IMG/VR virus record: IMGVR_UViG_3300049629_000715
Span: 1 to 61,346 of that record
Direction: 5' to 3' (one strand)
Origin: a virus
Lineage: Duplodnaviria > Caudoviricetes
DNA: 61,346 bases
Shown here: positions 1 to 61,346 of the stretch, one piece after another
How the letters are laid out: every line of letters begins with the position of its first letter
How positions within the stretch are numbered: position 1 is the stretch's first letter
Notes under the pieces: generated by a model
Told to the model about the DNA's origin: nothing
Database searches by the model: none
The model's input: the letters and a program-made list of their open reading frames with translations, nothing else
Translations under genes and position numbers: made by a program

Positions 1-64
1 TCTGGTGGTAACGGAGCAAATGGTTCAGCATATGGTTCTGGTGGCGGCGGTGGCGGATCGACCA
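1..64. repeat. Terminal direct repeat (circular assembly overlap), copy 1
   Basis: 1-64 is identical to 61283-61346. Confidence 0.97.
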
Positions 65-135
65 TTGGTTCTGGAGACCGAAGCAATGGTGGTAATGGCG
101 CGCCGGGAGCAGTAATGATTACAACATATTTCTAA
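1..135 (+). CDS. C-terminal end of the Gly-rich fibre gene that starts at 59159 and wraps the junction
   Basis: Frame 1 reads [20 protein letters not shown]...GAVMITTYF-stop. 59159-61282 is exactly 708 codons, so the frame continues. Confidence 0.9.
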   Translation, partial: SGGNGANGSAYGSGGGGGGSTIGSGDRSNGGNGAPGAVMITTYF

Positions 136-138
136 ACC

Positions 139-303
139 ATGGAAATCGACGACTGGGCAATCATCAACACGGCAGGCAACTGGATCGAGATGGTCATCCG
201 TTGGGACGGGAATACGGAAACTTGGCCGCTCCCCGAAGGAACATACGCAGTTAAACGAAAAGATTTAGATTATTCAACTATTAACGAGAAACCAGAAGAA
301 TGA
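139..303 (+). CDS. Small hypothetical protein (54 aa), possible fibre-associated protein
   Basis: MEIDDWAIINTAGNWIEMVIRWDGNTETW...; lies directly after the fibre stop; translated by hand. Confidence 0.7.
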   Translation: MEIDDWAIINTAGNWIEMVIRWDGNTETWPLPEGTYAVKRKDLDYSTINEKPEE

Positions 304-476
304 ACGACAATACTGCTATCAATGGAATTTTAGGAACATCAACTTCATTAGGTGGCGTTGCCATTTCTCTTTTCCCTCAAGTTGAGGCATGGGTTCGCTT
401 AAGCGGTGCTGTTGTCGGCTTGGTTGCTGGCATTCTTACTTGCATCTACATGATTCAAAAAATTTCAAAAAAATGA
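300..476 (+). CDS. Holin-like membrane protein (58 aa)
   Basis: Two hydrophobic segments and a basic C-terminus (…ILTCIYMIQKISKK); ATGA overlaps at both ends. Confidence 0.6.
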   Translation: MNDNTAINGILGTSTSLGGVAISLFPQVEAWVRLSGAVVGLVAGILTCIYMIQKISKK

Positions 477-631
477 ACCCTAAAAAAATTGCAATGTTGC
501 TCATTCTGGTTTCTTTTACTTTTCTCGGAATGGCATTCTTAACGGGATGCGAAACCCTCGGAATATCCCTTGAAACTCAATACGGAAGATTCACCTACGA
601 ACTACCAGAACCGAAAGGAACAAAAAAATGA
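473..631 (+). CDS. Small lipoprotein, possible spanin component
   Basis: MNPKKIAMLLILVSFTFLGMAFLTGC: signal peptide plus LTGC lipobox; start at 473 rather than 389. Confidence 0.6.
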   Translation: MNPKKIAMLLILVSFTFLGMAFLTGCETLGISLETQYGRFTYELPEPKGTKK

Positions 632-801
632 AAATCGTAAATATCCTACTTGAACGGCTGTCAGAAAACAGCACATGGCGCGGAATCATTCTTATTGCTA
701 CCGCTGTTGGTGTAAAACTTGAGCCGGAACTTCAAGAATCAATCATCGTTGCTGGCCTTGGATTGGTCGGCCTAATCAATATTATCCGTAAAGGAAAATG
801 A
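628..801 (+). CDS. Holin-like protein (57 aa)
   Basis: MKIVNILLERLSENSTWRGIILIATAVG…VAGLGLVGLINIIRKGK: two hydrophobic helices, directly upstream of the putative lysin. Confidence 0.65.
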   Translation: MKIVNILLERLSENSTWRGIILIATAVGVKLEPELQESIIVAGLGLVGLINIIRKGK

Positions 802-1334
802 TTCCCCAATCCAGACCTCAACAACGACGAGAAGTTTCTGAAAAACACCTGTTGAAAGCAGGCGTTTCAGATAAACTCGCGTTGTTGGGGATTCGCGGAT
901 ACTTTAAAGACACGATGGGCGTGAGGGGAAAGAACGATAGAGGTATTTACGATGATGCGATTTTCGTAATTTCTCCTTCTGCTTATGTTTCCTTCAACGC
1001 CAATACTGACCCGTCTTACCATAAAACGGGGGTTGCCGTTCTTCTTCCCGGACTTTATCGTTATCGCAAAGGAAAACATGGGATTTCTAAAGGTCCGGGA
1101 TATGATGCTCTCCGTCCCGCGACCGCGAATGAAGCATTACCAGTTATGCGAGACGGAAAAGGAATTTCTACTGGTTATCACATCAACATTCATAAAGGAT
1201 CGTTGAGTTCTACATCATCATTAGGATGTCAAACAATACCTCCATCACAATGGCTTGCTTTCCAGACTCTTGTATATGAGCAAATGAACAGGTATTGCCA
1301 AACGACAGTTCCATATTTGTTAATCGAAGCGTAA
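798..1334 (+). CDS. Putative endolysin, L,D-transpeptidase (YkuD)-like Cys peptidase
   Basis: INIHKG…SSLGCQTIP His/Cys motif; position after holin-like genes. Confidence 0.6.
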   Translation: MIPQSRPQQRREVSEKHLLKAGVSDKLALLGIRGYFKDTMGVRGKNDRGIYDDAIFVISPSAYVSFNANTDPSYHKTGVAVLLPGLYRYRKGKHGISKGPGYDALRPATANEALPVMRDGKGISTGYHINIHKGSLSSTSSLGCQTIPPSQWLAFQTLVYEQMNRYCQTTVPYLLIEA

Positions 1335-1337
1335 TAT

Positions 1338-3221
1338 ATGCCTAAACAATTTAATTGGGTTCCAAGTTCGCAAGGCGGAAGTTGCCAATCAACAAATCTT
1401 GATTGCAATTGGCCTATTGTTGGCGCAACGGGCGGAGTCGGCGCAACAGGAGCGACTGGCGTTATCGGAATGACCGGATTGCAGGGAGCAACCGGAATTC
1501 AAGGGCTAAAAGGAGCAACTGGATTTGGCGCGCAAGGACCGCAGGGGGCTACTGGCGCGATTGGGCAACAAGGGGCAACCGGAAGTGGCGCAACAGGATT
1601 AACGGGAGCCAGCGGAGCGACTGGCCTTCGCGGAAGCACGGGTTTTATCGGAACAACCGGAGCAACTGGCCCGATTGGTATTTCTCCCGTCATTACTCGC
1701 AGGAGTTTTACTTTAGAAGGAATTTGGGTTGGTCAAAAAACATTTTTTTATGCTCCTGCTGATGTTGGATGGACTGTTGGTTCCCGTATTCGCGCAGTTG
1801 CAGATTCGGCTTATCCTTTTGATTGGGTTGAAGGCAATGTTCTTGGTGTTTCCAATAGTTATGTAATTGTTCAAGTAGATAAAACTCAAGGAGCAGGTCA
1901 ATACAATGTTTGGGATATTGCTCTTTCTGGTGATGGCGGGAAAGGATTTACTGGAAGCACAGGAACAATCGGATCGACTGGAGCGACTGGATTTCAAGGG
2001 GCAAGCGGAATAAATACAATTTACGCTGAAAATAATCCAATACCTCCTTTGTCTCCAGTCGAAGGGCAAAGATGGGTTGATACCGACACATTGCAAGAGT
2101 ATCAATGGTATAGCAATACTTGGGTTGAAGTAAATTCTCCAAATGTTGGCGCGACTGGGGCAAGTCCTGATGTGTCATCTTTCGTTCAGAAGTCAGGCGA
2201 CACGATGATTGGGAAACTTGTTGCTCCAGCAGATGCCAATGTATCAAGATTAAATATTGGAAATAACATTGGTTCAAATGTTCCAACAACTACAACAAAT
2301 GGAGATTTGTGGATAAATGATCTTAATAAATTATCATATAAATCTAATTCAACGAATTATTTTACAGCAGTAACAAATACTCCAAACACATTTAGTTTTA
2401 GCACAGGAATTGATGTAAGCAATACCACTCACGCATTGCGAGTTACTCAAAGAGGGACAGGGGAAGCGTTTCGCGTAGAAGATGAAACAACACCAGATGC
2501 AACTGCTTTTGTTATCTCTAATGCTGGACGAGTTGGTGTTGGCGTTACTCCAGACGCATCAGTTTCACTTTCTGTTGATACAACAGGAATTAAATTTGGT
2601 GATGGAACGATTCAAACAACCGCTTCTGTTGCTGGCGCAACAGGATTGAGAGGTGCAACTGGAGCGGGAGCCACAGGAGCCACAGGATTTATTGGCGCGA
2701 CCGGAGCCACAGGATTGCAGGGCATCTCTGGGAATATTGGGTCAACAGGAGCAACAGGAATTCAAGGAATTTCTGGAAATATTGGATCAACAGGAGCAAC
2801 CGGAATTCAGGGAATTCAGGGAATTCAGGGAGCAACCGGAGTTCAGGGGATTCAGGGGATTCAAGGCGCAACTGGAATAGGAACGCAAGGAATTCAGGGT
2901 GCAACTGGAGTGGGCGCAACAGGAGTTCAGGGAATTCAGGGGATTCAGGGATTTCAAGGCGCAACTGGCCCAGCAGGCGGGGGCGGGACATCAGTCGCGG
3001 GTAATGTCTGGACATTTACTGGAAATGGATCGACAGCAACTTGGACATTGACAGGAAACACTACTGGGCCTACAAATTCCGCATTGTATTTAGCGGCAGT
3101 TGATGGAATACTTCAAGCACCCGCGAACTACACGATCAATAATGTTTCGCCAAGAACAATTACAATTTCAACAGTTCCAAACGGCAGTTCACTCGTTGTA
3201 GTTTCACTATCAAACGCATAA
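1338..3221 (+). CDS. Collagen-like (GATG repeat) tail fibre protein
   Basis: Many GATG/GIQ triplet repeats, a [10 protein letters not shown] fibre motif and a C-terminal beta module. Confidence 0.8.
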
Positions 3222-3234
3222 CAAAATCAAAACA

Positions 3235-4965
3235 ATGTCTTGCAATAACAATAATCAAAATTCGCCTTGTTGCCCTGAAATTCCTTACCCTCAAATTTCA
3301 GCAGAATCGGTTCCTTCATTGATTGGAAATCTTGTTTATGCGCTTTACGGAGTTATCAACAAAAGCGTGGTCAATGGCCGTGTTGTTTGGGATATTCCGT
3401 GTGATCCGAATAATACTACCGAGGTTGAACAGATTCCGCGAGAAGAAGGGGAAGGATTGCTGTGTTACCTTCTTCGTTTGTTTGCAAATTCGCTTGATAG
3501 CTATGGTCAGTTTTTGCGGTGGGGGTTTTCTACTGTTGGGCAAACCCAATTTACTTTGACAGGAGCATGGCAACCTGACCGAAACGCCTATATCGTTTAT
3601 GTAAACGGAGTCGTTCAAGACCCAATTTCCTACACCATTTCGACAACTCTTCCGAGAGTTTTGACAAGATCAGTTGCTCTTACAAGCGGACAAACATTGA
3701 CTGTTGTTGAGCTTTCCAGCAAAAAAGGAGAAACCGGAGCTACTGGATTTCAAGGAAGCACGGGATTCACGGGATTCACGGGAAGCACGGGGTCGGGCGC
3801 AACAGGATTTCAAGGAGCAACTGGAACTGCTGGCAGTGCTGGCCCATTTGGAGGGATAAGATGGGCTTATTTCGGAAACGGAACGCAGACTCAATTTGTA
3901 ATAAATGGAGCAACGACAGATAATGCTATTGGTTATCAAGTCACAATTGATGGAATTGTTCAAGACCCGAATAATTATTCTGTGTCAGGAACAACGCTTA
4001 CCATGTCTTCTCCTGTTCCTGATGGTTCTGGAATTGTAATAATAAGCCTAAATGGAATTGCAGGTTTTCAAGGCGCAACAGGGCCAAGCGGAGGGCCAAT
4101 CGGAGCAACTGGCGCGACAGGGGTTGGCGCAACTGGATTGCGCGGAAGCACAGGATTTCAAGGCGCAACAGGATTTGGAGAAACTGGCGCGACTGGATTT
4201 CAAGGTTCTACTGGGCCGTCAGGAGGCCCGACTGGCGCAACAGGATTTACGGGGGCAACAGGAGCCGCCACACCAGCAGGCGGAACAAGATGGGCATTCA
4301 CAGGGGACGGAACTCAAACGGCATTCACGATTACGGGAGCGGCAACAAATCTCGCAACGGCATATCTTGTTGCTATTGATGGAGTGGTTCAAGACCCAAA
4401 CAATTATACTGTTAGCGGAACCACACTCACGATGTCAACAGAAGTTCCAAATGGTTCTGGACTGGTGATTGTGTCAATCACAGGACAAATAGGCGCAACA
4501 GGACTTGCTGGATTTGGTGCAACTGGAGCAACAGGAATGCAGGGAATTCAGGGAATTCAAGGCGCAACTGGAAATTCTGGAGCGACAGGAAATTCCGGAG
4601 CGACAGGAGCAACGGGAATTGGAAACCCCGGAGCTACTGGCGCGACTGGTTTTACAGGAGCAACTGGGCCAAGTGGAGGACCAATTGGCGCAACAGGCGC
4701 AACTGGTTTTCAAGGTGCAACAGGAATTCTTCCTGCGTCTAATTTTGGGAATGTGTGGTCATATACAGGTGATGGAACGCAAACAGTATTTGCAATCACT
4801 GGAGGACTCTCTATAATTTCTGCCGCTTACCTCGTTACAATTGATGGCATCGTTCAGAAAACAACAAACTACACAATCAACAATGTCATCCCAAGAACAT
4901 TAACATTTAGTCAAGCGGTTCCAAACGGATCAGAAATCAACATCGTATCACTTTCAGTAGCTTAA
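3235..4965 (+). CDS. Collagen-like fibre/decoration protein with four repeated beta modules
   Basis: GATG tracts alternate with W-x-[FY]-x-G-[DN]-G-T-Q-T…IDG-x-VQ…NY modules. Confidence 0.8.
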
Positions 4966-5001
4966 CAATCAAACAACAATTAAAATAGAAAAACTAAAAT
5001 T

Positions 5002-6138
5002 ATGCCAATCACTCAATCGACACCAAATGTCATTAAATCAAATGTTTTGCAAGGTTCACCTTTGCTTGTAACCGCTGGAAGTCCAGTAAATTTTTCAAAT
5101 TTACAATTTGTAAAAAACGGGACAATAAATGGAAGAAATACTTATTTTAATGATGATTTAAATGATAGGGTTACAATTTCTTATACTGGAACAAATTGGA
5201 AAATAGAAGAAGTGGACGATGATACTGGCGCAATTCGAATAGTAAATGCAAGTGCTGGCTCTCAAACTTATCCTTGGCAAGCCACATGGCCCGCTGGAAC
5301 ATCTTTTGTTTTTGGAACTCCAGTTGCTAATACAAATTCATTTTTCGGAACAGCAGAAAGTGACCCGCAAACGGGTGGAATTTCTTGGATAGGTGAAAAT
5401 ACAGCAATAGGATATAACACATTAGTTAATCTTGTTTCAGACCCAAGCCAACGAGCAGGCGTAGCTGATAGATGGCAAGCGAGAAGCAATACAGCACTTG
5501 GGTCTAAAGCTTTGTCTGAATCTACTGAAGGAAGTTTTAATACAGCACTTGGAGCAGACGCATTGATATTAAATTCTCAATTTGTTCAAAATTCAACTGC
5601 TCTTGGATATAACGCTCAAATAACAGCAAGTAATCAAGTTCGTCTTGGCAATACTTTCGTAACAGCAGTCACTTCCCAAGTAGGGAATCTTTCTGACGAG
5701 AGAGACAAAGCAGAAATCCGAAACACGATTCTTGGGTTGGATTTCATCAAACAACTACGACCCGTTGACTGGAAGTGGGACTTTCGCGAAGATTATCGTG
5801 AAAAAGCACCTGTTCGACCATCAAGTGATGCTACTGAAGAAGAAAAAGAGGCATATAAATTGGCCCATGCAAAATGGCTTGAAGATTCCAAACTTGCAAA
5901 TATTACGAACGACGGAACACACAAACGCACTCGTTTCCATCATGGCTTGATCGCGCAAGAAATTAAATCATTGATTGAAACGACTGGAGTAGATTTTGGT
6001 GGATTCCAAGATCACACAATCAAAGGAGGTGATGAGTGCATGACTATTGGTTATACTGAATTGATTGGCCCAATGATCAAGGCAATCCAAGAACTTTCTG
6101 CTGAAGTTGCTTCTTTGAAAGCTCAACTGAACCCCTGA
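5002..6138 (+). CDS. Tail fibre/spike with C-terminal intramolecular chaperone (peptidase S74-like)
   Basis: NTA[IL]G repeats, then SDERDK…LGLDFIKQLRPV…HGLIAQE and a terminal coiled coil. Confidence 0.85.
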   Translation: MPITQSTPNVIKSNVLQGSPLLVTAGSPVNFSNLQFVKNGTINGRNTYFNDDLNDRVTISYTGTNWKIEEVDDDTGAIRIVNASAGSQTYPWQATWPAGTSFVFGTPVANTNSFFGTAESDPQTGGISWIGENTAIGYNTLVNLVSDPSQRAGVADRWQARSNTALGSKALSESTEGSFNTALGADALILNSQFVQNSTALGYNAQITASNQVRLGNTFVTAVTSQVGNLSDERDKAEIRNTILGLDFIKQLRPVDWKWDFREDYREKAPVRPSSDATEEEKEAYKLAHAKWLEDSKLANITNDGTHKRTRFHHGLIAQEIKSLIETTGVDFGGFQDHTIKGGDECMTIGYTELIGPMIKAIQELSAEVASLKAQLNP

Positions 6139-6139
6139 T

Positions 6140-6511
6140 ATGCCATACGAAAAAACAAAAAAGGAATTGCCTGGCGGGTTCATAGACCTCGGCGAGAAAA
6201 TGAAAAGCATGGAAATCATGCCGATTATTGAAACCGCCGAGGACGCTCCTGAAGTTCATTACCCTTCTCTGTATTTTTCGGATGCTAAAGGATTAGATGG
6301 CTTGCCAAAAGAAGGCAAGGCAACTATCTATTTCAAAAAAGTAATGGAGCGTAAAGAGACCATTACGCAAAACGGAAAAACCGAAAAAAGAAACTCCGTA
6401 GAACTTTGTATTTACGGAATCAAATCCGAGGATGATGAATCCGAAGAATCCGAAAAAATGGACGATGAAGACGCCATTGAGAACGGACTTGAAGAAGCTG
6501 AAAACGATTAA
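6140..6511 (+). CDS. Acidic hypothetical protein
   Basis: 123-aa ORF tightly packed in the structural operon. Confidence 0.7.
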   Translation: MPYEKTKKELPGGFIDLGEKMKSMEIMPIIETAEDAPEVHYPSLYFSDAKGLDGLPKEGKATIYFKKVMERKETITQNGKTEKRNSVELCIYGIKSEDDESEESEKMDDEDAIENGLEEAEND

Positions 6512-6515
6512 AAAT

Positions 6516-6800
6516 ATGACAAACCCAATGCCGCCAGAAATGGCTATGCCAGCCGAACAGGCTCCTGAACCAACTTCGCAAGGTGGCGAGGTTTCAATGT
6601 CGATCCCAAAAGCAGATTTTGACAATCTGTATGATTTAATCATGCAGTTGGCTTCTGTTCTGGAAAACATGAAATCTACTGTGGACACTCAAGAAATGGC
6701 CGCTCAAGAAGGAATGCCTATGGAGCCAGAAGGCGTGACTCCAAACGATGCCGCCGATCTTGAAATGTTCGCAAAAGAACTTAATTCTCGAAGCGTATAA
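6516..6800 (+). CDS. Acidic Met/Pro-rich hypothetical protein
   Basis: Start probably MTNPMPPEM at 6516, which avoids overlap with the previous gene. Confidence 0.65.
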   Translation: MTNPMPPEMAMPAEQAPEPTSQGGEVSMSIPKADFDNLYDLIMQLASVLENMKSTVDTQEMAAQEGMPMEPEGVTPNDAADLEMFAKELNSRSV

Positions 6801-6803
6801 AAG

Positions 6804-9800
6804 ATGTTCGTATCCCAAATCTATGAGGAATGCGCAGAGATTTTAGGAACGACGAATTCGGAAAAGGTTTTCCGAAAAATCTCACAGGCGGTTCAAACTT
6901 TGATGGAGAGCGGCCACTGGTCGCATTCCACGGCTGAAATTGACATTTGCACAGGCTGGGACGGTCAAAGCGTAACCTTGCCTCGCGGTGTTGATACCCC
7001 ATTGGCAATCAATGTTGATGGTTCGCCTGTTTATTTCAGGAACCGCTTGTTCCAATATCATGTGAACAAAGGCGGAAAATTTAATCCTGTCTCTTGGGCT
7101 TGGGATGATCGTGGATATACGCCAACAATGATGGAAATCCGCGAACCTTCACAACTGATCGCTATTGCGGAAACAGAAAATGATGTTGGCAAGCAAATTC
7201 GCGTCATTGGAATCAATGGGAATAATGTTCCTTTGAGATGCCAGCTTGAAAATGGAACCGCTTTGGATGGATTGCTTGTTTCGATTCATTCAATGAAAGA
7301 TTTCCCATACGGAACGATTCTTCCGGATGATCAAACAGTCGAAACAAGGCTTGTTTCAATTGACCCAATTACAAAATTCGTCAACGACAATGGGCAACCG
7401 CATCAACTTGATTCTGGCGAAGGAATGAATATCCAGAATGAATCTGGCGTTATTCCAATTCCGCTGTATAACGGCCAAGTCGCATATGTTGGCATTCTTG
7501 ACGCAATTACGATTCAACTTTTCAATGATCAAATAAATGCGGTCAATGGGAATTTCCCGATTGAAATGGAAAGCATTGTTTCTGCTGGAACAATCAAGAT
7601 CAAGGACAGTAAGCCAAGTCAGGTCGTGACGGCAATTAACATGTATTCCCCCGTTCCCGTTCCCGTTACAACAGGGAATCCTGTTGCGTTTCCTGATACG
7701 ATAGCACTTTTGCCTTCACCTTTAGAAAAAAAGGTTACCTATTTTGCGAATTTAATTAGCAACACAGAACTTGACATATTTGAATCTTACGAAGACGCGC
7801 AAAACAACATTAATCCAATTTATGTTCAAGGTCCGAGCGGAATTCCTTTCCCGATTGACATCAGAAAAGAACTTCTTCCTGAAACAAAACTGACCTTTGC
7901 AATTCCGCATTATTTTTTACAGGGCGATCAAATTCAATGTTACACGGCTGGCGGAACACTCCCAAATCCTTTGATTCCGAATCAGAATTATTTCGTTAAT
8001 GTTGTTGATCCTCTCACAATCACGATTCACGAGACGCAAGCGGACGCGATAGCTTCTAGTACAACGAATTTTATCAATCCGATTAAAATTATTGATGCTG
8101 GTAGCGGCACAAATTACATCGTCAAACTCCTTTCAAGCACATTCCGAAGCGGCGAAACATCGCAAATTACAGCGTCCGGCCTGAATATTGCCCCGCCGAC
8201 TGGTTCTGGAGCTAGTTTCCAAGCTGTTGTTACGGGTTCAGTCAGGGCTGTTCAAGTGACAGCGCAAGGCAACGGCTACGCGACTGTTCCCGGAGTTACT
8301 TTTTCAGAACCTCCTGATCCTCCGATTGGTTCTGGACAACAGGCAGAAATTGCAACCGGATACGCAATCATCAATACATTTAACACAAAACTTGAGCAGA
8401 TCATCATCACAAATCCCGGATTCGGATATACTTCTCCGCCTGCAATAACGATTGATCCTCCAACTGGCGCGAGTCCGCAACAAGCAACCGCGTCAGCAAC
8501 AATTCAAACATCTTTTGTTTCCTATTTCCGAAAAGTTTCTGGCGGAAACAACTATACGCAGGCACCGCAGGTTCAAATCACTGGAGGCGGAGGGTCGGGG
8601 GCAACCGCGCAGGCCGTTGTAAATAATACTGTGTTCAATATCAGTTCAATTTCTGTTGTTGGAACAACAGCAACTGCCACAACATCAGTTGCGCACGGAT
8701 TTAATAGAGGTTCAATAGTAACAATCAAAAATGCAAGTCCTTCCGTTTTTCTTGGAGATAAAACTGTTTTAAGTGTTCCTCAACAAAACACTAACATAAC
8801 GAGCATTACGAGAGCCGGAACAACGGCGACTGTTACGACAGCCGTTAATCATAACTACTCAACAGGTCAAATAGTCACAATTTCAGGCGTGACTGAAGTT
8901 CAATACAACGGAGATTATTCAATCACGGTCTTAAATTCCACGCAGTTCACATATGTTGTAACCGGAAATCCAACAACGCCAGCCGGAGGAGCATCAAAAA
9001 TAGCAAGCATACCGCTACCTTCAGGTAATACATTTACTTTTACAGTCCCAAGCGGAACAACAGACGCAACTATTGGTGGAACTGTTGTTTCAGGAGAGGT
9101 TATCGCATTAAACATTATCACAAGCGGAACGGGATACACTTCGGCTCCCAGCGTTATTTTGACGCCATCAACTGGTGTGTTTATTGAATTCACCAGCACG
9201 GGAACATTGCCGTCTCCTCTTGTTGCTGGAACAGCATATCGGGCGGAAGCTCCTCTTGATACGAATGCTGGCGTTTTCACAGTCAGAAATGCCGACTTCT
9301 CGAAGGTCAATATTACCGGAGGCGGAAGCGGAACTTTTTACACAGTTCTTTCAAGGTCTTTTGGCGTTGATTTTACTGATCGTTGGCTTGGTGATTTCAA
9401 AAATTTGACAACTGGACAAGAAATTTACTTCGGAACAGACTTTATTCTTCCTTCAACAAGTCCTGCTATTGACGGGTCGAATCCTTTCACTTTGGAAGTC
9501 ATTTCGCCAACAGTTGCAAAAATTAAAAATACGGCATTGCCACCTGTATATATTCAGGTAATTGCTTTTGGCGTTGGGCAATCATATTACGGAATTCGCC
9601 GTCAATGCACTATTTCTATTCCGGAAAACACGATCAAACCAGATTCTGTTAGATATTTACAAGAAGATGAAATAGTAAGATTCAATACTTCCGGCTCGTT
9701 ACCAGCCCCGCTTATTGCTGGCGTTGATTACAAAGTTAAAATAGTTGGCGATGCAGTCCGAGTTTACACAACTGCAGGCGGATTGATTACTTTGAATTCT

Positions 9801-10547
9801 ACTGGCGAAGGAGAACTCACTTTGGACATTCAAAGATCCATCAGACCATTGCCATCAACATCTATCCGTTGCGAAAAATCTCTATACGAAACAGGGCAAT
9901 CAATCAATGTTAGGGCGGCAAAGGATGATGTTCTTCCGTCAGGATTGTCTGCTGGCGTTTCATATTTTGTTCGCGTAATTTCTGAAAACGCAATCGAGTT
10001 ATACGACACAGAAGCAAACGCCAAAGGTTCTGGAACAACAGGAAGAATTGAATACAGGACTCCCGGAAAAACAACGGGGTCGCAATTCTACATTGACGCG
10101 ATTGATGACGAGGTTCTTGTTAAAACAATTCATCAGATTGAAAAACCTTTAACTGACGGGTTTGTTTCTCTTTACGCATGGGATTTTGGCCGTTCAAATG
10201 ACATGACGCTAATCGGGCAATACCATCCTTCAGAAATCAATCCTCAATATCGAAGAATCAGGGTTGGTGTTCCGAGCGCATGGGTAAGATTGGCATATCG
10301 GATGTCTCCGCCATTCATCACTTCCAAATACGATTACATACCAATTGAACATGAACGGGCAATTATCGCCGCAATTCATGCCGTGGATATGGAGGATAAA
10401 GATTTTGCTGACCAATCAGCGCGATATTGGGGAATTGCATTTAATTATTTGAGGAACCAACAGGAATATATTGACGGACACGCCATGACGACACCGCAAA
10501 TCAATAACATCACATACGGGGATGGAACTGATTGGGTTATTAACTGA
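6804..10547 (+). CDS. Putative head-tail adaptor/tail protein with a large repeat-rich insertion
   Basis: Helical N- and C-termini, internal LPxPL…Y and GxGY…P repeats; immediately precedes the nozzle-like gene. Confidence 0.6.
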   Translation: MFVSQIYEECAEILGTTNSEKVFRKISQAVQTLMESGHWSHSTAEIDICTGWDGQSVTLPRGVDTPLAINVDGSPVYFRNRLFQYHVNKGGKFNPVSWAWDDRGYTPTMMEIREPSQLIAIAETENDVGKQIRVIGINGNNVPLRCQLENGTALDGLLVSIHSMKDFPYGTILPDDQTVETRLVSIDPITKFVNDNGQPHQLDSGEGMNIQNESGVIPIPLYNGQVAYVGILDAITIQLFNDQINAVNGNFPIEMESIVSAGTIKIKDSKPSQVVTAINMYSPVPVPVTTGNPVAFPDTIALLPSPLEKKVTYFANLISNTELDIFESYEDAQNNINPIYVQGPSGIPFPIDIRKELLPETKLTFAIPHYFLQGDQIQCYTAGGTLPNPLIPNQNYFVNVVDPLTITIHETQADAIASSTTNFINPIKIIDAGSGTNYIVKLLSSTFRSGETSQITASGLNIAPPTGSGASFQAVVTGSVRAVQVTAQGNGYATVPGVTFSEPPDPPIGSGQQAEIATGYAIINTFNTKLEQIIITNPGFGYTSPPAITIDPPTGASPQQATASATIQTSFVSYFRKVSGGNNYTQAPQVQITGGGGSGATAQAVVNNTVFNISSISVVGTTATATTSVAHGFNRGSIVTIKNASPSVFLGDKTVLSVPQQNTNITSITRAGTTATVTTAVNHNYSTGQIVTISGVTEVQYNGDYSITVLNSTQFTYVVTGNPTTPAGGASKIASIPLPSGNTFTFTVPSGTTDATIGGTVVSGEVIALNIITSGTGYTSAPSVILTPSTGVFIEFTSTGTLPSPLVAGTAYRAEAPLDTNAGVFTVRNADFSKVNITGGGSGTFYTVLSRSFGVDFTDRWLGDFKNLTTGQEIYFGTDFILPSTSPAIDGSNPFTLEVISPTVAKIKNTALPPVYIQVIAFGVGQSYYGIRRQCTISIPENTIKPDSVRYLQEDEIVRFNTSGSLPAPLIAGVDYKVKIVGDAVRVYTTAGGLITLNSTGEGELTLDIQRSIRPLPSTSIRCEKSLYETGQSINVRAAKDDVLPSGLSAGVSYFVRVISENAIELYDTEANAKGSGTTGRIEYRTPGKTTGSQFYIDAIDDEVLVKTIHQIEKPLTDGFVSLYAWDFGRSNDMTLIGQYHPSEINPQYRRIRVGVPSAWVRLAYRMSPPFITSKYDYIPIEHERAIIAAIHAVDMEDKDFADQSARYWGIAFNYLRNQQEYIDGHAMTTPQINNITYGDGTDWVIN

Positions 10548-12670
10548 TGAAATCCCCGCAAATCACATCAGGCAGAGATGTAAAAGCGACAAGCGGATGG
10601 TTTGCTGGCGTCAATTCGATTAGAAATCCGTGGGCGTTACCAGAAAACCAATTCAAGTGGGGTGTTAATGTTCAAGTCCGAGGCGGAATTGTTCAAACAA
10701 GACCCGGAAATGCAATGAGACTTTCTTTGCCTCCGGGAAATTTCCAAGGCGGAATATTCTTTGCGGCTAACAAACAAAAAAAATCACCTACAACTCAAGA
10801 AATTGATGGCCAAACGCAATTTACAGAGGCTGAAATTTTCGATGTTGAAGGAGGTGGCGTTATAGCGCAAGAATTAAACTACATTGTTTTTGCTGTTGAC
10901 GGAGCCGTTTACTATGCGCCATTTCCTTTGGAACAACCAAAAAATTGGGCAGATCATAAATTAACAAATATCAAACTCGATCCTGATGTTGATCAATTTG
11001 TATTCACTCTGGCAACCCAATCAGCGAACCTTTCAACTGGGAAAAATGAAATCGTCACGCCTTCACATCGTGTCGTTTTTATTCAAGACGGGATTTCAAC
11101 GCCTGCTTATTGGGATGGTTCAAATAAAACTGGAGAACAGTCAAAAAACATACCTACTGGATATTGGATGGCGTTTTCAGGGAATCGTCTTTGGATAGCT
11201 GATAAAAACATCGTATTAGCTTCTGATTTGGGAGACCCGACATCATGGGAAGAAAGAAAAAGCGGAACGGGGAGAGGTGATTTTGCTTTTAGCCGACCGA
11301 TTACCGGATTGGTCAGTTATGTTGGTCAAGACACTTCTACGCGATTGATCGTTTTCACGGATAGATCAACATTTTCTTTGGCGAGCGGCGTCCTCGATAG
11401 GAGCCAATGGACTTCAACAGCAAATTTTCAGAATACGCTGTATCCGACAATCGGTTGCGTTGCTGGCAAAAGTATTACATTTCAAGCTGGTCAAATGTGG
11501 TGGTATTCTCAAGGCGGATTTGTCGCGGCGGACGTTGCGGCGGCATCTTATTTGTCTTCGCAAGTTCTTTTCAAAGATGTCGAGATGGCGCGAAGCAAGC
11601 AATACATGTCTGGTGACATCACAAAAATATGTTGCACTTCATTTGAAAATTACATTCTTGTCAGCATCCCCTATCTGGAAAAATTGAATAGCCAGACAAT
11701 GGTTCTTGATTACGCGGCGGCATCAGAATGGACGCAAGCGCGATCTCCTGCATGGTGTGGTGTTTGGACTGGAACTCGACCTGTTGAATGGGTCAGCGGA
11801 ATTATTGACGGGCAACAGCGTTGTTTTCATTTTAGCGTAGATTATTCTGCGACATCAGACGGGTCTTACAATCATCTTTGGGAATCTTTCGTTCCGCAAA
11901 GATACGATTCTTATTTCGATATAGAATCTGATGGCAGTATTACAGAACAACGCAACAGGATATATTGTTCTATGGAAACCGCCATGCTCGGAGATGGCAT
12001 GGATTACAAACAATTTATCTACTCTGAAGTTGAAACGAAAGAAATAGGCGGGGAGGTTGATATTGCCGTTTCGTTCCGTGGTAGCAAAGGCCAATACAAG
12101 CGGATTCTTTCACAGAAAATTCTTGCAGTTACAGATGACATCCAATGGAAAACAACTCCTTATGCCAAGGAAATTGAAAAACTCGGTTATCTAAAAACGC
12201 AATATCGGCGATTGATTACGGAGTCCGCTCAACGCACGATTGATTATGAAACTTGTGAAAGCGATTATACGATTGATATTGACAAGGCATTTTCAATTTT
12301 GGTTGAATGGTGCGGTCAACTTGGTGTAGAAATCGTCAGAATTTATCTTGATCCATACCCAACAAAAGCACTCGGTGTTCCGCAAAGAAGTGAAACAAAA
12401 CATTGCGTTGTTGGCGACGGCGGGGCAAATATTACTATTGCCAATTTGCCGAATGCGTATGCAGTCGGTGATGGCGTTCAAAAATCTTGGTATGCTACGG
12501 CTTTCAAAACAATATCTGTTCCGTGCGGGCCAACAGGGACAGTTGCGGCAACAGCACAAGCATCGTTTTTGTCATACATCAGTTATTCCCACGCTTACGA
12601 AGAAGCACAAAAACTTGCAGAGCAAGCCGCGACATCGGCGGCGCAACAATACGCGGCAGAGAATTGTTGA
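10547..12670 (+). CDS. Putative tail nozzle/tubular protein B (P22 gp10 / T7 gp12-like position)
   Basis: 707-aa beta-rich protein; WFAGVNS…P N-terminus and NRLW…SDLGDPTSW motif; synteny. Confidence 0.65.
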   Translation: MKSPQITSGRDVKATSGWFAGVNSIRNPWALPENQFKWGVNVQVRGGIVQTRPGNAMRLSLPPGNFQGGIFFAANKQKKSPTTQEIDGQTQFTEAEIFDVEGGGVIAQELNYIVFAVDGAVYYAPFPLEQPKNWADHKLTNIKLDPDVDQFVFTLATQSANLSTGKNEIVTPSHRVVFIQDGISTPAYWDGSNKTGEQSKNIPTGYWMAFSGNRLWIADKNIVLASDLGDPTSWEERKSGTGRGDFAFSRPITGLVSYVGQDTSTRLIVFTDRSTFSLASGVLDRSQWTSTANFQNTLYPTIGCVAGKSITFQAGQMWWYSQGGFVAADVAAASYLSSQVLFKDVEMARSKQYMSGDITKICCTSFENYILVSIPYLEKLNSQTMVLDYAAASEWTQARSPAWCGVWTGTRPVEWVSGIIDGQQRCFHFSVDYSATSDGSYNHLWESFVPQRYDSYFDIESDGSITEQRNRIYCSMETAMLGDGMDYKQFIYSEVETKEIGGEVDIAVSFRGSKGQYKRILSQKILAVTDDIQWKTTPYAKEIEKLGYLKTQYRRLITESAQRTIDYETCESDYTIDIDKAFSILVEWCGQLGVEIVRIYLDPYPTKALGVPQRSETKHCVVGDGGANITIANLPNAYAVGDGVQKSWYATAFKTISVPCGPTGTVAATAQASFLSYISYSHAYEEAQKLAEQAATSAAQQYAAENC

Positions 12671-12672
12671 TT

Positions 12673-12930
12673 ATGCCATCTATTAAAACAGCTTCAGTTC
12701 CTGTGACGAATTTCCCATACAAATTCGTTTCCCCATTCAGCGATGACAACATTATACCGCTTTATTCTTCGATCAATTTTATTAACGAAAGAGAAACGAT
12801 TTGTTTGCCATGTGTCGTGTGTGGTAATAATGTAACTCGTCAAAGCGTGATTGAAGAACAGGCGAGCCGATATAAGAATTACATCCCAAATCAATTTAAT
12901 AGAAATAGAATCCGAGTTGGATCAGCATAA
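12673..12930 (+). CDS. Hypothetical protein with CxxCxxC
   Basis: MPSIKTASVP… start at 12673; ICLPCVVC. Confidence 0.6.
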   Translation: MPSIKTASVPVTNFPYKFVSPFSDDNIIPLYSSINFINERETICLPCVVCGNNVTRQSVIEEQASRYKNYIPNQFNRNRIRVGSA

Positions 12931-12932
12931 AT

Positions 12933-13310
12933 ATGACAAAATCAATATCATACAAAACAATACCAAAAGACAGCGGCGAGTTTCTCGAACTCGTAGATTT
13001 CGCAGAAGAATTCGATCACAAAATTGTTGATCATCCGCAAATCAATGTCATCGGTCACTACAAAGACGGAAAACTTTTCGGGTATTCAGATCATGTATTC
13101 ATTCCCGTGATTTATCCGGCGTTTCATCCGGCACACACAACGCCGAGGGATGTTTTGCAATCTATGCACGATCTAAAAGTTTTCGCAGAGGTTTCTGGTT
13201 CCGCAGGATTTATCGGTGTTCCGCTTGAATCAGAAAGAATCACATTCACGAATGGAATAATGCAAAAACTCGGCTTGCAAAGAATGCACCGAGAGCTTTA
13301 TACTTTATAG
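12933..13310 (+). CDS. Possible GNAT-fold virion assembly protein (P22 gp14 / T7 gp13-like position)
   Basis: 125 aa, ends …MQKLGLQR…; sits between the nozzle and the MGG-start proteins. Confidence 0.4.
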   Translation: MTKSISYKTIPKDSGEFLELVDFAEEFDHKIVDHPQINVIGHYKDGKLFGYSDHVFIPVIYPAFHPAHTTPRDVLQSMHDLKVFAEVSGSAGFIGVPLESERITFTNGIMQKLGLQRMHRELYTL

Positions 13311-13320
13311 GAGAAAAATT

Positions 13321-14187
13321 ATGGGAGGAAGTTACCAAGTTCCGACAACCTACAATACAGCGGCAATGTTGCCTCCGCCTGATTCGCAAGGCACATACAA
13401 TATTCTAAAAGCATCGTCGCAGTTGGGTGGCGGAGCGATGGATTTGCATCGCAAAAATGTTGAAATGGCATCCAAGATGCCGCCGATTCGGATGGAGTAT
13501 AATCCTTCGGAACTTTCAAAACAAACAGCGGAATTCGGTGTTGGTAATGTGTTGAGGGAGCGTCAAATTGAATCTTTCACCAATCCTGCGGCGGCAAGAA
13601 TGCGTTTGGATATTGCCGAGCAAATTGAAGAGGCGACTTCTCCAGATGCTTTCAAATCTTTTTTTGATCGGTTCGCTAAAGAGCGTGGAATTTCTTCAAT
13701 AGCTGGTAGCGGGATTGATCCAAACAGCACGATTGGACGATCCGCGATTTATGACGCAACAACGGAAGCTGGCAGGAATTTTCTGTTAGGGAATATCAAC
13801 GCTCGGCAAGGGTTTTTACAGCAAACTCCCGCTCCAATTGGCGGAATTGATCCCGGACAGGCAATTTCCGCGCAGGAAGCCAACAGAGCCGCAAATATCG
13901 GTCAAATGAACGCTTGGCAAGCAGGACAAATGCAGAATGTTTTTGGTCTTGGCCAAGGATACGCTGATTTCGTTAATAAAATGATGGGTGAAACGCTCTC
14001 CGCGAACCAAGCGGAGCAAGCAAATTTGCGTCAATATCAAGAAAAACTCATCAACGATTTGCTTGGGCAAAAAAACGCAGAAAATCAAATGCGAGGAATG
14101 GCGGCGCAAGGCGACCAAGCGATGACTGGCGCTCTTGCTGGCGCGGGAATTGGCGCGGTTGGCTTGATTGCGGCGGCAATGATTTAA
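13321..14187 (+). CDS. Putative DNA ejection/internal virion protein
   Basis: MGGS start, Q/A-rich helical body, C-terminal Gly-zipper hydrophobic tail GALAGAGIGAVGLIAAAMI. Confidence 0.6.
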   Translation: MGGSYQVPTTYNTAAMLPPPDSQGTYNILKASSQLGGGAMDLHRKNVEMASKMPPIRMEYNPSELSKQTAEFGVGNVLRERQIESFTNPAAARMRLDIAEQIEEATSPDAFKSFFDRFAKERGISSIAGSGIDPNSTIGRSAIYDATTEAGRNFLLGNINARQGFLQQTPAPIGGIDPGQAISAQEANRAANIGQMNAWQAGQMQNVFGLGQGYADFVNKMMGETLSANQAEQANLRQYQEKLINDLLGQKNAENQMRGMAAQGDQAMTGALAGAGIGAVGLIAAAMI

Positions 14188-14188
14188 T

Positions 14189-15154
14189 ATGGAAAACCTA
14201 ATAAATACGACAGTCGAATACATAAAATTGTGGAATCAAAATTGGCCGAGATCGGTCATTTTTTGGTCTGGCGGGAAAGATTCAACGGCATTGTTGCATC
14301 TGATCAAATTTCGTGCTGGCTTGGATTTGCCAGTTGTTCAGTTTCGAGAACCAAAATTCCGCGAACGATACGCTTATAGTGACAAACTCATTAAAGACTG
14401 GAAACTCGAAGTTCACGATTATCCGCCGCTTCGCGTTGCTTTGGCTGATGGGCCTGATGTCAATACTGGCGAGGTTCGCTTTGATCTACTGAAATACTTC
14501 CAATGGGGTCAAAAGTGCATGGTGATGAGCCTCGGAACAGAACGACCAAAAGAAGGCGAAGATTTTCTGTGTGGATTGAATGACTTTCTGTTTCGCCCAA
14601 CGGGAACATTTAATTGGCCTTGGGGCGCGGTTTGGATTGGAACGAAAAATACCGACACAGACCTCATTAAAGGCCAAGTTGCCGTAACAACTCACATTCG
14701 CTACGCAGACGGCTCCCCTGTGAGCTTGTATCCCCTGCGAGATTGGTCAGATAAAGATGTTTATGACTACTTGGAGCTTTCTGGAGTTGAACCTGATCCA
14801 ACTCGATACATTAAAGAAGGTGAAAACTGGATAAACAATCCTGACAAGAGCTTAAACGCAGATTTTTATCCTGTTTGCTTGAATTGCGTTGATCGCCACC
14901 AAGGGCAATATGTTGATTGCCCGAAATTGAAGGCAAAAACCAGCAATATCAGCCATCTCGCGCCTTACGAAGATATTGTTATTGATGACCTCGGGTTCCG
15001 TCCGGTAGATTGGAAAAAAAATAAATCAATATGTATGACTGTGAAACCTGCGGAGCCTGTTGCGCCTACAAATGGTCTTGGCCCGTCCTCAAACGAGATA
15101 AATCAGACGCAAACGGAATACCGCACGACTGGATTCGCCCAGACTACCCATTGA
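14189..15154 (+). CDS. PAPS-reductase/DndC-like PP-loop (adenine nucleotide alpha hydrolase) protein
   Basis: FWSGGKDS PP-loop, YPLRDWSDKDVYDYL motif, C-terminal CLNC…C. Confidence 0.8.
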   Translation: MENLINTTVEYIKLWNQNWPRSVIFWSGGKDSTALLHLIKFRAGLDLPVVQFREPKFRERYAYSDKLIKDWKLEVHDYPPLRVALADGPDVNTGEVRFDLLKYFQWGQKCMVMSLGTERPKEGEDFLCGLNDFLFRPTGTFNWPWGAVWIGTKNTDTDLIKGQVAVTTHIRYADGSPVSLYPLRDWSDKDVYDYLELSGVEPDPTRYIKEGENWINNPDKSLNADFYPVCLNCVDRHQGQYVDCPKLKAKTSNISHLAPYEDIVIDDLGFRPVDWKKNKSICMTVKPAEPVAPTNGLGPSSNEINQTQTEYRTTGFAQTTH

Positions 15155-15306
15155 TGAAAACAGAAAATAACAGATGCGTTGCTTTAAAAGGGGAAATCGG
15201 AGTTTCCGTTAAGTGTTCTGTATATAATTGCAGGCCTACTGCGTGTAGAAAATTTGAACCCGGATCAGAGTTGTGCATTGAAGCAAGAAAGGCGAAAGGA
15301 ATATAA
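15031..15306 (+). CDS. YkgJ-like Cys-cluster (CxxCxxCC, Fe-S/Zn) protein
   Basis: DCETCGACC…RCVAL…CSVYNCRPTACRKF…C. Confidence 0.85.
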   Translation: MYDCETCGACCAYKWSWPVLKRDKSDANGIPHDWIRPDYPLMKTENNRCVALKGEIGVSVKCSVYNCRPTACRKFEPGSELCIEARKAKGI

Positions 15307-15308
15307 TT

Positions 15309-15872
15309 ATGGGCGGATCATCATTCGGAAAACAATTTGGCAAGATAACAACTAAAATTGTTGATCCTTTTGGAATTGGCAAAACTAAATTCGGTAAGAC
15401 CGTAATGAAAGTTGTTGATCCATTAAACATAATGGACCCATTGAATGTATTACCCGGAAAAGGTGAGAAATGGGGAACTCTAGATAAAAATTATGGTGGC
15501 CCATTAAGAAAAATGTTTGGCGGAGGCGGCGGAGGAAGCGTCGGATATCACCAACCATACGACTTTAAAGCAATGCAAGGAATGATGCAAAGCGACACAT
15601 CAAATCAGATGATGGGCGATTTGATAACGCAACAGGCAATGGCAAATCAGGCGGCATCTACGCAAACGGCGGCAAATTTACAAGCGGCAAACGCTCAACA
15701 ACAGCAAAACATCAATTCTGCTATGCAAAATTCTCGTCAAAACATGAACAATTTTTTGCTTCGGACGCCAGTTCCATCTACATTTTCAGCAATTACACCA
15801 GCAACCCAAAATAAAACAACTAACAACGCATTCAAAACTCCGAATGTTGCTGGTTTGACATTCGGAAGTTAA
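15309..15872 (+). CDS. Putative internal virion protein A (MGGS start, C-terminal tag)
   Basis: Low-complexity Q/A/N; ends NAFKTPNVAGLTFGS. Confidence 0.65.
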   Translation: MGGSSFGKQFGKITTKIVDPFGIGKTKFGKTVMKVVDPLNIMDPLNVLPGKGEKWGTLDKNYGGPLRKMFGGGGGGSVGYHQPYDFKAMQGMMQSDTSNQMMGDLITQQAMANQAASTQTAANLQAANAQQQQNINSAMQNSRQNMNNFLLRTPVPSTFSAITPATQNKTTNNAFKTPNVAGLTFGS

Positions 15873-15887
15873 TAGAAAGGAAAAATT

Positions 15888-16463
15888 ATGGGAGGATCAG
15901 CCCCAAGAGGACCAAGTCAAAGTCAAATCAATGCGCAAAGAGCGCATGAACAAGCAATGTTGAAGATGCAAATGGATCTTGCTCAACAGCAAATGAAACA
16001 ACAGCAGGATATGCTCAAATATCAAATAGAACAGGCTAATAAACAGCGCATTGCCGCAGAGGAGGCCGCAAAACAGGCGGCAATCCAATCACAATCTGCG
16101 ACAGCACAAAATGCCGCACAACAAAACCTGCAAGATGTCGCTCAAAAAATTGAGGGCATGAATACGATGCAAAATTTGGCTGATCAATCAACATTGGCTG
16201 ATTATCAAAATAGTTTGACAACAGGAGCTGAAAACATGACCGGAGGTTATGATATGGCTAATGCAAAAGAATCTGCTATGCAGAATCTCGGATTGGCTTC
16301 TGGTTCACTTCCGCAAACGCCATCGAATTTGATCGGTTCTTTGTCTGCCGTGAATCCGGCTATGACAACTGCGGCAATAAACACGCAGGCCGGAGGAACA
16401 AAGCAATCGCAAAATCAATTCAGCTTGCCAAATACCAGCGGAATTGTTTTGGGAGGAACATAA
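15888..16463 (+). CDS. Putative internal virion protein B (MGGS start, C-terminal tag)
   Basis: Q/A-rich coiled coil; ends NQFSLPNTSGIVLGGT. Confidence 0.65.
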   Translation: MGGSAPRGPSQSQINAQRAHEQAMLKMQMDLAQQQMKQQQDMLKYQIEQANKQRIAAEEAAKQAAIQSQSATAQNAAQQNLQDVAQKIEGMNTMQNLADQSTLADYQNSLTTGAENMTGGYDMANAKESAMQNLGLASGSLPQTPSNLIGSLSAVNPAMTTAAINTQAGGTKQSQNQFSLPNTSGIVLGGT

Positions 16464-16464
16464 T

Positions 16465-17292
16465 ATGGCTGACATTCTAAAAGAAATCGAAGACGCGGGA
16501 AGAAGTACCGACAATGTTGTTGGGCATTTGACTGTTGGAGAAATTGTTATTCCTGTTCAACTCGCAGAAATTCCAGAAGTAAAAAAAGCAATAAAAGCTA
16601 TTTTCCAAGAATACGGAGTTAGCTTGAATGAATTTACGGTGGGAAATTCTGAAAATAAGATCAATCCTGAAACTGGATATCCGGAATTTTTCTTTAAAAA
16701 AGCTTGGAACGCTGTTAAAAAAGTAGTTTCAGGAGCTGGTAAAGCTGTTAGCAATACAGTGAAGAATGTTAGTAAAGTTGTTACAGGTAAATCTAAACCC
16801 AAAGCTCCTAAAACCACAACTCCTGCCGCGACAAGCACAACGCAAGAAGATTTGCAAAAACAATTGGATCAGGGGAAAAAAGATTTTAAGAAGACGATGG
16901 CTGGCCTGAAAAAACAAGATGAAGATAACAGAATAAAAGCTGAAAAAGACGCAAAAGATCGAGCTATTGCCGAAGAATCTGCAAGAGCAAGAGGTCTTGC
17001 CGCGACAAATCAACAGGAAATAGCAACACAACTTGATCAAGCTCTTTCAAAACCTTTGATTCAAGATGTCGTCACAAATGCTCCTCAATATAGTCCGAGC
17101 GGATTTGGTGCTGATATGCCAAAAAAAGCTGTTCCGGGAGCTGGCGGAGGGCCAACCCCTTCTGAAACAGCCGCGACAATGCCAGCGGGTCTTTTGGCGC
17201 AAAAAATCAATCAAGACAGCGGCGGAACAAATATGGCGACTAATCGTTTCAATATCCCAAATGTAGAAGGTCTTCAATTCGGAGGCTCGTAA
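16465..17292 (+). CDS. Putative internal virion protein C with INPETGxPEF domain and C-terminal tag
   Basis: GRSTDNVVGHLTVGE…INPETGYPEFFF; ends NRFNIPNVEGLQFGGS; start MADIL at 16465. Confidence 0.65.
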   Translation: MADILKEIEDAGRSTDNVVGHLTVGEIVIPVQLAEIPEVKKAIKAIFQEYGVSLNEFTVGNSENKINPETGYPEFFFKKAWNAVKKVVSGAGKAVSNTVKNVSKVVTGKSKPKAPKTTTPAATSTTQEDLQKQLDQGKKDFKKTMAGLKKQDEDNRIKAEKDAKDRAIAEESARARGLAATNQQEIATQLDQALSKPLIQDVVTNAPQYSPSGFGADMPKKAVPGAGGGPTPSETAATMPAGLLAQKINQDSGGTNMATNRFNIPNVEGLQFGGS

Positions 17293-17295
17293 TTT

Positions 17296-19005
17296 ATGAC
17301 TAACGCTGGCTATAATTTTTCATACACTCCTAAACCATCATCCGCATTAGCAAATCTGAATCCGATTTCACTCGGCGAAGGATTAAGATTTCAAGCTGAC
17401 GCGCCGATGAAATTCATTGAACAGCGGCCAGAGGTCGTGATGGAAGGAATTTTGAAAGGTCGCCAGCAAATGGCTGAATCTATTACAGAAGGAGCCTTAT
17501 CCGCTCTTGGTAATATAACGGGAGCGTTCAAAGAGGAACGGCAAGCCAAAAAAGAAGCTCAAGAAAAAGCGGATCAACGAGAGCATGAATTAACGATTTG
17601 GGATAAACGCGTCACAGCCGTTAAGCCTGAAAATGAACGCGACATTCTTTACGATAACCTTCGGAATCAACTTACAGAACAAAAGTTGTTGGAGATGGAA
17701 AATCGGGTGAATGCCGTAACGCCAACTGCTGTTCGTGAAAAAGGATATTTTTCTAGTGATCCAGTAGATATTCCGATTGAGGATATGCCGAAGAGTTTAG
17801 ATGAGGAGAAAAAACAATCTTCCTTGATGAATTTGCAGACTCCAATTCCTAACATTGCGTCTAATGAGCCTGCTCCAATTTTATCGAACATCAACGACAT
17901 TTCAGCCTTTGCGCCTCCTGTTGACGGATACTCATTGGCTGGCGTTAGTGCGCCTAAAACTGCCGACCGAATTTTCCCTACAAGTGAAGGTCAGGTTAAT
18001 TTTGGCGGCGAGACATTTGAATTAGAGCGAGTCAGCGGAGCAGAAGGGGTTCCTACTCTTGCTTCTACTCCTGCGCCGCCACCAACCAAAGCTCCTGTTT
18101 CAAAACAGCAAGCGGAACAATCTCGCTTGACTCCTTCTCCTGCGGAGTTCGTTGATAAAGTAACTGGTCAACCAGAATCAAAGAAAAGACAGCCAACCGC
18201 GTATGAAATTGAACAATACTACGCTGGCGAGCCATACGGCAGTCTTGCTGACGCTAATTTTGCCAAACGCGAAATGGGCAAATTAGGATATAAAACTAAA
18301 GTTACGCCAATCGAAGACCCGACAAGCAAAAAGCGCATCTATTATGTGGAATACGAGCAAGCTGGCGAGGAACCAACAAAAGGGTTAAGAATGGTTGAAG
18401 CCACGGAAAAAGATGGCGTAATAACCAAGAAATACGAGCCGGAAATCGCTCCTAAAAAGAAAATATCAGCATTAGATAGCGGTCAATTTCAGTTAGAGGC
18501 AATGGTAAAATCTATCAATGATATTAAAAAATTGCAAACCGAAGGATATTTACCAGAAACTGGAAAATTCTCATCATATCTTGCAAAACTTCCTGTCACA
18601 ACAGACGCTTCAAGGACACGAGGATTTTTGAAACCTATTCTGGCTAATGCCGCTTTCAAAGCAATTACAGAAATGCGTCAAGCAAGCCCCACGGGGGCGG
18701 CAGTTGGTGGTGTTTCGGATAAAGATTTGGAACTATTGATGAATACCATGGGGGCAATCGATCCAGACAATCTTGATGATCCGTATTTCACAGAAAATCT
18801 TAATAAGATTGCAGAACTTGCACAAAGAACTCTTTCTGGCATTCAGAATGACAAAGTTGCAATCTTGAAACAGGTAAAATCGCAAGGAGAAGAAATAGAT
18901 GGAATTCCTCTTGTTGAAAATCAAGCAGAATATGATGCTGTTCGTAAAGGGCGGCAGTATTACGGGTTGAAAACTGGCCAACTAAAACTTTTTACTAAAG
19001 AATAA
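17296..19005 (+). CDS. Putative ejection protein
   Basis: Helical C-terminal domain with MRQASPTGAAVGGVSDKDLELL motif, typical of podovirus-type ejection proteins as I recall them; synteny. Confidence 0.55.
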   Translation: MTNAGYNFSYTPKPSSALANLNPISLGEGLRFQADAPMKFIEQRPEVVMEGILKGRQQMAESITEGALSALGNITGAFKEERQAKKEAQEKADQREHELTIWDKRVTAVKPENERDILYDNLRNQLTEQKLLEMENRVNAVTPTAVREKGYFSSDPVDIPIEDMPKSLDEEKKQSSLMNLQTPIPNIASNEPAPILSNINDISAFAPPVDGYSLAGVSAPKTADRIFPTSEGQVNFGGETFELERVSGAEGVPTLASTPAPPPTKAPVSKQQAEQSRLTPSPAEFVDKVTGQPESKKRQPTAYEIEQYYAGEPYGSLADANFAKREMGKLGYKTKVTPIEDPTSKKRIYYVEYEQAGEEPTKGLRMVEATEKDGVITKKYEPEIAPKKKISALDSGQFQLEAMVKSINDIKKLQTEGYLPETGKFSSYLAKLPVTTDASRTRGFLKPILANAAFKAITEMRQASPTGAAVGGVSDKDLELLMNTMGAIDPDNLDDPYFTENLNKIAELAQRTLSGIQNDKVAILKQVKSQGEEIDGIPLVENQAEYDAVRKGRQYYGLKTGQLKLFTKE

Positions 19006-19007
19006 TA

Positions 19008-22000
19008 ATGATTTCATGGGAACCGCCAGAAAAGGACAAAGAATCGAAACTTGAAGATGAGGCTTGGACTCCGCCAGATAAAGATCAAGAATCGACGATT
19101 ACTGCACAAGCAACTTCACAATGGACGCCTCCGGTTAAAGATGATCCAGACGATCTGGCGAACATAAAAGACCCGTTAAAGCTCAATTCGCTTAAACAAT
19201 CTGGTCAGCCGTTAAGCGAGGAGCAGGAAAGAATTGTTTTTGATTGGGAGGATGAAAAGCCAATCTCCCAAAGGGCGAGTGAATTTACCGCAAAAGCGAT
19301 TCCTGCGGCGGCAACGAGCCTCGCAGATATAGCTGTTGGTGGCGCAGAGTTTGGTTACAAAGGCATCTTGATGCCAGCCCAAGACATTCTGACTGGTGGG
19401 CTGTATTATTCGCCGGAAGAAAGAGCAAAAATCTGGCGCGAACAGAATTTATCAACAAGAGCATTGGCTTCTGGAGGCGCGCAAGGTCTTGATGAAGCTA
19501 TCGAAGCGGGAACTCGATTGGCAATTTACGGATCGTCGATTACCGATAAAATTCAAGGTTTGCCAAAAGAACAGCGATTCCGACGATACATGTCTCGGGA
19601 GACGATGCGGAAATTCGCTCAAGCCGCACGGGATGAAACTCCCGATACGCTCGCAAGGCTTGCCGCTGAAAGTCCGTTGATACAAAAGATGGTGACAACC
19701 ATCGTCGGAATGCAGGGAGCCGATCCAGAAGCGCAAAAAGTGGCTGTCGAGGAATACGAAAAATTGGTCAAAGAAAGCGGGTTGACCAAAGAGGAATTAG
19801 AAGAATTCAGGAAAATTGTAAATTTCGGTGATGTCAAAATGCCGACCTCTATTCCCGGAGCAAATACGGTGACTGCGGCTATTTCCAAGCCATTGACAGC
19901 GGCGACACGCAAAGCTGGTGAAGTTACCTTGAAAGGTTTGAATCTCGGAAGCAGGGCGACTGGCTGGACTGCTGGTAAAACGATTAAAGGCGGTGAGTGG
20001 GTTCAGCAAAAATCCAAAGACATCGGGCAGTATGCCGTAAATGATCCAGACACTTTTGTTAAAACAGCAACAAATACGCTGTTGGCTCCCGTCATGCTCG
20101 TTGCGAAGCCGACGAAAAGTGTTGCTGATGTAATAACTGACATCACTCGCCAAGTTGATAAAGGCGGAGCCGCTGGCCGAAAGGGAATGATCCAAAGGGC
20201 AGGAGAAGATATTCGCTCATCTGAATTGACTCGGAAACTTTTCGGGCGCGAAGGCAAAGGTGGCGTTGGTCGCGCTAGAGTTGCTGATTGGGCTATCAGG
20301 CAATCAAACGCAATGATTCAGCCCGGAGTTAGTTCGGGAACATTGAATGTTCTGATGGGATTGCCTGATGCCGAAACTGCGGCGCAAGCAGGACAACAAT
20401 TCGGCACGGGATTTGGCATGGGAGCATACGCCGGAAGCCGTGTTGAATCGCGTGTTGGCGGATTGATTGATCCACGGACAACGATGGCGCAGAAAATATC
20501 GAATCTTGTTACTCCTGACCCAACGCAGTTGCGCCGAGATCAAGACGCCGACATTAAAAGATTCATGGCTTCCGCTTCTCCTGAATTGGTTGGCCAAATG
20601 AAAGATTTGGCAAGTATTGATAAGCGGAAAGTTGCTGTTGATACAAGAATTTCTGAATTGGAAGAAATTCAAGCCAGAATGATCAACGAAGAGGATTCTG
20701 CATTTATTCAAAAACAGATTGATGGCTTAAAAAAACAAAAGGAAGCTCTCGCTAAATCTACGCCGGAAACTCAACGCGAATACGATCGATTGGTTCAACT
20801 AACAACGCTCGACATTATGGATCAGGCAAAATCAGTCGGATTGGCGGCTGGATTGCGCGGATTGAACTTGGTTTTCCTTGATCCAAAAAACGCAGAACAA
20901 TTCTACCGAAATCTGTATGGTCAGAATTTGATTGACGCTGAAAAAGCCATGGCTGTTCTCAAAAACAAGCCATTCATGACGCCTGATGAGGAAAACACCT
21001 TACGGCTGGCTAACGAAACGATGTCTTCGTTTTATCAAGATGTTCAGAATTTGGAAAATAGCCGAGGCATTTCTGTTCGGGAAAGCATCACTGATCCAGA
21101 AAGTCCAGATTTCGTTCCTTCGCATTTGCGCTATTTGAATCAACAAGGCGCAACGGCTGTTATCAATATGGACTTGGTGAAACACCTGACTAATCAGGGA
21201 TTCAATCTTCGCCATACCATGCAACATGAGGTGCAACATGCTTTGGAGAACTTCAAAGAAGTGCAGGACTTGATGGCTCCATTGCGCAAATATCTTTTTG
21301 ATCAAAAAGTAAAAACTCCAGATGGCGGAGTTGAAGTTGTTAGCAATGGCATATTCGACGATGAAAAACTTGACGCTTACGCGATGGTTTATGGCGATAG
21401 GTTTTCCCCGCAAGATGGAGGAGCAAGTTTCGTCGCTCAATTCGGCGGAGACATTGAAAAACAACGGAACTATATCAAACGCGAGATTCTTTCCGAGATT
21501 GCGGCTGTTGCGGGAGAATATCAAAGCGGAAGCAGGGCGGTTCTTGATGATGTCGGAAGAAAGGCTATCGACTGGCTGGAAGTGAAAACCCGTGACGGAT
21601 ACCTGAAGAAACTTAAAGAGGGGTTGCGTAAGGCTGGTGTCGTGTTTGACAAAACAGGCGGGTATTCTGAATTGCTTGACGCGAAACTTACGCCAGAGGT
21701 TCTCGCGGCTGTTCGTGAATATCAGAGGGGCGTTCGTGATATTAACGGAGCATTGACATATAATTCCGATATTGAGGCCGAGGAACCAGACATTCCAATC
21801 ACAAAAATTTTAGGTAATAGGGCATTGCAGGAAAAATATAAGGAAGTCGCCCCATTTGAGCTTGAGCCAGTAGTAAAGGTGACTCAACCAGACGGATCAA
21901 TCTCTGAAATCAAAGTTCCCGAGGGCGCAAATCTTGATTCATTAGTTGGGGTGTATCGCATCAAGGACGGAAAATTCATTGATGAGGACGGGAACGAAAT

Positions 22001-25000
22001 GGTTCTTGCGCCAGAAATCAACATCAGCGCAATGCCTGACGGAACGCAATTTCAAATCAATACCCGCATTGCGAGAAAACCTGATGGTAGCCCGATAACA
22101 ATTAGTAATCGGGAAATGAAACGCAGGGCTGTAGATCGCACGAAAATGATCATCGACGCGGTTAATTCTGCGCCTAAAGACGATTCCCCATATAGAATGA
22201 TTGATATTGGAAATGGGAATTATAGCGGGGCAATGTCGCCAAGCCAAGTTGAGGCATTAAGGAAAATCCCTAATCTTATCCTTTCACCAAACCTGAAACG
22301 CAAAATTGAGTTTCTAAATGACATTTTGCGCCGTGGTGACGGAACTCGCGTTATGATGGAATATCAAGCGTCATTGTTAAACGGAAAGTATCAGGCATTG
22401 TCCCCAAAACTCCGTGATGAGGTTCCTATTGGGTTTAAGATAACAAAAGACGGCAACTTTACGCTGACAACGATGTCTGTAAGCCGGATGCACGATAAAA
22501 TGAACGCATGGGCGTCAAATAAGCCAATGCGATTGCAGGCATGGGGTGGGGATACTGGGAAATTTTGGGATTCACTTATCAAATATCTCGACAACCACGC
22601 GCAAGGCAAACATGGCGAAGAAGGATTAGACCCTGACCCGTATATTGCGCTTCGCAAGAAATATGCAATCAACGATCTTTTCAATGTCTATAATGCAGAG
22701 ACAAAAGCGGCGAACCCTGAAAGAACAACACTTCCACGGCAAAAGGGAAAAGACCCTATAGATATTATCGTCCGATCAAGAAGGCTGGATCGCATCAATG
22801 ATTATAGCGAAATGAGCGCGCAAAAGTTGCCAATGAACTACGGCAAACTTCGGGACAATTACATGCCGGAAATCAATCCGCTTGCGCGTCCGCAATCGCC
22901 AGAAGACATGATGGCAAATCTTGATGGTAGCGTGACGGCAACAAGAATCCGCCAAGCCATCGCCAGCGGCAATGTGGAGCAACTGGAGTCCGAATTGCGG
23001 ATGAGTGATGACTTGCTCCCATTTGAATCATTGTATGTGTCACAGGGCGAAACTGGAGAACCGCAGATTCAGGTTGTATCCATGCTTGATCCGGGAATCG
23101 AGCCAAGCGTAGAGCGTTCTGAAATCCCAACAGACATTGATGCGGAAACAGAAGCTGAAATGGCTCGTTTGGATTCTGAATATGACATGGCAGAAATGGG
23201 CCAACAGGGCCAACAGGGCCAACTGGAACAACAACAGGGTCAACAGGGCCAACTGGAACAACAAAAGGGTCAACAGGATCAACAGGGCCAACAGGTGCCA
23301 ATGGCTCGCGCTGAATTCATTCCTTCTCAAGCTCAATACATGCCTGCTTTTAATTCAGATGAATACGGGTTAGAAGAAGGCCAAGAAGCGGAAAATCGTT
23401 TAACACCAAGAACGCTTTACAACCTTTATTATATCGCAACAGAACCAGAACCAACATCGGAATATGGCCGCGAAATCACAAATCAATACATAAATAAATA
23501 CAAAAACTTGTATGTTGATGTTTTTTCAAATTTAGTTCGCCAACAAATTGAAAAATACATTGGGAGAGGTCGCGTTGATTCCAATGTTACTAAAAAAGCT
23601 CTCGATAAAGCTGACACTCCCGCAATGCTTGATGAATTGATGCGGGGAACTTATCGGAGTGACATGCGGAGACGCAACGATGTTTGGAATACTGTTACCG
23701 AGCATTTGAAAAATCTCTCTGCCGCGACAACAAAGAAAGATAAAATTTTTTATATGGATCGCCTGAATAATTCGATTCATAACACGCAGGAGCTTCTTTT
23801 CAGCAAATTCAGCAATTATAGACAACTGCAAGAAGCATTTGATTCAATTCATAATGCGCGTGACACGCGAGCTTACTCGCAACGAGTCGATAAAGATTTG
23901 CGTGAATTTAACTCTTTCAGAGGAACGCAATACATGCCGCAAGTGCCAGCCGTAAATCAATACGGATTCTACTCTCGCCTTGAGGAAGGTATTCGCAACG
24001 CAAACCAGCAAACATTCTCGCCAGAGCAAGCAAAGGCTCTTGCTTTGAAATCCACAAACAAAGAGGAATTGAAGTGGTCTGGAATTGAAAATGCCATCAA
24101 CAATATCGCAGAAGAAAACAACGGCAAAGTTCCAAAGCAAGCATTGTTAGATTACATGGCAGACGAGGGGAAAGTTCAGTTTGAAGAAACCAATTTAGCA
24201 AAATTCAATCGCTCAGAGGAAATTGCTAAAAAATACGGAATTACTTTAGAAATAACGCAAGAGGAAGTTCTCGCGTGGGATAAAGATAATGAAAGTTTGG
24301 AGTGGGATGAATTCCCAGAAGAACTAAAGCAGGAATTGCTTCGCACTCAAAATATGCAGGAATATAAATATGCTAAATATCAACTTCCCGGAGGGCAAAA
24401 TTATCGTGAAGTTGTCTTGACGATGCCTGAAAAAGAAGCCGGAACAAAACAATACACTTATGATGATATAATTTTAACAAAAGGAAAATCTAATTGGAAG
24501 TTTAAAACAAAAGATGGTGTTGTGAGTGGTTCAATACCCGGAGGGTTATATCCTGAAGAAATTGCTCGTGATTACGCTTTGCAAATGGCGCAAACATCGG
24601 AATCTACACTTAAAAAACCTTCTGGAGAAAAATCAACATATACAAGTTCTCACTTCGCAAACATTCCAAACTATGTAGCGCATATGCGCTTGAATGAACG
24701 CACAGATGCCGAAGGCAACGATGGCTTGTTTATTGAAGAGATCCAGTCTGACAGGCATCAGCAGGGCAGGGAGAAAGGATATGCAGAGGAAAAAGAAGTA
24801 ACAGCAAAATTGGTCCCATTTAAGTACCCAAATGGCTTCATTGAATATTATTATCATATATATGATCCTAAAACAGACAAGCCAATACTTCGAGATAATG
24901 GCGAGCCTGTTACTCTTGCAAAAGGATTTGGCAAACAGCAAAGATCAGAGCAAGATGCAATTAGAATATATAAAGAAAGTGTTGCCAATCTTGTTCCAGA

Positions 25001-28000
25001 CGCACCATTTCGCAAAGATTGGCCACTGCAAATGTTCAAGCGTGCATTGCGTGATGCTGTTGAATCTGGAAAGAAATGGATCGGGTGGACTGATGGAGAA
25101 ACGCAAGCTGATCGGTATGACTTGAGTCAACAAGTAAGTGAAATAATTGCATGGCCTGTCGGAGAAGAAGGCGCATTTAAGTTTGTTGACAATAAAGACG
25201 CCAAAAAAATGTTTGTGACAGTGCGAGGACTTAAAGGAAACACAATTTTTGAACAAGCGGTTGAAAAGGGAAAACTATCTGATCTTGTTGGAAAAGATTT
25301 GGCAAATAAAATGATTTCTCAAATCGGATCAGAATCAGTAACATACTCAGGCCCAAATCTCAAAATCGGCGGCGAAGGCATGAAAGAATTCTACGACACC
25401 ATCCTTCGTAACAAACTTGGCGAGTATGTAGACAAGATGGGTGGGAAAGTTGAGAAGTCTAAAATTCAAACGGGTAAAAAATACGACTTTGAATTATTTA
25501 ACCCTGAAGGAGAACCAAAAGGCGTGTTTGTTCTCCGAGATCGAATGACAGGTAAATTTTTGGCAGATAGTGAAAAAGAAACTTTTTTATCTCGCGCAGA
25601 AGATGGAGAACTAATGTCTCAAAAAGTTGCAGAGTCAATGATTGAGGCATTTTCTAAAGATACTGAAACCCCAATCTGGCGAGTAAACATCACGCCAGAA
25701 ATGCAAAAATCGGTTCGCGCTGGGCAACCGCAATACATGCCATATATCCCATATTCTATGCCGAAAGATCCTCGGCAGATTATGGCGGATTTCTATTTGC
25801 TAACGACTGTTGGCGACATCGCAAAGAGTGCGGGAGAAAACTGGCGCATTGCTTTCGATCCAGAAAGAACAACGATTCAAGGAAAAGCAACTGATCTACA
25901 AAAGCTTCTGACATTGCCAACACGCCAAGGTCTGAACTACGAAAAATACGGACAGAATCTTGAAGACGCAGTTCAGAAACTCACGCAGGGAATGAAGAAG
26001 CACATGCTGGATTCTCTCTTGTTTTCGATTTCGGCAGAACTTCGCCACTATAAAGCAAATCGTCAGCCAGAGGAATTGTTGGATAATCCTTTCATGAAGG
26101 CGTATTCCAAGATTTACGATGCTTACGACGCTGTTGCAGACAAAAATCTTCCTGAATACGCACAAAAATACTTAAAGCCAATGTATCCAGAAACGCCGAG
26201 GGCGAGGATTTCAAAAGGTAGCAGAAAAAGTTATCAGCTTTCAAATGCGGCAGTAAGAAAAGCATTTGAGGAAACAGGAATATCAATTTCAGAATTCGCT
26301 GATATAGCAGAAAAATTATTTCGAGAAGGAAATTGGAATAAACAATTTGGCGGAGAAAATTGGGGGAATATTGCCGCAGGATTGCAAATGGTTGATCAAG
26401 CCAACGATCCTGAATCTCTCATTAAAGCTCTTGATAACGCTTACGATCTTCAACACAATACGGGAGTTGTATTTGATAAAATTCAAAAATATGCTCGCGA
26501 AGGCGGTTATCAATGGTTGCAGGACATGTTGGATTTCAAATATCACGCCGGAAGCCCACGGGAATTTGCGTCTTTGGCAAGTTCTGCGGCGAAACGGATC
26601 ACCGCGCCAGCATTGATTGATATTGGTGATATCGCAATAGATAAACGCCGAGAGAACGCAGTTGCGGTTGCTGGTGAAGATACAATTTCAGATATTGAGG
26701 ATCAGATTCGCCGACTAAAACCGAACAGAGAGAACATATATCAAGACATCAATGTTAAGGCTCCGAAATATACTGGCAAAGACATCAACGAAGAATTGCA
26801 AAAATGGCTCGTAAATACAACGACATCGGGATTCTCGCAGACACCGAATAAATTGAAAAAGCTCGGAGTGAATTCAGATGTCATTCAATATGTAAGATTG
26901 CTTTTAGCGCAAAAGATGGCTCCGAAATGGAATGTTCCGCAAGACATTAAGGAAATGGTGTCAAAATCAGTTGCGAAATCTAAAGCGAAAAATCAAACAG
27001 AAGTAGAATATGGGCCTCCGATTGGAATTCCTGAAAAATCAAATCTTGCAAAAGTTCCCGCGCCAGTAAAGGAAGGGGGAAATATCATTCCTGCTGATAT
27101 TGGTGAATTGAAACAACAGATTCACAAATTGATGCACCTGCACACGGAATCAGATATTGGAACGATGGTTCCGTATAAAGGATTGATGTTTTCTGGAATG
27201 AAGAATATCCCCGCAAATACTTTCACGATTAAAATTTACAAAGACGGAACTAAAATTGATGAAGCAACTTTCAATCTGAAATCGCCTGTCTATGATAATT
27301 CCGTATACGCATATCTTTACTATAATACGCCAGTAAAAGAACAAACAAAAGCAGAAAATCTTGCTGATCTCGCATTGCCTTCTCAAGATATAAAATGGAC
27401 TCCTGTTTATAGCGGAAAAGGAGAATATGTTAATTTTGTGAATGGAGATGAACCAATCTCAACGGATATGACAGCATACTTCGATGGGAAGCCATTATTT
27501 GCTGAATTTATATTAGACGGAGATGCTTTGCATATCAAAACAGAAAAAGGAGACGATTATTCAATTCCTTTTTCACATGAATCAAGCGCAGACGCAAAAT
27601 CTTCTTTCATTCAACAAATGCTTGGAAAATATACAGATATTGTTAGCGATATAAAAGAATACGAAGGAATAGATTTATCTTTCACTCCGCCAAAACCAGC
27701 TTCTTTAGCACAAACAAAAGCCCCATCATCCGAGCCTTCTTTGTCACCAGATTTTAGGCCTGTCGCAATGACGATAGAACAACTGAAACAGTTAATCGTA
27801 AATCCGAAGACAGGAGAAATCTCAACACAACCGCTGAAAATTCTGATTAATACAGAGTTGAATTATTTTCCGGAAGAAAAAAAGAGTGGATTGGCTATAT
27901 GGGGAACGAAATACGCAGAATGGGCAAAGAAAGCTTCTGCCGAGGAACTATGGCCGTCTGTTACCGGAAAGCCATATGAAGATGTTGCATCCCAAAAGTC

Positions 28001-28925
28001 ACAGTCGCTGAAATCCGAGGATCAAGCTATTGCTGACTACAAAGATTACAAAAAATTCAAATACGACCAATGGTATGCCGATCAATCGAAGAAATTAAAA
28101 GAGAAGCTACCTGATGAAGTCGTTAAAACGATATTGGATTTTGCTTGGGTTCAAACTGACACAGGTTCCACTATTCCGACAGTAGAAGAAGTGTTCCAAA
28201 AAGTTAAAAACAAATTAGGCAATCTTCTTTTATCAACGGATGACATAAAACTTTTGAATGAATCTATCGATTCTGCAATCGGAGAAGCGGCAAAAGGAAT
28301 GTTTTCTGTAAATCCAACATCATTAGAGAAAATTCCGAGTTTCATGAATTCGCAAAAAGTAATGGAATTATATGAAGCGGTAAAAGCGGGAATCTCTTGG
28401 GATGACACGGAAGGCGGAGAATCGATTTCTGACAATCTTGAAGAATTAAATCTTTCTGAACTCTCTGATGAGAATATCGAAGAACTCAAGAAATGGTATA
28501 ACTCGGTTCTGGATTACGAGAACGAGAAAAAAGAATTCTACGGGGAATTTAAAGAGGAAACGAACGAGCAGAAAAACGCTGAAACTGATCCGGAGGTTGA
28601 TTATTACAAAAAAGCGTTCAATGAATTCGTAAATTACGACTGGAAAGAATTGTCATCTGGGCCAGAATTTGCGAAAGATTTAGTTGAATATCTATTCGGC
28701 TCCAAAGATTTTGATTTTGCGATGAATAGAACCATTTCAGTTGGGAGAAAATTTTTAGTTCCTTACGCTCCCGGAGGAGACAAAGTTTATATTCTTCACG
28801 GCAAAGATCAGAATATAGATGGTAGCGTGATTTTTGATATGTCGAAAAAGACAAAAGAGCAGACCAAACAAGAGATGATTGATTGGGTTGCGCATTTCAT
28901 CGATTACTACGATCCTAAAATCTGA
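19008..28925 (+). CDS. Giant (3305 aa) polyvalent-type internal virion/ejection protein with HExxH metallopeptidase-like motif
   Basis: Uninterrupted ORF; HEVQH at aa 740; IEEIQSD module; repeated YMP linkers. Confidence 0.75.
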   Translation: MISWEPPEKDKESKLEDEAWTPPDKDQESTITAQATSQWTPPVKDDPDDLANIKDPLKLNSLKQSGQPLSEEQERIVFDWEDEKPISQRASEFTAKAIPAAATSLADIAVGGAEFGYKGILMPAQDILTGGLYYSPEERAKIWREQNLSTRALASGGAQGLDEAIEAGTRLAIYGSSITDKIQGLPKEQRFRRYMSRETMRKFAQAARDETPDTLARLAAESPLIQKMVTTIVGMQGADPEAQKVAVEEYEKLVKESGLTKEELEEFRKIVNFGDVKMPTSIPGANTVTAAISKPLTAATRKAGEVTLKGLNLGSRATGWTAGKTIKGGEWVQQKSKDIGQYAVNDPDTFVKTATNTLLAPVMLVAKPTKSVADVITDITRQVDKGGAAGRKGMIQRAGEDIRSSELTRKLFGREGKGGVGRARVADWAIRQSNAMIQPGVSSGTLNVLMGLPDAETAAQAGQQFGTGFGMGAYAGSRVESRVGGLIDPRTTMAQKISNLVTPDPTQLRRDQDADIKRFMASASPELVGQMKDLASIDKRKVAVDTRISELEEIQARMINEEDSAFIQKQIDGLKKQKEALAKSTPETQREYDRLVQLTTLDIMDQAKSVGLAAGLRGLNLVFLDPKNAEQFYRNLYGQNLIDAEKAMAVLKNKPFMTPDEENTLRLANETMSSFYQDVQNLENSRGISVRESITDPESPDFVPSHLRYLNQQGATAVINMDLVKHLTNQGFNLRHTMQHEVQHALENFKEVQDLMAPLRKYLFDQKVKTPDGGVEVVSNGIFDDEKLDAYAMVYGDRFSPQDGGASFVAQFGGDIEKQRNYIKREILSEIAAVAGEYQSGSRAVLDDVGRKAIDWLEVKTRDGYLKKLKEGLRKAGVVFDKTGGYSELLDAKLTPEVLAAVREYQRGVRDINGALTYNSDIEAEEPDIPITKILGNRALQEKYKEVAPFELEPVVKVTQPDGSISEIKVPEGANLDSLVGVYRIKDGKFIDEDGNEMVLAPEINISAMPDGTQFQINTRIARKPDGSPITISNREMKRRAVDRTKMIIDAVNSAPKDDSPYRMIDIGNGNYSGAMSPSQVEALRKIPNLILSPNLKRKIEFLNDILRRGDGTRVMMEYQASLLNGKYQALSPKLRDEVPIGFKITKDGNFTLTTMSVSRMHDKMNAWASNKPMRLQAWGGDTGKFWDSLIKYLDNHAQGKHGEEGLDPDPYIALRKKYAINDLFNVYNAETKAANPERTTLPRQKGKDPIDIIVRSRRLDRINDYSEMSAQKLPMNYGKLRDNYMPEINPLARPQSPEDMMANLDGSVTATRIRQAIASGNVEQLESELRMSDDLLPFESLYVSQGETGEPQIQVVSMLDPGIEPSVERSEIPTDIDAETEAEMARLDSEYDMAEMGQQGQQGQLEQQQGQQGQLEQQKGQQDQQGQQVPMARAEFIPSQAQYMPAFNSDEYGLEEGQEAENRLTPRTLYNLYYIATEPEPTSEYGREITNQYINKYKNLYVDVFSNLVRQQIEKYIGRGRVDSNVTKKALDKADTPAMLDELMRGTYRSDMRRRNDVWNTVTEHLKNLSAATTKKDKIFYMDRLNNSIHNTQELLFSKFSNYRQLQEAFDSIHNARDTRAYSQRVDKDLREFNSFRGTQYMPQVPAVNQYGFYSRLEEGIRNANQQTFSPEQAKALALKSTNKEELKWSGIENAINNIAEENNGKVPKQALLDYMADEGKVQFEETNLAKFNRSEEIAKKYGITLEITQEEVLAWDKDNESLEWDEFPEELKQELLRTQNMQEYKYAKYQLPGGQNYREVVLTMPEKEAGTKQYTYDDIILTKGKSNWKFKTKDGVVSGSIPGGLYPEEIARDYALQMAQTSESTLKKPSGEKSTYTSSHFANIPNYVAHMRLNERTDAEGNDGLFIEEIQSDRHQQGREKGYAEEKEVTAKLVPFKYPNGFIEYYYHIYDPKTDKPILRDNGEPVTLAKGFGKQQRSEQDAIRIYKESVANLVPDAPFRKDWPLQMFKRALRDAVESGKKWIGWTDGETQADRYDLSQQVSEIIAWPVGEEGAFKFVDNKDAKKMFVTVRGLKGNTIFEQAVEKGKLSDLVGKDLANKMISQIGSESVTYSGPNLKIGGEGMKEFYDTILRNKLGEYVDKMGGKVEKSKIQTGKKYDFELFNPEGEPKGVFVLRDRMTGKFLADSEKETFLSRAEDGELMSQKVAESMIEAFSKDTETPIWRVNITPEMQKSVRAGQPQYMPYIPYSMPKDPRQIMADFYLLTTVGDIAKSAGENWRIAFDPERTTIQGKATDLQKLLTLPTRQGLNYEKYGQNLEDAVQKLTQGMKKHMLDSLLFSISAELRHYKANRQPEELLDNPFMKAYSKIYDAYDAVADKNLPEYAQKYLKPMYPETPRARISKGSRKSYQLSNAAVRKAFEETGISISEFADIAEKLFREGNWNKQFGGENWGNIAAGLQMVDQANDPESLIKALDNAYDLQHNTGVVFDKIQKYAREGGYQWLQDMLDFKYHAGSPREFASLASSAAKRITAPALIDIGDIAIDKRRENAVAVAGEDTISDIEDQIRRLKPNRENIYQDINVKAPKYTGKDINEELQKWLVNTTTSGFSQTPNKLKKLGVNSDVIQYVRLLLAQKMAPKWNVPQDIKEMVSKSVAKSKAKNQTEVEYGPPIGIPEKSNLAKVPAPVKEGGNIIPADIGELKQQIHKLMHLHTESDIGTMVPYKGLMFSGMKNIPANTFTIKIYKDGTKIDEATFNLKSPVYDNSVYAYLYYNTPVKEQTKAENLADLALPSQDIKWTPVYSGKGEYVNFVNGDEPISTDMTAYFDGKPLFAEFILDGDALHIKTEKGDDYSIPFSHESSADAKSSFIQQMLGKYTDIVSDIKEYEGIDLSFTPPKPASLAQTKAPSSEPSLSPDFRPVAMTIEQLKQLIVNPKTGEISTQPLKILINTELNYFPEEKKSGLAIWGTKYAEWAKKASAEELWPSVTGKPYEDVASQKSQSLKSEDQAIADYKDYKKFKYDQWYADQSKKLKEKLPDEVVKTILDFAWVQTDTGSTIPTVEEVFQKVKNKLGNLLLSTDDIKLLNESIDSAIGEAAKGMFSVNPTSLEKIPSFMNSQKVMELYEAVKAGISWDDTEGGESISDNLEELNLSELSDENIEELKKWYNSVLDYENEKKEFYGEFKEETNEQKNAETDPEVDYYKKAFNEFVNYDWKELSSGPEFAKDLVEYLFGSKDFDFAMNRTISVGRKFLVPYAPGGDKVYILHGKDQNIDGSVIFDMSKKTKEQTKQEMIDWVAHFIDYYDPKI
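23197..23296 (+). repeat. Tandem GQQ/QQG low-complexity repeat inside the giant ORF
   Basis: ggccaacag / ggtcaacag units encoding GQQGQQGQLEQQQGQQGQLEQQKGQQDQQGQQ. Confidence 0.9.
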
Positions 28926-29629
28926 TGTTCTCCGCGATTGGCTCACTTCCGAAACACAGATATGTGTTCGTTGATTCCCGTTTCACTCACGAAGAGCCAT
29001 GCGGGTATGTTCCGGCAGTTTGGTTTGGGCTGGTCAGTTTTCCCGGCAGAGCGTGGGGATGCCATGTGATGTTAGAGTGTGGTGCGGTTTATCGCTCCCT
29101 GCCACCTCATGCTCTCTCTTTTACCGAGAATCCGGAGGAATGGTCAGTTGAGCAGGCGCAGATGTGGGATTGCTACGGGACGCGCTGGTCAGCGGAGGAA
29201 TACACCTATCTGCGAGGATTGAAAGTTACCTGCAAAGTCGAAGGCAAGCTGTATGATGGCGATTATCTTTTCACTATCGCGCCGTTGGAGGATGGGTTCA
29301 GCGAAGCTCCTGAACAATCGAAAGAATTTATGTTCTGCAAACTGGATAATGGCAGATTGACAATTCAGCCGACAAATAGGGTTCTTTTTGAAGATCGCAG
29401 TTTTACTGGCGGGGAAATGCCAAAGTTGAAATTGCAAACTGACACCTATTCTTGCGAGCAAAACCCACCGCTAACCGAACGCAAACCCAAGCCTATCCCA
29501 ACGCAAACCCTCCCATTCCCCAATACCCATTCCCCATTATTAAAAATAAAAAACCTTTTCAATTCCGGAAAACGAGTTTTAATCCGCATCGCCAGAATTT
29601 TCTGGCATCAAAATAAATACAACCCATAA
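28925..29629 (+). CDS. Conserved-looking phage hypothetical protein with an origin-like C-terminal extension
   Basis: GAVYRSLPPHAL…QMWDC…NGRLTIQPTNR globular part, then a Pro-rich tail derived from repeats. Confidence 0.7.
   Translation: MFSAIGSLPKHRYVFVDSRFTHEEPCGYVPAVWFGLVSFPGRAWGCHVMLECGAVYRSLPPHALSFTENPEEWSVEQAQMWDCYGTRWSAEEYTYLRGLKVTCKVEGKLYDGDYLFTIAPLEDGFSEAPEQSKEFMFCKLDNGRLTIQPTNRVLFEDRSFTGGEMPKLKLQTDTYSCEQNPPLTERKPKPIPTQTLPFPNTHSPLLKIKNLFNSGKRVLIRIARIFWHQNKYNP
29461..29535. repeat. Iteron-like C-rich repeats, second copy
   Basis: Shares AACCCACCGCTAACC, AAACCCAAGCC, CGCAAACCCTCCCA and CCCAATACCCAT with 39376-39434. Confidence 0.8.
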
Positions 29630-29640
29630 AATAAATATAT
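29556..29640 (+). promoter_or_regulatory. Early promoter-like cassette P1 (TTTTCA-N16-TTTAAT, hairpin, A-rich leader)
   Basis: Same hexamers and spacing as at 31124; GCCAGA-attt-TCTGGC hairpin follows. Confidence 0.55.
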
Positions 29641-29808
29641 ATGTTAGAAAACGCCCAAACAAAACTCGACAATCTGCAAACACTTCAAGTTTGCGCCGTA
29701 GACCAAGGAATGGAAGTTACCATCTCGGTTGACGAAGATGGTTTCTATTACATCGGAGAAAAGATGTTCACAGATTATAAATCAGCACTCCGCTATCTCG
29801 TGAAATGA
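29641..29808 (+). CDS. Small hypothetical protein (55 aa)
   Basis: MLENAQTKLDNLQTLQVCAVDQGMEV…; A-rich leader; ATGA overlap with the next gene. Confidence 0.6.
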   Translation: MLENAQTKLDNLQTLQVCAVDQGMEVTISVDEDGFYYIGEKMFTDYKSALRYLVK

Positions 29809-30443
29809 TGGTAATGCCATCCAATAATTCCGGAATAATGATCGGATATCTTGCTGGTAAATATCCAAACAGGATCGGATGGTTATTATCTCCTGATGGT
29901 TGGAGAAAACCTCCTTCATGGATGCCATACGCTCTTGACAACGGAGCGTATGGAGCATGGTCAAACGAGCGCGAATGGGATGCTAAATCGTTTCTTGATT
30001 TAATTGAGAAATCTAAAACAGCGCACAAACCTCGTTGGGTTGTTATTCCTGATGTAGTAGCAAATCGGGAATTAACAATCCTTCGCTGGCATGAATGGAT
30101 GCCAAAAATCAAGAGCCGTCTTTTCGGTGTTGCATATGCTTTTGCTGTGCAAGATGGAATGACGCCTAAAGATGTTCCCGATGAAGCCGAGGTTATTTTC
30201 GTCGGAGGAACAACCGAATGGAAGTGGCGAAATCTGCATACTTGGACAAATAATTTTCAAAGAGTCCATGTTGGCAGGGTAAATTCTGAACGCATGCTTT
30301 GGATGTGCCATGAAGCAGGAGTGGAATCCTGCGATGGAACAGGCTGGATGCGAGGCGGAGAAGAACGATTAGAAGAACTAAATAGATATTTGGAACAATC
30401 AACAGGAGGCGACAAACGCCAACAACAACAATTAGCACTATGA
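29805..30443 (+). CDS. Short TGT/DpdA-like (7-deazaguanine transglycosylase-like) protein
   Basis: ALDNGAY, VIPDVV, AVQDG, FVGG, VHVGRVN and SCDGTGW motifs; adjacent to queD. Confidence 0.6.
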   Translation: MMVMPSNNSGIMIGYLAGKYPNRIGWLLSPDGWRKPPSWMPYALDNGAYGAWSNEREWDAKSFLDLIEKSKTAHKPRWVVIPDVVANRELTILRWHEWMPKIKSRLFGVAYAFAVQDGMTPKDVPDEAEVIFVGGTTEWKWRNLHTWTNNFQRVHVGRVNSERMLWMCHEAGVESCDGTGWMRGGEERLEELNRYLEQSTGGDKRQQQQLAL

Positions 30444-30820
30444 ATAAACAAGAAAGACTCAACGCAACATTCCGGCTTTGGAAGGACTTTACTTTTGAAG
30501 CGGCACATCAACTTACAAAGGTTCCCGTAGGACATCAATGCGGGAGATTACACGGGCATAGTTATAAACTTCGCGTCCATTGCCAAGGCAAACTTGATCC
30601 GGAGCGAGATTGGGTTGTTGATTATTCAGATATTGCCACCGCAGTTCGTCCTGTAATTCAAAAACTCGACCATTCATTCCTTAATGATCATTTTGATTTT
30701 GAAACGACCGCCGAAAATATAGCTTGGTGGATGATTCATGAAATTAAACAAAAACTTCCATGGCTTTACGCTGTTGAATTATTTGAGACTCCCACAACAT
30801 CCGTTTATGTGGAAATGTGA
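30440..30820 (+). CDS. queD: 6-carboxy-5,6,7,8-tetrahydropterin synthase
   Basis: FEAAH, CGRLHGHSY, LDHSFLND, TAENIA and ELFETP motifs. Confidence 0.92.
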   Translation: MNKQERLNATFRLWKDFTFEAAHQLTKVPVGHQCGRLHGHSYKLRVHCQGKLDPERDWVVDYSDIATAVRPVIQKLDHSFLNDHFDFETTAENIAWWMIHEIKQKLPWLYAVELFETPTTSVYVEM

Positions 30821-30835
30821 AATTCAAAATAAAAA

Positions 30836-31150
30836 ATGAAAAAGACCACTCTGAAAGATTTCTGCCGAATGATTTTCGGTTGCTATCCTCCGACGCATTA
30901 TTCCAACGCTACGAAACGAGAAGCGGAAGTTGCCGGACTGATTGCCGCTGGCTGGTCTAACAAAGAAGTTGCTTCGCATCTTAAAATATCAATCAAGACA
31001 GTCGAGAAACACCGGACGGCAGTTCATAAAAAAAACAATCTTGCGAATACCGCAGATTTGACCCGTTGGGCATTAGCCCACGGATACGCAAAAAATGAAT
31101 TTTTGGAAAACGAAAAAAAATCCTTTTCAAAATCTAAAAAGATGATTTAA
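30836..31150 (+). CDS. LuxR/NarL-type HTH DNA-binding protein
   Basis: TKREAEVAGLIAAGWSNKEVASHLKISIKTVEKHR. Confidence 0.9.
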   Translation: MKKTTLKDFCRMIFGCYPPTHYSNATKREAEVAGLIAAGWSNKEVASHLKISIKTVEKHRTAVHKKNNLANTADLTRWALAHGYAKNEFLENEKKSFSKSKKMI

Positions 31151-31205
31151 TGCATCTCATCGGAGGAAACTCCGGTGAAAAATAAATCAATAAATAAATA
31201 AATCC
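31124..31205 (+). promoter_or_regulatory. Early promoter-like cassette P2
   Basis: TTTTCA-N16-TTTAAT, then a CATCGGAG-gaaa-CTCCGGTG hairpin and a (TAAA)n leader. Confidence 0.6.
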
Positions 31206-31610
31206 ATGAATCCTAAAAATATCAAAATCCTCTCGCGTCACAATACGCTCGCTGAAGCTGTTCAAGCCGCAAAACCTGACCTCTCGTATAATGAACGCGA
31301 GGCTCGCGAATCCATCAAACTCACCGACTGCGGTTACAATCGTGATCGCGGAACAATCGCCGCTTTCGTTTGTGAAGACGGGAAAATCCGTTTCGTTTAT
31401 CAAGCCGACATCGCTCTGCTTCACGAATTTTCTCCTTTCTCTTCCTGCTTGAGCAATTCACCTTTTGAACTCGTATTCGATGAAATCGATTATCTGAATT
31501 TCACGGGTCTGAAAATGACGAAGAACTCAAAATCACGCCAAACGATTCGTTCACTTCAAGCAAATCCTGATAATTCTGCCTGCGGTCGCTGTCACGCACT
31601 TGTTTCCTAA
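31206..31610 (+). CDS. Hypothetical early protein
   Basis: 134-aa ORF after the P2 leader. Confidence 0.7.
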   Translation: MNPKNIKILSRHNTLAEAVQAAKPDLSYNEREARESIKLTDCGYNRDRGTIAAFVCEDGKIRFVYQADIALLHEFSPFSSCLSNSPFELVFDEIDYLNFTGLKMTKNSKSRQTIRSLQANPDNSACGRCHALVS

Positions 31611-31660
31611 TCTCGTTCCTCCCAGAACAACCAACATCAACCAATAAATAAATAAATACC

Positions 31661-32422
31661 ATGTTAGCTACAATCAATCAACTCACGGCAATCGATGCCG
31701 CCCATGCCGCCTCAACAACCAGCGAAAAATACGGATTCGTTTCTACCCGCTCGGTTATCGACAACCTCACAAGCCTCGGCTTCACCACTCGCTCGATTCA
31801 GATTGCGCGAGCCAATAAAGAGGAACGCAAAGGCTTTCAGAGGCATATCGTCCGAATGCAACATTCCTCGCTCATGCCGAAAGTTGGCGATTCATTCCCC
31901 GAGGTTGTTCTGATCAACTCCCACGATGGCGGTTGCTCCTACCGAATGATGCTCGGAATGTTCCGCCTTCTCTGCTCTAACGGAATGGTATCTGGAAACA
32001 TTCAAGACGAGCTTCGGTTCGTTCACCGGAAGGCAAATCTCGACAAGATCAAAGATGGCGTATTCTCCATCGTTGACAGAGCCGCCAGACTCTCCGATGT
32101 CGTTTCCCGCATGAAATCCCGCGAACTCACTCTTCCGGAGCAGGCGCACTTCCTCGACGAAGCAGTCCGCATCCGTTACAAAGCTCCCGAAGGCGATGTT
32201 TCTCTAGAGGATATTCGTGAATTCAATCATCGCCGCGATTCGCTCAATCAGCTTCGCCGCTATGAAGATCGCGGGAATAATCTTTGGCTTACATTCAACC
32301 GCATTCAAGAGAACCTTACACAAGGTCGCCGTGGTAGCGGTGTTCGCCGGATTACCTCTCCTCACACGGATGTTTCCGTGAATCGTGAACTCTGGAATCT
32401 CGCGGAAAATTTCTTGAACTAA
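31661..32422 (+). CDS. DUF932 family protein
   Basis: SEKYGFVST, LINSHDG, GMFRLLCSNGM, LWLTFNRIQENL and NRELW motifs. Confidence 0.85.
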   Translation: MLATINQLTAIDAAHAASTTSEKYGFVSTRSVIDNLTSLGFTTRSIQIARANKEERKGFQRHIVRMQHSSLMPKVGDSFPEVVLINSHDGGCSYRMMLGMFRLLCSNGMVSGNIQDELRFVHRKANLDKIKDGVFSIVDRAARLSDVVSRMKSRELTLPEQAHFLDEAVRIRYKAPEGDVSLEDIREFNHRRDSLNQLRRYEDRGNNLWLTFNRIQENLTQGRRGSGVRRITSPHTDVSVNRELWNLAENFLN

Positions 32423-32430
32423 TTTGTTTC

Positions 32431-32454
32431 GGGAGGGGGATTATTCCCCCTCCC
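32431..32454 (+). terminator. Strong GC hairpin (terminator or RNA processing/stability element)
   Basis: GGGAGGGGGA-ttat-TCCCCCTCCC; no clear U-tract follows. Confidence 0.55.
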
Positions 32455-32468
32455 TAACAATTCATATT

Positions 32469-32891
32469 ATGAAATTCCTACCGATATTGTTAGCGGGATC
32501 ACTCGTTTCATGCTCATCAATCAGCAAAGAAACATATACCGAGCGGCGGATTTTGACCTACCCGAAAAAATCAACTCCGCATATCAAGGATATGTATTTG
32601 CAGGAGCCGAAAACCCAAACGCCTCAAATCATTCATCAACCGGAACCGCAAGCGGCAACGCCTGTTGATGATTTTGATTACATCAATCCTGATCTTCCGA
32701 CAAACGACATCATTACGATTGGCTCGACCAAACAAGATGTTGCTCGCGTTCTTGGGAATCCCACCAAGGTTCACAAAGGAGTAGATGACGACATGTGGTG
32801 GTATAAATCCAGCTACATTGTCTTCAATTCCGAAGGCCAAGTTGAAGGATACAGCGAAAACGGAACGCCACTCAAAATCTCAATCCAATAA
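32469..32891 (+). CDS. Lipoprotein with SmpA/OmlA (BamE)-like C-terminal domain
   Basis: MKFLPILLAGSLVSC lipobox; IGSTKQDVARVLGNP…WWY. Confidence 0.65.
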   Translation: MKFLPILLAGSLVSCSSISKETYTERRILTYPKKSTPHIKDMYLQEPKTQTPQIIHQPEPQAATPVDDFDYINPDLPTNDIITIGSTKQDVARVLGNPTKVHKGVDDDMWWYKSSYIVFNSEGQVEGYSENGTPLKISIQ

Positions 32892-33346
32892 TGTATATCA
32901 CCCACAACGACGAGGAAATCCCGACAGGGACACTCAAACAACTCGGAATCATTCAGGCCAACTATAAATTGCTGGTCGAAATGTTCGGTGAACCTCGAAT
33001 CCTAAATCAAGATTGTTTGCATGTTGAATGGGTCGTCCGAGTAGGCGACAAGATTGCCGCAATCAACAATTACATCGGCGTCACCAAGCCGACTGTCGAA
33101 AATACGGCACTCTGGCCGATAGCCGGATCAGAGCCTGATGTCATTAACGATATTCGGCAGATTCTTGATAACCCAATAGCCAGCATTAAGCGCAAAATCG
33201 AATTTGAAATGAGTTTGGTTGATGCAAACGAAAAAGAAGAACTCTTGAAGAAATGCGCGAGAAATCTTGAGCAAATGTGCAAGGCGACAACTATTCTATG
33301 CAAAAGCGCGGAGACGGCATTAGCGCAAATGAAAAAAATTATTTGA
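32891..33346 (+). CDS. Hypothetical protein
   Basis: 151 aa; YKLLVEMFGEP…VEW motif. Confidence 0.7.
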   Translation: MYITHNDEEIPTGTLKQLGIIQANYKLLVEMFGEPRILNQDCLHVEWVVRVGDKIAAINNYIGVTKPTVENTALWPIAGSEPDVINDIRQILDNPIASIKRKIEFEMSLVDANEKEELLKKCARNLEQMCKATTILCKSAETALAQMKKII

Positions 33347-33459
33347 TGGAGACAACAAATGAAAGAACTACTCTATATTCAATGGAGCTTTGAAGCCTTC
33401 ATTAAAGTCATTCTCCCACTTTTGTTTTCGATTTACATTTACAAAACCCAATTCAAAAA

Positions 33460-33621
33460 ATGAACGAAACAAGTTTCATAATTTTAGCGATAGCTAGTTT
33501 TATTGCGATTGCTTTTGCGTATCGCGCAGGACAGCAAAAAATACTGGATCAATTCGATGAATACACCAAAAAACGCAGAGAGCGCGAAAGCAGATGGCGC
33601 GAATTTGAGGAGGAGGATTAA
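33460..33621 (+). CDS. Small membrane-anchored hypothetical protein
   Basis: MNETSFIILAIASFIAIAFAYRAG…; translated by hand. Confidence 0.55.
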   Translation: MNETSFIILAIASFIAIAFAYRAGQQKILDQFDEYTKKRRERESRWREFEEED

Positions 33622-33623
33622 AA

Positions 33624-33818
33624 ATGGGAACTGAAAAAACAATTCATGATTGCATGCCTCCCGAAGCGTATATGCGAATTTGGGAATCAGCATCCAAGAA
33701 TAATAATGGCCCAAGATACGCGAGCACAGTTATTGTTAAAAAAAAGATTGACAGAGCAGGGCAAAAAACCAATGTTTCGTCCCGTCTCGTAAAACAGCGG
33801 GGCAACATTGATAAATAG
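33624..33818 (+). CDS. Hypothetical protein
   Basis: 64-aa ORF in operon. Confidence 0.55.
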   Translation: MGTEKTIHDCMPPEAYMRIWESASKNNNGPRYASTVIVKKKIDRAGQKTNVSSRLVKQRGNIDK

Positions 33819-33820
33819 CC

Positions 33821-34060
33821 ATGTCTAACAACAATAAAAAAATAAACTTTCCAGCCTTTCCGGTTGCCCCTTATGCGGGTGATCGTGACAATGCTCCGAT
33901 TAAATCAAATACCGGAATGTCCATGAGAGATTTCTTTGCCAGTATGTGCCTTGTTGGTCTTGCTGGCGACATTGCGGATAGCGACATCACCGCCGATGAG
34001 ATTGCGGAAACGGCATACGAAATCGCTGATGCGATGTTAGGTAAAATTGGAAAAATATGA
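33821..34060 (+). CDS. Common small phage protein (PAFP…GMSxRDFFA…AYxIADAML type)
   Basis: Recognisable motif. Confidence 0.75.
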   Translation: MSNNNKKINFPAFPVAPYAGDRDNAPIKSNTGMSMRDFFASMCLVGLAGDIADSDITADEIAETAYEIADAMLGKIGKI

Positions 34061-34248
34061 GCGAGCCGAAAGATCAAAAAACATTCGACGAAATCGTAGA
34101 ATCAATAGATATCAGTTCGCTCACTCCTAAAGATATTCTCGGAGACTTGTTCAGATCATTTCAATACATTTCAACCAGAGTTGCGGTTGCAATTCGGTTG
34201 CTGGAAAAAATGGAAAACAAGGAGAAAGAAAATGACCCAATACCCTGA
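34057..34248 (+). CDS. Hypothetical protein
   Basis: 63-aa ORF with ATGA overlap. Confidence 0.55.
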   Translation: MSEPKDQKTFDEIVESIDISSLTPKDILGDLFRSFQYISTRVAVAIRLLEKMENKEKENDPIP

Positions 34249-34456
34249 TCGGATTCCTTACGATCAATGGATAAATAGCCAGTTATCAATAGCGCGATTT
34301 TATGGTGGAATTTCCATCAACGGAAAACGCTATGTCATCGATAGAGAAACCAACGATCTTGTGATTCCGGTGCGTAGAAAAAACCGGAAAAAACAGGAAG
34401 AAAAAAAATCAGAAAAAAGTGTTTTCAAAACAGAAGAAATGAATTTGAATACATAG
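34232..34456 (+). CDS. Hypothetical protein
   Basis: MTQYPDRIPYDQWINSQLSIARFYGGI…; start at 34232. Confidence 0.6.
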   Translation: MTQYPDRIPYDQWINSQLSIARFYGGISINGKRYVIDRETNDLVIPVRRKNRKKQEEKKSEKSVFKTEEMNLNT

Positions 34457-34494
34457 TGCAGTTCAACTGCTCAAATAAATAAATAAATAAATCA
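34422..34494 (+). promoter_or_regulatory. Early promoter-like cassette P3
   Basis: TTTTCA-N16-TTTGAAT, GCAG-ttcaa-CTGC hairpin, (TAAA)n leader ending ATGAATCCT as at P2. Confidence 0.5.
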
Positions 34495-34649
34495 ATGAAT
34501 CCTCAAACAACAATTACTGCCCGTAAAAATGGAACTTATTGCGTTCATTTTTACTATAACGACGAAGAATCAAATGTCATCTGCAATAACCTGCAAGATG
34601 CCATGAAATTAGTTTCCGAGTTTCTTACGCGAGTTTCTAATAAATAAAT

Positions 34650-35066
34650 ATGCAAACATTCCTGCCTCATAAATGCTTCACCAAATCGGCGGCATCATTA
34701 GATAATCGCCGACTCGGTAAACAGCGTGTCGAATGCCTTCAAATCCTGAATGCGCTTCACAACCCTGAATACGGCTGGCAAAACCATCCCGCGACGAAAA
34801 TGTGGCGCGAGGATAAAGGTTCTTTGGTTCACTACGGACTCGCTATCTGCGACGAGTGGATTCGCCGTGGCTACAAAGATACCTGCCGCGATAAAATCAA
34901 AGCGTATTTGCAAATTGCCGACCTCTCGCGGAAAACTACTCCGCGCTGGGTGACTGACGATTTGTGCGTTTCGCATCAGAGTAACCTCATCCGTAAATTT
35001 CCCGAGCATTACGCTCCGCAATTTCCGGGTGTTTCAAACGATCTTCCGTATGTCTGGCCAGCCTGA
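34650..35066 (+). CDS. Pyrimidine dimer DNA glycosylase (DenV/endonuclease V-like family)
   Basis: MQTFLP…LDNRRLGKQRVEC…NHPATKMW…SHQSNLIRK…YVWP. Confidence 0.85.
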   Translation: MQTFLPHKCFTKSAASLDNRRLGKQRVECLQILNALHNPEYGWQNHPATKMWREDKGSLVHYGLAICDEWIRRGYKDTCRDKIKAYLQIADLSRKTTPRWVTDDLCVSHQSNLIRKFPEHYAPQFPGVSNDLPYVWPA

Positions 35067-35315
35067 TATGAAACACAATCTACATTGAATTTTCCCCCGA
35101 ACAACAAACAAACCAAAACCAATGAAACATAAATCCATTACATTCAAATTCGCCTGTGGCGAAAAAGAACTGGCCGAAGCCGCTCGTTATTTCAATATCA
35201 AGAAAGCGACCCGCGAACATTATCGCAGATTGATCAATATTTTGATTCACGAAGGCGAGAAAGCCATCCTGAACAATAACGAAGACTAAAACTAACAACT
35301 CAAATAAATAAATAT

Positions 35316-36125
35316 ATGAGCCAAATAGCAATACCAATAAATGAAATCGAGCGCATGGCGGAAATCATCTCCAAAGCGAACTTCTTTGGATACGCCAATC
35401 TTGAGCAGGCGGCAACGCTGATGCTCATCGCGCAAGCGGAAGGTCGCCATCCGGCATCAGCCGCAAAGGAATACCATATCATCAAAGGCCGACCCGCCCT
35501 TAAAGCGGATGCGATGCTTGCACGATTCCAGCAAGCTGGCGGAAGCGTTCAATGGGTCGAACGCACCGACCAAAAAGTATCCTGCAAGTTTTCGCATCCG
35601 CAGGGCGGAGAAGTCACAATCTGTTGGACTATTGATGATGCCAAAAAAGCTGGCCTCACCAATAACGACAACTGGCGCAAATATCCGCGCCAAATGCTAT
35701 CTGCTCGCGTTATTAGTGAAGGCGTGAGGGCAACCTACCCAAGCGTTGTTTCTGGCTTATACACGCCAGAGGAAGCGCAGGATTTCAGCCCTTCGCCAAC
35801 GCCTGCGCCAAAACCAGCAATATCTCGCCCAAATCTGCCAGAGGCAAAACCAGAAACGGCTCCTGTTATCGAAATTGCGACCGAGGTTGCCGAGGCTCCG
35901 GTTGAATCAACAGGACAAGAGCAGGAGGCATCCACGGAAAAACGCGATGCGCTTTGGGAGTTGATGGAAACCCATCAATACACCGAGGCCGACATTATGC
36001 GATTCATCACAGATAAAGGCGTGAAAACCTCGGCGACCCGCATCGCTGACCTGACCGATAAAATCGTTGCCCGTCTCGTTGAGAAATTCTCTCTCATCGT
36101 GAAATTCATGGAGGAAACGAAATGA
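35316..36125 (+). CDS. RecT/Bet-like single-strand annealing protein
   Basis: IIKGRPALKADAMLA…DAKKAGL…WRKYPRQMLSAR…GLYTPEE. Confidence 0.8.
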   Translation: MSQIAIPINEIERMAEIISKANFFGYANLEQAATLMLIAQAEGRHPASAAKEYHIIKGRPALKADAMLARFQQAGGSVQWVERTDQKVSCKFSHPQGGEVTICWTIDDAKKAGLTNNDNWRKYPRQMLSARVISEGVRATYPSVVSGLYTPEEAQDFSPSPTPAPKPAISRPNLPEAKPETAPVIEIATEVAEAPVESTGQEQEASTEKRDALWELMETHQYTEADIMRFITDKGVKTSATRIADLTDKIVARLVEKFSLIVKFMEETK

Positions 36126-37186
36126 GCGACGAGCGTAACGGAAAAATCTCCGGAAGTGGCATTGCGGCACTCGCCGCTTGTCCGGGGAAATTCAATCTGG
36201 AACAAACTCTCCCGAAACAGCCTTCGGGAGAGGCGGCGGAAATCGGGAATCGTGTTCACGAATACATTGCTTCCGAGGGGAAAACCAAACTTGTTGATTC
36301 AGAGCGCGAGATTGCGGAACTCATCGTTAGCAAGTATGAGGAAGCGGTTGAAACAATCGGACTCGGAAATCCGGACAGCGTTCAGCGAGAAACTCGCCTA
36401 TGGTATGGTGAGGATTGGAGCGGACAAATTGATCGGATTGATTTCTACGACACCTTTTATGGGAAAGTAGCTATCGTCACCGATTACAAGTCTGGCCGAA
36501 TTGCCCAAGGCGGAGCGTCTGATAACCTTCAACTGCGAGCTTATGCTGTTCTGGCTAAAAAAGCGTATCCAGAATTGTATAAGGTTTATGTTTGCATCGT
36601 TCAGCCGCTCGCTGGCCCAACATCAATCGCTCAATACGATGAGCTGGATTTGGCTCAATCCGAGGCGCAAATTCAAGAAATCATCCGCAAAGCGTATGAT
36701 CCGAACGCGCCAAGGATTCCGAGTCCCGATGCGTGTCGGTATTGCTCGGCTAAATCGGTTTGCCCCGAAGCCAGAGGATTAACCACCCAAATTCAGCAGA
36801 TTGCCCATGAAAATGTGAAGGCTCTTACCTGCGACGAGCTTGGGAAATATCTGGAACGAGCGGAGGTTGTTGAGGATATCATTGCCGCTCTTAAATCCGA
36901 GGCCAAAAGCCGATTGTTATCTGGTCAATCCGTGACAGGATACAAATTGGAGGCAGGTAATTCAAGTCGCTCGATCCCAAATCCCGATGCGGCATACGAA
37001 AAGTTGAAGACTCACATGAGTCCACAAGAGTTTGCGAAATGCTGTAAAGTATCAGCACCGCAATTAGAATCTTTGATTGCAAAAAGTATGCAAATCAAGG
37101 CAAAGGAAGCAAAACAAAAGCTGGGCGAATTGCTCGGAACTGAACTTGTTGTAAAACAAGGCGAACAAAAAATGGTAAAGGAATAA
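36122..37186 (+). CDS. Cas4-like PD-(D/E)XK exonuclease (DUF2800-like)
   Basis: ACPG, GNRVH, GQIDR…DYKSG, QLRAYA and CRYC…C motifs. Confidence 0.85.
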   Translation: MSDERNGKISGSGIAALAACPGKFNLEQTLPKQPSGEAAEIGNRVHEYIASEGKTKLVDSEREIAELIVSKYEEAVETIGLGNPDSVQRETRLWYGEDWSGQIDRIDFYDTFYGKVAIVTDYKSGRIAQGGASDNLQLRAYAVLAKKAYPELYKVYVCIVQPLAGPTSIAQYDELDLAQSEAQIQEIIRKAYDPNAPRIPSPDACRYCSAKSVCPEARGLTTQIQQIAHENVKALTCDELGKYLERAEVVEDIIAALKSEAKSRLLSGQSVTGYKLEAGNSSRSIPNPDAAYEKLKTHMSPQEFAKCCKVSAPQLESLIAKSMQIKAKEAKQKLGELLGTELVVKQGEQKMVKE

Positions 37187-37188
37187 AT

Positions 37189-37821
37189 ATGGAAAAGAAA
37201 TATCTATCAAAAGCAGGAAAATACATCGCGGTTGTCAAGCGTCCGCCTAACGGCTGGTTCGGTGAAATTGGCGAAAAGAAAACGCCATTCATTCGGATTC
37301 CATTGATCATTCAGGAAACCCAAGAAATGGAAACTGACGATCAGGTCGGAACTGAAATCGTCTGGCGAGGATTCATCACCGAAGCCGCTGTCGGAAGGAC
37401 TGTAAAGGCTCTGGCAAAAGCGTTCAATTGGGATGGTGATTTGGCCGCTCTTTCTGCCGACCAATACCTGACCTCATTTGAAAATCCTGACATGGTTGTT
37501 CTTGAAAAAGGTAAAACAACCGACACCGACCCGTTTACTGGCAAAACCTGCCGGATTACCTGCGAGGAAGAAGAATACGATGGCAAAACACGCGTTGTTA
37601 TCAAATGGTTGAATCCCGCCGAGGGGAAAGAGCCTGCGGTGATGGATCAAAAATCCCTGAAATCAATTATCGCTGATGTTGGCAAAATTGCTAAAAATGC
37701 CGCGAAAGAGGCTCTTGAAGAACAGAAGACAGAAAAGCCAAAAGGCGCAAAACCTGCACCGAATGTTCGTAAACCCGAATTAAAACAATTCGACGAGGAA
37801 GGCGACGAGATTCCATTCTGA
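37189..37821 (+). CDS. Putative single-stranded DNA-binding protein (DUF669-like)
   Basis: Acidic C-terminus EEGDEIPF; follows the annealase/exonuclease pair. Confidence 0.7.
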   Translation: MEKKYLSKAGKYIAVVKRPPNGWFGEIGEKKTPFIRIPLIIQETQEMETDDQVGTEIVWRGFITEAAVGRTVKALAKAFNWDGDLAALSADQYLTSFENPDMVVLEKGKTTDTDPFTGKTCRITCEEEEYDGKTRVVIKWLNPAEGKEPAVMDQKSLKSIIADVGKIAKNAAKEALEEQKTEKPKGAKPAPNVRKPELKQFDEEGDEIPF

Positions 37822-37969
37822 TTATGAGTCAATATGATGATTACGATCTATCTTCCGAAATTGAGGAAGAGCGTGAAGAAAGGTTTCATGCTATGTGCGC
37901 CAAGCGCGATATGGATCAAGGAATATGCCCGAATTGGGGCGACAGCGAAAATGAACAGGAAGAAAACGA

Positions 37970-38302
37970 ATGAACAGCAAATCACTATCAGTTGAGAAAA
38001 AACCAGAACCAGAAACAATCGAAGTGGAATTCGTCAAAGACGATCCCGCCGCATACAACAAACTTGAACTTGAAAAGGCAAAGGAATTGATCGGCGGACT
38101 TCTTGAGGAAAACTGGACTGGAATTCAGAAAGCGATCCACGAAAATCCAGAGGGCAAAACAACAGTATCCTTCAACTTATACTTGAATCACACATCAGCC
38201 GATGGGCGATATGTGAAAGCTAAACTCGCGTATAATTTGAAGGCAAAATCCGAGACCGCCGAGGTCTTTGTTGGAAACCCAAATCAACCAGAAATGTTCT
38301 GA
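37970..38302 (+). CDS. Hypothetical protein
   Basis: 110-aa ORF ending QPEMF. Confidence 0.65.
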   Translation: MNSKSLSVEKKPEPETIEVEFVKDDPAAYNKLELEKAKELIGGLLEENWTGIQKAIHENPEGKTTVSFNLYLNHTSADGRYVKAKLAYNLKAKSETAEVFVGNPNQPEMF

Positions 38303-38742
38303 TGGAAACGGCTACCATTGCGTTCTGCATCCCAATATCTCCAATGTCATTACAAATGGCCGGAAAGCGATTGCAGATACGCAATGGCAAGCCGATATTC
38401 TTCAAAACATCGAAGGCTTCAAATTACCAGAAATTCATCCACCTCTATTCTCAACGCTATCTTCCGTCTGCGCCGTGGGATTGCGCGATAAAATTAGAGG
38501 TGGATTATTTCTTGGAACGGCCAATGCGCTTGAATACTAAAAAAACATCGCCTTGCGCCATCCTGCACACAAAGCGTCCTGACTTGGATAATTTGCAAAA
38601 AGGAACGCAGGACGCTCTTAAAAATTTTTGGGTCGATGATTCCCAAATAGCCAGTTTAAGCATACGGAAATTTTATGTTGAAGCTGGCGGAAAACCATCA
38701 ATAAAAGTAAAGATCAGCAAACTTGAATCAATAAATGAATAA
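38302..38742 (+). CDS. rusA: RusA-like Holliday junction resolvase
   Basis: KRPDLDNLQKGTQDAL…WVDDSQI. Confidence 0.9.
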   Translation: METATIAFCIPISPMSLQMAGKRLQIRNGKPIFFKTSKASNYQKFIHLYSQRYLPSAPWDCAIKLEVDYFLERPMRLNTKKTSPCAILHTKRPDLDNLQKGTQDALKNFWVDDSQIASLSIRKFYVEAGGKPSIKVKISKLESINE

Positions 38743-39064
38743 ATACCAAGAAGAACTATGTTTCGATAAACCAACAACAAAACTCGGCCAAGCATTCGAA
38801 AAATACCACGCAGAAAACCCGAATGTGTATCAGGCACTTGTTGATTTAGCTCGAAAAGCTCGAAGATACCGACCTGATCGTGTGATCGGAATTCAAATGC
38901 TGTTTGAAGTGTTGCGCTGGAATTATTACACTTCCGTTTATACCACCGAGGAATACAAATTTCCGAATGCGTTTGCGGCTGGTTATTCCCGCCTCATTAT
39001 GAAAAATGAGCCTGATTTGCGGGGGATTTTTCGTATCGCCAAAAGTGAATTTGATGCTGAATAA
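38735..39064 (+). CDS. Conserved phage hypothetical protein
   Basis: FEKYHAENPNVY…FEVLRW…YSRLIM. Confidence 0.7.
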   Translation: MNKYQEELCFDKPTTKLGQAFEKYHAENPNVYQALVDLARKARRYRPDRVIGIQMLFEVLRWNYYTSVYTTEEYKFPNAFAAGYSRLIMKNEPDLRGIFRIAKSEFDAE

Positions 39065-39068
39065 TTCT

Positions 39069-39725
39069 GTGAACTATTACACCTATCACATAGGCGATTA
39101 CCGAACCGCCACGGCTCACCTTTCATTAGAGGAAGACGCCACCTACAAGCGGTTGCTGGATTACCAATACGACAAAGAATGCCCGATTCCCGATGATTCG
39201 GCGGTTATGGCGCGGAGATTGCGAAGCACGGAGAAACTTGTTTCTGATATGCTCGCGGAATTCTTTACGCTTACGGAACAAGGATGGGTCAATCAACGGG
39301 TATGGAATGAAGTTGGCAAACATCAGGAATTCATAGAAAAACAAAAGCATAACGGGAGAAAAGGAGGGAGGATGAAAACCCAAGCCGAACCCACCGCTAA
39401 CCCACCGCAAACCCTCCCAATACCCAATACCCATATCCCAATAGATAAAAAGGCAATCAACTTTGAAAATCTGCCGGAACCTCTCAATACCGAACAATTC
39501 AAAGAAGCGTGGAAGCGGTTCGTGAAATACAGGGCAGAAAGAAAAAAACCAATCTATCAAACATCAATGGAATCAAAATGGAAACAGATGGAATCTTGGG
39601 GTGTTGATTCTGCCATCCAAGCTATCGAAAACACGATTTCAAATGGTTGGCAGGGAGTTTTCCCGCCTCACGGAGAAAAGGCAAAGAAGAAACAGGATTC
39701 GAGTATTTTCAGGGGGTCTTTCTGA
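39069..39725 (+). CDS. Replication initiator (DUF1376/YdaU-like)
   Basis: NYYTYHIGDY…HLSLEE…RLLD; C-terminal I-x-NGWQG-x-F; GTG start at 39069 or ATG at 39054. Confidence 0.85.
   Translation: MNYYTYHIGDYRTATAHLSLEEDATYKRLLDYQYDKECPIPDDSAVMARRLRSTEKLVSDMLAEFFTLTEQGWVNQRVWNEVGKHQEFIEKQKHNGRKGGRMKTQAEPTANPPQTLPIPNTHIPIDKKAINFENLPEPLNTEQFKEAWKRFVKYRAERKKPIYQTSMESKWKQMESWGVDSAIQAIENTISNGWQGVFPPHGEKAKKKQDSSIFRGSF
39374..39445. promoter_or_regulatory. Putative replication origin iterons inside the initiator gene
   Basis: Clustered AACCC-containing repeats in the inter-domain linker, as in lambdoid O-type genes. Confidence 0.6.
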
Positions 39726-40423
39726 TGAATGTTGTAATAAAAAAATGCAAAGAATGCGGGAAGGATTTTGAAACTGAAGAAATTTATATGCCCGAACTAA
39801 ATCGGCGTTTCGTTTTTCAATCCGCTTGTGAGCCGTGTTTGGATCGATTGCTTACAGAACGCGATGTTCAGGAAAAAGAGGCAAAAGCCAAAAAGCGAGA
39901 AGACGATTTTTGGGGAATGGTTCCGGAAATTTACAAGACAACGGACGAAACAAAGATTAACAGCAAGTTGAAACGGGCAATTTACGAATGGAAATTCGGG
40001 CCAAAAGGAATCGGAATCAAAGGGCCATCAGGAACTCAAAAGACAAGATCAGCGGTATTGCTGTTGTATAGGCTCCACAAAGGCGGCAGGGATGTTTTCT
40101 ACCTAAAGGCGACCAAACTCACCCAAAATGCCATTGAAATGTTTTCAGACGACAGGGAGACGAAAAGAAACGCCATTGAGCTTATGTCCAGAGCAACCAA
40201 ATGTCAGGTCTTGCTTCTTGATGATGTCGGGAAAGGAAGATTATCACCAGCCGCCGAGGAATCGTTATACACTTTGCTCGACACGCGAACGGAAAACTTG
40301 CTTCCGACAATCTGGACAACCAACGCTGATAGTTCGCAGTTGCACGATATGATGTCCGAGGACAGGGCGGACGCAATCATGCGCCGACTTATCGAATTTT
40401 CAACAATCATCACACTACCATAA
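39725..40423 (+). CDS. DnaC/IstB-like AAA+ helicase loader
   Basis: CKEC…CEPC Zn motif, GPSGTQKT Walker A variant, LLLDDVGK, TIWTTN. Confidence 0.85.
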   Translation: MNVVIKKCKECGKDFETEEIYMPELNRRFVFQSACEPCLDRLLTERDVQEKEAKAKKREDDFWGMVPEIYKTTDETKINSKLKRAIYEWKFGPKGIGIKGPSGTQKTRSAVLLLYRLHKGGRDVFYLKATKLTQNAIEMFSDDRETKRNAIELMSRATKCQVLLLDDVGKGRLSPAAEESLYTLLDTRTENLLPTIWTTNADSSQLHDMMSEDRADAIMRRLIEFSTIITLP

Positions 40424-40425
40424 TT

Positions 40426-40794
40426 ATGAAACCAACAGAAGAATACCTACCATATAGCCAATTCGTTCAAAACCTGTGCAAATCAGGTACGGACATCCTT
40501 TGCCAAATGAAATGCCACGAAGCCCATCTCGTTCACATGGCAATGGGTGTTTCTGGAGAAGCCGGAGAACTTTTGGACGCTATAAAAAAATCCACCATTT
40601 ACAGAAAACCGCTCGACAAAGAAAACATAATCGAAGAATGCGGCGATATTCTGTTTTTTGTTCAGGGAATTCTTAATTACTATTCTTTGGATATCACAGA
40701 TGCGATCTACGAGAATCGCAAGAAACTTTCCTTGCGGTATTCAAAAGGCGAATACAGCAACGAACAAGCGCAACAACGAGCAGACAAACAATAA
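40426..40794 (+). CDS. MazG-like nucleotide pyrophosphohydrolase
   Basis: GVSGEAGELLDAIKK…EECGDILF…NRKKLSLRY. Confidence 0.88.
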   Translation: MKPTEEYLPYSQFVQNLCKSGTDILCQMKCHEAHLVHMAMGVSGEAGELLDAIKKSTIYRKPLDKENIIEECGDILFFVQGILNYYSLDITDAIYENRKKLSLRYSKGEYSNEQAQQRADKQ

Positions 40795-40796
40795 AT

Positions 40797-41030
40797 ATGT
40801 ATATCATTATTAGAATCAAACAATACGATGGCGAAAAAGGGAAATATTGGGGTGTGGATCACGGTCACGGATTTCCTTCTGTTCTGCACGAACGATACGA
40901 TGAAACAACAGAAGAAGCCTCTCGTTTAGCAAAGCAAAATCCTGACTGCCATTTTGCGATTTTTGAATACGACACAGCCGCAATTTGTAAAATGCAACCT
41001 CCAATTTGGATCGAGAAAGAAGACCTATGA
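40797..41030 (+). CDS. Hypothetical protein
   Basis: EEASRLAKQNP…FAIFE motif. Confidence 0.65.
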   Translation: MYIIIRIKQYDGEKGKYWGVDHGHGFPSVLHERYDETTEEASRLAKQNPDCHFAIFEYDTAAICKMQPPIWIEKEDL

Positions 41031-42142
41031 GATTTCACATTCTTGGATTACCGCATACTGTTACGAATAAAGAATTTGTTGCGTGCGCTTATACGCAGAA
41101 AGTTCTGAAATTTGGGAAAATGATGAAAGACCTCGGACACGAGATCATTCATTACGGCCACGAAGATTCAGAGCTTATGTGCGACGAGCATGTCACAGTT
41201 CTGACCAACGACGATTTCCAGAAAAGTTATGGTTCCCACGACTGGAAAAAAACCTTTTTCAAGTTTGATACTGGCGACCATGCGTATCAAACCTTCTACG
41301 CCAACGCGATTCGGGAAATTGCAAAGCGAAAACAACCGAACGATTTTCTTCTTCCATTTTGGGGATCAGGAGTCAGAGCAATTTGTGACGCTCACGGCGA
41401 CATGATCGTTGTAGAACCGGGAATCGGATACGCTGGAGGACATTGGGCGCGGTGGAAAATTTTTGAATCCTACGCGATTTATCACGCTTATTGCGGATTA
41501 GAGTCTGTAGGAACTTGCCGCCAAGATTGGTATGAAGTTGTTATTCCGAACTATTTCGACCCCAAGGATTTTGAATACAATGAAAACAAAGGCGATTACT
41601 ATCTTTATCTTGGCCGAGTTTATGGCGGCAAAGGATGCGAAATCGCATTTCAAGCGGCAAAGCTGGCAAATGTTAAATTGATCGTCGCCGGACAAATTGA
41701 ACAAGGCTACAATCTGCCAGACCATGTGGAATATGTCGGCTACGCCGATTCAGAAAAAAGAAAAAACCTGATGAGCAACGCCAAGGCATCTTTCATCCCT
41801 TCGCAATACATTGAGCCGTTCGGAGGAGTTCAAGTTGAAAACCTTTTCTGCGGGACTCCAACGATAACAACTGACTGGGGAAGTTTCGCGGAAAACAATC
41901 TTCACGGAGTCACCGGATACAGATGCCGAACGATGGGGGATTTTGTTAGAGCGGTTCAACTAATTGAATCAGGAATGATAAAATCAAAAAATTGTCGCCT
42001 ATGGGCTGAAAACTTCTCTTTGGAGAGAGTTGGCAGGCTTTATGAGAAGTATTTTAAGGATGTTCTGGATGTTTATACTGGCAAAGGCTGGTATGCAGAT
42101 TGCAATGGTTTAACTCCTTTGATGAAAACATATCCGTATTGA
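41027..42142 (+). CDS. GT-B (GT4-like) glycosyltransferase
   Basis: YLGRV…KG, EPFGGVQVE…GTPTITTD…HGVTGY. Confidence 0.9.
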   Translation: MRFHILGLPHTVTNKEFVACAYTQKVLKFGKMMKDLGHEIIHYGHEDSELMCDEHVTVLTNDDFQKSYGSHDWKKTFFKFDTGDHAYQTFYANAIREIAKRKQPNDFLLPFWGSGVRAICDAHGDMIVVEPGIGYAGGHWARWKIFESYAIYHAYCGLESVGTCRQDWYEVVIPNYFDPKDFEYNENKGDYYLYLGRVYGGKGCEIAFQAAKLANVKLIVAGQIEQGYNLPDHVEYVGYADSEKRKNLMSNAKASFIPSQYIEPFGGVQVENLFCGTPTITTDWGSFAENNLHGVTGYRCRTMGDFVRAVQLIESGMIKSKNCRLWAENFSLERVGRLYEKYFKDVLDVYTGKGWYADCNGLTPLMKTYPY

Positions 42143-42148
42143 TAAAAT

Positions 42149-42730
42149 ATGAAATTTGATTTTGTTGATATCGGAACAAGCGATTTTGATCTCGGATATG
42201 GTTCAGTTGGCTTGCAGTCGAGCCATCTTCTTATTGAACCCGTCAGCTACTACCTTAACAGGATTCCTGAAGCGGAAGGAGTTGTGAAAATAAATGCGGC
42301 AATATCTGATCGTGACGGAGAAGGGGATGTGTATTATTTAAGCGAGGAAACAATCGCAGAATTAAAATTGCCTTTTTGGGTCAGAGGTTGCAATCGGATT
42401 AGCAGTCCGCATCCGACATTGGTAAAAATACTAAATGGTCAAGATGCGTGGAGCATTCAAAAAATTAGAACGATAAAATTTTCAACGCTGATTCAGGAAT
42501 TGAAAATTGAGGCCATCGGGAGCTTGAAAATCGACACAGAAGGACTTGATCATATTGTCTTGAGTGGCGTTGCTGATTGCATCGATTCAGGACTATCGGT
42601 TGATCGCGTAATGTGCGAGTGGGTTCCTGCTTTCGGAAACACAGAACAACTTAAAGAACTATGTTTCAGATTGTGGAATTATTTCCCGAAACAAGAATTA
42701 AAAGGCGAAGACATTTATCTGACAAAATGA
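42149..42730 (+). CDS. FkbM-like methyltransferase
   Basis: FVDIGTSDFD, IEPV, NAAIS and LKIDTEG motifs. Confidence 0.8.
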   Translation: MKFDFVDIGTSDFDLGYGSVGLQSSHLLIEPVSYYLNRIPEAEGVVKINAAISDRDGEGDVYYLSEETIAELKLPFWVRGCNRISSPHPTLVKILNGQDAWSIQKIRTIKFSTLIQELKIEAIGSLKIDTEGLDHIVLSGVADCIDSGLSVDRVMCEWVPAFGNTEQLKELCFRLWNYFPKQELKGEDIYLTK

Positions 42731-43632
42731 AAAATATATTATTCTTTACTCAAAATCGATGGGCCTTTGGATCGTTACATCACGGACTCGCAAAGGAGTT
42801 ATGGAAACATGGCATCTACGCGAATCTTTTGGATTGGACAGTCGAATACAGCCAAGAGGAATTCAAACTTCTCCGAGATTCATACGATGTTTTCGTAACG
42901 ATGCCGGATGCCGTTCTTGCTCTCCATTACAAATATGGCGTAGAACTGGAACGCATTGTTGCCGTAGCTCACGGGCAATGGGACATCCTTCTCGCCAAAC
43001 AACAAGCCGATCAAGACTTCTACCCGAAGCTGAAAGGTTTCGGGGTCATTAGCAATATATTGAAAAGAAAATGTGATGAATGGCAAATCTCAAGGATTCC
43101 TGATGTCGTAGAACTCGGGATTCACACAAAGACTTATCGTTTCCAATTGCCGGAATCTTTGGGTGTTGTTGGATACGCAGGATCAGGAGAAACAAGGAAT
43201 TGGTATGGTGAGGAAATTAAAAGGCCAAATCTGGCTGAACAATCAGTTCTCGGAATTGAAGGATTAACCTTCAAGAAGCATCAGTTCTACAACCATCTTT
43301 GTATGCCCGGATATTACAAAAGCGTGGATGCTGTAATAATGTCCTCAATAGAAGAAGCAGGAGGACTCCCAATGATGGAGTGTGCCGCCGCTGGCCGATT
43401 GCCGCTCGGAACTCCTGTGGGCTATTTTGAAGAGAATGCACCGCAAGGCGGAGGCATCCTTTTACCTCTTGATGAAGCGGCATTTGTTCAAGAGGCCCAA
43501 GTGCAGTTGAATTTCTATCAGAAAAATAAGATGCAATTTATCGGTAGATGCAAAGAAATAAAAGAATATGCGCTTGAAAATTACGATTGGCGTGTGAAGA
43601 TTGCGCCATGGATCAAGCTATTTTGTGAGTGA
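42727..43632 (+). CDS. GT-B glycosyltransferase
   Basis: MSSIEEAGGLPMMECAAAG…GTPVG…NYDW. Confidence 0.8.
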   Translation: MKNILFFTQNRWAFGSLHHGLAKELWKHGIYANLLDWTVEYSQEEFKLLRDSYDVFVTMPDAVLALHYKYGVELERIVAVAHGQWDILLAKQQADQDFYPKLKGFGVISNILKRKCDEWQISRIPDVVELGIHTKTYRFQLPESLGVVGYAGSGETRNWYGEEIKRPNLAEQSVLGIEGLTFKKHQFYNHLCMPGYYKSVDAVIMSSIEEAGGLPMMECAAAGRLPLGTPVGYFEENAPQGGGILLPLDEAAFVQEAQVQLNFYQKNKMQFIGRCKEIKEYALENYDWRVKIAPWIKLFCE

Positions 43633-43936
43633 AAAGATTAACAGCGAAGAGGCGTTTTTACTGCGTGAGTTTTTCTGCGAAATGATCGCCATAGCCTTAT
43701 ATGACGCAACAGATAATACAAAATATAAAAGTATATATAAACAGCAGGAGATTGATAGGGATAAAAGATTAGCATTAAAATGGATTGCAGGAGACAAAAA
43801 TTCCCCTTTTCCTTTTGAAGAAGTTTGTCATGCTGTCGGAATAGAACCGCAACCAATAATTGATATAATAAATAATGAGGAAAGATTATCCAAAGTGGAC
43901 ATGCGAGCCGTGCGCGATGATTCACAGTTCGAATAA
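43625..43936 (+). CDS. Hypothetical protein
   Basis: ALKWI…FPFEEVCHAVGIEP motif. Confidence 0.6.
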   Translation: MSEKINSEEAFLLREFFCEMIAIALYDATDNTKYKSIYKQQEIDRDKRLALKWIAGDKNSPFPFEEVCHAVGIEPQPIIDIINNEERLSKVDMRAVRDDSQFE

Positions 43937-44058
43937 AAAAAAATCAGTCATTTGCTGGCATTACGGAAAGTGTGATGTCTGCCAAAAAAACGCAGTTGTA
44001 ACCGAACCAAGAGACTTCGGGCATTTTCCGAACTGGTTCAAAAAAGGAAAATAAATAA

Positions 44059-44376
44059 ATGAGCGACACACCAGAGACAGATCACCTTGAAGACCAGCTT
44101 GGAAGCGCGGCAAGGTTTTCTCATCCGATTATATGGAGGCACGCACGGCAATTGGAACGCGAGCGCGACGAGGCGAGGAAAGAAGCAGAAGAACAGGCGA
44201 GATTGCTCGGAATGAGCGCACAGCGTGAATCCGATCTTCTCGGGAAACTCGAAAGAATCAAAAGAGCCGCTGAAAATGTTATACTTCAATGGGATTCGCC
44301 ATCATGGAAACTCACAGAACCAACAGCAGGCGTCATATATCGCTTGCGTGACGCTTTAGAAATGGAAAGCCAATGA
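44059..44376 (+). CDS. Coiled-coil hypothetical protein (SDTPETD…ARQLERERDEAR)
   Basis: ORF with (TAAA) leader. Confidence 0.7.
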   Translation: MSDTPETDHLEDQLGSAARFSHPIIWRHARQLERERDEARKEAEEQARLLGMSAQRESDLLGKLERIKRAAENVILQWDSPSWKLTEPTAGVIYRLRDALEMESQ

Positions 44377-44624
44377 ACCTGCTCGAAAAAGCATCCAACT
44401 TCGCCAAAAGCGCACTCATATTCGTAAAAGCAGGAATGCCGTGCAACGATGAGCCGGAAATAGCCAGACGCTTACGCATTTGCTCGGACTGCGAACATTT
44501 CGATCCCTACGCTTACAAGAATATGGGTGAGTGCCAAATCTGCCATTGCAATATGGAAATCAAAAGCATCATGGCTACCGAATCCTGCCCAAAAGGAAAA
44601 TGGGAAGAATCCCAATATGAGTGA
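44373..44624 (+). CDS. Small Cys-rich Zn-binding protein
   Basis: RRLRICSDCEHF…CQICHC…CPKGKW. Confidence 0.75.
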   Translation: MNLLEKASNFAKSALIFVKAGMPCNDEPEIARRLRICSDCEHFDPYAYKNMGECQICHCNMEIKSIMATESCPKGKWEESQYE

Positions 44625-44898
44625 CATCCCAACAGAACGGGAATGTGACCTCACTGTCGCCGGAACAATCTGCATTCTTACCCTCAAACAACTCCTGTTA
44701 GATTACGAACACCTCGCCGCTAAACACGACATCGTTCCCTCTCCCGTTCTGCATAATGTCATCGACTCTTCGATTGACGAAATGGTAAAAATTTTCAAGA
44801 CCAGCACCATCCTAAACGAAATATTTATCGGCATGGTTATGGAGACAGTCAGAGACCGACAAACCAACGGAAACACACCATCAATTCACGCGAATTGA
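44617..44898 (+). CDS. Hypothetical protein
   Basis: Start MSDIPTER at 44617. Confidence 0.55.
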   Translation: MSDIPTERECDLTVAGTICILTLKQLLLDYEHLAAKHDIVPSPVLHNVIDSSIDEMVKIFKTSTILNEIFIGMVMETVRDRQTNGNTPSIHAN

Positions 44899-44939
44899 AC
44901 GCGAATACAGGGGATACATAAGGGGATTTTGGGTGAACA

Positions 44940-44982
44940 TGTCAAGAAAATAATTGACAGACCCGAAAACAATAGATAACCT
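44940..44982 (+). promoter_or_regulatory. Sigma70-like promoter with TGTCAA/TTGACA inverted repeat upstream of the packaging genes
   Basis: TTGACA(44954)-N17-TAACCT, with TGTCAA 8 nt upstream. Confidence 0.55.
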
Positions 44983-45053
44983 TTTGAATAAACCAATCTT
45001 GTTAGATCATACATCACAAGAATTTATCAATAATATCGGTGAACAATCAATAA

Positions 45054-45383
45054 GTGAACTTGAAAAGAAAAAAACCTCTGCGCTCTAGAGCGACATTCAA
45101 GAAGCGAACGCGCATAAGACTCGTATCCGAAGCTCACGGGAAGAAATTGCTTCAATATCAAATCCTGCGAAGAGAGTTTCTGATGGATAAAAACTACAAA
45201 TGCGAGGTCTGCGGACATGCAGGTGATCAGGTTCATCACAAAGAAGGGCGAGGAAAGAAACTTTGCGCTGTGAATACATTCTTGGCAGTCTGCGCCGGAT
45301 GCCATCGCAGGATTCATGACAATCCTGCTTGGGCGCGAGAGAACGGCTATCTAATCTACAATTTTACCAATGCCACCGCTTAA
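45054..45383 (+). CDS. HNH endonuclease-like protein
   Basis: CEVC…VHHKEGRG…VCAGCHRRIH. Confidence 0.8.
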   Translation: MNLKRKKPLRSRATFKKRTRIRLVSEAHGKKLLQYQILRREFLMDKNYKCEVCGHAGDQVHHKEGRGKKLCAVNTFLAVCAGCHRRIHDNPAWARENGYLIYNFTNATA

Positions 45384-45957
45384 CAACAAGCTTCACGAAA
45401 AGTTTGCATGGCTGGTTGCCGAGGGCGATTCCCATACCGAGGCATACCGGAAGATCATGCCGCATGTCGCCTCGCCTCGCGTTCTTGCTCACAAGGTTTA
45501 TCACAGAGCTGATGTTAAAAGCCGGATTTCAGAAATCCGTCAAGAGGTTGCCACCCGATCCATTCTTTCGATATCGAGGAAGCGGGAAATCTTGCGCCAG
45601 ATGGTTGAAGGCACATTCCCAACCAAGATCGTCCGCAACCCAAATGGCAACATCGTGGCAGTATTCGACCGATTGGCCGCTCTCAATATGGACGCAAAGA
45701 TTGCAGGCGAATTTGCGCCAGAGCGCCATGAGATTATCGCTAACGACCTCCGCCTGACATTCAAAATTAAGGGACGGAATACCAATGCACCAGAGGACAA
45801 CGACATCATAGAGGCTGAAATCGTCGAAAGCCGAACCGATTCCGTTCCCGTCATAGAAGATGCTCCGGAAGATGAAAACTTCGGGACAGACGCAGACCTC
45901 TCGGCATTCGAGAATGCGCCAATCGACCCATCGCAACCGCAAATCGACACGCTTTAA
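45370..45957 (+). CDS. Terminase small subunit
   Basis: LNNKLHEKFA…G…AY N-terminal HTH; directly upstream of the large subunit. Confidence 0.75.
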   Translation: MPPLNNKLHEKFAWLVAEGDSHTEAYRKIMPHVASPRVLAHKVYHRADVKSRISEIRQEVATRSILSISRKREILRQMVEGTFPTKIVRNPNGNIVAVFDRLAALNMDAKIAGEFAPERHEIIANDLRLTFKIKGRNTNAPEDNDIIEAEIVESRTDSVPVIEDAPEDENFGTDADLSAFENAPIDPSQPQIDTL

Positions 45958-47834
45958 TGTCTATCCGACCAACATCACGCACAGTCGAAACGGCAATCAA
46001 CATCGCCACGAAAATACGCAAGGCTGTCGAGTCCGACGAAAAGATGGGAATGCTCTATGGAGCAGAAATCATCTTACGGGAAGGAACAAAGAATCCGCCA
46101 AACGAAATCGAACTGAACGAGAAGTTGTCTCGGCAAATCATTCTGCAGTTCGTGCAGAGCCTTCTAGACAAGGATCAGTTTGAAGCCAGCGCAACGATCT
46201 TATGGGGTCCGGATGTCTATGACTGGCGACCACGATCCAGCCGCGACACATGGCGATACTTATTTGACCACGACTTGGTTTTGGTTCAGGGAGCGGGAGC
46301 CATGGGTAAAACATTCGGTGCGGCGGCATGGTTCTACCTTGATTGGTTCCGTGATCCGTTTTACACCAACATCAAAGTGATCTCGCTGACACGCGAACAC
46401 GCCGAAAGGAACATCTTTGCCAGCATTAAAAACTTTCACCGCATGGCTCTCGTCAAACCGGAATTTCAAAAGGCTGACGAGTTGGTTACCAGCATTCAAG
46501 CATCTTCTGACGCCAAGCAAGGCATCCACCTCGTCGCAATCCCTAAAGGCGAGTCAGGCCACGGAACATTGCGCGGGTTCCATCCGACGCCTCGTTTCAC
46601 TCAACCACACGGAAAATGGGGAAGGCTATCACGAACCCATGTTATTCTTGACGAGGCCGAGGAGGTGCCTGCCGGAGTTTGGGAAGGCGTCAATAACATT
46701 ATATCAACTTCGGATGTCAATGAATGCCGTGGGCGCATCAAAATCTTCGGCGCGAGCAACCCGAAAGACCGCACCAGCGACTTCGGCCAACGCTGTGAGC
46801 CAGTCAACGGATGGGGATCAATAGACTGCGAGGAAGATTTTGAGTGGGAATCCAAGGAGGGCTATCATGTTCTGCGGTTAGATGCCGCAAGATGCGAGAA
46901 TGTTGAACAGCAAAAGATCGTTTTTGCTGGATTGCAGACCTATCAAGGTTTCATGGGATACATGAGCCGTGGGCGCACGGCAGAGGCAATGACGATGGCT
47001 CGCGGATGGTTCCCCGAGGAAGGTCAGGCAATGATGATCATAACGCCTGCCATGATGAACAACGCTCTTGGGAATTTGCGTTTCATTGGCCCTGTTGTTC
47101 CGCTGGCCGCATTCGATCTTGCGTTGGAAGGCAACGATCAAGTGATATGCTCATACGGAAGGTTTGGCCTTTGCGATGGCTGGACAGACCAAGCCGGAAA
47201 GTTCCATGAATTCAAGTCGTCAAGGAATGCTTTACAACTCGATTCGCAGATTCCTTTCCCGAAGAGAGCTACGCTGGAGCAGACGCATGCAATTATCAAA
47301 TTTTGCAAAAGCATGAGGATTAAACCAAACTGGCTGGCTGTTGACCGAACTGGCAACGGATCAGGAATCCATGATTCGCTCTGCACCTTGTTTGGGCAAG
47401 AAGTGATGGGCGTCAACTACTCTTGGGCCGCATCCGAGACCAGAATCCTTGGTGAAGATAGCAAACAAGCCAACGAATTATATAACGGAGTTGTTACCGA
47501 ATTGCTGTTCGGATTAGCGAAATACTTGGAATTTGAATATCTCAAGATTAGTCCGGGGTTTCGCAATGAACAGCTTGTTCGCCAAGCCACAGGCAGACGC
47601 TATAAACAAGTTGGTCAGGGATTGGTCAGGGTCGAGAGCAAAGGAGACTATTGCAAGAGAACCAGATCAAGCAGCCCTGATTCTTTAGATTCACTTGCGA
47701 TCCTCGTTTATTTGATGCGTCAACGCTCCGGTTCAATCGCCACAATGACCGAGGAAAGCAAACGCGAAGCACCTATGGAAAAAAATCAGGAAAGCGTTGT
47801 TGACATGATGCAGTTTGTAGATTTTTCTGATTAG
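45957..47834 (+). CDS. Terminase large subunit
   Basis: GAGAMGKT Walker A, VILDEAEE Walker B, ASNP, FDLALEGND and SPDSLDS nuclease motifs. Confidence 0.9.
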   Translation: MSIRPTSRTVETAINIATKIRKAVESDEKMGMLYGAEIILREGTKNPPNEIELNEKLSRQIILQFVQSLLDKDQFEASATILWGPDVYDWRPRSSRDTWRYLFDHDLVLVQGAGAMGKTFGAAAWFYLDWFRDPFYTNIKVISLTREHAERNIFASIKNFHRMALVKPEFQKADELVTSIQASSDAKQGIHLVAIPKGESGHGTLRGFHPTPRFTQPHGKWGRLSRTHVILDEAEEVPAGVWEGVNNIISTSDVNECRGRIKIFGASNPKDRTSDFGQRCEPVNGWGSIDCEEDFEWESKEGYHVLRLDAARCENVEQQKIVFAGLQTYQGFMGYMSRGRTAEAMTMARGWFPEEGQAMMIITPAMMNNALGNLRFIGPVVPLAAFDLALEGNDQVICSYGRFGLCDGWTDQAGKFHEFKSSRNALQLDSQIPFPKRATLEQTHAIIKFCKSMRIKPNWLAVDRTGNGSGIHDSLCTLFGQEVMGVNYSWAASETRILGEDSKQANELYNGVVTELLFGLAKYLEFEYLKISPGFRNEQLVRQATGRRYKQVGQGLVRVESKGDYCKRTRSSSPDSLDSLAILVYLMRQRSGSIATMTEESKREAPMEKNQESVVDMMQFVDFSD

Positions 47835-47865
47835 CCAATAGATTCCATTTCTTTCAATAAATAAT

Positions 47866-48537
47866 ATGAAAATACAACAGCCAAGTAAAATTGAGAAAAT
47901 CGAAGTTGAAAAACTAATCCCCTACGCAAGAAACAGCCGAACCCATAGCGATGCTCAAGTGGCGCAAATCGCCGCAAGTATTCGTGAATTTGGTTTTAAC
48001 AATCCTGTCCTTATTGGGCCTGATAACGACATCATCGCTGGTCATGGCCGAGTATTGGCCGCAAGAAAACTTGAGCTTACAAGTATTCCTTGTATCAAAC
48101 TCGGACATCTTACCGAAAACCAGAAACAGGGATTTATTATCGCTGACAATCGTATCGCCATGAATGCCGGATGGGATGATGAAATGTTAAAACTTGAAAT
48201 AGCAAAACTAAAAAATGAAAACTTCAATTTAGATTTGATTGGTTTTTCATCAGCTGAATTAGATGTGATGATAGGATCATTAGATGGTGAAAAGGTAACA
48301 AATCTAAAAGATGAATGGACTGGCATGCCAGAATATGAGAAAAAGGAAATTTGTTTTAGAAATGTTGTAGTAAATTTTGATAATGCCGAGGATGTTACAG
48401 AATTCTTCAAAATAATTGGTCAGGATTTCACAGATAAAACAAAATCCATTTGGTTCCCTAAAAAAGAAAAAGATATTGTCATAGATACAATGTGGATTGA
48501 TGAAGAAGCAATTGACAATTCAGATGAACAGGAATAA
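47866..48537 (+). CDS. ParB/Srx N-terminal domain protein
   Basis: LIPYARNSRTH…SIREFGF…IIAGHGR…IADNR. Confidence 0.9.
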   Translation: MKIQQPSKIEKIEVEKLIPYARNSRTHSDAQVAQIAASIREFGFNNPVLIGPDNDIIAGHGRVLAARKLELTSIPCIKLGHLTENQKQGFIIADNRIAMNAGWDDEMLKLEIAKLKNENFNLDLIGFSSAELDVMIGSLDGEKVTNLKDEWTGMPEYEKKEICFRNVVVNFDNAEDVTEFFKIIGQDFTDKTKSIWFPKKEKDIVIDTMWIDEEAIDNSDEQE

Positions 48538-49408
48538 CTACCCACAATTCCCATTATACATTCCATCTAAAGGGCGAAGTCAATTTATGATGACATCGCA
48601 GGCATTAACAAAAATGGGGGTTCATCATAATATAGTTGTCGAACCACAAGAAGTTAAAAAATATCAGAATGCCGTAAGGCAAATGAATTTATTAACAAAT
48701 GTAATTGAATTAGATATGTCGTATAAATCAAAATATGAATTATGCGATACTCATGGATTAAAAAAATCCACAGGATCAGGTCCGGCTCGTAATTTTATTT
48801 GGGATCATTCTATTTCAGAAGGTCACAAATGGCATTGGATTATGGATGACAATATTCGTGAATTCTGGCGAATGACTAAAAATAAAAGAATAAGAACTAC
48901 CTGTTGCGGTTTTTGGAAAGCAATGGAAGATTTCGTTTTAAGATATATCAATGTTGGAATGGCTGGTCCATGCTATTCAATGTTTGGATTTGGGCCAAAA
49001 GAACCATTTTGCACAAATACAAGAATTTATTCATGCAATTTAATCCGAAATGATATTCCATTTAGATGGCGAGGACGATATAACGAAGATACGATTTTAT
49101 CATTGGACATGTTAAAACAAGGATGGTGTACCATTCAATTTTATACATTTCTTCAAGGCAAAATTGCGACACAATCTATGACAGGCGGCAATACAACCGA
49201 AATTTATCAAGATGGCACAATGGATAAATCTAAAATGCTTGTTAGAGAACACCCTGATGTTGCAAAAGTCGTTTGGAAATATAAACGATGGCACCATTTT
49301 GTTGATTATACCCCATTCAAAAAAAATAAATTGATTAAAAAGAAAAATCTTAATATTGATCGATCTCCTAAAAATTACGGAATGAAATTAGTAACATTGG
49401 CTCAATAA
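48524..49408 (+). CDS. TAGT/GREB1-like (GT-A) glycosyltransferase, putative DNA base modifier
   Basis: YIPSKGR, GPARN, WIMDDNI, YSCNL, YNED and GGNT motifs. Confidence 0.75.
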   Translation: MNRNNYPQFPLYIPSKGRSQFMMTSQALTKMGVHHNIVVEPQEVKKYQNAVRQMNLLTNVIELDMSYKSKYELCDTHGLKKSTGSGPARNFIWDHSISEGHKWHWIMDDNIREFWRMTKNKRIRTTCCGFWKAMEDFVLRYINVGMAGPCYSMFGFGPKEPFCTNTRIYSCNLIRNDIPFRWRGRYNEDTILSLDMLKQGWCTIQFYTFLQGKIATQSMTGGNTTEIYQDGTMDKSKMLVREHPDVAKVVWKYKRWHHFVDYTPFKKNKLIKKKNLNIDRSPKNYGMKLVTLAQ

Positions 49409-49412
49409 AATT

Positions 49413-49991
49413 ATGGCTAAACCAATTTGGGGCATGGTCCCTCCGGGGGGATGGCATTATCAGGACGGCGATGTTACGCTTGAAGGCTGGAGCCTTGATA
49501 ATCTTTACGATGTTGTTAGGAACTATCGCGCTGAAAACAATCTTCCGCTTGGCGATGTTGTTGGAGATGTTAATTCTTTCGTTTGTGGTAATTTCCCAAA
49601 TTATTGTCATGGCGTTGATATGGTTGTTGTTACCAGCGTCGAACAGCCGAACCAGCAAACAGAACTTCTTACAGATATTACAGTTTGGGCAAAGAATACC
49701 CTCACAACCAACAAGCGAATTGATTTCGTCACGGATGAATTGGCTGAAGCGAGAGCCAAGGTCTGCGCCAAATGTCCAAAGAATGTGAAATGGCGTAGTG
49801 GGTGCCAATCCTGCATAACAGCAACGGAACGGCTATCTGTAAGCATACGGCAAGCGCGGGAAACAAAAACCTCGCGTTCTTTGGGAGGCTGTTCTATAAT
49901 GCGCCACGACAACCGGAGTGCTGTGTTTTTCGACAAAAACAATTTTAACAAACCGCAAAACTTGCCAGCAAAATGCTGGCTGAATCAATAA
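49413..49991 (+). CDS. Cys-rich hypothetical protein
   Basis: PPGGWHY; CAKCPKN…GCQSC…GGC…KCWL. Confidence 0.7.
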   Translation: MAKPIWGMVPPGGWHYQDGDVTLEGWSLDNLYDVVRNYRAENNLPLGDVVGDVNSFVCGNFPNYCHGVDMVVVTSVEQPNQQTELLTDITVWAKNTLTTNKRIDFVTDELAEARAKVCAKCPKNVKWRSGCQSCITATERLSVSIRQARETKTSRSLGGCSIMRHDNRSAVFFDKNNFNKPQNLPAKCWLNQ

Positions 49992-52417
49992 TGGCTAACA
50001 CTATCAAACCAATTCCCGCAGAAGTCAGCAACGCATACGCAACGAAAGCTCCAAGGATTCGTGATGGTTCTGATAAAAACCAACGGGTAGCTTTGGAAAT
50101 CAAAGAGCAAAAAGTCAACGATTCTGGCGAGGTTGTTGATAAAGAAACTTTAGAAGTCCGCAGAACTTTCCGTGACGCTTCCCAAGCCCATTCGGCCTAT
50201 AAGCGTCTGAAACAGCAAAATGTTGAACGAAACAAAAAGAACGCTCTGATTCAAAAGAAGTTGAACAATGAGCCGCCATACAGCCCAAAGAAACTTGAAA
50301 GTATGGGGCAAAACTGGCGAAGCAATCGCCCGACAGGCTTCCTTTCAATTCTCGTCAGCCGGATTCAGCCACCTTTCAAAACAGTCATTGAGGCATCAAC
50401 AACGCTGACATACAGCAAGTATCCAATTAACAGCGTTGATGCCGAGCAAAAGACCAAGGTATTCCGTGAAGAAATTACCAAGACAATTCGCGGATGGAGC
50501 GGTCACAACGATTTGTTGGCGCAAATTGTCCATGAGAACACTACATTCGGATTTACCGGAATGTGTTGGGATGACACCCGCGATTGGAAGCCAGAATTTC
50601 TGCGACAAGATTATACATTCTTCTCAATCGAGACTCCGCAGAATGTTGATGCAACTCCAATTTGGGCAAGAAAACGCAGATATCAAATCGCTGAACTTCT
50701 TCCTATTCTGGAAGACGCCGAACTATCCGCTCTTGCCGGATGGCATATCAAGAACCTCGTAAAAGCCATCAACAACGCTCGTCCTGCCGGAAGAACGCTC
50801 GACAGCGACGATGACGCTCGCCGATATGAGGACTGGATGCGTGAAGGTTCTTATGGGGCATCCTACGAAAACGATGCGAAATATGTTGAGCTTGGCGAGT
50901 TGTTGGTAAAAGAGCCAACCGGAAAGATCAGCCGATTCTTGTTTGACGATAAGACAGGCGATGAAATATGCACGCAACTTGATCGCTATAATCGAATGTC
51001 AGATTGCTTGGCATTGTTTGCTATCGAAGTCGGTTCAGGTTCTTTGATGTCAAGTCGCGGAGCTGGCCGCGACCTATACAACACCCACATTGCCGTTGAT
51101 AAGGCGAGGAATCTAATCATCGACAATACCTATCTTCGCGGAATGTTACTGCTCCGCAAAACTGCAACAGCAAAAAATGGCGTTGCTCCGCTGACTGTGA
51201 ATCATCCGGTAGCTTTCATTTCCGAAGGCTACGAGGTTGTTCAACAGCAAATGCCAGCGGATGTTGAGGATTTCATTCGCCTCGATCAATTCGTCAGCGG
51301 ATTGGCGGAAATCCAAGTTGGAACATTCCTGCCATCGTCTGCCATGGGAATTCAAACTGGCGACAAAACAGCCAGCGAAATCAACCGAGTTGCAGCGATT
51401 GAGAACCAAATCCGTGAAGGAATCCTTTCGCGCTGGGCGTTTCAATATTCCCAATCAGTTCAGCGTATGCAACGAGGAATTTGCCATCCTGAACACATTC
51501 GTGCGGCAAGTGAAATCAAGACATTGCTGGATGTTGCGAGAGTTCAAAACCCTGCCGCTGTTTGGGGGAAACGAGATGTTGTCGAAGCGTTCCTTGAATC
51601 TGAACTTGAAGTTCCTTCTTTTGTTGTTCCGTTTGAAATCCCTCGGCATTTGGACGAGGACGCAGTTGATTGCTGTTTGCGTATGCTCGAAAGGAATCTT
51701 CCTCCGAGCGATATTTTGTTGATGGCTTACTCGCCAGCACAAGAATTGTTGCCGGATATGCTGGCCCAAGACAATGCGATTCTGGATTTGTTGATTCAAC
51801 GCTACATGGGCAATCCTTCGATCAACCAAACCGAATTGATGAAACTTGATTGGAGCCGCAAAGTCGGTCAGGAAATTGCCAACAGCGTTCTCGTTCCGCC
51901 TGATATGGTTCAGGCTAACGCGATTGAAGCCACACGCCAGCAAGTTATCGAGTTGCAAAGCATCATGGCAGGCCAAGAGGTTCCCGTGTCGCCTCGGGAC
52001 GATGACGATATTCACTTGCAGACGCTCACGCAAAAGCTGATGCCAGTCATTGCTAACGCTCCGGAAGGTTCTCTGCCTCCTGAAATGATTCAGCCGTTTA
52101 CGAGAGCGTTACAGCACTACATGACGCATATCCAACAAGCCGAGGGCAAAGGCATGGATAAAAAGAAACTTCAACTCTTCAAAGAAGGATTGAAAATGGC
52201 CTATGACAAATTGACAGCAGGAATGAATGTTCCTCCTGTTGATCAAATCATGCCTGCCGCCGCTGGCGCAGGAGGAGGCGGAAGGGGAGGCGGAGGAAGA
52301 AGGCCATCAGTAGCGCAAGCAAATATGGCAGGAGAGGCATTGGCCGCATCCTCACCAAGTCAACTCGGAGAAATCAATCAGATTGCCGCTCCCGGAAAAC
52401 CTCCAACAGCCGCTTAA
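49991..52417 (+). CDS. Portal protein (putative)
   Basis: About 808 aa helical protein with KTASEI motif; lies between terminase and scaffold/capsid. Confidence 0.75.
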   Translation: MANTIKPIPAEVSNAYATKAPRIRDGSDKNQRVALEIKEQKVNDSGEVVDKETLEVRRTFRDASQAHSAYKRLKQQNVERNKKNALIQKKLNNEPPYSPKKLESMGQNWRSNRPTGFLSILVSRIQPPFKTVIEASTTLTYSKYPINSVDAEQKTKVFREEITKTIRGWSGHNDLLAQIVHENTTFGFTGMCWDDTRDWKPEFLRQDYTFFSIETPQNVDATPIWARKRRYQIAELLPILEDAELSALAGWHIKNLVKAINNARPAGRTLDSDDDARRYEDWMREGSYGASYENDAKYVELGELLVKEPTGKISRFLFDDKTGDEICTQLDRYNRMSDCLALFAIEVGSGSLMSSRGAGRDLYNTHIAVDKARNLIIDNTYLRGMLLLRKTATAKNGVAPLTVNHPVAFISEGYEVVQQQMPADVEDFIRLDQFVSGLAEIQVGTFLPSSAMGIQTGDKTASEINRVAAIENQIREGILSRWAFQYSQSVQRMQRGICHPEHIRAASEIKTLLDVARVQNPAAVWGKRDVVEAFLESELEVPSFVVPFEIPRHLDEDAVDCCLRMLERNLPPSDILLMAYSPAQELLPDMLAQDNAILDLLIQRYMGNPSINQTELMKLDWSRKVGQEIANSVLVPPDMVQANAIEATRQQVIELQSIMAGQEVPVSPRDDDDIHLQTLTQKLMPVIANAPEGSLPPEMIQPFTRALQHYMTHIQQAEGKGMDKKKLQLFKEGLKMAYDKLTAGMNVPPVDQIMPAAAGAGGGGRGGGGRRPSVAQANMAGEALAASSPSQLGEINQIAAPGKPPTAA

Positions 52418-52429
52418 AAAACAAACAAT

Positions 52430-52729
52430 ATGGAAATAAAAAAACTAAAAACACGCGAAAAAAATAACGAGAAAAAAGAACCAGCTAAATTGAAACAGCT
52501 TCCTTCGATGAAAGAGAAAGAGGAAGAACTTGATTCTTTGCTTTCTGCCGAGGAACAAGCCGCATACGAGAGGCTTGAAAAACAGGGGATGAGCGACCAA
52601 GGCATCGTCAGCCCAAAAGAACTTAAAGAGTTCGGAAAAGATGTTTATCGCGGCGTTAAAGCTAAAGCGAAAAAAGTTGCCGAAAAAGTTAGTGCCATGA
52701 TTGGCAAATCCAAAGACAACGAGAAATGA
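52430..52729 (+). CDS. Charged hypothetical protein
   Basis: 99-aa K/E-rich ORF. Confidence 0.6.
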   Translation: MEIKKLKTREKNNEKKEPAKLKQLPSMKEKEEELDSLLSAEEQAAYERLEKQGMSDQGIVSPKELKEFGKDVYRGVKAKAKKVAEKVSAMIGKSKDNEK

Positions 52730-52965
52730 CTTGGGAACAATCTGATTCAAATAGATTTCGGGAATACCTGAACAAAAACCAAGGGAAATTGTTTTCATTC
52801 CTGAAAACACGAATCCCGCGAGTTGATGGCAAAACGATTGAAGAAGTCGCTTTGCAGGCTAAATACAAAGAAGGATTTGAATTTGCTTTGAGGGAAATGG
52901 ACGATCTTGCAATGTCGCAGGAAACAAAGGATGATCCATCTTCTGGAACATTCACAACAATGTAA
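52726..52965 (+). CDS. Hypothetical protein
   Basis: 79-aa ORF with ATGA overlap. Confidence 0.65.
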   Translation: MTWEQSDSNRFREYLNKNQGKLFSFLKTRIPRVDGKTIEEVALQAKYKEGFEFALREMDDLAMSQETKDDPSSGTFTTM

Positions 52966-52967
52966 TT

Positions 52968-53129
52968 ATGAAACAAGGACTCTACGCAAACATTAACGCT
53001 AAACGCAAACGCATCGAAGCTGGGAGCGGAGAAAAAATGCGCAAACCCGGATCGAAAGGAGCGCCAACCGCCAAATCATTCAAAGAGGCGGCAAAGACAG
53101 CGAAGCCAGTAAATAAAAAGAAAAAGTAA
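52968..53129 (+). CDS. Small basic phage protein (GLYANI…KGAPT type)
   Basis: MKQGLYANINAKRKRIEAGSGEKMRKPGSKGAPTAKSFKEAAKTAK…; translated by hand, absent from the ORF track. Confidence 0.8.
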   Translation: MKQGLYANINAKRKRIEAGSGEKMRKPGSKGAPTAKSFKEAAKTAKPVNKKKK

Positions 53130-53380
53130 TGGCTGAAATAAAAAAGCGGTTCACGAAAATCATAGTCAACAAGGCGACCGGAAGGACACGAACTGTCAAA
53201 TACGGGCAAGCTGGAAAAGCTAAAGATGGCAAGGATCGTATCCGTCCCGGAACAAAAAAAGGCGATGCCTATTGCGCTCGTTCGCTAAAGATCAAAGGAG
53301 ATTGGAAAAAAGACCCAAACTCCCCGAATAATTTGTCTCGTAAAAAATGGCGGTGTCGCGGGGCAAAATCAATGAAGTGA
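53129..53380 (+). CDS. Small basic phage protein (YCARS…SRKKWRC type)
   Basis: Lys/Arg-rich with recognisable motif. Confidence 0.8.
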   Translation: MAEIKKRFTKIIVNKATGRTRTVKYGQAGKAKDGKDRIRPGTKKGDAYCARSLKIKGDWKKDPNSPNNLSRKKWRCRGAKSMK

Positions 53381-53413
53381 TAATTAAATACTAAAATACC
53401 AACAAATATAAAT

Positions 53414-54658
53414 ATGGAAGATAACGAAAAATCAGAAATGGATGTGACGGGATTCGGGAATCCATCACTTGACGCAGATAGAATTGATGATGAAACCGAC
53501 GCGCAAATTGATGATGCGTTGGATGCCGCATTATCTGAAACCGGAGAATTAGGAGATGCTGGAATTCCAGATGAAGAACCAGTTTTAGAATCCCAAGAAC
53601 CTGCGCCTGAAGAACCGCAAATCCCAGCAGAGCCTCAAACGCAGGAACCAACTGCTCCGCAGGTTGAAATTGATCCTGAAATTTCCGCCATTGAACAGCC
53701 GCGAAATCTTTCAGAAAAAAATCAAAGCAACTGGCGCAAACTGCAGGAAACAGCTTCAAATTACAAACGCCAAGCGCAAGAAGCAGAGGCCATGCGTTCC
53801 AAGTTGCAGGAATACGAAACCAAACCTCCGCTCCCATCAGATTACGAGGATTTGCGCCAATTCCGCGCCATCTTCGATGTTCAGTCTGATCCTGAATTCC
53901 AAGAGAAATACGATAAGCCAATCAATCAGGCTAAAAACCAAGTTTATTCTATCCTCAAGAAACATGAGGCTTCGGATGAATTGATTCAAAAAATTGAAGC
54001 ACAGGGTGGCCCTGACAAGATTAGCCAAGAATGGTGGGTCAATAATGTGATCAACAAATTGCCGCTGACCGATGCTGAACGGCTAAAACGCGGGTTGGTT
54101 GATGTTGCCGATCTGCAAGAACGCAGAGTTGCGGAGGTTCAGAAATCTGCGGCTAACGCCGAACAGTATTACCAGCAAAGAGGTGAAGCGGCAGTTGAGT
54201 GGTTCGCCAATCAGGAGAACGAAATTTTCCAGTATGTGCAGAACAAAATCGTTGAGCAAAAAGCTGATTGGGCAATGCGTAAAGAAGTTCCTAAAAACGC
54301 AACGCCGGATCAGGTAAAGGCGATTCAATCGCATAATGAGCTTGCGGGAAATGTGGAGAACCTTTTCGTGTCCGCATTGTGGCCAAAAACATCACAGGAA
54401 CGAGCCGATGTCGCCGCCGCCGCCGCGATGAGTCATGTTCTGTCGAACCAACTTCGCGTAGAGCAAACGGCAAAGCAAAAAATGCAACAGCAGTTGAAGC
54501 AACTAACAGAAGAAAATACTCGCCTCAAGGGGGCTGGTAAGTTGCCGAAACAAAATCTTGCAACCGCATCCAGCAACAAGCAAACAAGCACCAATGATCG
54601 CTTGAAAATGTCTTCGCTCGACGCCATTGATCTTGGTTTGGATGAGGCGGGAGCTTAA
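53414..54658 (+). CDS. Capsid scaffolding protein (putative)
   Basis: Acidic Pro-rich N-terminus and long coiled coils; upstream of the capsid gene. Confidence 0.7.
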   Translation: MEDNEKSEMDVTGFGNPSLDADRIDDETDAQIDDALDAALSETGELGDAGIPDEEPVLESQEPAPEEPQIPAEPQTQEPTAPQVEIDPEISAIEQPRNLSEKNQSNWRKLQETASNYKRQAQEAEAMRSKLQEYETKPPLPSDYEDLRQFRAIFDVQSDPEFQEKYDKPINQAKNQVYSILKKHEASDELIQKIEAQGGPDKISQEWWVNNVINKLPLTDAERLKRGLVDVADLQERRVAEVQKSAANAEQYYQQRGEAAVEWFANQENEIFQYVQNKIVEQKADWAMRKEVPKNATPDQVKAIQSHNELAGNVENLFVSALWPKTSQERADVAAAAAMSHVLSNQLRVEQTAKQKMQQQLKQLTEENTRLKGAGKLPKQNLATASSNKQTSTNDRLKMSSLDAIDLGLDEAGA

Positions 54659-54660
54659 TC

Positions 54661-54687
54661 CAACTGTCAAGCAATTCTTGACAGTTG
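54661..54687. promoter_or_regulatory. Perfect inverted repeat CAACTGTCAAG-N5-CTTGACAGTTG
   Basis: 11-bp arms in the intergenic gap; a second hairpin TGTCTGGT…ACCGGACA overlaps downstream. Confidence 0.7.
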
Positions 54688-54742
54688 TCTGGTAATACCG
54701 GACATCCTCGAATTTAATCAATAAACAAATAATTTTTATCTT

Positions 54743-55762
54743 ATGAGCCAAACCAAAATGTCCCCTGACGAGAAAATCACCGCGATTGCATTAGATCAAC
54801 CCGATCCATTCGCTCGTCCCGGACAGCCTGCCAAAAGCGTAGCAAAATCTCCTGCAAGACCGCAGAGGGACTTTTCTCATCTTGATGAACCTTTGCCAAA
54901 GCAAGAGCAAAAAAAAGAGGAGGTTGTCGTTAAAACGGATGAACCAGCTAAAAAACGAGGAAGGAAAACCAAGATTCTTGAATCGGTAGAGGCTCCAGAG
55001 CCAAAATTGGAAGAAATTCCAAAAATTGAAGAAATTATTGTGGAATCTCGCAATCAAGAAGGCATGCCGTCTTATCGGACTGATTTTTCTGGTCGTGATA
55101 TATTCGTTGGATGCGCTTGGTATAAAACAACCAATCCGGTCACTTGTTTTGCGCTGATTGCTTTGGCTTTGGACTTTGGCCGAGACAAAATCCGTTTCGA
55201 TATGGAACTTGGTGATGCGATGATTTATCACGCAAGGAATCGTTTGGCTCAAAAATTCCTTGAAACGGAAGCCAAGTATCTTCTGATGATTGATGATGAC
55301 ATTATTCCAAGTATCGGCAGGCCTCCTTGGATGAGAGCAACTGTTCATGCCGCGAGAAATGTCATCGACTTGCCGCTTCAACGCCATATTGTGCATCGTC
55401 TGTTGAATTCTGGAAAAACATTGATTGGCGGAGCGTATTTCGGAAGACAAGAAGGCGGGAAATTGATGTGTAGCGATCAATCGCTGGCGAAAAATGCGCG
55501 GCAATACGATGATTTCATTGTTCCGGTTGATTGGATCGGAACCGGATGCTTGATGATTCACAGAAAAGTATTCACGGACATGCAAGAAAAATTCCCTGAA
55601 CTTGCGACCAATGATCCTCTCGCCCCATTTGATTATTTCCTACCAATGAAAGGGCATGTTGGAGAAGATGTCGCGTTCTGCCACAGGGCAAAACAAGCGG
55701 GACACCAACCGCATATTGACCTTGGAACACCAATTTACCATGTCGGCTACAAAACCTACTGA
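54743..55762 (+). CDS. GT-A (GT2-like) glycosyltransferase with charged N-terminal extension
   Basis: HARNRLA…LMIDDDI…IGTGCLMIHRKVF…GEDVAFC…H. Confidence 0.85.
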   Translation: MSQTKMSPDEKITAIALDQPDPFARPGQPAKSVAKSPARPQRDFSHLDEPLPKQEQKKEEVVVKTDEPAKKRGRKTKILESVEAPEPKLEEIPKIEEIIVESRNQEGMPSYRTDFSGRDIFVGCAWYKTTNPVTCFALIALALDFGRDKIRFDMELGDAMIYHARNRLAQKFLETEAKYLLMIDDDIIPSIGRPPWMRATVHAARNVIDLPLQRHIVHRLLNSGKTLIGGAYFGRQEGGKLMCSDQSLAKNARQYDDFIVPVDWIGTGCLMIHRKVFTDMQEKFPELATNDPLAPFDYFLPMKGHVGEDVAFCHRAKQAGHQPHIDLGTPIYHVGYKTY

Positions 55763-56370
55763 TGAAGCCTAAAATTTACGCTTATTACGAGTCAATCCAG
55801 ACAAGAAACCAACCAGAGGAATTTGCTTGCGCGAATATCTGGAAAGAATCTTGGGAAAAACATGGATGGGAAGCTGTGATGCTCAACAATAGCCATGCTA
55901 AAGGAAGCATGCTGCATCAAAAATTGATTTCAAAAATCCTAAAAACGATGCCGCTTCTTTCTTTAGAAGATCAAAACAATTTACAGCGTTTAGCTGTTCG
56001 TTTTTCGCGTTGGTGCGCTCTCCATGCCGCTCGCGGAGGTTGGATATCTGATTATGATGTCGTGAATATTGGTTTCACTCCAGAAGACGCTGAAAAAATG
56101 GCCTCTGTTGATGCGTTGATTATCATTGGTGACCCAAGGGCATATTTGATTCACGCAAACAACGAAATTTGCGCTGGTTCTATCAGTAAATTTATTTCTG
56201 GAGACATTATGAACGGGAATAATGTGAAATCCGAGTCAGAAATCCTAAATTTCAGCAAAGAATACGAGGATATGAACAAAAAAATTGTTCATGCTCGAAA
56301 ATTTGATGGTAAAACGAAATCGGAAACCATGAAATCAATTTATGGACAATTCATTTCCGTTCCGGCGTAG
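55762..56370 (+). CDS. Putative DxD glycosyltransferase (GT32/Och1-like)
   Basis: ESWEKHGWE…RWCAL…GGWISDYDV. Confidence 0.6.
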   Translation: MKPKIYAYYESIQTRNQPEEFACANIWKESWEKHGWEAVMLNNSHAKGSMLHQKLISKILKTMPLLSLEDQNNLQRLAVRFSRWCALHAARGGWISDYDVVNIGFTPEDAEKMASVDALIIIGDPRAYLIHANNEICAGSISKFISGDIMNGNNVKSESEILNFSKEYEDMNKKIVHARKFDGKTKSETMKSIYGQFISVPA

Positions 56371-57067
56371 AAAAACATTTCTGCATACAGGGCATATTGG
56401 TGATATAATTGCTTTTTTACCGTCATTCCAAGCTCTAAACGGAACTACGATTGTCGTCCAAGACGGAGAACGGATGGCTCCAATGCGAGGATTCAAATTT
56501 GATTCATTACAACCGCTCCTCGAAAGTCAGGGGATTGAAACAACGATGAAATTTTCTGGATTTTGCATTGATGTCAATGTTTCAAGTTGGAGAGAATGTT
56601 ATCGCGATGATATTTCTTTGCTGGATTCGCAAGCGAGATATTTAGGAATTATTCCAAAAAAAACGGGGCACATGAAAATAACTGAGCCTTGGATAAAAGT
56701 TGAAAAAAACAAAAAACTCATCGGAAAAACAATTTTCAATCGCACGCCAAGATATAGAAATGAAAGATTTTCGTGGAAGAAAATTTATGATAAATATGGG
56801 GGAAATTCTATTTTCATTGGAACCAAGGAAGAGCACGATGATTTTTGCGAAAAAGTTGGGGCTATTCAATATTATCAGACCAAAAATTGTTTAGAAGTCG
56901 CTGAAGCAATCAACGGGTGTGATCTTTTTATTGGGAATCAATCAAGTTCTTTTTGGATAGCCGCCGCGCTCAGAAAACCTTTAATTCAAGAAGTGTTTCC
57001 TCCGTGTCCAAATAGCATTATTGAGTATCCAGAAGCGCAGTATTTATTTCACACCGACAATTTATGA
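56342..57067 (+). CDS. GT9 (heptosyltransferase)-like glycosyltransferase
   Basis: GHIGDII N-terminal motif; LEVAEAINGCDLFIGNQSS…AAALRKP. Confidence 0.75.
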   Translation: MDNSFPFRRRKTFLHTGHIGDIIAFLPSFQALNGTTIVVQDGERMAPMRGFKFDSLQPLLESQGIETTMKFSGFCIDVNVSSWRECYRDDISLLDSQARYLGIIPKKTGHMKITEPWIKVEKNKKLIGKTIFNRTPRYRNERFSWKKIYDKYGGNSIFIGTKEEHDDFCEKVGAIQYYQTKNCLEVAEAINGCDLFIGNQSSSFWIAAALRKPLIQEVFPPCPNSIIEYPEAQYLFHTDNL

Positions 57068-57663
57068 AAGAGTCATCAAAAGCTATGGAGAGGAGGTTTA
57101 AATCTGAAAAAGCTCCTTTATTCAAAAAGATTTTTACAGGCAAAGGAATCGATATTGGCGCAGGCGACGATCTTATCAAAATTGATGGAGTTGTCGGATT
57201 TGATGTTGATGATGGAGACGCAAACCATCTTGACCGATATTTTGAAACCGAATCTTTTGATTTTATTCATGCGTCGCAATGCTTGGAACACATGATTGAT
57301 CCTAAATCCGCTCTTGCTTCTTGGCTGAAAGTTCTCAAAAAAGGCGGATACGCAGTTATCTCTATTCCGTCTTGGGAACTATACGAGGGAATGATTTGGC
57401 CTAGCCGATTCAACCCGGATCACAAGTCAACTTGGTCTTTATGGATGCCAGCTTCTCCAGCACCAACTCATGTTTGCTTGCCAGAATGGACTGCATGTTT
57501 TTCTGATTGTGATTTGATCTGCTGTGACTTGATAGACACAAACTATAATTACAAAATTGGAACTCGTGTCGATCAAACATATCCATACGAAAATCGCGTT
57601 GAGGCGTTCATAGAATTTATTTTGAGGAAAAGAAAAAATTATTTGACAAGCTCAATTCTTTGA
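57064..57663 (+). CDS. Class I SAM-dependent methyltransferase
   Basis: GIDIGAG…FDFIHASQCLEH…WLKVLKKGG. Confidence 0.9.
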   Translation: MKESSKAMERRFKSEKAPLFKKIFTGKGIDIGAGDDLIKIDGVVGFDVDDGDANHLDRYFETESFDFIHASQCLEHMIDPKSALASWLKVLKKGGYAVISIPSWELYEGMIWPSRFNPDHKSTWSLWMPASPAPTHVCLPEWTACFSDCDLICCDLIDTNYNYKIGTRVDQTYPYENRVEAFIEFILRKRKNYLTSSIL

Positions 57664-57671
57664 AATAAAAC
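57643..57671 (+). promoter_or_regulatory. Sigma70-like promoter for the capsid gene
   Basis: TTGACA-N17-TAAAAC with an A-rich upstream tract. Confidence 0.65.
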
Positions 57672-57674
57672 ATT

Positions 57675-57850
57675 GCCATATTCGGGATGCCAAATCCGTT
57701 ATTTTGGTGGCTCGGTTGAAGCCAAGGCAATCAACCAAACAAGCCGTAAAAAAGGCACCAACGGCTGGGTGCGATCCAAAAATTAACCGCTCTGAAAAGA
57801 GCAAAAATTTGTTCTGGAATCGCGCAATAATGTTGTGGTTTCAGAGCTGC
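57675..57850 (+). ncRNA. Candidate structured 5' leader RNA of the major capsid gene
   Basis: Several stems, a GAAA tetraloop, a G-U-rich 14-bp stem and a possible pseudoknot. Confidence 0.45.
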
Positions 57851-57881
57851 AAAAACCAAAACATAAAACCAAAATAAAATT

Positions 57882-59093
57882 ATGCCTAACGATTGTATCC
57901 CACTTGCGACAATTCAAAATTTCGCATCCAAAGACACTAACCGCATCATCGGCCAGATTGCCCGCGTGCTTGCTCGTAAATCTCCATACATCAATTCTAT
58001 TGATGGCGGAACTCTCCCGAATGTTTCGGATGTTGTCCGTTCTGTGGTTGAGGAAATGGCGGTTCCTGCCGCTTCCCTCGCCGCTCCTGCATTTGTGAAT
58101 GACACCACCCTTTGCGGCGTTGGTGCTACTCCCGATCAGGTTGGTTCCACCGAATACACCTTCCAACTTCAAACTCTGCGTGGCGCTGGTCCTCGCGTTT
58201 GCGTTAAGCAAGCTCGGACTGCGTTCAAAGGTTCGTATCTCCAAGCGCAAATCGCTCTTGAGAAAACCATCCTTCAGTTGATCAATGCTGACATCCGCTA
58301 TCAGTATCTCCTTCAATCTGGCATTAAGTTTGTCGTGAACAGCACGAAAACTTTCAGCCAGAGCTTGACTGGTGATATGCAGGTTCTCGGTGCGCCTTGG
58401 GCAACAGGCGTTGTTCCTGATGCCGCAATGAATTTCAAGACGCTCTACAAAATCGGCACATTCATGCGTGAGGAAATGCTTGCAGAACCTTTTGCTACCC
58501 GCGAAGGCGAATTCTTCCAAGTTATGGCCAGCGCGGATCAGATCGAAAACTTCCGTAACGATGCGGATGTTAAAGAAGACTTGATTGGCCTCACAACTGG
58601 TTCTTTCAAACTCGGTGAAGAGTCCATCAGCGGTTATCAGTTCCAAGGTTATCGCGGATTTGCCTTTGGCATCGACCAACAGCCGCTCCGCGCTTCCGGC
58701 TTCGATGGTTCCGGCAATTTGATTCTCGTCAATCCGACGATTTCTCAAGCCGTGACCAATGGCTTTGCTCAACGCCGGAATCCGGCTTGGGTTTCCGCTC
58801 CTTACGAGGTCATGTTCGTGATCGCTGGCGAAGCGTTCAAGCGTCTCGTTCCAGAGTCCTACACGGGCGAAGGCACTTTCCGCTTTGCTCCGCAACTCGC
58901 CATGGGTGAGTTGGAGTGGACTTACTTCCGCGACAACGATTGCAACCTCTACGGTGACTTCGGACAGCACATTTATCAGATTCAGCGTGCTATCCAGCCA
59001 ATCCGTCCGCAGAACGTCTGCGCGATCGTTTACAAGCGTTGCCCATTTGACGGCATCCCGCTTGCTTGCTCCACATCGGCAACTGGCCTCTAA
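57882..59093 (+). CDS. Major capsid protein (putative)
   Basis: 403 aa, strongly biased codon use, own promoter and downstream hairpin, follows the scaffold. Confidence 0.8.
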   Translation: MPNDCIPLATIQNFASKDTNRIIGQIARVLARKSPYINSIDGGTLPNVSDVVRSVVEEMAVPAASLAAPAFVNDTTLCGVGATPDQVGSTEYTFQLQTLRGAGPRVCVKQARTAFKGSYLQAQIALEKTILQLINADIRYQYLLQSGIKFVVNSTKTFSQSLTGDMQVLGAPWATGVVPDAAMNFKTLYKIGTFMREEMLAEPFATREGEFFQVMASADQIENFRNDADVKEDLIGLTTGSFKLGEESISGYQFQGYRGFAFGIDQQPLRASGFDGSGNLILVNPTISQAVTNGFAQRRNPAWVSAPYEVMFVIAGEAFKRLVPESYTGEGTFRFAPQLAMGELEWTYFRDNDCNLYGDFGQHIYQIQRAIQPIRPQNVCAIVYKRCPFDGIPLACSTSATGL

Positions 59094-59100
59094 TAGTTGA

Positions 59101-59148
59101 CTGATATCGGTGGCAGGGTTAATTCTGACCCTGCCACCTCATCAGTTT
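59101..59148 (+). terminator. Hairpin/terminator after the capsid gene
   Basis: GGTGGCAGGG…CCCTGCCACC stem extended by CTGAT/ATCAG, then TTT. Confidence 0.7.
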
Positions 59149-59158
59149 AATATTGAAT

Positions 59159-61346
59159 ATGGCTGCAATAATTTTCCCTACTTCGCCTTCTATTGGTCAG
59201 ATATTTTCGGCTGGCGGCAAAACATGGAGATGGAATGGTTATGCTTGGGATTCATTGGCGAACACCGCTTCTATTGGCGCGACAGGATTAACGGGAGCAA
59301 CCGGACAAGTAGGGGCGACAGGAAGCGGGGCAACGGGAGCTACTGGTGCTGGTTATGACGGAGCCACAGGCGCAACGGGTCAAATAGGAGCCACAGGAAT
59401 CGGAGCCACAGGCGCAACGGGAGTTGGCGCAACTGGTTTTACAGGCGCGACTGGAGCTACTGGATTTGGTGAAACTGGAGCTACTGGATTTATCGGAAGC
59501 ACAGGCGCGACTGGCGCGGGAACACAAGGTAGCACAGGCGCAACTGGCGTTGGAGATCAAGGCGCAACAGGACTCCAAGGCGCAACTGGAAATTCCGGAG
59601 CAACCGGAATAGGCGCAAGCGGAGCCACAGGCGCAACAGGCGTGTCTGGAAACGATGGGGCTACTGGAGCAACCGGAATAGGCGCAAGCGGAGCCACAGG
59701 TTTGCAAGGGGCAACTGGAGTTGGTTCGCAAGGGGCGACAGGAGCAACAGGAAATTTTGGCGCAACAGGACTTCAAGGCTCAACAGGCGTTGGCGAAACT
59801 GGAGCGACAGGATTTGATGGCGCAACAGGAGTTGGTTCAACTGGCGCAACTGGCGTTTCTGGAAATCAAGGCAGCACAGGCGCAACAGGTTTTGGCGCAA
59901 CAGGAGCGACAGGAATTGACGGAGCTACAGGATTGCAAGGGGCAACTGGTGTTGGCGATCAAGGTTCTACTGGAGCAACTGGATTGCAAGGCGCAACAGG
60001 ATTAGGCGCAAGCGGCGCAACTGGAGCTACAGGTTTGCAGGGTGCTACAGGTTTGACAGGTGCTGGTGGAGCGTCTGGTTTTTACGGATCATATTTTAGC
60101 AATGTCGATCAAACTGCTGTTGCTATTAATACTGCATATGCAATGACAGTAAATAATGTCATTGGAGAAAATGGAATTTCTGTTGTTAGCGGATCACAAA
60201 TTACTTTTACAAGTTCGGGAACATACGACATTCAATTTTCTGCTCAATTGCATAACAATGGTGGTGGAGGTGGCGGCGATATTGTTCAGATTTGGTTCCG
60301 TAAAAATGGAACTGATATTCCAGATTCTGCTACTCGCGTATCTGTTCCATCGAATAATCCATATGTGGTTGCGGCATGGGACTTCATGGATAATTTTGCC
60401 TCTGGAGACAATTTTCAGATCATGTGGTCAACTAACAATATCAATATCGGTATTGACCACAACACAGCAGTTGCACCAGCACCCAATATCCCATCGGTAA
60501 TCATTAGCGTAATGCAAGTGATGTATAACCAACTTGGGCCTCAAGGCGCAACTGGCGCAACTGGTGCAACGATTTCTCCTCAAATTGACCTTTACACAAC
60601 TTCTGACAGTTGGACAAAGCCCGCAGGAGCAAAGCTCGTTGTAGTTGAATGCGTAGCTGGCGGAAGTGGTGGTGGGTTTGGGGGAAAGCAGTCTGCTGGA
60701 ACGGCAGTTTTTGGAGGAGCGGGAGGCGGTTCTGGTGGGTATGCCCGTGCAACAATTGATGCTTCGCAACTAACAGATGCGAGTTATACGATAACTGTTG
60801 GTAGCGGAGGCAATGGAGGAATTGGTGCTACTTTAACGAACGCTACATTAGGAACACTCTCATCTTTTGCTGGTATCACTCAAGGAACACTCGTTAGAGC
60901 ATCTGCTGGTGGAACTATTGCTGGAAATGGAGGCACAGTCCAGCCGACATCGGGTGGTGCTGGTGCGCCTGCGGGAAATGGTGGAGGCGCGGCAAACATA
61001 ACTGGAACCGGAGGTGCTGGTAGCGGAACAAACTTTTCTCCATCAAGCGGTGGTGCTGGCGGCGGTATAACTGCGGCGGCAGTTGTTGGAAATATAACAG
61101 GTGTATTCAATGGAGGAACGAGTGGCACTAATCATTTTGTTGGTTTGATAAGCAATGGAGGTGCTGCAAGCGCAACAGCAAATGGAGGTTCTGCAACTCC
61201 AACTACTCCAAGATTATTGTCTACATTGATGATTAATGGTTCTGGTGGTGGCGGTGGCGGAGCTTGTTCATTCGCTACTGGGTCTGGTGGTAACGGAGCA
61301 AATGGTTCAGCATATGGTTCTGGTGGCGGCGGTGGCGGATCGACCA
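59159..61346 (+). CDS. Collagen-like GATG/Gly-rich fibre protein (about 752 aa, continues into 1-135)
   Basis: [32 protein letters not shown]-terminus, GATG tract, a C1q/BclA-like beta domain and a Gly-rich C-terminal domain; missed by the ORF track because it has no stop in the window. Confidence 0.85.
61283..61346. repeat. Terminal direct repeat, copy 2
   Basis: Identical to 1-64. Confidence 0.97.

Follow-up and report, generated by a model that had tools for sequence, protein, structure and literature searches.

What does a pair of enzyme-like genes do among the virion genes of a tailed phage? The question arises from a complete phage genome of 61 kb, IMG/VR record IMGVR_UViG_3300049629_000715, whose 61,346 nucleotides are referred to here as the window. 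A gene for a PP-loop ATP pyrophosphatase of the PAPS-reductase/CysD/FAD-synthase fold (14189-15154) and one for a 91-aa YkgJ-type CxxCxxCC cysteine-cluster protein (15031-15306) lie inside its late virion operon, on the + strand like all features described below. The initial annotation had placed them tightly packed between MGGS-start and tagged virion genes, and coordinates, families and flanks were all borne out. Two genes upstream of the PP-loop gene is that of a 125-aa protein with a predicted mini-GNAT fold, a probable acyl-CoA N-acyltransferase (12933-13310). It is followed by the gene for EjA (13321-14187), which by sequence and position is a 288-aa internal or ejection-type virion protein with a MGGS start, a Gln/Ala-rich middle and a glycine-zipper tail. 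The EjA stop and the PP-loop start are one base apart, the PP-loop and YkgJ genes share 124 nt, and the next start follows the YkgJ stop after two bases.

Downstream, the sequence gives a 187-aa small low-complexity virion-type protein (15309-15872; MGGS start, tag ending FGS), a 191-aa small low-complexity protein (15888-16463; MGGS start, tag ending LGGT) and a 275-aa protein without a MGG start (16465-17292, ATG at 16465; tag ending FGGS). A 569-aa protein (17296-19005; phrog_24864 of unknown function) is a candidate mid-size internal protein by position, in the same place as gp68 of phage JC1. The module closes with a giant 3305-aa protein (19008-28925) that has no Pfam family and corresponds by its place to the 4515-aa DarB-like virion protein of JC1; its tblastn search against 50,697 GenBank phage records gave three weak partial matches only. 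The PP-loop and YkgJ genes showed no sign of a separate transcription unit or of foreign composition: promoter-like sites numbered 17 against 16.7 expected, terminator-like sites 15 against 10.4 +/- 3.6, and the GC content was level.

The PP-loop protein was recognised from Pfam and PHROG matches, motifs and its AF2 fold. The match to Pfam PF01507 (PAPS_reduct; E 3e-6, 27.8 bits, cut-off 22.5) covers residues 23-81 only. The SGGKDS loop is intact; across 37 aligned distant members S27, G29, D31 and S32 never vary, and K30 is kept in at least 90%. Homologue alignments also show Cys128, Cys230, Cys233 and Cys244 to be invariant. The AF2 model (pLDDT 80.7) has the PP-loop/Rossmann-like fold of PAPS_reduct, with Z scores of 12.5-15.7 to CysD, FAD synthase and APS/PAPS reductases. 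It matched CysD (1zun) at Z 15.7, the PAPS domain of eukaryote-type FAD synthase at 15.3 and CysH-type enzymes at 13.0-14.6 (APS reductase 14.6), with ~155-165 residues aligned and the PP-loop motif in common. The window protein differs from these enzymes in an inserted beta-hairpin region (~residues 82-118) and a Cys-rich C-terminal part.

The open reading frame of 321 codons described by the initial annotation is present at its position and on the + strand, but only part of it belongs to the conserved protein. The core comprises ~residues 1-278 (14189-15022), and the final ~43 residues are an alternative frame of the YkgJ gene. Most relatives lack them: their proteins have ~277-280 aa and end 13 nt inside YkgJ. 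Residues 278-321 were modelled as disordered (pLDDT <50), as a read-through tail. A programmed frameshift that would fuse PP-loop and YkgJ was considered and is unsupported, with a stop just upstream of the YkgJ ATG and no canonical slip site after the A8 run.

Despite its fold, the protein fell far short of the curated families. The CysH equivalog model NF002537 gave 18.2 bits against a cut-off of 154. The catalytic C-terminal Cys motif of CysH is of the ECGLH type; it is absent from the invariant columns, where the sole late invariant cysteine, C244, sits in V-x-C-P-K. The CysD models gave 31.8 bits against 195 (NF003587) and 27 against 396.6 (TIGR02039), and no cysN-like gene was found among the window ORFs scanned. 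For DndC/SspD, TIGR03183 gave 13.2 bits against 290.4 and the PADLOC DndC profile only E 0.007 over 30 residues; no thiolation or phosphorothioation partner families were seen among the window ORFs. Alignment to CysD or CysH succeeded only for the P-loop region at the N-terminus and for a single short stretch towards the C-terminus. The initial annotation had named an ordinary APS/PAPS reductase as the outcome that would speak against it, and the sequence comparison with CysH points away from such an enzyme.

The records of the subfamily are almost only viral. A profile search of genome contigs found at least three loci; the one strong match among them, L090, is a MAG contig carrying this same phage-like module. 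The 50,697 GenBank phage records contained no tblastn match to the window PP-loop protein, a 7-kb DNA stretch, the large terminase or the distant PP-loop member L054. Because the cut-offs were missed by far and the subfamily is almost only viral, the protein is, judged by its sequence, not CysH, CysD or DndC.

Next to family membership, the position of the gene is informative. In 98/98 distinct cases EjA is directly upstream of the PP-loop gene with coupled starts, and in 50 cases the spacing from EjA stop to PP-loop start is -1 nt. Even in distant relatives (25-52% identity) the gene follows directly behind a protein with an uncharged Gly/Ala tail. By automated count, the last 15 residues are uncharged in 92 of the 98 distinct EjA proteins, and four of the six misses proved on checking to be gene-calling errors. 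Such counts over loci are inflated by the relatedness of the loci. The initial annotation held that the location argues against a simple sulfur-assimilation auxiliary gene, and this view is strengthened by a position in the ejection-protein block that is fixed across very distant relatives. However, phage structural modules are inherited as a block, so that fixed position alone is no proof of a functional link. What tracks with the enzyme is the glycine-zipper C-terminus of the upstream EjA, an uncharged Gly/Ala-rich tail.

Nozzle-related IMG/VR loci were searched with a narrow nozzle-protein alignment, and the best 80 of at least 589 were taken. In most sister phages without the enzyme an S74 chaperone domain is fused in frame to EjA at the very spot of the missing PP-loop gene, beginning immediately behind the glycine zipper. 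Peptidase_S74 matched in 6/6 enzyme-negative EjA proteins tested (E 7e-15 to 1.5e-12). Two pairs of phages illustrate the exchange. L172, with the enzyme, and L118, without it, share 257 of 269 EjA core residues and diverge exactly at the tail; their downstream small proteins also differ, so that this pair does not isolate the tail. In L130 (with the enzyme) and L163 (without), the downstream proteins are 99% identical. The PP-loop gene is thus an accessory one, present or absent in step with the kind of EjA end. In five of the 17 enzyme-negative sisters, however, EjA has the glycine zipper and S74 is missing as well as the enzyme, which means that the tail can do without both.

Peptidase_S74, known from phage fibres and endosialidases, shares with the PP-loop gene its place directly behind the EjA glycine zipper, and in P0187 it is fused to the PP-loop protein itself. 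It differs from the PP-loop enzyme in having an unrelated fold and mechanism, self-cleaving and ATP-free. We infer that the two may do the same job. None of the open-access and bioRxiv papers listed deals with this either/or association of PP-loop gene and S74 behind the glycine zipper.

The YkgJ protein matched Pfam PF03692 (CxxCxxCC; E 3.1e-8, 34.6 bits, cut-off 23) and none of the NCBIfam models. Its eight cysteines, at 4, 7, 10, 11, 49, 62, 72 and 82, are invariant among 18 aligned homologues. YkgJ adjoins 46 of the 82 distinct PP-loop genes and none of 16 PP-loop-negative sister loci. The order PP-loop then YkgJ is kept in 18/18 close IMG/VR relatives, in three of which one MGG gene lies between them. 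YkgJ is thus an optional partner of the PP-loop gene. A predicted complex of PP-loop residues 1-280 with YkgJ scored 0.01 (mark 0.32), a value that, taken by itself, speaks neither for nor against binding. A protein-acting enzyme with a similar motif is the flagellin lysine methylase FliB, which carries a [4Fe-4S] cluster on CX4CX3CC. FliB is far larger, its paper terms the PF03692 motif only "similar", and it is likened to the window YkgJ by its motif.

Protein-modifying domains recur beside the PP-loop gene, and we count them as support for the earlier suggestion that these enzymes may modify virion proteins. One is SET, a protein methyltransferase fold, which adjoins the PP-loop gene in 12 loci (Pfam SET 37.9 bits for L053) and is fused to it in P0148 and P0197. 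Among the 82 distinct PP-loop genes, SET takes the place of YkgJ beside 9 and never occurs together with it. A TPR-glycosyltransferase fusion occurs in P0207, of which no relatives were found in viral contigs. The other recurring neighbour is the 125-aa protein. Its AF2 model (pLDDT 82.5) gave GNAT-type matches in all 50 rows listed by VIA (Z 8.3-9.8; ~111-123 of the 125 residues aligned, save for 3dns_B with 96), and Foldseek returned seven matches at E<=1e-3, all GNAT acetyltransferases. The model thus suggests a GNAT fold and a probable acyl-CoA N-acyltransferase. Its atlas neighbours include GNAT clusters, which we note as a lead only. At the sequence level the protein has no family, with no Pfam match for 10 members. 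The family was found only in the window-type clade (40 loci); in other clades the slot holds a small "MTPWQ" protein without a family and without similarity to the 125-aa family alignment.

A similar arrangement exists in cultured phages. Bcep22-like Burkholderia, Ralstonia and Aeromonas podophages (JC1, GP4, phiA008), whose group has genomes of ~55-65 kb like the window phage, carry a PAPS_reduct superfamily enzyme in a shared slot order of GNAT, Gly/Ala-tailed virion protein, enzyme, virion proteins and giant protein. The proteins upstream of the JC1, GP4 and phiA008 enzymes have the same kind of uncharged Gly/Ala tail, the GP4 analogue of EjA is annotated as virion-associated, and the 125-aa slot is annotated as N-acetyltransferase in JC1 and acyl-CoA N-acyltransferase in GP4. 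The enzymes themselves belong to a different subfamily. The PP-loop family alignment matched JC1 gp65 in hhalign with a probability of 97% (E 2.8e-11) over only 172 columns, and the JC1-type enzyme is beyond tblastn reach of the window protein. JC1 gp65 has 240 aa, CC...CxxC cysteines and a LDTG-like second motif; no YkgJ gene lies beside it, and gp66 has no Cys. For the neighbouring genes the parallels lie in position, type of tail and predicted fold: BLAST found no match between the window EjA and JC1 gp64 or between the 125-aa protein and JC1 gp63, and hhalign gave the latter pair a probability of 0.6%. According to the JC1 report, mass spectrometry of CsCl-purified particles detected gp64, gp67, gp68 and gp69, and gp63 (GNAT), gp65 (PAPS reductase) and gp66 were not detected. 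Since gp65 is of a different subfamily with 172 aligned columns, its absence from virions is only a proxy for the window enzyme.

Fold, motifs, gene order, co-occurrence, mosaic swaps and the failed CysH, CysD and DndC memberships were computed or observed; EjA as the substrate, any chemistry and the role of YkgJ are what we infer from them. The tight placement of the enzyme pair after the gene for a protein that is injected from the virion suggests maturation of that protein and not sulfur metabolism. We therefore propose that PP-loop and YkgJ form a phage-specific accessory set of the ejection module, in which the PP-loop protein would be a non-structural, ATP-dependent maturation factor for the EjA C-terminus, and we give this reading a probability of roughly 45%. 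The PP-loop protein would be translated in tandem with the upstream EjA, whose mature end would be the uncharged glycine-zipper tail. Like other PP-loop enzymes it would bind ATP and probably split off PPi to leave AMP, with a putative metal or Fe-S site on its four cysteines. The EjA end may then be modified chemically through an adenylated intermediate, or its assembly may be assisted. YkgJ would be a helper of the Fe-S type that can be dispensed with, perhaps relaying electrons, sulfur or alkyl groups; in other lineages its place beside the PP-loop may be taken by a protein with a SET domain (lysine methyltransferase fold). The position of the PP-loop would be held in sister phages by the S74 intramolecular chaperone, which is fused in frame and cleaves itself. 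Precedents for PP-loop enzymes working on the ends or side chains of proteins are Cap9 (described below), the lasso-peptide cyclases and Dph6. A more specific version is speculative: the PP-loop protein might adenylate the free C-terminal carboxylate of EjA and so render it neutral or linked, whether as an amide, as a thiocarboxylate or through a bond to a lipid or another protein; the tail could then enter a membrane on ejection.

The reading that competes best, although we consider it rather unlikely, is that the enzyme has a nucleic acid or a nucleotide as its substrate, for example with thiolation of tRNA or phage DNA, another adenylate-dependent change or small-molecule adenylyl transfer as the reaction. 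Its place in the late operon would then come only from timing or descent, and YkgJ would be an Fe-S or redox helper. Every solved structure near the model (CysD, FAD synthase, APS/PAPS reductases, TilS, TtuA, NcsA, LarE) works on nucleotides, sulfate, FMN or tRNA, and it counts against EjA as the substrate that, within this fold branch, the relatives with solved structures use nucleotides or sulfate and not proteins. Fe-S PP-loop enzymes such as APS reductase, TtuA, NcsA and LarE bind a cluster through three or four conserved cysteines, and the four invariant ones here would suit a site like those of APS reductase, DndC and the TtuA type. The gene is accessory among close relatives, and the phage carries other DNA-modification genes (a TAGT glycosyltransferase, ParB_N, methyltransferases). 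However, the DndC, CysH and CysD scores lie below the curated cut-offs, no partner genes for thiolation or phosphorothioation were seen in the window, the coupled position behind EjA is outside the DNA-metabolism region, and some members are fused to SET.

It is also improbable that the enzyme is packaged cargo that is ejected with the DNA, for example to protect the incoming DNA or to alter the host early. The gene does lie among internal virion protein genes and beside the giant protein, whose counterpart in Lessieviruses is annotated as a DarB-like antirestriction protein. But the JC1 analogue went undetected in purified virions in which its neighbours were detected, and an oxygen-sensitive Fe-S enzyme would be an unlikely capsid passenger.

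The initial annotation had suggested that the PP-loop enzyme activates a C-terminal tag for ligation to an N-terminal Gly, and it expected synteny with MGG-start or FGG-ending proteins. The FGG[ST] tag carried by the small proteins is a motif conserved over 14 residues, and MG starts are enriched above chance in the module (131/406 ORFs) compared with upstream ORFs of the same loci (15/352). A precedent of this type is Cap9, a QueC-like enzyme of type IV CBASS that, according to its report, uses ATP to activate a carboxylate and attaches this to Gly2 of the MGGS-start protein CdnD, whose N-terminus after Met removal is GGSGGS. Cap9 acts on a protein terminus and matches the PP-loop fold (Z 9.0), but its branch is that of QueC, not that of the PAPS reductases. 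The end on which it acts is an N-terminus, and among the relatives of the window phage an N-terminal Gly does not track with the enzyme. MG-start EjA was found in 11/17 enzyme-negative sisters and 66/98 enzyme-positive loci, including both members of the pair with 257/269 identical residues, and in some enzyme-positive lineages EjA starts with MA-Lys-rich ends.

The synteny with EjA held throughout, but the MG start does not track, and of the 66 PP-loop loci whose sequence extends far enough downstream only 20 have the tag. In one locus, L038, the tag is present and YkgJ is missing, and the reverse is true of 16 loci. Part of the terminal Gly-Gly is accounted for by an embedded ribosome-binding site: its codons read GGAGG in 31/53 cases, which doubles as the ribosome-binding site of the next gene. 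This was ruled out as the sole cause, since other codons are used in 22/53 and the motif is kept where the next gene is distant. The tagged proteins are of low complexity and without a family, unlike the beta-grasp substrates ending in GG of ubiquitin-like systems, and no E1 family (ThiF/MoeB) of such a system appeared in the scans; their lone E1-type match was a sub-threshold E1_FCCH match in a 1247-aa tail protein. With the tag confined to 20/66 loci and MG starts as common without the enzyme, ligation of tag to Gly is not supported, and we regard it as very unlikely.

Least credible of all is the reading as an ordinary auxiliary metabolic gene, in which a CysH-type APS/PAPS reductase or a CysD-type sulfurylase would boost the sulfur assimilation of the host. 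It could draw on the Pfam PAPS_reduct match, on cysH or PAPS reductase labels of analogous genes in 43 GenBank phage records and on papers that discuss such genes as morons (the JC1-type enzyme as one for sulfur metabolism), but it conflicts with the CysH and CysD scores, the short alignable regions, the V-x-C-P-K cysteine and the almost only viral family.

Such genes are routinely labelled "cysH / PAPS reductase" and counted as sulfur auxiliary genes in phage and virome surveys, and for this subfamily the label is probably wrong. The either/or pattern of a PP-loop gene or S74 behind the same glycine zipper gives a concrete testable handle, and cultured phages with an analogous gene exist for testing. 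If the PP-loop protein does adenylate the EjA C-terminus, it would be the first known PAPS-reductase-fold enzyme working on a protein, and together with the GNAT protein and the interchangeable YkgJ and SET proteins it would form a phage toolkit for the post-translational modification of injected virion proteins. If maturation of EjA in any form is its true role, the locus would offer a tractable route to how podophages prepare their injected DNA-channel proteins.

The PP-loop gene (14189-15154, + strand; Pfam PAPS_reduct, 27.8 bits, cut-off 22.5) and the YkgJ gene (15031-15306, + strand; Pfam CxxCxxCC, 34.6 bits, cut-off 23) lie where the initial annotation had placed them. Their tight packing was confirmed: the pair belongs to a run of + strand genes with spacers of 1-2 bases, and the two ORFs overlap by 124 nt. 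The flanking low-complexity proteins indeed carry an MGGS start and/or a 14-residue end motif closing in FG(G)x, the FGG tag. Around the pair, composition is unremarkable, and neither promoter-like nor terminator-like sites are overrepresented. The final ~43 residues of the 321-aa PP-loop ORF are an other-frame reading of the YkgJ gene and are disordered in the AF2 model, and most relatives end at about 278 aa. This extension is probably a functionless read-through. The ORF stays open across 40-80 YkgJ codons in the window's lineage (window 15022-15154) and, independently, in 357-aa forms elsewhere; an A8 run (window 15014-15021) sits just 5' of the point where it ends in most relatives.

The order mini-GNAT, EjA, PP-loop, YkgJ, tagged small proteins, mid-size protein and giant protein is kept in 18 of 18 close IMG/VR relatives, one of whose contigs stops inside the pair; three of the 18 have a single MGG gene inserted between PP-loop and YkgJ. 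EjA (13321-14187) is the internal/ejection-type virion protein encoded directly 5' of the PP-loop gene. A distant profile yielded 69 more loci with the PP-loop gene, where the immediate upstream neighbour ends Gly/Ala-rich and uncharged, with a hydrophobic final residue. The only exception is the SET-bearing loci, in which a SET ORF stands between the tail protein and the PP-loop gene. An automated count across all loci, which are related and hence not independent and whose genes were called by simple ORF rules, gave 92 of 98 distinct EjA proteins without charge in the final 15 residues. Gene-call errors account for four of the six misses, and the other two carry one or two charges at -12 to -15. 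In 50 cases the EjA stop shares one base with the start of the PP-loop gene.

A conserved nozzle-type tail protein of ~700 aa served as the query for sister phages and gave 589 confirmed relatives among 600 pattern matches. The best 80 of the 589 were taken; 16 of these extend 5 kb or more downstream and lack the PP-loop gene. Among the enzyme-negative EjA homologues, 16 of 17 distinct proteins have charged end residues. A Peptidase_S74 intramolecular chaperone domain begins directly after the glycine zipper in all six tested, and we infer it in six further ones since their terminal sequence is the same; five have the glycine zipper followed by a few polar/basic residues, without the S74 domain. 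In one mosaic pair, L172 (with the enzyme) and L118 (without), the EjA cores match at 257/269 residues, with divergence setting in at the tail. In the other, L130 (with) and L163 (without), the downstream proteins are 99% identical and EjA is different. Therefore, the enzyme is accessory, has no tie to the giant or mid-size protein and accompanies the 'tail then stop' form of EjA. The internal/ejection-type proteins ending in the self-cleaving S74 domain were seen at L118:12229-13350 and in L119, L134, L137, L143 and L152; the domain is otherwise familiar from tail fibres and spikes. Its presence on the homologues suggests that EjA is a trimeric fibrous protein.

Membership of the PP-loop protein in CysH, CysD or DndC was ruled out by wide margins against curated models. 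A 23-homologue profile compared with solved structures matched CysD (E 1.1e-9) and, weakly, CysH and FAD synthase, the alignment covering only the P-loop region and, further on, a single short segment. The AF2 model (pLDDT 80.7) is closest in fold to CysD (Z 15.7, rmsd 2.7, 155 aligned), followed by the PAPS domain of human FAD synthase (Z 15.3) and APS reductase (Z 14.6); lower-ranking matches are tRNA thiolases, LarE, NAD and GMP synthetases, QueC and Cap9, and Foldseek agrees. These solved relatives favour the main rival explanation, an enzyme acting on nucleic acids or nucleotides that simply happens to lie at this locus, but the locus data do not, and we consider it rather unlikely.

The family counts 601 relatives among 1.84 billion representatives, 124 of them at E < 1e-30 and mostly of 260-290 aa. 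Invariant columns in 37 members that share 25-42% identity with the window protein are those of the PP-loop residues, D156, Y207, V242, C128, C230, C233 and C244. In prokaryotes (one genome per species) the single strong match among the matches listed is a MAG contig with the same phage-like module, and Atlas neighbours are 80-100% viral. Some members are unusual in architecture. P0180 (670 aa) contains an intein with a LAGLIDADG endonuclease, and another representative joins a DNA methylase to a PP-loop fragment. P0207 and P0232 (~650 aa) combine the PP-loop domain with TPR repeats and a GT9-like glycosyltransferase region, a fusion for which no viral-contig relative was found. P0187 (360 aa) bears a C-terminal S74-like chaperone domain, with Cys in place of the Ser of other copies before the D-x-R-x-K motif.

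Using an HMM built from the loci, we found YkgJ adjoining 46 of the 82 distinct PP-loop genes with enough downstream sequence. A SET-like ORF adjoins nine, 27 have neither partner and none has both; the 16 PP-loop-negative sister loci carry neither. Eight invariant Cys are kept across the YkgJ homologues. Since YkgJ is also found in clades whose PP-loop proteins are just ~28-29% identical to the window's, the pairing is old or recurrent. FliB, as described in the literature, holds a [4Fe-4S] cluster on a motif similar to the YkgJ-style one and methylates protein. Two representatives have SET fused to their PP-loop protein; elsewhere SET lies directly before or directly after the PP-loop gene (Pfam SET, 37.9 bits in locus L053 and a sub-threshold 20.1 bits in L094). 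For the mini-GNAT (12933-13310, 125 aa) no sequence family was found; its predicted fold is GNAT. Its slot is taken in many distant loci, of enzyme-positive and enzyme-negative phages alike, by a conserved ~115-aa Cys/His/Trp-rich protein starting MTPWQ (L125:9974-10318), for which we also found no family.

The initial annotation had proposed that the pair may act on neighbouring virion proteins, for example by activating a C-terminal carboxylate for ligation to an N-terminal Gly. MG starts are enriched in the module (131/406 vs 15/352), but they are no commoner with the enzyme (EjA, 66/98) than without it (11/17), and some enzyme-positive lineages have Ala-Lys-rich EjA starts instead. The FGG tag accompanies the PP-loop gene in just 20 of 66 loci (with YkgJ in 19, alone in one; YkgJ alone in 16, neither in 30), and the terminal GG is in part an embedded ribosome-binding site (31/53). 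Because of these counts the ligation model lacks support, while the general idea of enzymes acting on their virion neighbours gains circumstantial support. Distant small proteins have a weaker Pro-x-(Val/Ile)-Asn-like ending, which by eye may be a remote form of the tag.

The window is a complete viral record of 61,346 bp with direct terminal repeats, and the + strand carries almost all of its long ORFs. PHROG and Pfam scans recognised a terminase, tail fibres at either end, a DNA block (RecT, exonuclease, DnaC-like loader, RusA, MazG) and DNA-modification candidates (TET-associated glycosyltransferase or TAGT, ParB_N, methyltransferases). The ParB_N-domain protein (47866-48537) and TAGT (48497-49408, E 4e-37) lie between the terminase and the presumed portal; the scans recognised no TET/JBP gene in the window. 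These genes hint at a hypermodified DNA base. Directly 3' of the giant protein, 28925-30820 encodes a phrog_3704 'ferredoxin' family protein, phrog_15826 and QueD/6-pyruvoyl-tetrahydropterin synthase (Pfam E 1e-32), and the scans recognised no QueC, QueE or FolE. A sub-threshold match of the 1247-aa tail protein (6804-10547) to the ubiquitin-E1 FCCH domain (18.6 bits vs 29.5) is probably chance.

No close cultured phage was found in the GenBank collection by tblastn with the PP-loop protein or large terminase, or by blastn with 7 kb of DNA. The order of the window recurs in Lessievirus (JC1 record; PMC9144972): head-closure protein, small ORF, N-acetyltransferase gp63, gp64, gp65, gp66, gp67, gp68 and a giant 4515-aa DarB-like protein. 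There, gp64 is a virion protein with an uncharged Gly/Ala tail end, gp65 is a 'PAPS reductase' and gp67 and gp68 are virion proteins. By hhalign, gp65 is a remote relative of the window protein (probability 97%, 172 columns), and tblastn with it returned 43 records (31 Ralstonia, 10 Burkholderia, 1 Aeromonas, 1 uncultured). The tail-then-enzyme arrangement is also present in GP4 and phiA008, and the acyltransferase in GP4. The virion mass spectrometry described for JC1 detected gp64, gp67, gp68 and gp69; gp63, gp65 and gp66 were not among the proteins it detected, gp65 being just a remote analogue of the window enzyme (PMC9144972). In papers including PMC9144972 the analogous gene is regarded as a sulfur-metabolism moron.

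We tentatively propose, with a probability of roughly 45%, that the PP-loop protein helps to mature the C-terminal end of EjA as an accessory, ATP-dependent and non-structural factor; YkgJ or SET would be its optional partners. PP-loop enzymes that work on proteins have precedents in lasso cyclases and Dph6 as well as in Cap9, the last as described in the literature. The candidate chemistry would turn the terminal carboxylate of EjA into an amide, thio- or ester-type form; alternatively, the protein may provide ATP-driven help with assembly.

Follow-up and report, generated by a model that had tools for sequence, protein, structure and literature searches.

Why should three consecutive small genes of a tailed phage encode proteins that end in the same short peptide? 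The genes in question (p1, p2 and p3) lie in IMG/VR record IMGVR_UViG_3300049629_000715 (Duplodnaviria; Caudoviricetes), all 61,346 nucleotides of which were analysed here as one stretch (the window). The original prediction, made from the letters of the sequence, was that three otherwise unrelated virion proteins carry a common C-terminal tag, either a targeting signal for cargo loading or a conjugation tag. We summarise below what homology searches, comparison of related genomes and structure modelling have to say about each part of this proposal. The features concerned are listed in Table 1.

Table 1 Features of the gene block in the window (tail, the common C-terminal motif)
Feature	Coordinates	Strand	Remarks
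125-aa protein, head of block	12933..13310	+	Conserved; invariant YPAFHP and GYxD
288-aa protein	13321..14187	+	Starts MGGS; hydrophobic C-terminus; no tail; same module
PAPS-reductase-like PP-loop protein (SGGKDS)	14189..15154	+	Accessory insertion in block; in 11/21 relatives
CxxCxxCC (PF03692) small protein	15031..15306	+	Distribution tracks PP-loop gene
p1, 187 aa	15309..15872	+	Starts MGGS; N-terminal FGK..K(V/I)VDP region; Q/N-rich body; tail
Tail of p1	15825..15869	+	NAFKTPNVAGLTFGS; single Gly variant ..GLTFGS-stop
p2, 191 aa	15888..16463	+	Starts MGGS; Q/A-rich body; GGT-x4, then tail
Tail of p2	16413..16460	+	NQFSLPNTSGIVLGGT
p3, 275 aa from ATG	16465..17292	+	N-terminal domain, p2-like body, tail
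Tail of p3	17242..17289	+	NRFNIPNVEGLQFGGS
569-aa protein	17296..19005	+	Fast-evolving; occupies T7 gp15 (IVP-C) position
3305-aa giant protein	19008..28925	+	Occupies T7 gp16 (IVP-D) position; contains HEVQH

The tail and the proteins that carry it

The three proteins share the 16-residue C-terminal motif N-x-F-x-x-P-N-x-x-G-[LI]-x-[FL]-G-(G)-[ST]-stop. When the window is translated in all six frames, the pattern N.F..PN..G[LIVM].[FLIVM]G is matched three times, each time immediately before a stop codon, against 1.3e-4 matches expected from residue frequencies and none in 200 shuffles. The common motif on adjoining genes is thus confirmed, as is the GGT that had been noticed four residues upstream of it in two of the three proteins: p2 and p3 both have it, as do relatives. 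At the DNA level, the three tails are only 48–64% identical to one another, and their likeness is therefore not accounted for by recent gene conversion.

The bodies of the proteins tell a more complicated story. p2 is homologous to p3 across the whole of its own length, and the relationship does not depend on the tail: without the last 20 residues, hhalign still gives a probability of 97.1% (E 4.8e-11, 126 columns). With its tail removed, p1 resembles neither p2 nor p3 (hhalign probability 0.2%). The description of the proteins as otherwise unrelated therefore holds for the p1 body but fails for p2 and p3, and the contrary view, that all three are simply full-length paralogues, applies to p2 and p3 alone. 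As these two are paralogues, part of the sharing of the tail reflects common descent. p3 differs from p2 in possessing an N-terminal domain (roughly residues 1–100, with the signature AGRxTDxVVGHLTxGEIVIP) ahead of its p2-like body (residues 108–275); homologues favour the ATG start, with no homologue support for an alternative TTG at 16444. Mosaicism of this kind is not confined to p3. In one relative (L011, 11669-12394), a p1-type N-terminus is joined to a p2-type core, and even with 35 residues trimmed, single-linkage clustering links p1-type and p2-type proteins via mosaic intermediates. The three genes are best explained as members of one family, specific to this clade and shaped by tandem duplication and domain shuffling, whose proteins have ~130–280 amino acids, are rich in Q, N, A and G and mostly start MGG.

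Conservation of the tail among relatives

A profile of the tail was searched against 1.84e9 proteins and gave 56 matches, in 54 of which the motif is C-terminal and in register. All 54 true matches are proteins of 28–278 amino acids without known domains; the carriers are uniformly small and of low complexity, and no enzyme or other evident cargo is found among them. Of 21 related near-complete genomes, picked via their capsid-like protein (see below), 20 carry the tail, in one to three clustered copies each. The expectation that homologues would retain the motif, and retain it at the terminus, is therefore borne out. Within individual families, the tail pattern is matched in 34 of 38 p1 homologues (36 of which start MGG), whilst in the p3 family the tail is kept in the closer relatives, down to ~31% identity.

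The positions under constraint are clear from 112 distinct tagged proteins: N at –16 (101 proteins), F/Y at –14 (111), P at –11 (111), L/I at –6 (109), F at –4 (110), G at –3 (all 112) and G at –2 (107). The final residue, following the Gly-Gly, varies (A in 31, S in 28, T in 21, V in 11, M in 8 and K in 4). Across the clade, the module can be written (GGT-x4)-N-x-[FY]-x-[LMI]-P-x3-[GDN]-[LI]-x-F-G-G-x-COOH. Most tagged proteins also start MGG. In sets of orthologues, identity is higher in the tail than in the body, at 0.51 against 0.38 for p1, 0.72 against 0.47 for p2 and 0.69 against 0.30 for p3, and each orthologue keeps its own flavour of tail across genomes (..PDMSxIKFGG for the p1 type, ..PKTTGLQFGGT for the p2 type and ..GLQFGGM for the p3 type).

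Further afield, the back-translated motif, written as an IUPAC pattern, has five matches in 185,579 species genomes. One is followed by a stop and lies on a 4.3-kb phage-like contig; the other four have TGG in place of the stop and were set aside as unrelated internal matches. Among GenBank phages, there is no DNA or protein match to the region, to p3 or to a 414-aa protein encoded elsewhere in the window (53414-54658). The tail, then, is confined to this phage clade, within which it is strictly terminal, is better conserved than the bodies that bear it and is found on at least two unrelated bodies and a fused N-terminal domain. A second lineage (L254, L258, L259 and L101) offers a parallel: here, three consecutive small proteins starting MG have a common tail of a different kind, RRRGRAANIL..(K/R)(R/Q)LLG[ERY]-stop.

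The gene block and its likeness to T7

The order of genes in the block (187, 191 and 275 aa, then 569 aa, then 3305 aa) is kept in relatives and matches that of T7 gp14/gp15/gp16, described as small, medium and giant internal virion proteins (PMC8954989, PMC4819975). In both cases, the small proteins are encoded in the same operon as a medium-sized and a giant neighbour. Other points of resemblance are that T7 gp7.3 starts MG and is basic, and that T7 gp6.7 ends ..SAFGGKK. Unlike T7 gp14 as described, the window proteins have no transmembrane helices obvious to the eye.

At the level of protein families, p1, p2 and p3 themselves match no Pfam and no PHROG family at E<=0.01, T7-type ejection families included, and when 20 p2-type proteins were compared with PHROG, any one family was matched by at most one of them, weakly. 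Nor is homology seen between the p2 alignment and either gp7.3 (hhalign probability 0.8%) or gp6.7 (DUF5476; 0.4%). Distant proteins with the p3 N-terminal domain are more informative: four of the six tested match phrog_598 (‘DNA ejection’) and one (P0030, from another lineage) matches phrog_1320, the T7 gp7.3 family, with an E of 6.9e-5. Synteny and these distant family matches of relatives suggest that p1, p2 and p3 are probably virion proteins of the ejection type. The available portions of PMC8954989, PMC4819975 and PMC4517105 describe no common 16-residue terminal motif for T7, and those of the first two describe no terminal signal for T7-like or P22-like ejection proteins. A literature search of main articles likewise turned up no account of a C-terminal motif common to ejection proteins.

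Two further proteins bear on what the tail might bind. The first, of 403 amino acids (57882-59093), is conserved more strongly than any other protein of the clade (81–89%) and is the capsid-like protein by which the related genomes were chosen. Among the 120 matches listed in a homologue search, all are relatives at 87% identity or above, without names or Pfam domains. Its predicted structure is poor (pLDDT 38.8), and a Foldseek comparison of that model with the PDB gave no match at E<=1e-3, the top rows being nearly all HK97 capsids; its assignment as a capsid protein is accordingly a weak one. The second is the 414-aa protein, the model of which is all-helical and of low confidence (pLDDT 53.7). 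A search of the ESM Atlas with this protein was uninformative, and the model would allow it to be read as scaffold-like only.

The proteins encoded by every genome with the tail include those of 707, 1247, 125, 85, 288 and 192 amino acids, the portal (49973-52417 in the window) and the scaffold-like protein. The single genome without the tail, G019, keeps the capsid-like protein at 83% identity but has a different ejection-protein block and a portal that is only 20% identical. The 569-aa protein was not found in this genome either, although, as the single-sequence search used detects it in just five of the 21 relatives, its absence there is uninformative.

Possible roles of the tail

How small ejected proteins are loaded into the particles of short-tailed phages is, to our knowledge, poorly understood. 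We propose that the tail is a putative clade-specific C-terminal docking or incorporation peptide for small ejection-type proteins, a proposal to which we give an even chance of being right. It would act as a short linear docking peptide, recruiting several different small proteins of the ejection type to one conserved site during particle assembly, with the portal/core or the tail channel as candidate sites, and would serve as an incorporation signal that is neither catalytic nor conjugated. Both the binding itself and its target are inferred. The docking reading is the best fit because the tail is terminal, is better conserved than the bodies, is borne by different N-terminal modules and lies in the putative internal-virion block, and because a second lineage offers a counterpart. 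In this respect, the original idea of a targeting signal acting in assembly is upheld, although ‘cargo’ is too strong a word, as the tail was found only on small proteins of low complexity, none longer than 280 amino acids.

A known signal with some of these properties is the capsid targeting sequence of T4. Found on IPI-III, Alt, gp67 and gp68, it lies at the N-terminus, attaches to the scaffolding core and is removed by the prohead protease. It too is a short peptide common to otherwise different small proteins that are located in the head and injected. The window tail, however, is C-terminal, and as regards a prohead-type protease, no protease family is found among the ORFs scanned in the window.

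The data that suit docking would be equally consistent with a tail that is purely structural or serves in oligomerisation. It would then form the conserved terminus of a set of paralogues, perhaps a beta-hairpin through which subunits assemble as a ring or channel, either in the particle or, after ejection, in the host envelope, and would not be a targeting signal. The homology of p2 and p3 over all of p2 points in this direction, as do the restriction of the tail to small proteins of one mosaic network and the retention by each orthologue of its own tail flavour. To judge from its sequence, the alternating hydrophobic pattern F-x-L-P...G-L-x-F would suit two short strands, and a weak profile match (P0180) is a fibre-like repeat protein made up of N-K-Y-S-L-P-T-A-x-G-S-T-L-G-G-I-K-V-G units. 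Against this, the p1 body is unlike that of p2 and p3, yet p1 homologues retain the tail almost throughout, and genomes have one, two or three tagged genes, so the tagged proteins need not form a hetero-oligomer of fixed composition. On balance, we consider a structural end unlikely, if far from fanciful.

The tail might instead act on the host, binding a conserved component of the envelope or periplasm after ejection and so, for example, anchoring the ejection channel. T7 gp14, gp6.7 and gp7.3 work in the host envelope after ejection, according to PMC8954989 and PMC4517105, and the tail is far more conserved than fast-evolving neighbours such as the 569-aa protein. That tails are quite different between lineages speaks against a host target, which we regard as distinctly improbable.

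Encapsulin loading peptides provide another precedent. They are C-terminal, of ~10–15 residues, contain Gly and hydrophobic residues and direct proteins into an HK97-fold shell; their carriers are enzymes and ferritin-like cargo, and their binding partner is the shell protein. The tail resembles them in being short, C-terminal and of Gly/hydrophobic composition (G-L-x-F-G-G), and might by analogy bind the inner face of an HK97-fold capsid protein, for which the highly conserved 403-aa protein would be the candidate. The tail is found on no enzyme cargo, however, its carriers being solely small low-complexity proteins, and the capsid assignment is itself weak. A target in the capsid wall is further weakened by G019, which keeps the capsid-like protein without the tail and has the divergent portal noted above. 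We therefore rate loading of the encapsulin type very unlikely indeed.

Barely credible is the other half of the original prediction, a conjugation or processing tag of the ubiquitin, sulfur-carrier or Pup type, served by the PP-loop enzyme or a peptidase: the F-G-G-x terminus, the adenylate-forming PP-loop enzyme (SGGKDS) and CxxCxxCC protein directly upstream and the HEVQH of the giant protein all invite it, but the PP-loop gene occurs in 11 of the 21 genomes against 20 for the tail (leaving at least nine with tail and no enzyme), the Gly-Gly is always followed by one variable residue, the low-complexity carriers match no beta-grasp or Pup family, no activating enzyme co-occurs and no E1-like or PafA-like gene is found among the part of the ORFs scanned.

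Several other known signals were considered and rejected. p2 reads LPNTSG, reminiscent of the sortase LPXTG signal, but it is followed by only six residues and a hydrophobic segment is lacking; PEP-CTERM and GlyGly-CTERM sorting would call for a membrane helix after the motif, of which there is none; an outer-membrane beta-signal does not suit the three residues that follow the last aromatic; and in a beta-clamp-binding motif the Q would not be expected to vary as it does in the tail.

Returning to docking, the existence of a second-lineage tail suggests that the arrangement is general and not peculiar to a single phage. Taken further, the small ejection-type proteins of this and related podovirus-like lineages might bear a two-ended address code, in which a lineage-specific C-terminal docking peptide sets the place of loading (portal, core or tail channel) and an N-terminal Met-Gly-Gly is recognised or modified by a small acetyltransferase-like assembly factor whose gene heads the block. 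This wider scheme is speculative and, in our estimate, improbable. Were it true, tailed phages would possess in this tail a portable packaging signal, comparable to the encapsulin peptides. A 16-residue terminal peptide common to different bodies would be a concrete handle on loading, as it could be deleted or transplanted and its receptor searched for in a structure; if it proves portable, it would offer a means of loading foreign proteins into phage heads. If the tail is merely the conserved end of one paralogous family, its interest is local and lies in the annotation of an abundant environmental phage group.

The factor in question would be the 125-aa protein, a possible counterpart of T7 gp13 (IVP-A, an acetyltransferase-like assembly factor), although this is a lead only. 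HMM searches against Pfam and PDB profiles lend it no support, and co-folding of the 125-aa protein (alignment A3) with full-length p2 (alignment A4), run without controls, gave a score of 0.00 and a mark of 0.32, which count neither for nor against binding. The lead itself comes from the ESM Atlas, where the 125-aa protein points towards viral GNAT clusters.

Conservation of the C-terminal tail

The original prediction described three consecutive open reading frames, p1, p2 and p3, ending in a common motif (N-x-F-x-x-P-N-x-x-G-[LI]-x-[FL]-G-(G)-[ST]-stop), and both the frames and their C-termini prove to be exactly as noted. The strict form of the motif occurs three times in a six-frame translation of the window, each time directly 5' of a stop codon, against an expectation of 1.3e-4 from residue frequencies and none in 200 shuffles. 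The three tails are only 48–64% identical as DNA, so it is the peptide whose likeness is maintained, in line with the selection on the peptide that had been proposed, and recent gene conversion is not its source. The GGT-x4 ahead of the motif in p2 and p3 is found again in relatives, and the consensus of 22 tails reads N-x3-G-G-T-x4-N-x-F-x-L-P-x2-S-G-L-x-F-G-G-x.

Using the upstream PP-loop gene as an anchor, we collected 18 IMG/VR loci, 14 of which have one to three consecutive ORFs with a terminal tail; in the other four, the fetched contig extends only 6 to ~1,240 bases past the anchor gene. The profile search of C-termini proposed at the outset (last 50 residues, 1.84 billion representative proteins, E<=1e-3) gave 56 matches. 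Fifty-four of these, all in proteins of 28–278 amino acids, reach the C-terminus in register; the remaining two matches lie in a fibre-like repeat protein and in a low-complexity protein of 926 amino acids. One to three clustered tails are present in 20 of the 21 near-complete group genomes, which were picked by their 403 amino acid capsid-like protein. Of the 38 p1-family proteins found in a collection of 5.8 billion, 34 fit the tail pattern and 36 start MGG. Pooling gave 112 distinct tagged proteins with an invariant core of N(-16), F/Y(-14), P(-11), L/I(-6), F(-4), G(-3) and G(-2), the last residue being small yet variable, and within orthologue sets the last 16 residues are better conserved than the rest (0.51 vs 0.38, 0.72 vs 0.47 and 0.69 vs 0.30). 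A degenerate DNA pattern (motif plus stop) scanned across one genome per species for 185,579 prokaryotic species found five stretches, with a genuine terminal tail in one only, on a 4.3-kb phage-like contig. The tail is a genuine C-terminal module under strong constraint that had not been catalogued before, and it is restricted to one abundant, uncultured group of ~60-kb phages.

Two further stretches deserve mention. The back-translated motif is also fitted by LNLFTLPDYFGLRFGGRW in a ~770–780 amino acid membrane protein of Comamonadaceae genomes (loci L272, L273 and L275), a match we attribute to chance as it is internal and the protein unrelated. Within the window, the 85 amino acid ORF ends ..YIPNQFNRNRIRVGSA (..GYLPSELGGNQVIVGTN in relatives), which is loosely tail-like (aromatic, P, G, then hydrophobic-x-hydrophobic-G-x-x-stop) and could be a distant fourth tagged member or chance.

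The tagged proteins and their gene block

That the three proteins are otherwise unrelated holds for the body of p1 but not for p2 and p3. The likeness of p1 to the others is limited to its last 14–33 residues and, without the tail, its profile has no similarity to theirs (hhalign probability 0.2%). Full-length p2 aligns to residues 108–275 of p3 (28% identity, E 3e-11) and the two family profiles still match without their last 20 residues (hhalign probability 97.1%, E 4.8e-11), so p3 comprises a p2-like body with an extra N-terminal domain (AGRxTDxxxGHLTxGEIVIP). Some relatives have a p3-type body without this domain and then start MGG (proteins P0015 and P0024, loci L185 and L186). In one relative a p1-type N-terminus precedes a p2-type core, p1 and p2 types merge via hybrids in single-linkage clustering of tail-trimmed proteins, and the three-gene set with orthologue-specific tail flavours is seen again in several genomes. 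Judged by sequence, the tagged family is a mosaic.

An MGG start is found in 80 of the 112 tagged proteins, and block proteins have it far above chance: among the 643 coding-strand ORFs of 100 amino acids or more in 12 genomes, 38 start MGG, GG being the most frequent dipeptide after Met. Starters lie at 13321, 15309 and 15888 in the window, with relatives in loci L001–L018 and L184–L213. Untagged neighbours share the feature (MGGSYQ.. at 13321, MGGAKTVNA.. in relatives), many MGG proteins run on into a basic stretch rich in Pro (for example MGGKKSAPKPEP), and fusion to a preceding p3 N-domain goes with loss of the MGG. It may represent a second, N-terminal signal or modification site.

The block runs from the 85 amino acid ORF through a conserved 125 amino acid protein, a 288 amino acid protein (MGG start, hydrophobic end), the tagged proteins and a fast-evolving ~560 amino acid protein to a giant protein, with the PP-loop (PAPS-reductase-like) and CxxCxxCC genes preceding the tagged proteins in some genomes only. 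As described in PMC4819975 and PMC8954989, the internal virion (ejection) proteins of T7, P22 and epsilon15 have the same small/medium/giant order, and in T7 a small non-structural acetyltransferase-like assembly protein precedes the ejection operon. The p3 N-domain is widespread (210 matches) and in other podovirus-like contigs stands at the front of 350–720 amino acid proteins, after tail-tube-like genes; four of six p3-N-domain proteins from other contigs match phrog_598 ('DNA ejection') and one of six tested, of 175 amino acids, matches the T7 gp7.3 family. Since p1, p2 and p3 themselves have no match in Pfam or PHROGs, and profiles of window proteins no similarity to T7 gp6.7 or gp7.3, it is from synteny and these distant relatives that we infer p1–p3 to be ejection proteins.

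The 125 amino acid protein, detected in all ten tail-positive genomes examined, found nothing in Pfam, PHROG or PDB profile searches; a protein-language-model search put it close to clusters of small viral GNAT acetyltransferases (score 0.97), and it may be the counterpart of T7 gp13/IVP-A. The giant protein (~1,000 to 3,305 amino acids among relatives) carries HEVQH and has no Pfam family, its only PHROG match, at residues 2421–2500, being of unknown function.

Features of the window and of related loci
Feature	Position	Remarks
Collagen-like tail fibres	1338-6138 and 59153-61345	
85-aa ORF	12673-12930	
125-aa protein	12933-13310	head of block; invariant YPAFHP, GYxD, several His
PP-loop gene	14189-15154	
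CxxCxxCC gene	15031-15306	
p1	15309-15872	187 aa
p2	15888-16463	191 aa
p3	16465-17292	275 aa
Giant protein	19008-28925	
DNA-/sugar-modification genes	41006-43632, 47866-49408, 54743-57663	
Small and large terminase	45370-47834	
Portal-like protein	49973-52417	814 aa
Scaffold-like protein	53414-54658	414 aa
403-aa capsid-like protein	57882-59093	
Three MG-starting proteins, loci L254, L258, L259	~-430 to +615 around anchor	
Three MG-starting proteins, locus L101	3599-4855	

Candidate partners and possible roles

The tail is best read as a new form of the known principle of terminal packaging or docking peptides, its putative function being to attach various small ejection-type proteins to a single conserved site on the particle during assembly. 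As a short linear peptide, and judging by its pattern, it would probably fold as two short strands on either side of a P-x3-G turn and present F, L, L/I and F on a hydrophobic face, and the strictly free C-terminus and invariant F-G-G suggest that its end inserts into a pocket. The fibre-like repeats (..ANKYSLPTANGSTLGGIKVG..) of a 512 amino acid metagenomic protein, P0180, match the tail profile weakly in several stretches (E 1e-4), and the tail may fold as beta-structure like one unit of these repeats.

Portal-like (62–72%), 707, 1247, 125, 85, 288 and 192 amino acid and scaffold-like proteins were detected in all ten fetched tail-positive genomes but are either absent or strongly diverged in G019, a relative without the tail, making them candidate partners, though a comparison with one tail-negative genome has little discriminating power. 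The ejection block of G019 differs from that of the window and includes one MGG protein, which ends ..LPVYGR.

Alternatively, the tail could serve a single protein family in structure or oligomerisation, or be a host-directed motif. Loading onto the shell by an encapsulin-like peptide is disfavoured, and the capsid targeting originally suggested weakened, as G019 keeps the 403 amino acid capsid-like protein (83% identity) yet has no tail. Conjugation through the PP-loop enzyme is also disfavoured, and that enzyme excluded as an obligatory partner, since 11 of the 21 genomes have its gene, compared with 20 that have the tail.

The PP-loop ORF of the window (321 amino acids) overlaps the CxxCxxCC ORF by 124 bases, most relatives having 278 amino acids and an overlap of ~13 bases; in several, the tblastn match runs through one or two TAA codons. 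These features could reflect a C-terminal extension, read-through or a frameshift. The capsid-like protein is 81–89% identical across the group, and the adjacent fibre genes and a 178 amino acid protein are also common to G019, whose terminase and portal are only 23% and 20% identical. This suggests either that a block with the capsid-like gene and fibres has been exchanged between otherwise different phages or that the 403 amino acid protein is not the capsid.

Parallel tails and genome context

Elsewhere, the p3-N-domain family has conserved C-terminal ends of its own (..ARRLLGY, ..EILAGLGY, ..LLRLYGRA, ..IGYDPTTGRPIYG). Loci L254, L258, L259 and L101 encode three consecutive small MG-starting proteins directly upstream of a 544–547 amino acid protein, and these share a tail, RRRGRAANIL-x8-10-(K/R)(R/Q)LLG[ERY], that differs from that of the window. 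Neighbouring small proteins with a common, lineage-specific C-terminal end have therefore originated or been retained on more than one occasion, as would be expected of a docking element co-evolving with a lineage-specific receptor. The last of the three combines a p3-type N-domain with a match to the T7 gp7.3 family.

The window is a complete virus record of 61,346 bp with direct terminal repeats, no tRNA genes and nearly all its genes on the + strand. GenBank phages gave no DNA or protein match to the block region, p3 or the 414 amino acid protein. Other recognisable genes encode RecT and an exonuclease, together with several glycosyltransferases, a TET-associated glycosyltransferase (PF20691), a ParB-like nuclease and a methyltransferase-like protein, the last four forming a modification-gene cluster that points to hypermodified phage DNA.

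Follow-up and report, generated by a model that had tools for sequence, protein, structure and literature searches.

A short peptide tag at cassette ends of a giant phage polyvalent protein, a candidate cleavage site for the zincin-like domain of its core

The giant gene and its phage

The DNA analysed here, referred to below as the window, is the whole of IMG/VR virus record IMGVR_UViG_3300049629_000715, the genome of an uncultured tailed phage (Caudoviricetes), 61,346 bp long, that is complete and carries a terminal repeat of 64 bp. One gene makes up 16% of this record. It stands at the close of the tail/virion gene block, abutting or overlapping both of its neighbouring genes, and is open throughout its length (Table 1). 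Searches with Pfam and PHROGs over the complete genome left many of the phage's genes without an assigned function and recognised no protease gene, and a search for tRNA genes found none. Gene starts in this phage are rich in A/T and have no SD sequence, which may hint at a host in the Bacteroidota.

Against the whole 3305-aa protein no Pfam model gives a match, and this holds for the models of polyvalent proteins, of GNAT proteins and of RNA polymerase families; PADLOC returned nothing useful (one weak match, E 0.0019), and there is no transmembrane-like segment (maximum hydropathy 1.26). At least five homology blocks of the protein nevertheless recur in other proteins, in varied order, and proteins with the same core carry ART-PolyVal, PBECR5, LPD37, DUF7178, GNAT, ParB_N, PcfJ and C5-methylase (DNA_methylase) domains. 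An earlier note on this DNA, made from its letters and open reading frames, had linked the gene to polyvalent proteins known from phages and plasmids, and this link proves to be right because ART-PolyVal, PBECR5, LPD37, GNAT and other such domains lie between the motifs of its relatives. We regard the giant protein as a member of the phage polyvalent proteins whose core is matched by no library model.

Table 1 Features of the giant gene, in coordinates of the window
Feature	Residues	Position (nt)	Strand	Remarks
Giant ORF	3305 aa plus stop	19008..28925	+	frame open
Conserved core	1-1283	19008..22856	+	near full-length in 66/120 first-search homologues
HExxH (H740-E741-V-Q-H744)	740-744	21225..21239	+	predicted helix
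E826-I-L-S-E830	826-830	21483..21497	+	E826 invariant, E830 conserved at 97%; later predicted helix
Beta-barrel region of core	~1070-1281	22215..22850	+	second core segment kept in small-phage family
Junction motif 1 (NYMPE, Y1285 at nt 22860)	N1284-Y-M-P1287	22857..22868	+	
Core extension and acidic Q/G-rich spacer	1288-1442	22869..23333	+	
Junction motif 2 (QYMPA, Y1444 at nt 23337)	Q1443-Y-M-P1446	23334..23345	+	starts with 11-mer CAATACATGCC
'HNT' module 1	1447-1640	23346..23927	+	at positions 2300-3000 in other proteins
Junction motif 3 (QYMPQ, Y1642 at nt 23931)	Q1641-Y-M-P1644	23928..23939	+	
600-aa module ('EIQSD')	1645-2241	23940..25730	+	in ~85/120 homologues, position varied
Junction motif 4 (QYMPY, Y2243 at nt 25734)	Q2242-Y-M-P2245	25731..25742	+	'GQxQ[FY]MP' tail of 600-aa module
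'HNT' module 2	2246-2539	25743..26624	+	directly after core in other lineages
C-terminal region	2540-3305	26625..28922	+	motif-free; common to 4-10 homologues only

Modules and cassette exchange

Downstream of the core, the stretch between residues 1286 and 1444 is an acidic spacer of 159 aa with a pI of 4.05. The two 'HNT' modules, which flank the 600-aa module, are probably distant paralogues, as judged from a profile comparison of their sequences (hhalign probability 87%, E 3.7e-6, 99 columns; E 0.042 in plain BLASTP), and part of the second matches PHROG 20946, a family of unknown function. The 600-aa module is predicted to contain a GNAT-like core. Nearly all of its top rows in VIA-align are proteins of the GNAT superfamily, including Elp3 (5l7j_A, Z 10.0, rmsd 2.4, 110 aligned) and NatD (4ua3_B, Z 9.4, rmsd 3.1, 126 aligned), with matches that span 110-140 of the ~600 residues of a model of mean pLDDT 59.7. 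The loop by which GNAT proteins bind the pyrophosphate of acyl-CoA has the form Q/R-x-x-G-x-G/A, and an invariant K-[IV]-G-G-E-G-M-K stretch in the module would fit this loop, with K replacing Q/R. PDB profile searches with the HNT module and the 600-aa module gave nothing useful, and no family was found for the C-terminal region (residues 2540-3305).

Exchange of a cassette is seen in a close relative of the window (L049), which has ~90% nucleotide identity in the flanks and in which a single cassette is replaced, so that a small GNAT-like cassette stands where the window has 'HNT' module 1. DNA identity between the two picks up again at the first base of motif 3, which is the first base of CAATACATGCC, and the spacer-to-GNAT junction of this relative is without a tag. 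As one alternative to cleavage, the earlier note had considered that the motif might be a recombination joint for module swapping; this swap supports such a role, which is compatible with cleavage.

The junction motif in the giant protein

Four [QN]YMP sites had been reported in the protein, and all four lie at the claimed positions, with no other [FY]MP present. Composition alone predicts 0.018 such sites, and four were reached in none of 20,000 shuffles of the protein. Elsewhere in the 61-kb genome, the listed genes (frames of the + strand) contain one further [FY]MP, an IYMPE at nt 39785 in a DnaC-like gene. Three of the four sites were also said to share a DNA 11-mer, and CAATACATGCC is indeed found at 23334, 23928 and 25731, being unique to these three places within the window. 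On its own this carries little weight, because codon choice exists for Q and Y only, and because codons ending in C are favoured before ATG in these genes anyway. A signal at the DNA level was considered and rejected: TTC makes up 94% of the F codons at FMP (n=184) and 81% at F-M without a following P (n=100), and the preference is thus largely a general F-M codon-pair effect.

The change in sequence character that had been noticed at each motif is matched by the limits of the homology blocks, which run from 1 to ~1363 (the core), from 1442/1465 to 1644/1646, from 1640 to 2245 and from 2241/2243 to 2539; the last 1,062 aa of the protein form a tagless stretch. Structure prediction, proposed earlier as a check on domain boundaries, likewise places the motifs at boundaries, in coil of low confidence. 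Motif 1 comes straight after the helix that closes the core model, and motifs 3 and 4 are predicted as coil, with pLDDT <50, just beyond the folded part. Across the family, N and P of motif 1 are invariant, and its third place is taken by M, L or F.

The motif across relatives

In related proteins the motif has the general form [QRNK]-[FY]-[M>L>S/T]-P and is present in up to 10 copies per protein. Counted over related sequences, so that occurrences are not independent events, [FY]MP is found 382 times in 121 proteins against 28.9 expected (with at least two copies in 86 of the 121) and 224 times in 129 further 50%-cluster representatives against 22.6 expected, while FMP is the top enriched tripeptide of the protein set, at 19.9x. 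The distribution along the protein is uneven: upstream of the first site, the cores of 186 proteins hold 2 [FY]MP against 14.7 expected, and the downstream part holds 511.

The ends of homology blocks fall on the motif. Among 16,195 block ends in BLASTP, 5,567 lie between 0 and +9 relative to the F/Y, most often on the motif Pro, in comparison with 219 of 16,750 random positions. Moreover, the best Pfam stretches in nine relatives all lie between motifs (16/16), none spanning one. A comparison of homologues, which the earlier note had put forward as a check, therefore turns out as it had anticipated, with modules gained or lost exactly at [FY]MP. Beyond the motif the chain is poorer in hydrophobic residues, which account for a fraction of 0.199 over the next 12 aa and of 0.285 at random positions (n=723).

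The third residue of the tag tends to be uniform within a protein, being L throughout in some (e.g. 8/8) and S/T in others (6/6), and tag purity within proteins reaches 0.780, compared with 0.696 after shuffling, the observed value being attained in 0 of 2000 shuffles. In one clade (P0003), M is replaced by L at all three sites and the HEVQH helix is identical. Strictly concerted switching of the tags was rejected, given that the residue at the first site (M, L or F) varies without regard to the sites that follow and that M and L are mixed within one relative (L027). When covariation was sought between the third tag residue and columns of the HExxH domain, candidate columns appeared that are confounded by relatedness, the L and S/T tag classes stemming from few clades. 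We also discarded a reading of 'GQLQF' as a clamp-binding motif, as other cassettes finish in PDIRF, TGLQF or SGARF. Literature searches turned up neither the motif nor the core family.

The conserved core: HExxH domain and barrel

The earlier note had pointed to HEVQH at residue 740 and to a downstream EILSE. Both are present, and the HExxH does not vary within the family: H740, E741 and H744 are unchanged in 67/67, 17/17 and 41/41 aligned cores and, together with E826, down to 24% identity. E826 follows H740 at a distance of 86 residues, a long spacing, and is the candidate third zinc ligand. In the predicted model of the core, which starts at residue 690, the HExxH occupies model residues 51-55 within a helix at 45-57 and E826 lies within a helix at 127-147, while model residues 1-30 have a pLDDT of 53-59 and contain no sheet. 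The location of HExxH and E826 on separate predicted helices is the arrangement described for polyvalent-protein metallopeptidases in the available portion of PMC5512222.

With the model from residue 690, Foldseek gave no match at E<=0.001 and VIA-align listed no zincin, its listed rows barely covering the HExxH part; a PDB profile search with the core returned nothing useful. Below threshold, Pfam models matched some of the 41 members of one alignment of the core (A2), namely Peptidase_M48 in 5/41 (best E 0.014) and SprT-like in 2/41 (best E 0.07), and the ESM Atlas offered for the HExxH region a lead to LPD23/LPD1 clusters (score 0.93, with the family on 18% of members). The barrel, in its predicted fold, resembles WYL/Sm-like barrels. 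VIA-align aligns it with the WYL domains of PafBC (6sj9_B, Z 8.3, rmsd 2.6, 92 aligned) and further with BrxR (7qfz_A, Z 7.8) and CapW (9c5g_B, Z 7.1), Z scores in a range that is common for unrelated models, for which the best Z is typically 7-8. A complex prediction for core residues 690-1279 (A2) and a 40-aa peptide around motif 4 ended in 'no answer' with a score of 0.00, and counts neither way.

The core segment is matched by 654 clusters (50% identity) at E<=0.001, all of them metagenomic. No match among cultured phages was obtained by tblastn of core residues 1-1290 and of the second-family core (see below) against 50,697 phage records, nor by a search of reference bacterial genomes with the core segment.

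The tie between motif and core

Sequence comparison shows the motif to track the conserved HExxH-plus-barrel core. Among 217 proteins, at least two motifs are present in 160 of the 172 with a match to an HMM of the HExxH domain and in 16 of the 45 without one, and in most exceptions to this pairing the protein is truncated at a contig end or another HExxH is present. The C-terminal half of the core is also found in a second phage family, on contigs of 36-44 kb, whose similarity to the core is confined to two segments, that of the HExxH (E ~1e-20) and that of the barrel (E ~1e-8), and which still has the motifs.

The tag is not part of the module folds, given that the same modules lack 'MP' when they stand alone or in coreless proteins. 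None of 120 homologues of the 600-aa module ends within 6 aa of the motif, and those that end after the module keep 'GQPQ' or 'GQALF' without MP. Similarly, the ART module ends in '..PDIRFMPA' in core-bearing proteins and in '..PDIRFAAT', '..SDIRMSRG' or '..PDIRFSRG' in coreless polyvalent proteins.

Proposed cleavage and its alternatives

We lean, by a little, towards the motif being a cleavage site for the zincin-like domain of the core and, at the same time, a cassette boundary. The gene product would then be a polyvalent effector polyprotein, in which an N-terminal core of ~1,285 aa, made up of an HExxH...E domain and a small beta-barrel, is followed by a variable train of cassettes, each ending in the tag [QRNK]-[FY]-[M; L or S/T in some lineages]-P, placed where a folded module passes into a flexible linker. 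The tag would be read by one co-evolving partner, for which the zincin-like metallopeptidase within the core is the likeliest candidate; this enzyme would cut the chain at each tag, either inside the capsid or once the protein has entered the host. In this phage, products of roughly 142, 18, 23, 68 and 120 kDa would be expected. The bond between [FY] and [ML] would be the favoured scissile bond, because zincins usually have a hydrophobic residue in S1'. With a tag at the end of each cassette, any cassette pasted in at a tag would be immediately releasable, and the same site would thus serve as the exchange boundary. A fuller version, in which the HExxH-plus-barrel unit, not recognised before, reads the tag and frees up to ten different effectors from a polyprotein delivered by the virion, the tags being re-coded along with their reader, is a serious possibility that we would stop somewhat short of calling probable. 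The virion RNA polymerase of N4 has a zincin-like domain and yet is packaged uncut, as described in the available portion of PMC5512222, and possession of such a domain does not by itself imply self-processing. Also counting against the favoured reading are the P0003 clade, with its switch from M to L beside an identical HEVQH helix, and the places that have no tag, in the last 1,062 aa of the protein and at the spacer-to-GNAT junction of L049.

The protein might work uncut, the tag being a cassette boundary and nothing more, that is, a short joint and linker cap for recombination. The L049 swap, with identity resuming at the first base of CAATACATGCC, the ending of homology blocks on the motif, the threefold occurrence of one 11-mer in the gene and the precedent of an uncut giant virion protein in N4 (PMC5512222, available portion) all suit this account, which we nonetheless judge unlikely. 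What is constrained is the peptide and not the DNA: usage at the third position of the Pro codon is that of the gene as a whole, the residue at -1 varies (Q, R, N, K), the TTC bias is the general codon-pair effect noted above, and the peptide fixes at most ~8 nt, and is therefore too short for homologous recombination. Moreover, coreless polyvalent proteins have ART-PolyVal and the 600-aa module without the tag, and the depletion of the motif inside the core and its lineage-wide recoding point to a protein reader. Such a reader need not cut, and the tag could be a docking motif for the WYL/Sm-like barrel of the core, for a host factor, or for a capsid or portal surface, which would order the chain for packaging and ejection. 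Short peptides with Pro, or nucleic acid, are frequent ligands of Sm/SH3-like barrels. The barrel resembles such folds (Z 8.3-7.0 to PafBC, BrxR and CapW), its segment is conserved along with the motif in both phage families, and the position, enrichment, avoidance and recoding of the motif would suit any protein reader. However, the barrel match is middling (typical best Z 7-8), the invariant HExxH...E in the same conserved unit argues for catalysis, and docking alone leaves unexplained why a tag stands at every cassette end and nowhere else; we consider it improbable.

Equally doubtful is the suggestion that the tags are cut by another protease, from the host or an unrecognised maturation enzyme of the phage, while the HExxH domain does something else. 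No library or fold search confirms the HExxH domain as a peptidase, and the many phage genes without an assigned function leave room for such an enzyme; against this, Pfam and PHROGs recognise none in the complete genome, a maturation enzyme should cut head proteins too, and elsewhere in this phage the motif occurs only as the one stray IYMPE. Furthermore, the motif accompanies the HExxH-plus-barrel unit in both phage families, whose genomes differ in size, and the modules do not carry it when they occur in coreless proteins. Finally, the earlier note had allowed that the tag's ATG could be an internal translation start yielding separate module proteins, and 24 of 120 database homologues of the 600-aa module do begin with 'MP', several of them exactly at the tag. 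However, in all eight fuller loci (L086-L093) 'MPDQQGFY' lies inside an open frame of 1,047-2,460 aa, after R[FY], and these 'MP' database starts are thus internal to long ORFs. In entire lineages the Met is replaced by Leu (CTT 47%) or Ser/Thr, the residues before the Met are conserved, and the four sites are without the A/T-rich leader of the phage's real starts. We therefore reject an internal start as almost inconceivable. Natural gene fission at the tag finds no support in the same eight loci, and the 'MPNKGS' start of one database protein (P0188), taken up as a case of fission, has an in-module position in a fuller relative (L082).

Relation to known systems

Release of domains by an embedded zincin-like peptidase has been predicted for polyvalent proteins (Iyer, Burroughs, Anand, de Souza, Aravind 2017, PMC5512222), and the available portion of that paper names no cleavage or junction motif, the words 'FMP' and 'linker' occurring 0 times in it. 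The protein described here resembles the polyvalent proteins as portrayed there in being a giant multi-domain protein of a mobile element with an HExxH-plus-Glu hub domain, and differs in that its core is unmatched and its junctions are spelled by a short tag specific to one core family. Likewise, the N4-like virion RNA polymerase (gp50) is a single giant protein with an HExxH domain, encoded beside structural genes and taking up ~15% of a 60-70 kb genome (PMC5512222, available portion), whereas in the protein of the window no RNA polymerase domain and no core similarity to it were found (tblastn, 50,697 phage records). In the literature searched, we found no recurrent inter-domain site of the tag kind in tailed phages.

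Among other systems, MARTX toxins carry an array of effector modules with unstructured linkers, are processed at short sites by a built-in cysteine protease, and have their modules shuffled between strains. The tagged cassette train proposed here would follow the same logic, and we claim no homology; the MARTX protease is of a different class and its site lies after Leu, and MARTX are secreted bacterial toxins rather than phage proteins. In polymorphic toxins a short conserved peptide (VENN of CdiA, PxxxxDPxGL of Rhs) also marks the point at which variable cassettes are exchanged, but there one terminal cassette follows the motif, whereas here a tag closes every one of up to ten cassettes. The polyproteins of RNA viruses and retroviruses are cut by a virus-encoded protease that reads short recurrent sites between functional units, and the internal proteins of T4 are cut at LxE by the prohead protease. 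The sites of HIV protease of the N-[FY]-P type, cut before P, bear a superficial resemblance to N-[FY]-M-P; the protease classes differ and there is no homology.

Significance

The embedded-metallopeptidase idea of 2017 named no site, as far as the available portion of PMC5512222 and the literature searched go, and was hard to test because no cleavage site had been named. The core family described here supplies explicit sites to consider as candidates and a candidate enzyme whose invariant residues can be mutated, along with natural controls in the form of the same modules without the tag and of lineages with altered tags. If the tags are indeed cleavage sites, they would offer a way to divide giant phage proteins that lack annotation into effector units, which could enter counter-defence screens, and could be a source of orthogonal protease/site pairs. 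They would also account for the free exchange of effectors among these phages, and the giant protein would stand beside the polyproteins of eukaryotic viruses and MARTX toxins as their counterpart in tailed phages.

The motif in the giant protein and its relatives

The four motifs that an earlier note read in the giant protein, NYMPE (Y1285), QYMPA (Y1444), QYMPQ (Y1642) and QYMPY (Y2243; motifs 1-4), are all present at the positions claimed, and this protein contains no [FY]MP besides these sites. From composition 0.018 [QN]YMP would be expected, none of 20,000 shuffles gave four, and the other coding frames of the phage hold a single further in-gene [FY]MP, one IYMPE. The 11-mer CAATACATGCC occurs, as described, at exactly three of the four sites, and HEVQH was likewise found at aa 740, with E826-ILS-E830 further downstream.

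The search for relatives covered 5.8 billion proteins and gave 177. In the best 120 of these 177, which were used for analysis, the N-terminal ~1,290-1,360 aa are mostly common, after which the proteins diverge. Typical forms of the junction peptide (tag) are LTTNYMPAVN at the core end, followed by PITQFMPA, GQLQFMPAE, PDIRFMPAE and TGLQFMPAEG, with up to ten copies per protein among the matches listed. The 121-protein set contains 382 [FY]MP against 28.9 expected (86 proteins with at least two, 26 with none), its most enriched tripeptide is FMP (19.9x), and its tag consensus is [GP]-[GQD]-x-[QRN]-[FY]-M-P-[AEG]-[EV]. Many relatives (P0053-P0070 and kin) close on a conserved last tag, '...[AS]RFMPGYN', and a short terminal piece of ~60 residues.

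Similar enrichment is seen in an independent sample: 129 new cluster representatives (50% identity), retrieved by a profile of core aa 690-1300, hold 224 [FY]MP versus 22.6 expected. Ninety of these proteins are 1,800 aa or longer, and at least two motifs occur in 60 of them. The top enriched tripeptides in the other 30 long representatives are TPE (7.3x), FSP (6.3x) and FTP (5.6x); judged by sequence, the motif recurs at these sites with a small residue in third place, a form also present in the relative L082.

The third residue follows lineage. Y-L-P stands at 3/3 homologous sites in a clade of 70% identical relatives (P0003-5/L011), loci L071-L076 carry eight [FY]LP and zero FMP, and two further proteins (P0278, P0285) have six S/T/A-type sites apiece. 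Of 180 proteins with at least three sites, 146 have M as their dominant class, 24 have L and 10 a small residue, and within-protein purity is 0.780 versus 0.696 +/- 0.007 when shuffled (reached by 0/2000 shuffles), in counts that ignore relatedness. This switch is not strict: the first site is M, L or F independently of later sites, and one relative (L027) mixes M and L tags in a single protein.

Modules end and are exchanged at the motif

All-against-all BLASTP of the 121 proteins yielded 20,648 blocks 80 aa or longer, whose ends lie 0 to +9 from the F/Y in 5,567 of 16,195 cases, versus 219 of 16,750 random positions. Ends peak on the Pro of the motif (1,987 ends at +2, 1,180 at +3), and block starts cluster at -2 and -1 (1,993 of 15,250 within -10 to -1). 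Homology in the alignment of the 600-aa module, which lies between motifs 3 and 4, spans from just past one tag to 'TPIWRVNITPEM..V..GQ.Q[FY]MP', both flanks being unrelated. All 16 of the best Pfam stretches in nine relatives fall between consecutive motifs, the families including ART-PolyVal, LPD37, PBECR5, DUF7178, three GNAT models, PcfJ, ParB_N and DNA_methylase, and motifs are spaced about one domain apart (median 253 aa, n=546).

The close relative L049, whose flanks are ~90% identical in nucleotides to the window, has a swapped cassette: identity continues through the core end and spacer up to aa 1439, HNT module 1 is absent with a small GNAT-like cassette in its place, and identity restarts with the very first nucleotide of CAATACATGCCGCAAG, which encodes QYMP in motif 3. 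No tag was found at the left junction of this cassette. Module swapping among homologues at [FY]MP, as raised in the earlier note, is borne out by the peak of block ends on the proline and by the L049 exchange ending at motif 3.

Structure prediction places the tag at domain boundaries. AlphaFold, run on aa 1600-2300 with a 21-row alignment, gives a model (mean pLDDT 59.7) that is folded over model residues ~57-639, with motifs 3 (42-45) and 4 (643-646) in coil at pLDDT <50, a low confidence that stems partly from the alignment being non-homologous past the tags. The core model (aa 690-1300, 41-row alignment, pLDDT 76.1) has NYMP directly after its last helix and a disordered chain beyond it. 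The hydrophobic fraction of the 12 residues after the tag is 0.199, versus 0.278 before it and 0.285 at random positions (n=723).

Proteins homologous to the 600-aa module that stop after it keep '...GQPQ' or '...GQALF' with MP missing (for example '...GQPQVSKDTDIFANLV'), and 0/120 terminate within 6 aa of a motif. ART-PolyVal modules end in '..PDIRFMPA' in core-bearing proteins ('..PDIRYSPA' in an S/T lineage) and in '..PDIRFAAT', '..SDIRMSRG', '..PDIRFSRG' or '..NPSILARR' in coreless polyvalent proteins. The tag's aromatic residue can consequently belong to the module's own end. As the same modules elsewhere, whether ended or coreless, are without MP, the whole tag is, on this sequence comparison, a property of the junctions of the core-bearing family.

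The core, the modules and what they resemble

Pfam gave no match on the whole giant protein, and the sole PHROGs match is a family of unknown function at 2421-2500. The core model puts HExxH on one helix and a Glu on a later helix, an arrangement resembling that of the zincin-like peptidases of polyvalent proteins, which the accessible text of PMC5512222 describes as an HExxH helix and a later Glu helix with variable inserts between. Family-library and fold searches returned no match confirming a peptidase identity; in the ESM Atlas, the HExxH region is nearest to clusters with LPD23 or LPD1 on a minority of members. For core aa ~1070-1281 the resemblance is to WYL/Sm-like barrels, with Z values in the middling range.

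The fold predicted for the 600-aa module is GNAT-like in its core and carries large insertions (Z 10.0-8.0 for 15 chains), its structural matches including the tRNA-acetylating toxins AtaT and TacT; Z is 7.8 against the anti-CRISPR AcrVA5. At E<=0.001 this module matches 434 homologues, 333-1,063 aa long, some of them probably fragments, since many come from short contigs; its near-invariant motifs are YTSSHF, EExQSDRHQ, PDAPFRKDW and GGEGMK. The two HNT modules are probably paralogues. No transmembrane-type hydrophobic segment was found in the giant protein. Cultured phages gave no match to the core and weak tblastn matches to the 600-aa module (e.g. Dolichospermum phage Dfl-JY45, 27% identity, E 4e-28), and no copy turned up in prokaryote genomes scanned at one per species.

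Tags accompany the core. With a core HMM, core-bearing proteins have several tags and giant polyvalent proteins sharing only the 600-aa module have 0-2. Among 217 non-identical proteins, all 1,500 aa or longer, scored with an HMM of the HExxH segment, at least two tags occur in 160 of 172 matching proteins versus 16 of 45 without a match. Eight of the 12 HMM-positive exceptions are truncated by a 3' contig end; of the 16 HMM-negative ones, seven lack the N-terminus or are split, eight have another HExxH, and one (P0099) is unexplained. A second family, polyproteins of 1.5-2.5 kaa on 36-44 kb viral contigs with the signature 'PLYTLGHELFHALE', has tags despite matching the core HMM only at 707-914 (HExxH segment, E ~1e-20) and 1019-1194 (barrel, E ~1e-8). 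In this family (L086-L108, IMG/VR) HExxH reads 'HELFH', and some members have 'HEILH' without an HMM match.

Alignments of 67, 17 and 41 cores, reaching down to 24% identity, show no variation at H740, E741, H744 and E826, nor at N1284 and P1287 of the first tag. In 186 related proteins, [FY]MP occurs twice in 242,109 aa of core, where 14.7 are expected, and 511 times in 282,483 aa downstream; control tripeptides stand at 0.7-2x expectation.

The phage genome

The window is a complete virus record, with every recognisable gene on the + strand: tail fibres, virion proteins, recombination and replication genes, glycosyl- and methyltransferases, and terminase. The giant ORF forms the end of the tail and virion gene block, adjoining its upstream gene and sharing one base with the downstream one. 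Because the last tail-fibre ORF is open at the record's end, without a stop codon, the assembly is probably circular or permuted; the GC maximum (0.536) lies in the 58-60 kb bin containing part of this gene. The set of likely DNA-modification genes suggests that the phage DNA is hypermodified; one of its glycosyltransferases matches phrog_3408 (E 6e-182) and one resembles beta-glucosyl-HMC alpha-glucosyltransferase. Gene starts (25 nt upstream, n=20) have mostly A/T-rich leaders without a Shine-Dalgarno sequence, and the host may therefore be one not reliant on such sequences, e.g. Bacteroidota.

Features of the giant protein (aa) and of the window (nt)
Feature	Coordinates	Strand	Details
Giant ORF	nt 19008-28925	+	3,305 aa; 16% of genome
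Common block, core	N-terminal part of giant protein		shared with relatives (BLASTP)
Common block	aa 1442/1465-1644/1646		at positions 2300-3000 in other proteins
Common block	aa 1640-2245		~85 proteins among the matches listed, many positions
Common block	aa 2241/2243-2539		directly after core in other lineages
600-aa GNAT-like module	nt 23940-25730		also in coreless giant polyvalent proteins of <=5,651 aa (P0089-P0121)
Terminal direct repeat	nt 1-64 = 61283-61346		exact, 64 bp; record 61,346 bp
Tail-fibre genes	nt 1338-3221, 3235-4965, 59153-61345	+	three paralogues; collagen-like G-x-y repeat DNA = repeat families D1-D3
Likely DNA-modification gene set	nt 14189-15154, 30440-30820, 41006-43632, 48497-49408, 57064-57663	+	PAPS-reductase-like, PTPS/QueD-like, three glycosyltransferases, two methyltransferases
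Imperfect direct repeat	nt 29473-29546, 39377-39450		74 nt, C-rich, 77% identity, AACCC-type periodicity; 3' within unrelated ORFs 28925-29629 and 39006-39725
DUF932 protein	nt 31661-32422	+	Pfam E 1.9e-31
Pyrimidine-dimer DNA glycosylase homologue	nt 34650-35066	+	Pfam E 1.9e-25

A candidate self-processing polyprotein

We lean, if only somewhat, towards the reading that the HExxH domain of the core, perhaps aided by the barrel, cuts the chain at each tag and frees the cassettes. Release would take place in the capsid or after entry, and the tag at cassette ends would also mark where swapped-in cassettes stay functional. Tags are read as sites for a protease of the same protein because they stand at the ends of unrelated folds, in linkers, at more than tenfold enrichment. 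Module exchange at these sites would also suit a recombination or linker joint and nothing more, which we regard as unlikely; the same-protein protease is preferred because the core avoids the tag, the same folds lack it elsewhere and its form shifts from lineage to lineage. An internal translation start, at a motif whose methionine gives way to L or small residues in some lineages, is highly improbable.

The same-protein reading is further preferred because the tag is linked to a single conserved unit that bears an invariant metal-protease signature. A docking motif with a non-cutting reader could share this tie, and cutting by a protease other than the core's HExxH domain would use the same sites; both are a little less likely still than a bare joint. 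Against self-cutting, the peptidase fold of the HExxH domain is only a candidate and some junctions have no tag. Zincins usually put a large hydrophobic residue in S1', and the favoured candidate for the scissile bond is consequently that between [FY] and [M/L], which S/T lineages fit less well. The giant virion protein of N4, with a zincin-like domain yet packaged uncut according to the accessible text of PMC5512222, also counts against self-cutting.

Polyvalent proteins as a class and the idea of their self-processing are already known (PMC5512222, 2017); the accessible text of that paper contains no 'FMP' and names no cleavage motif. A full-text literature search, with subscription journals and the FTP supplements of PMC5512222 outside its reach, found nothing on such a motif or core. 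The present analysis adds a large uncultured family whose core is unmatched and whose junctions follow an explicit code; this code makes the nine-year-old prediction of self-processing directly open to experiment.
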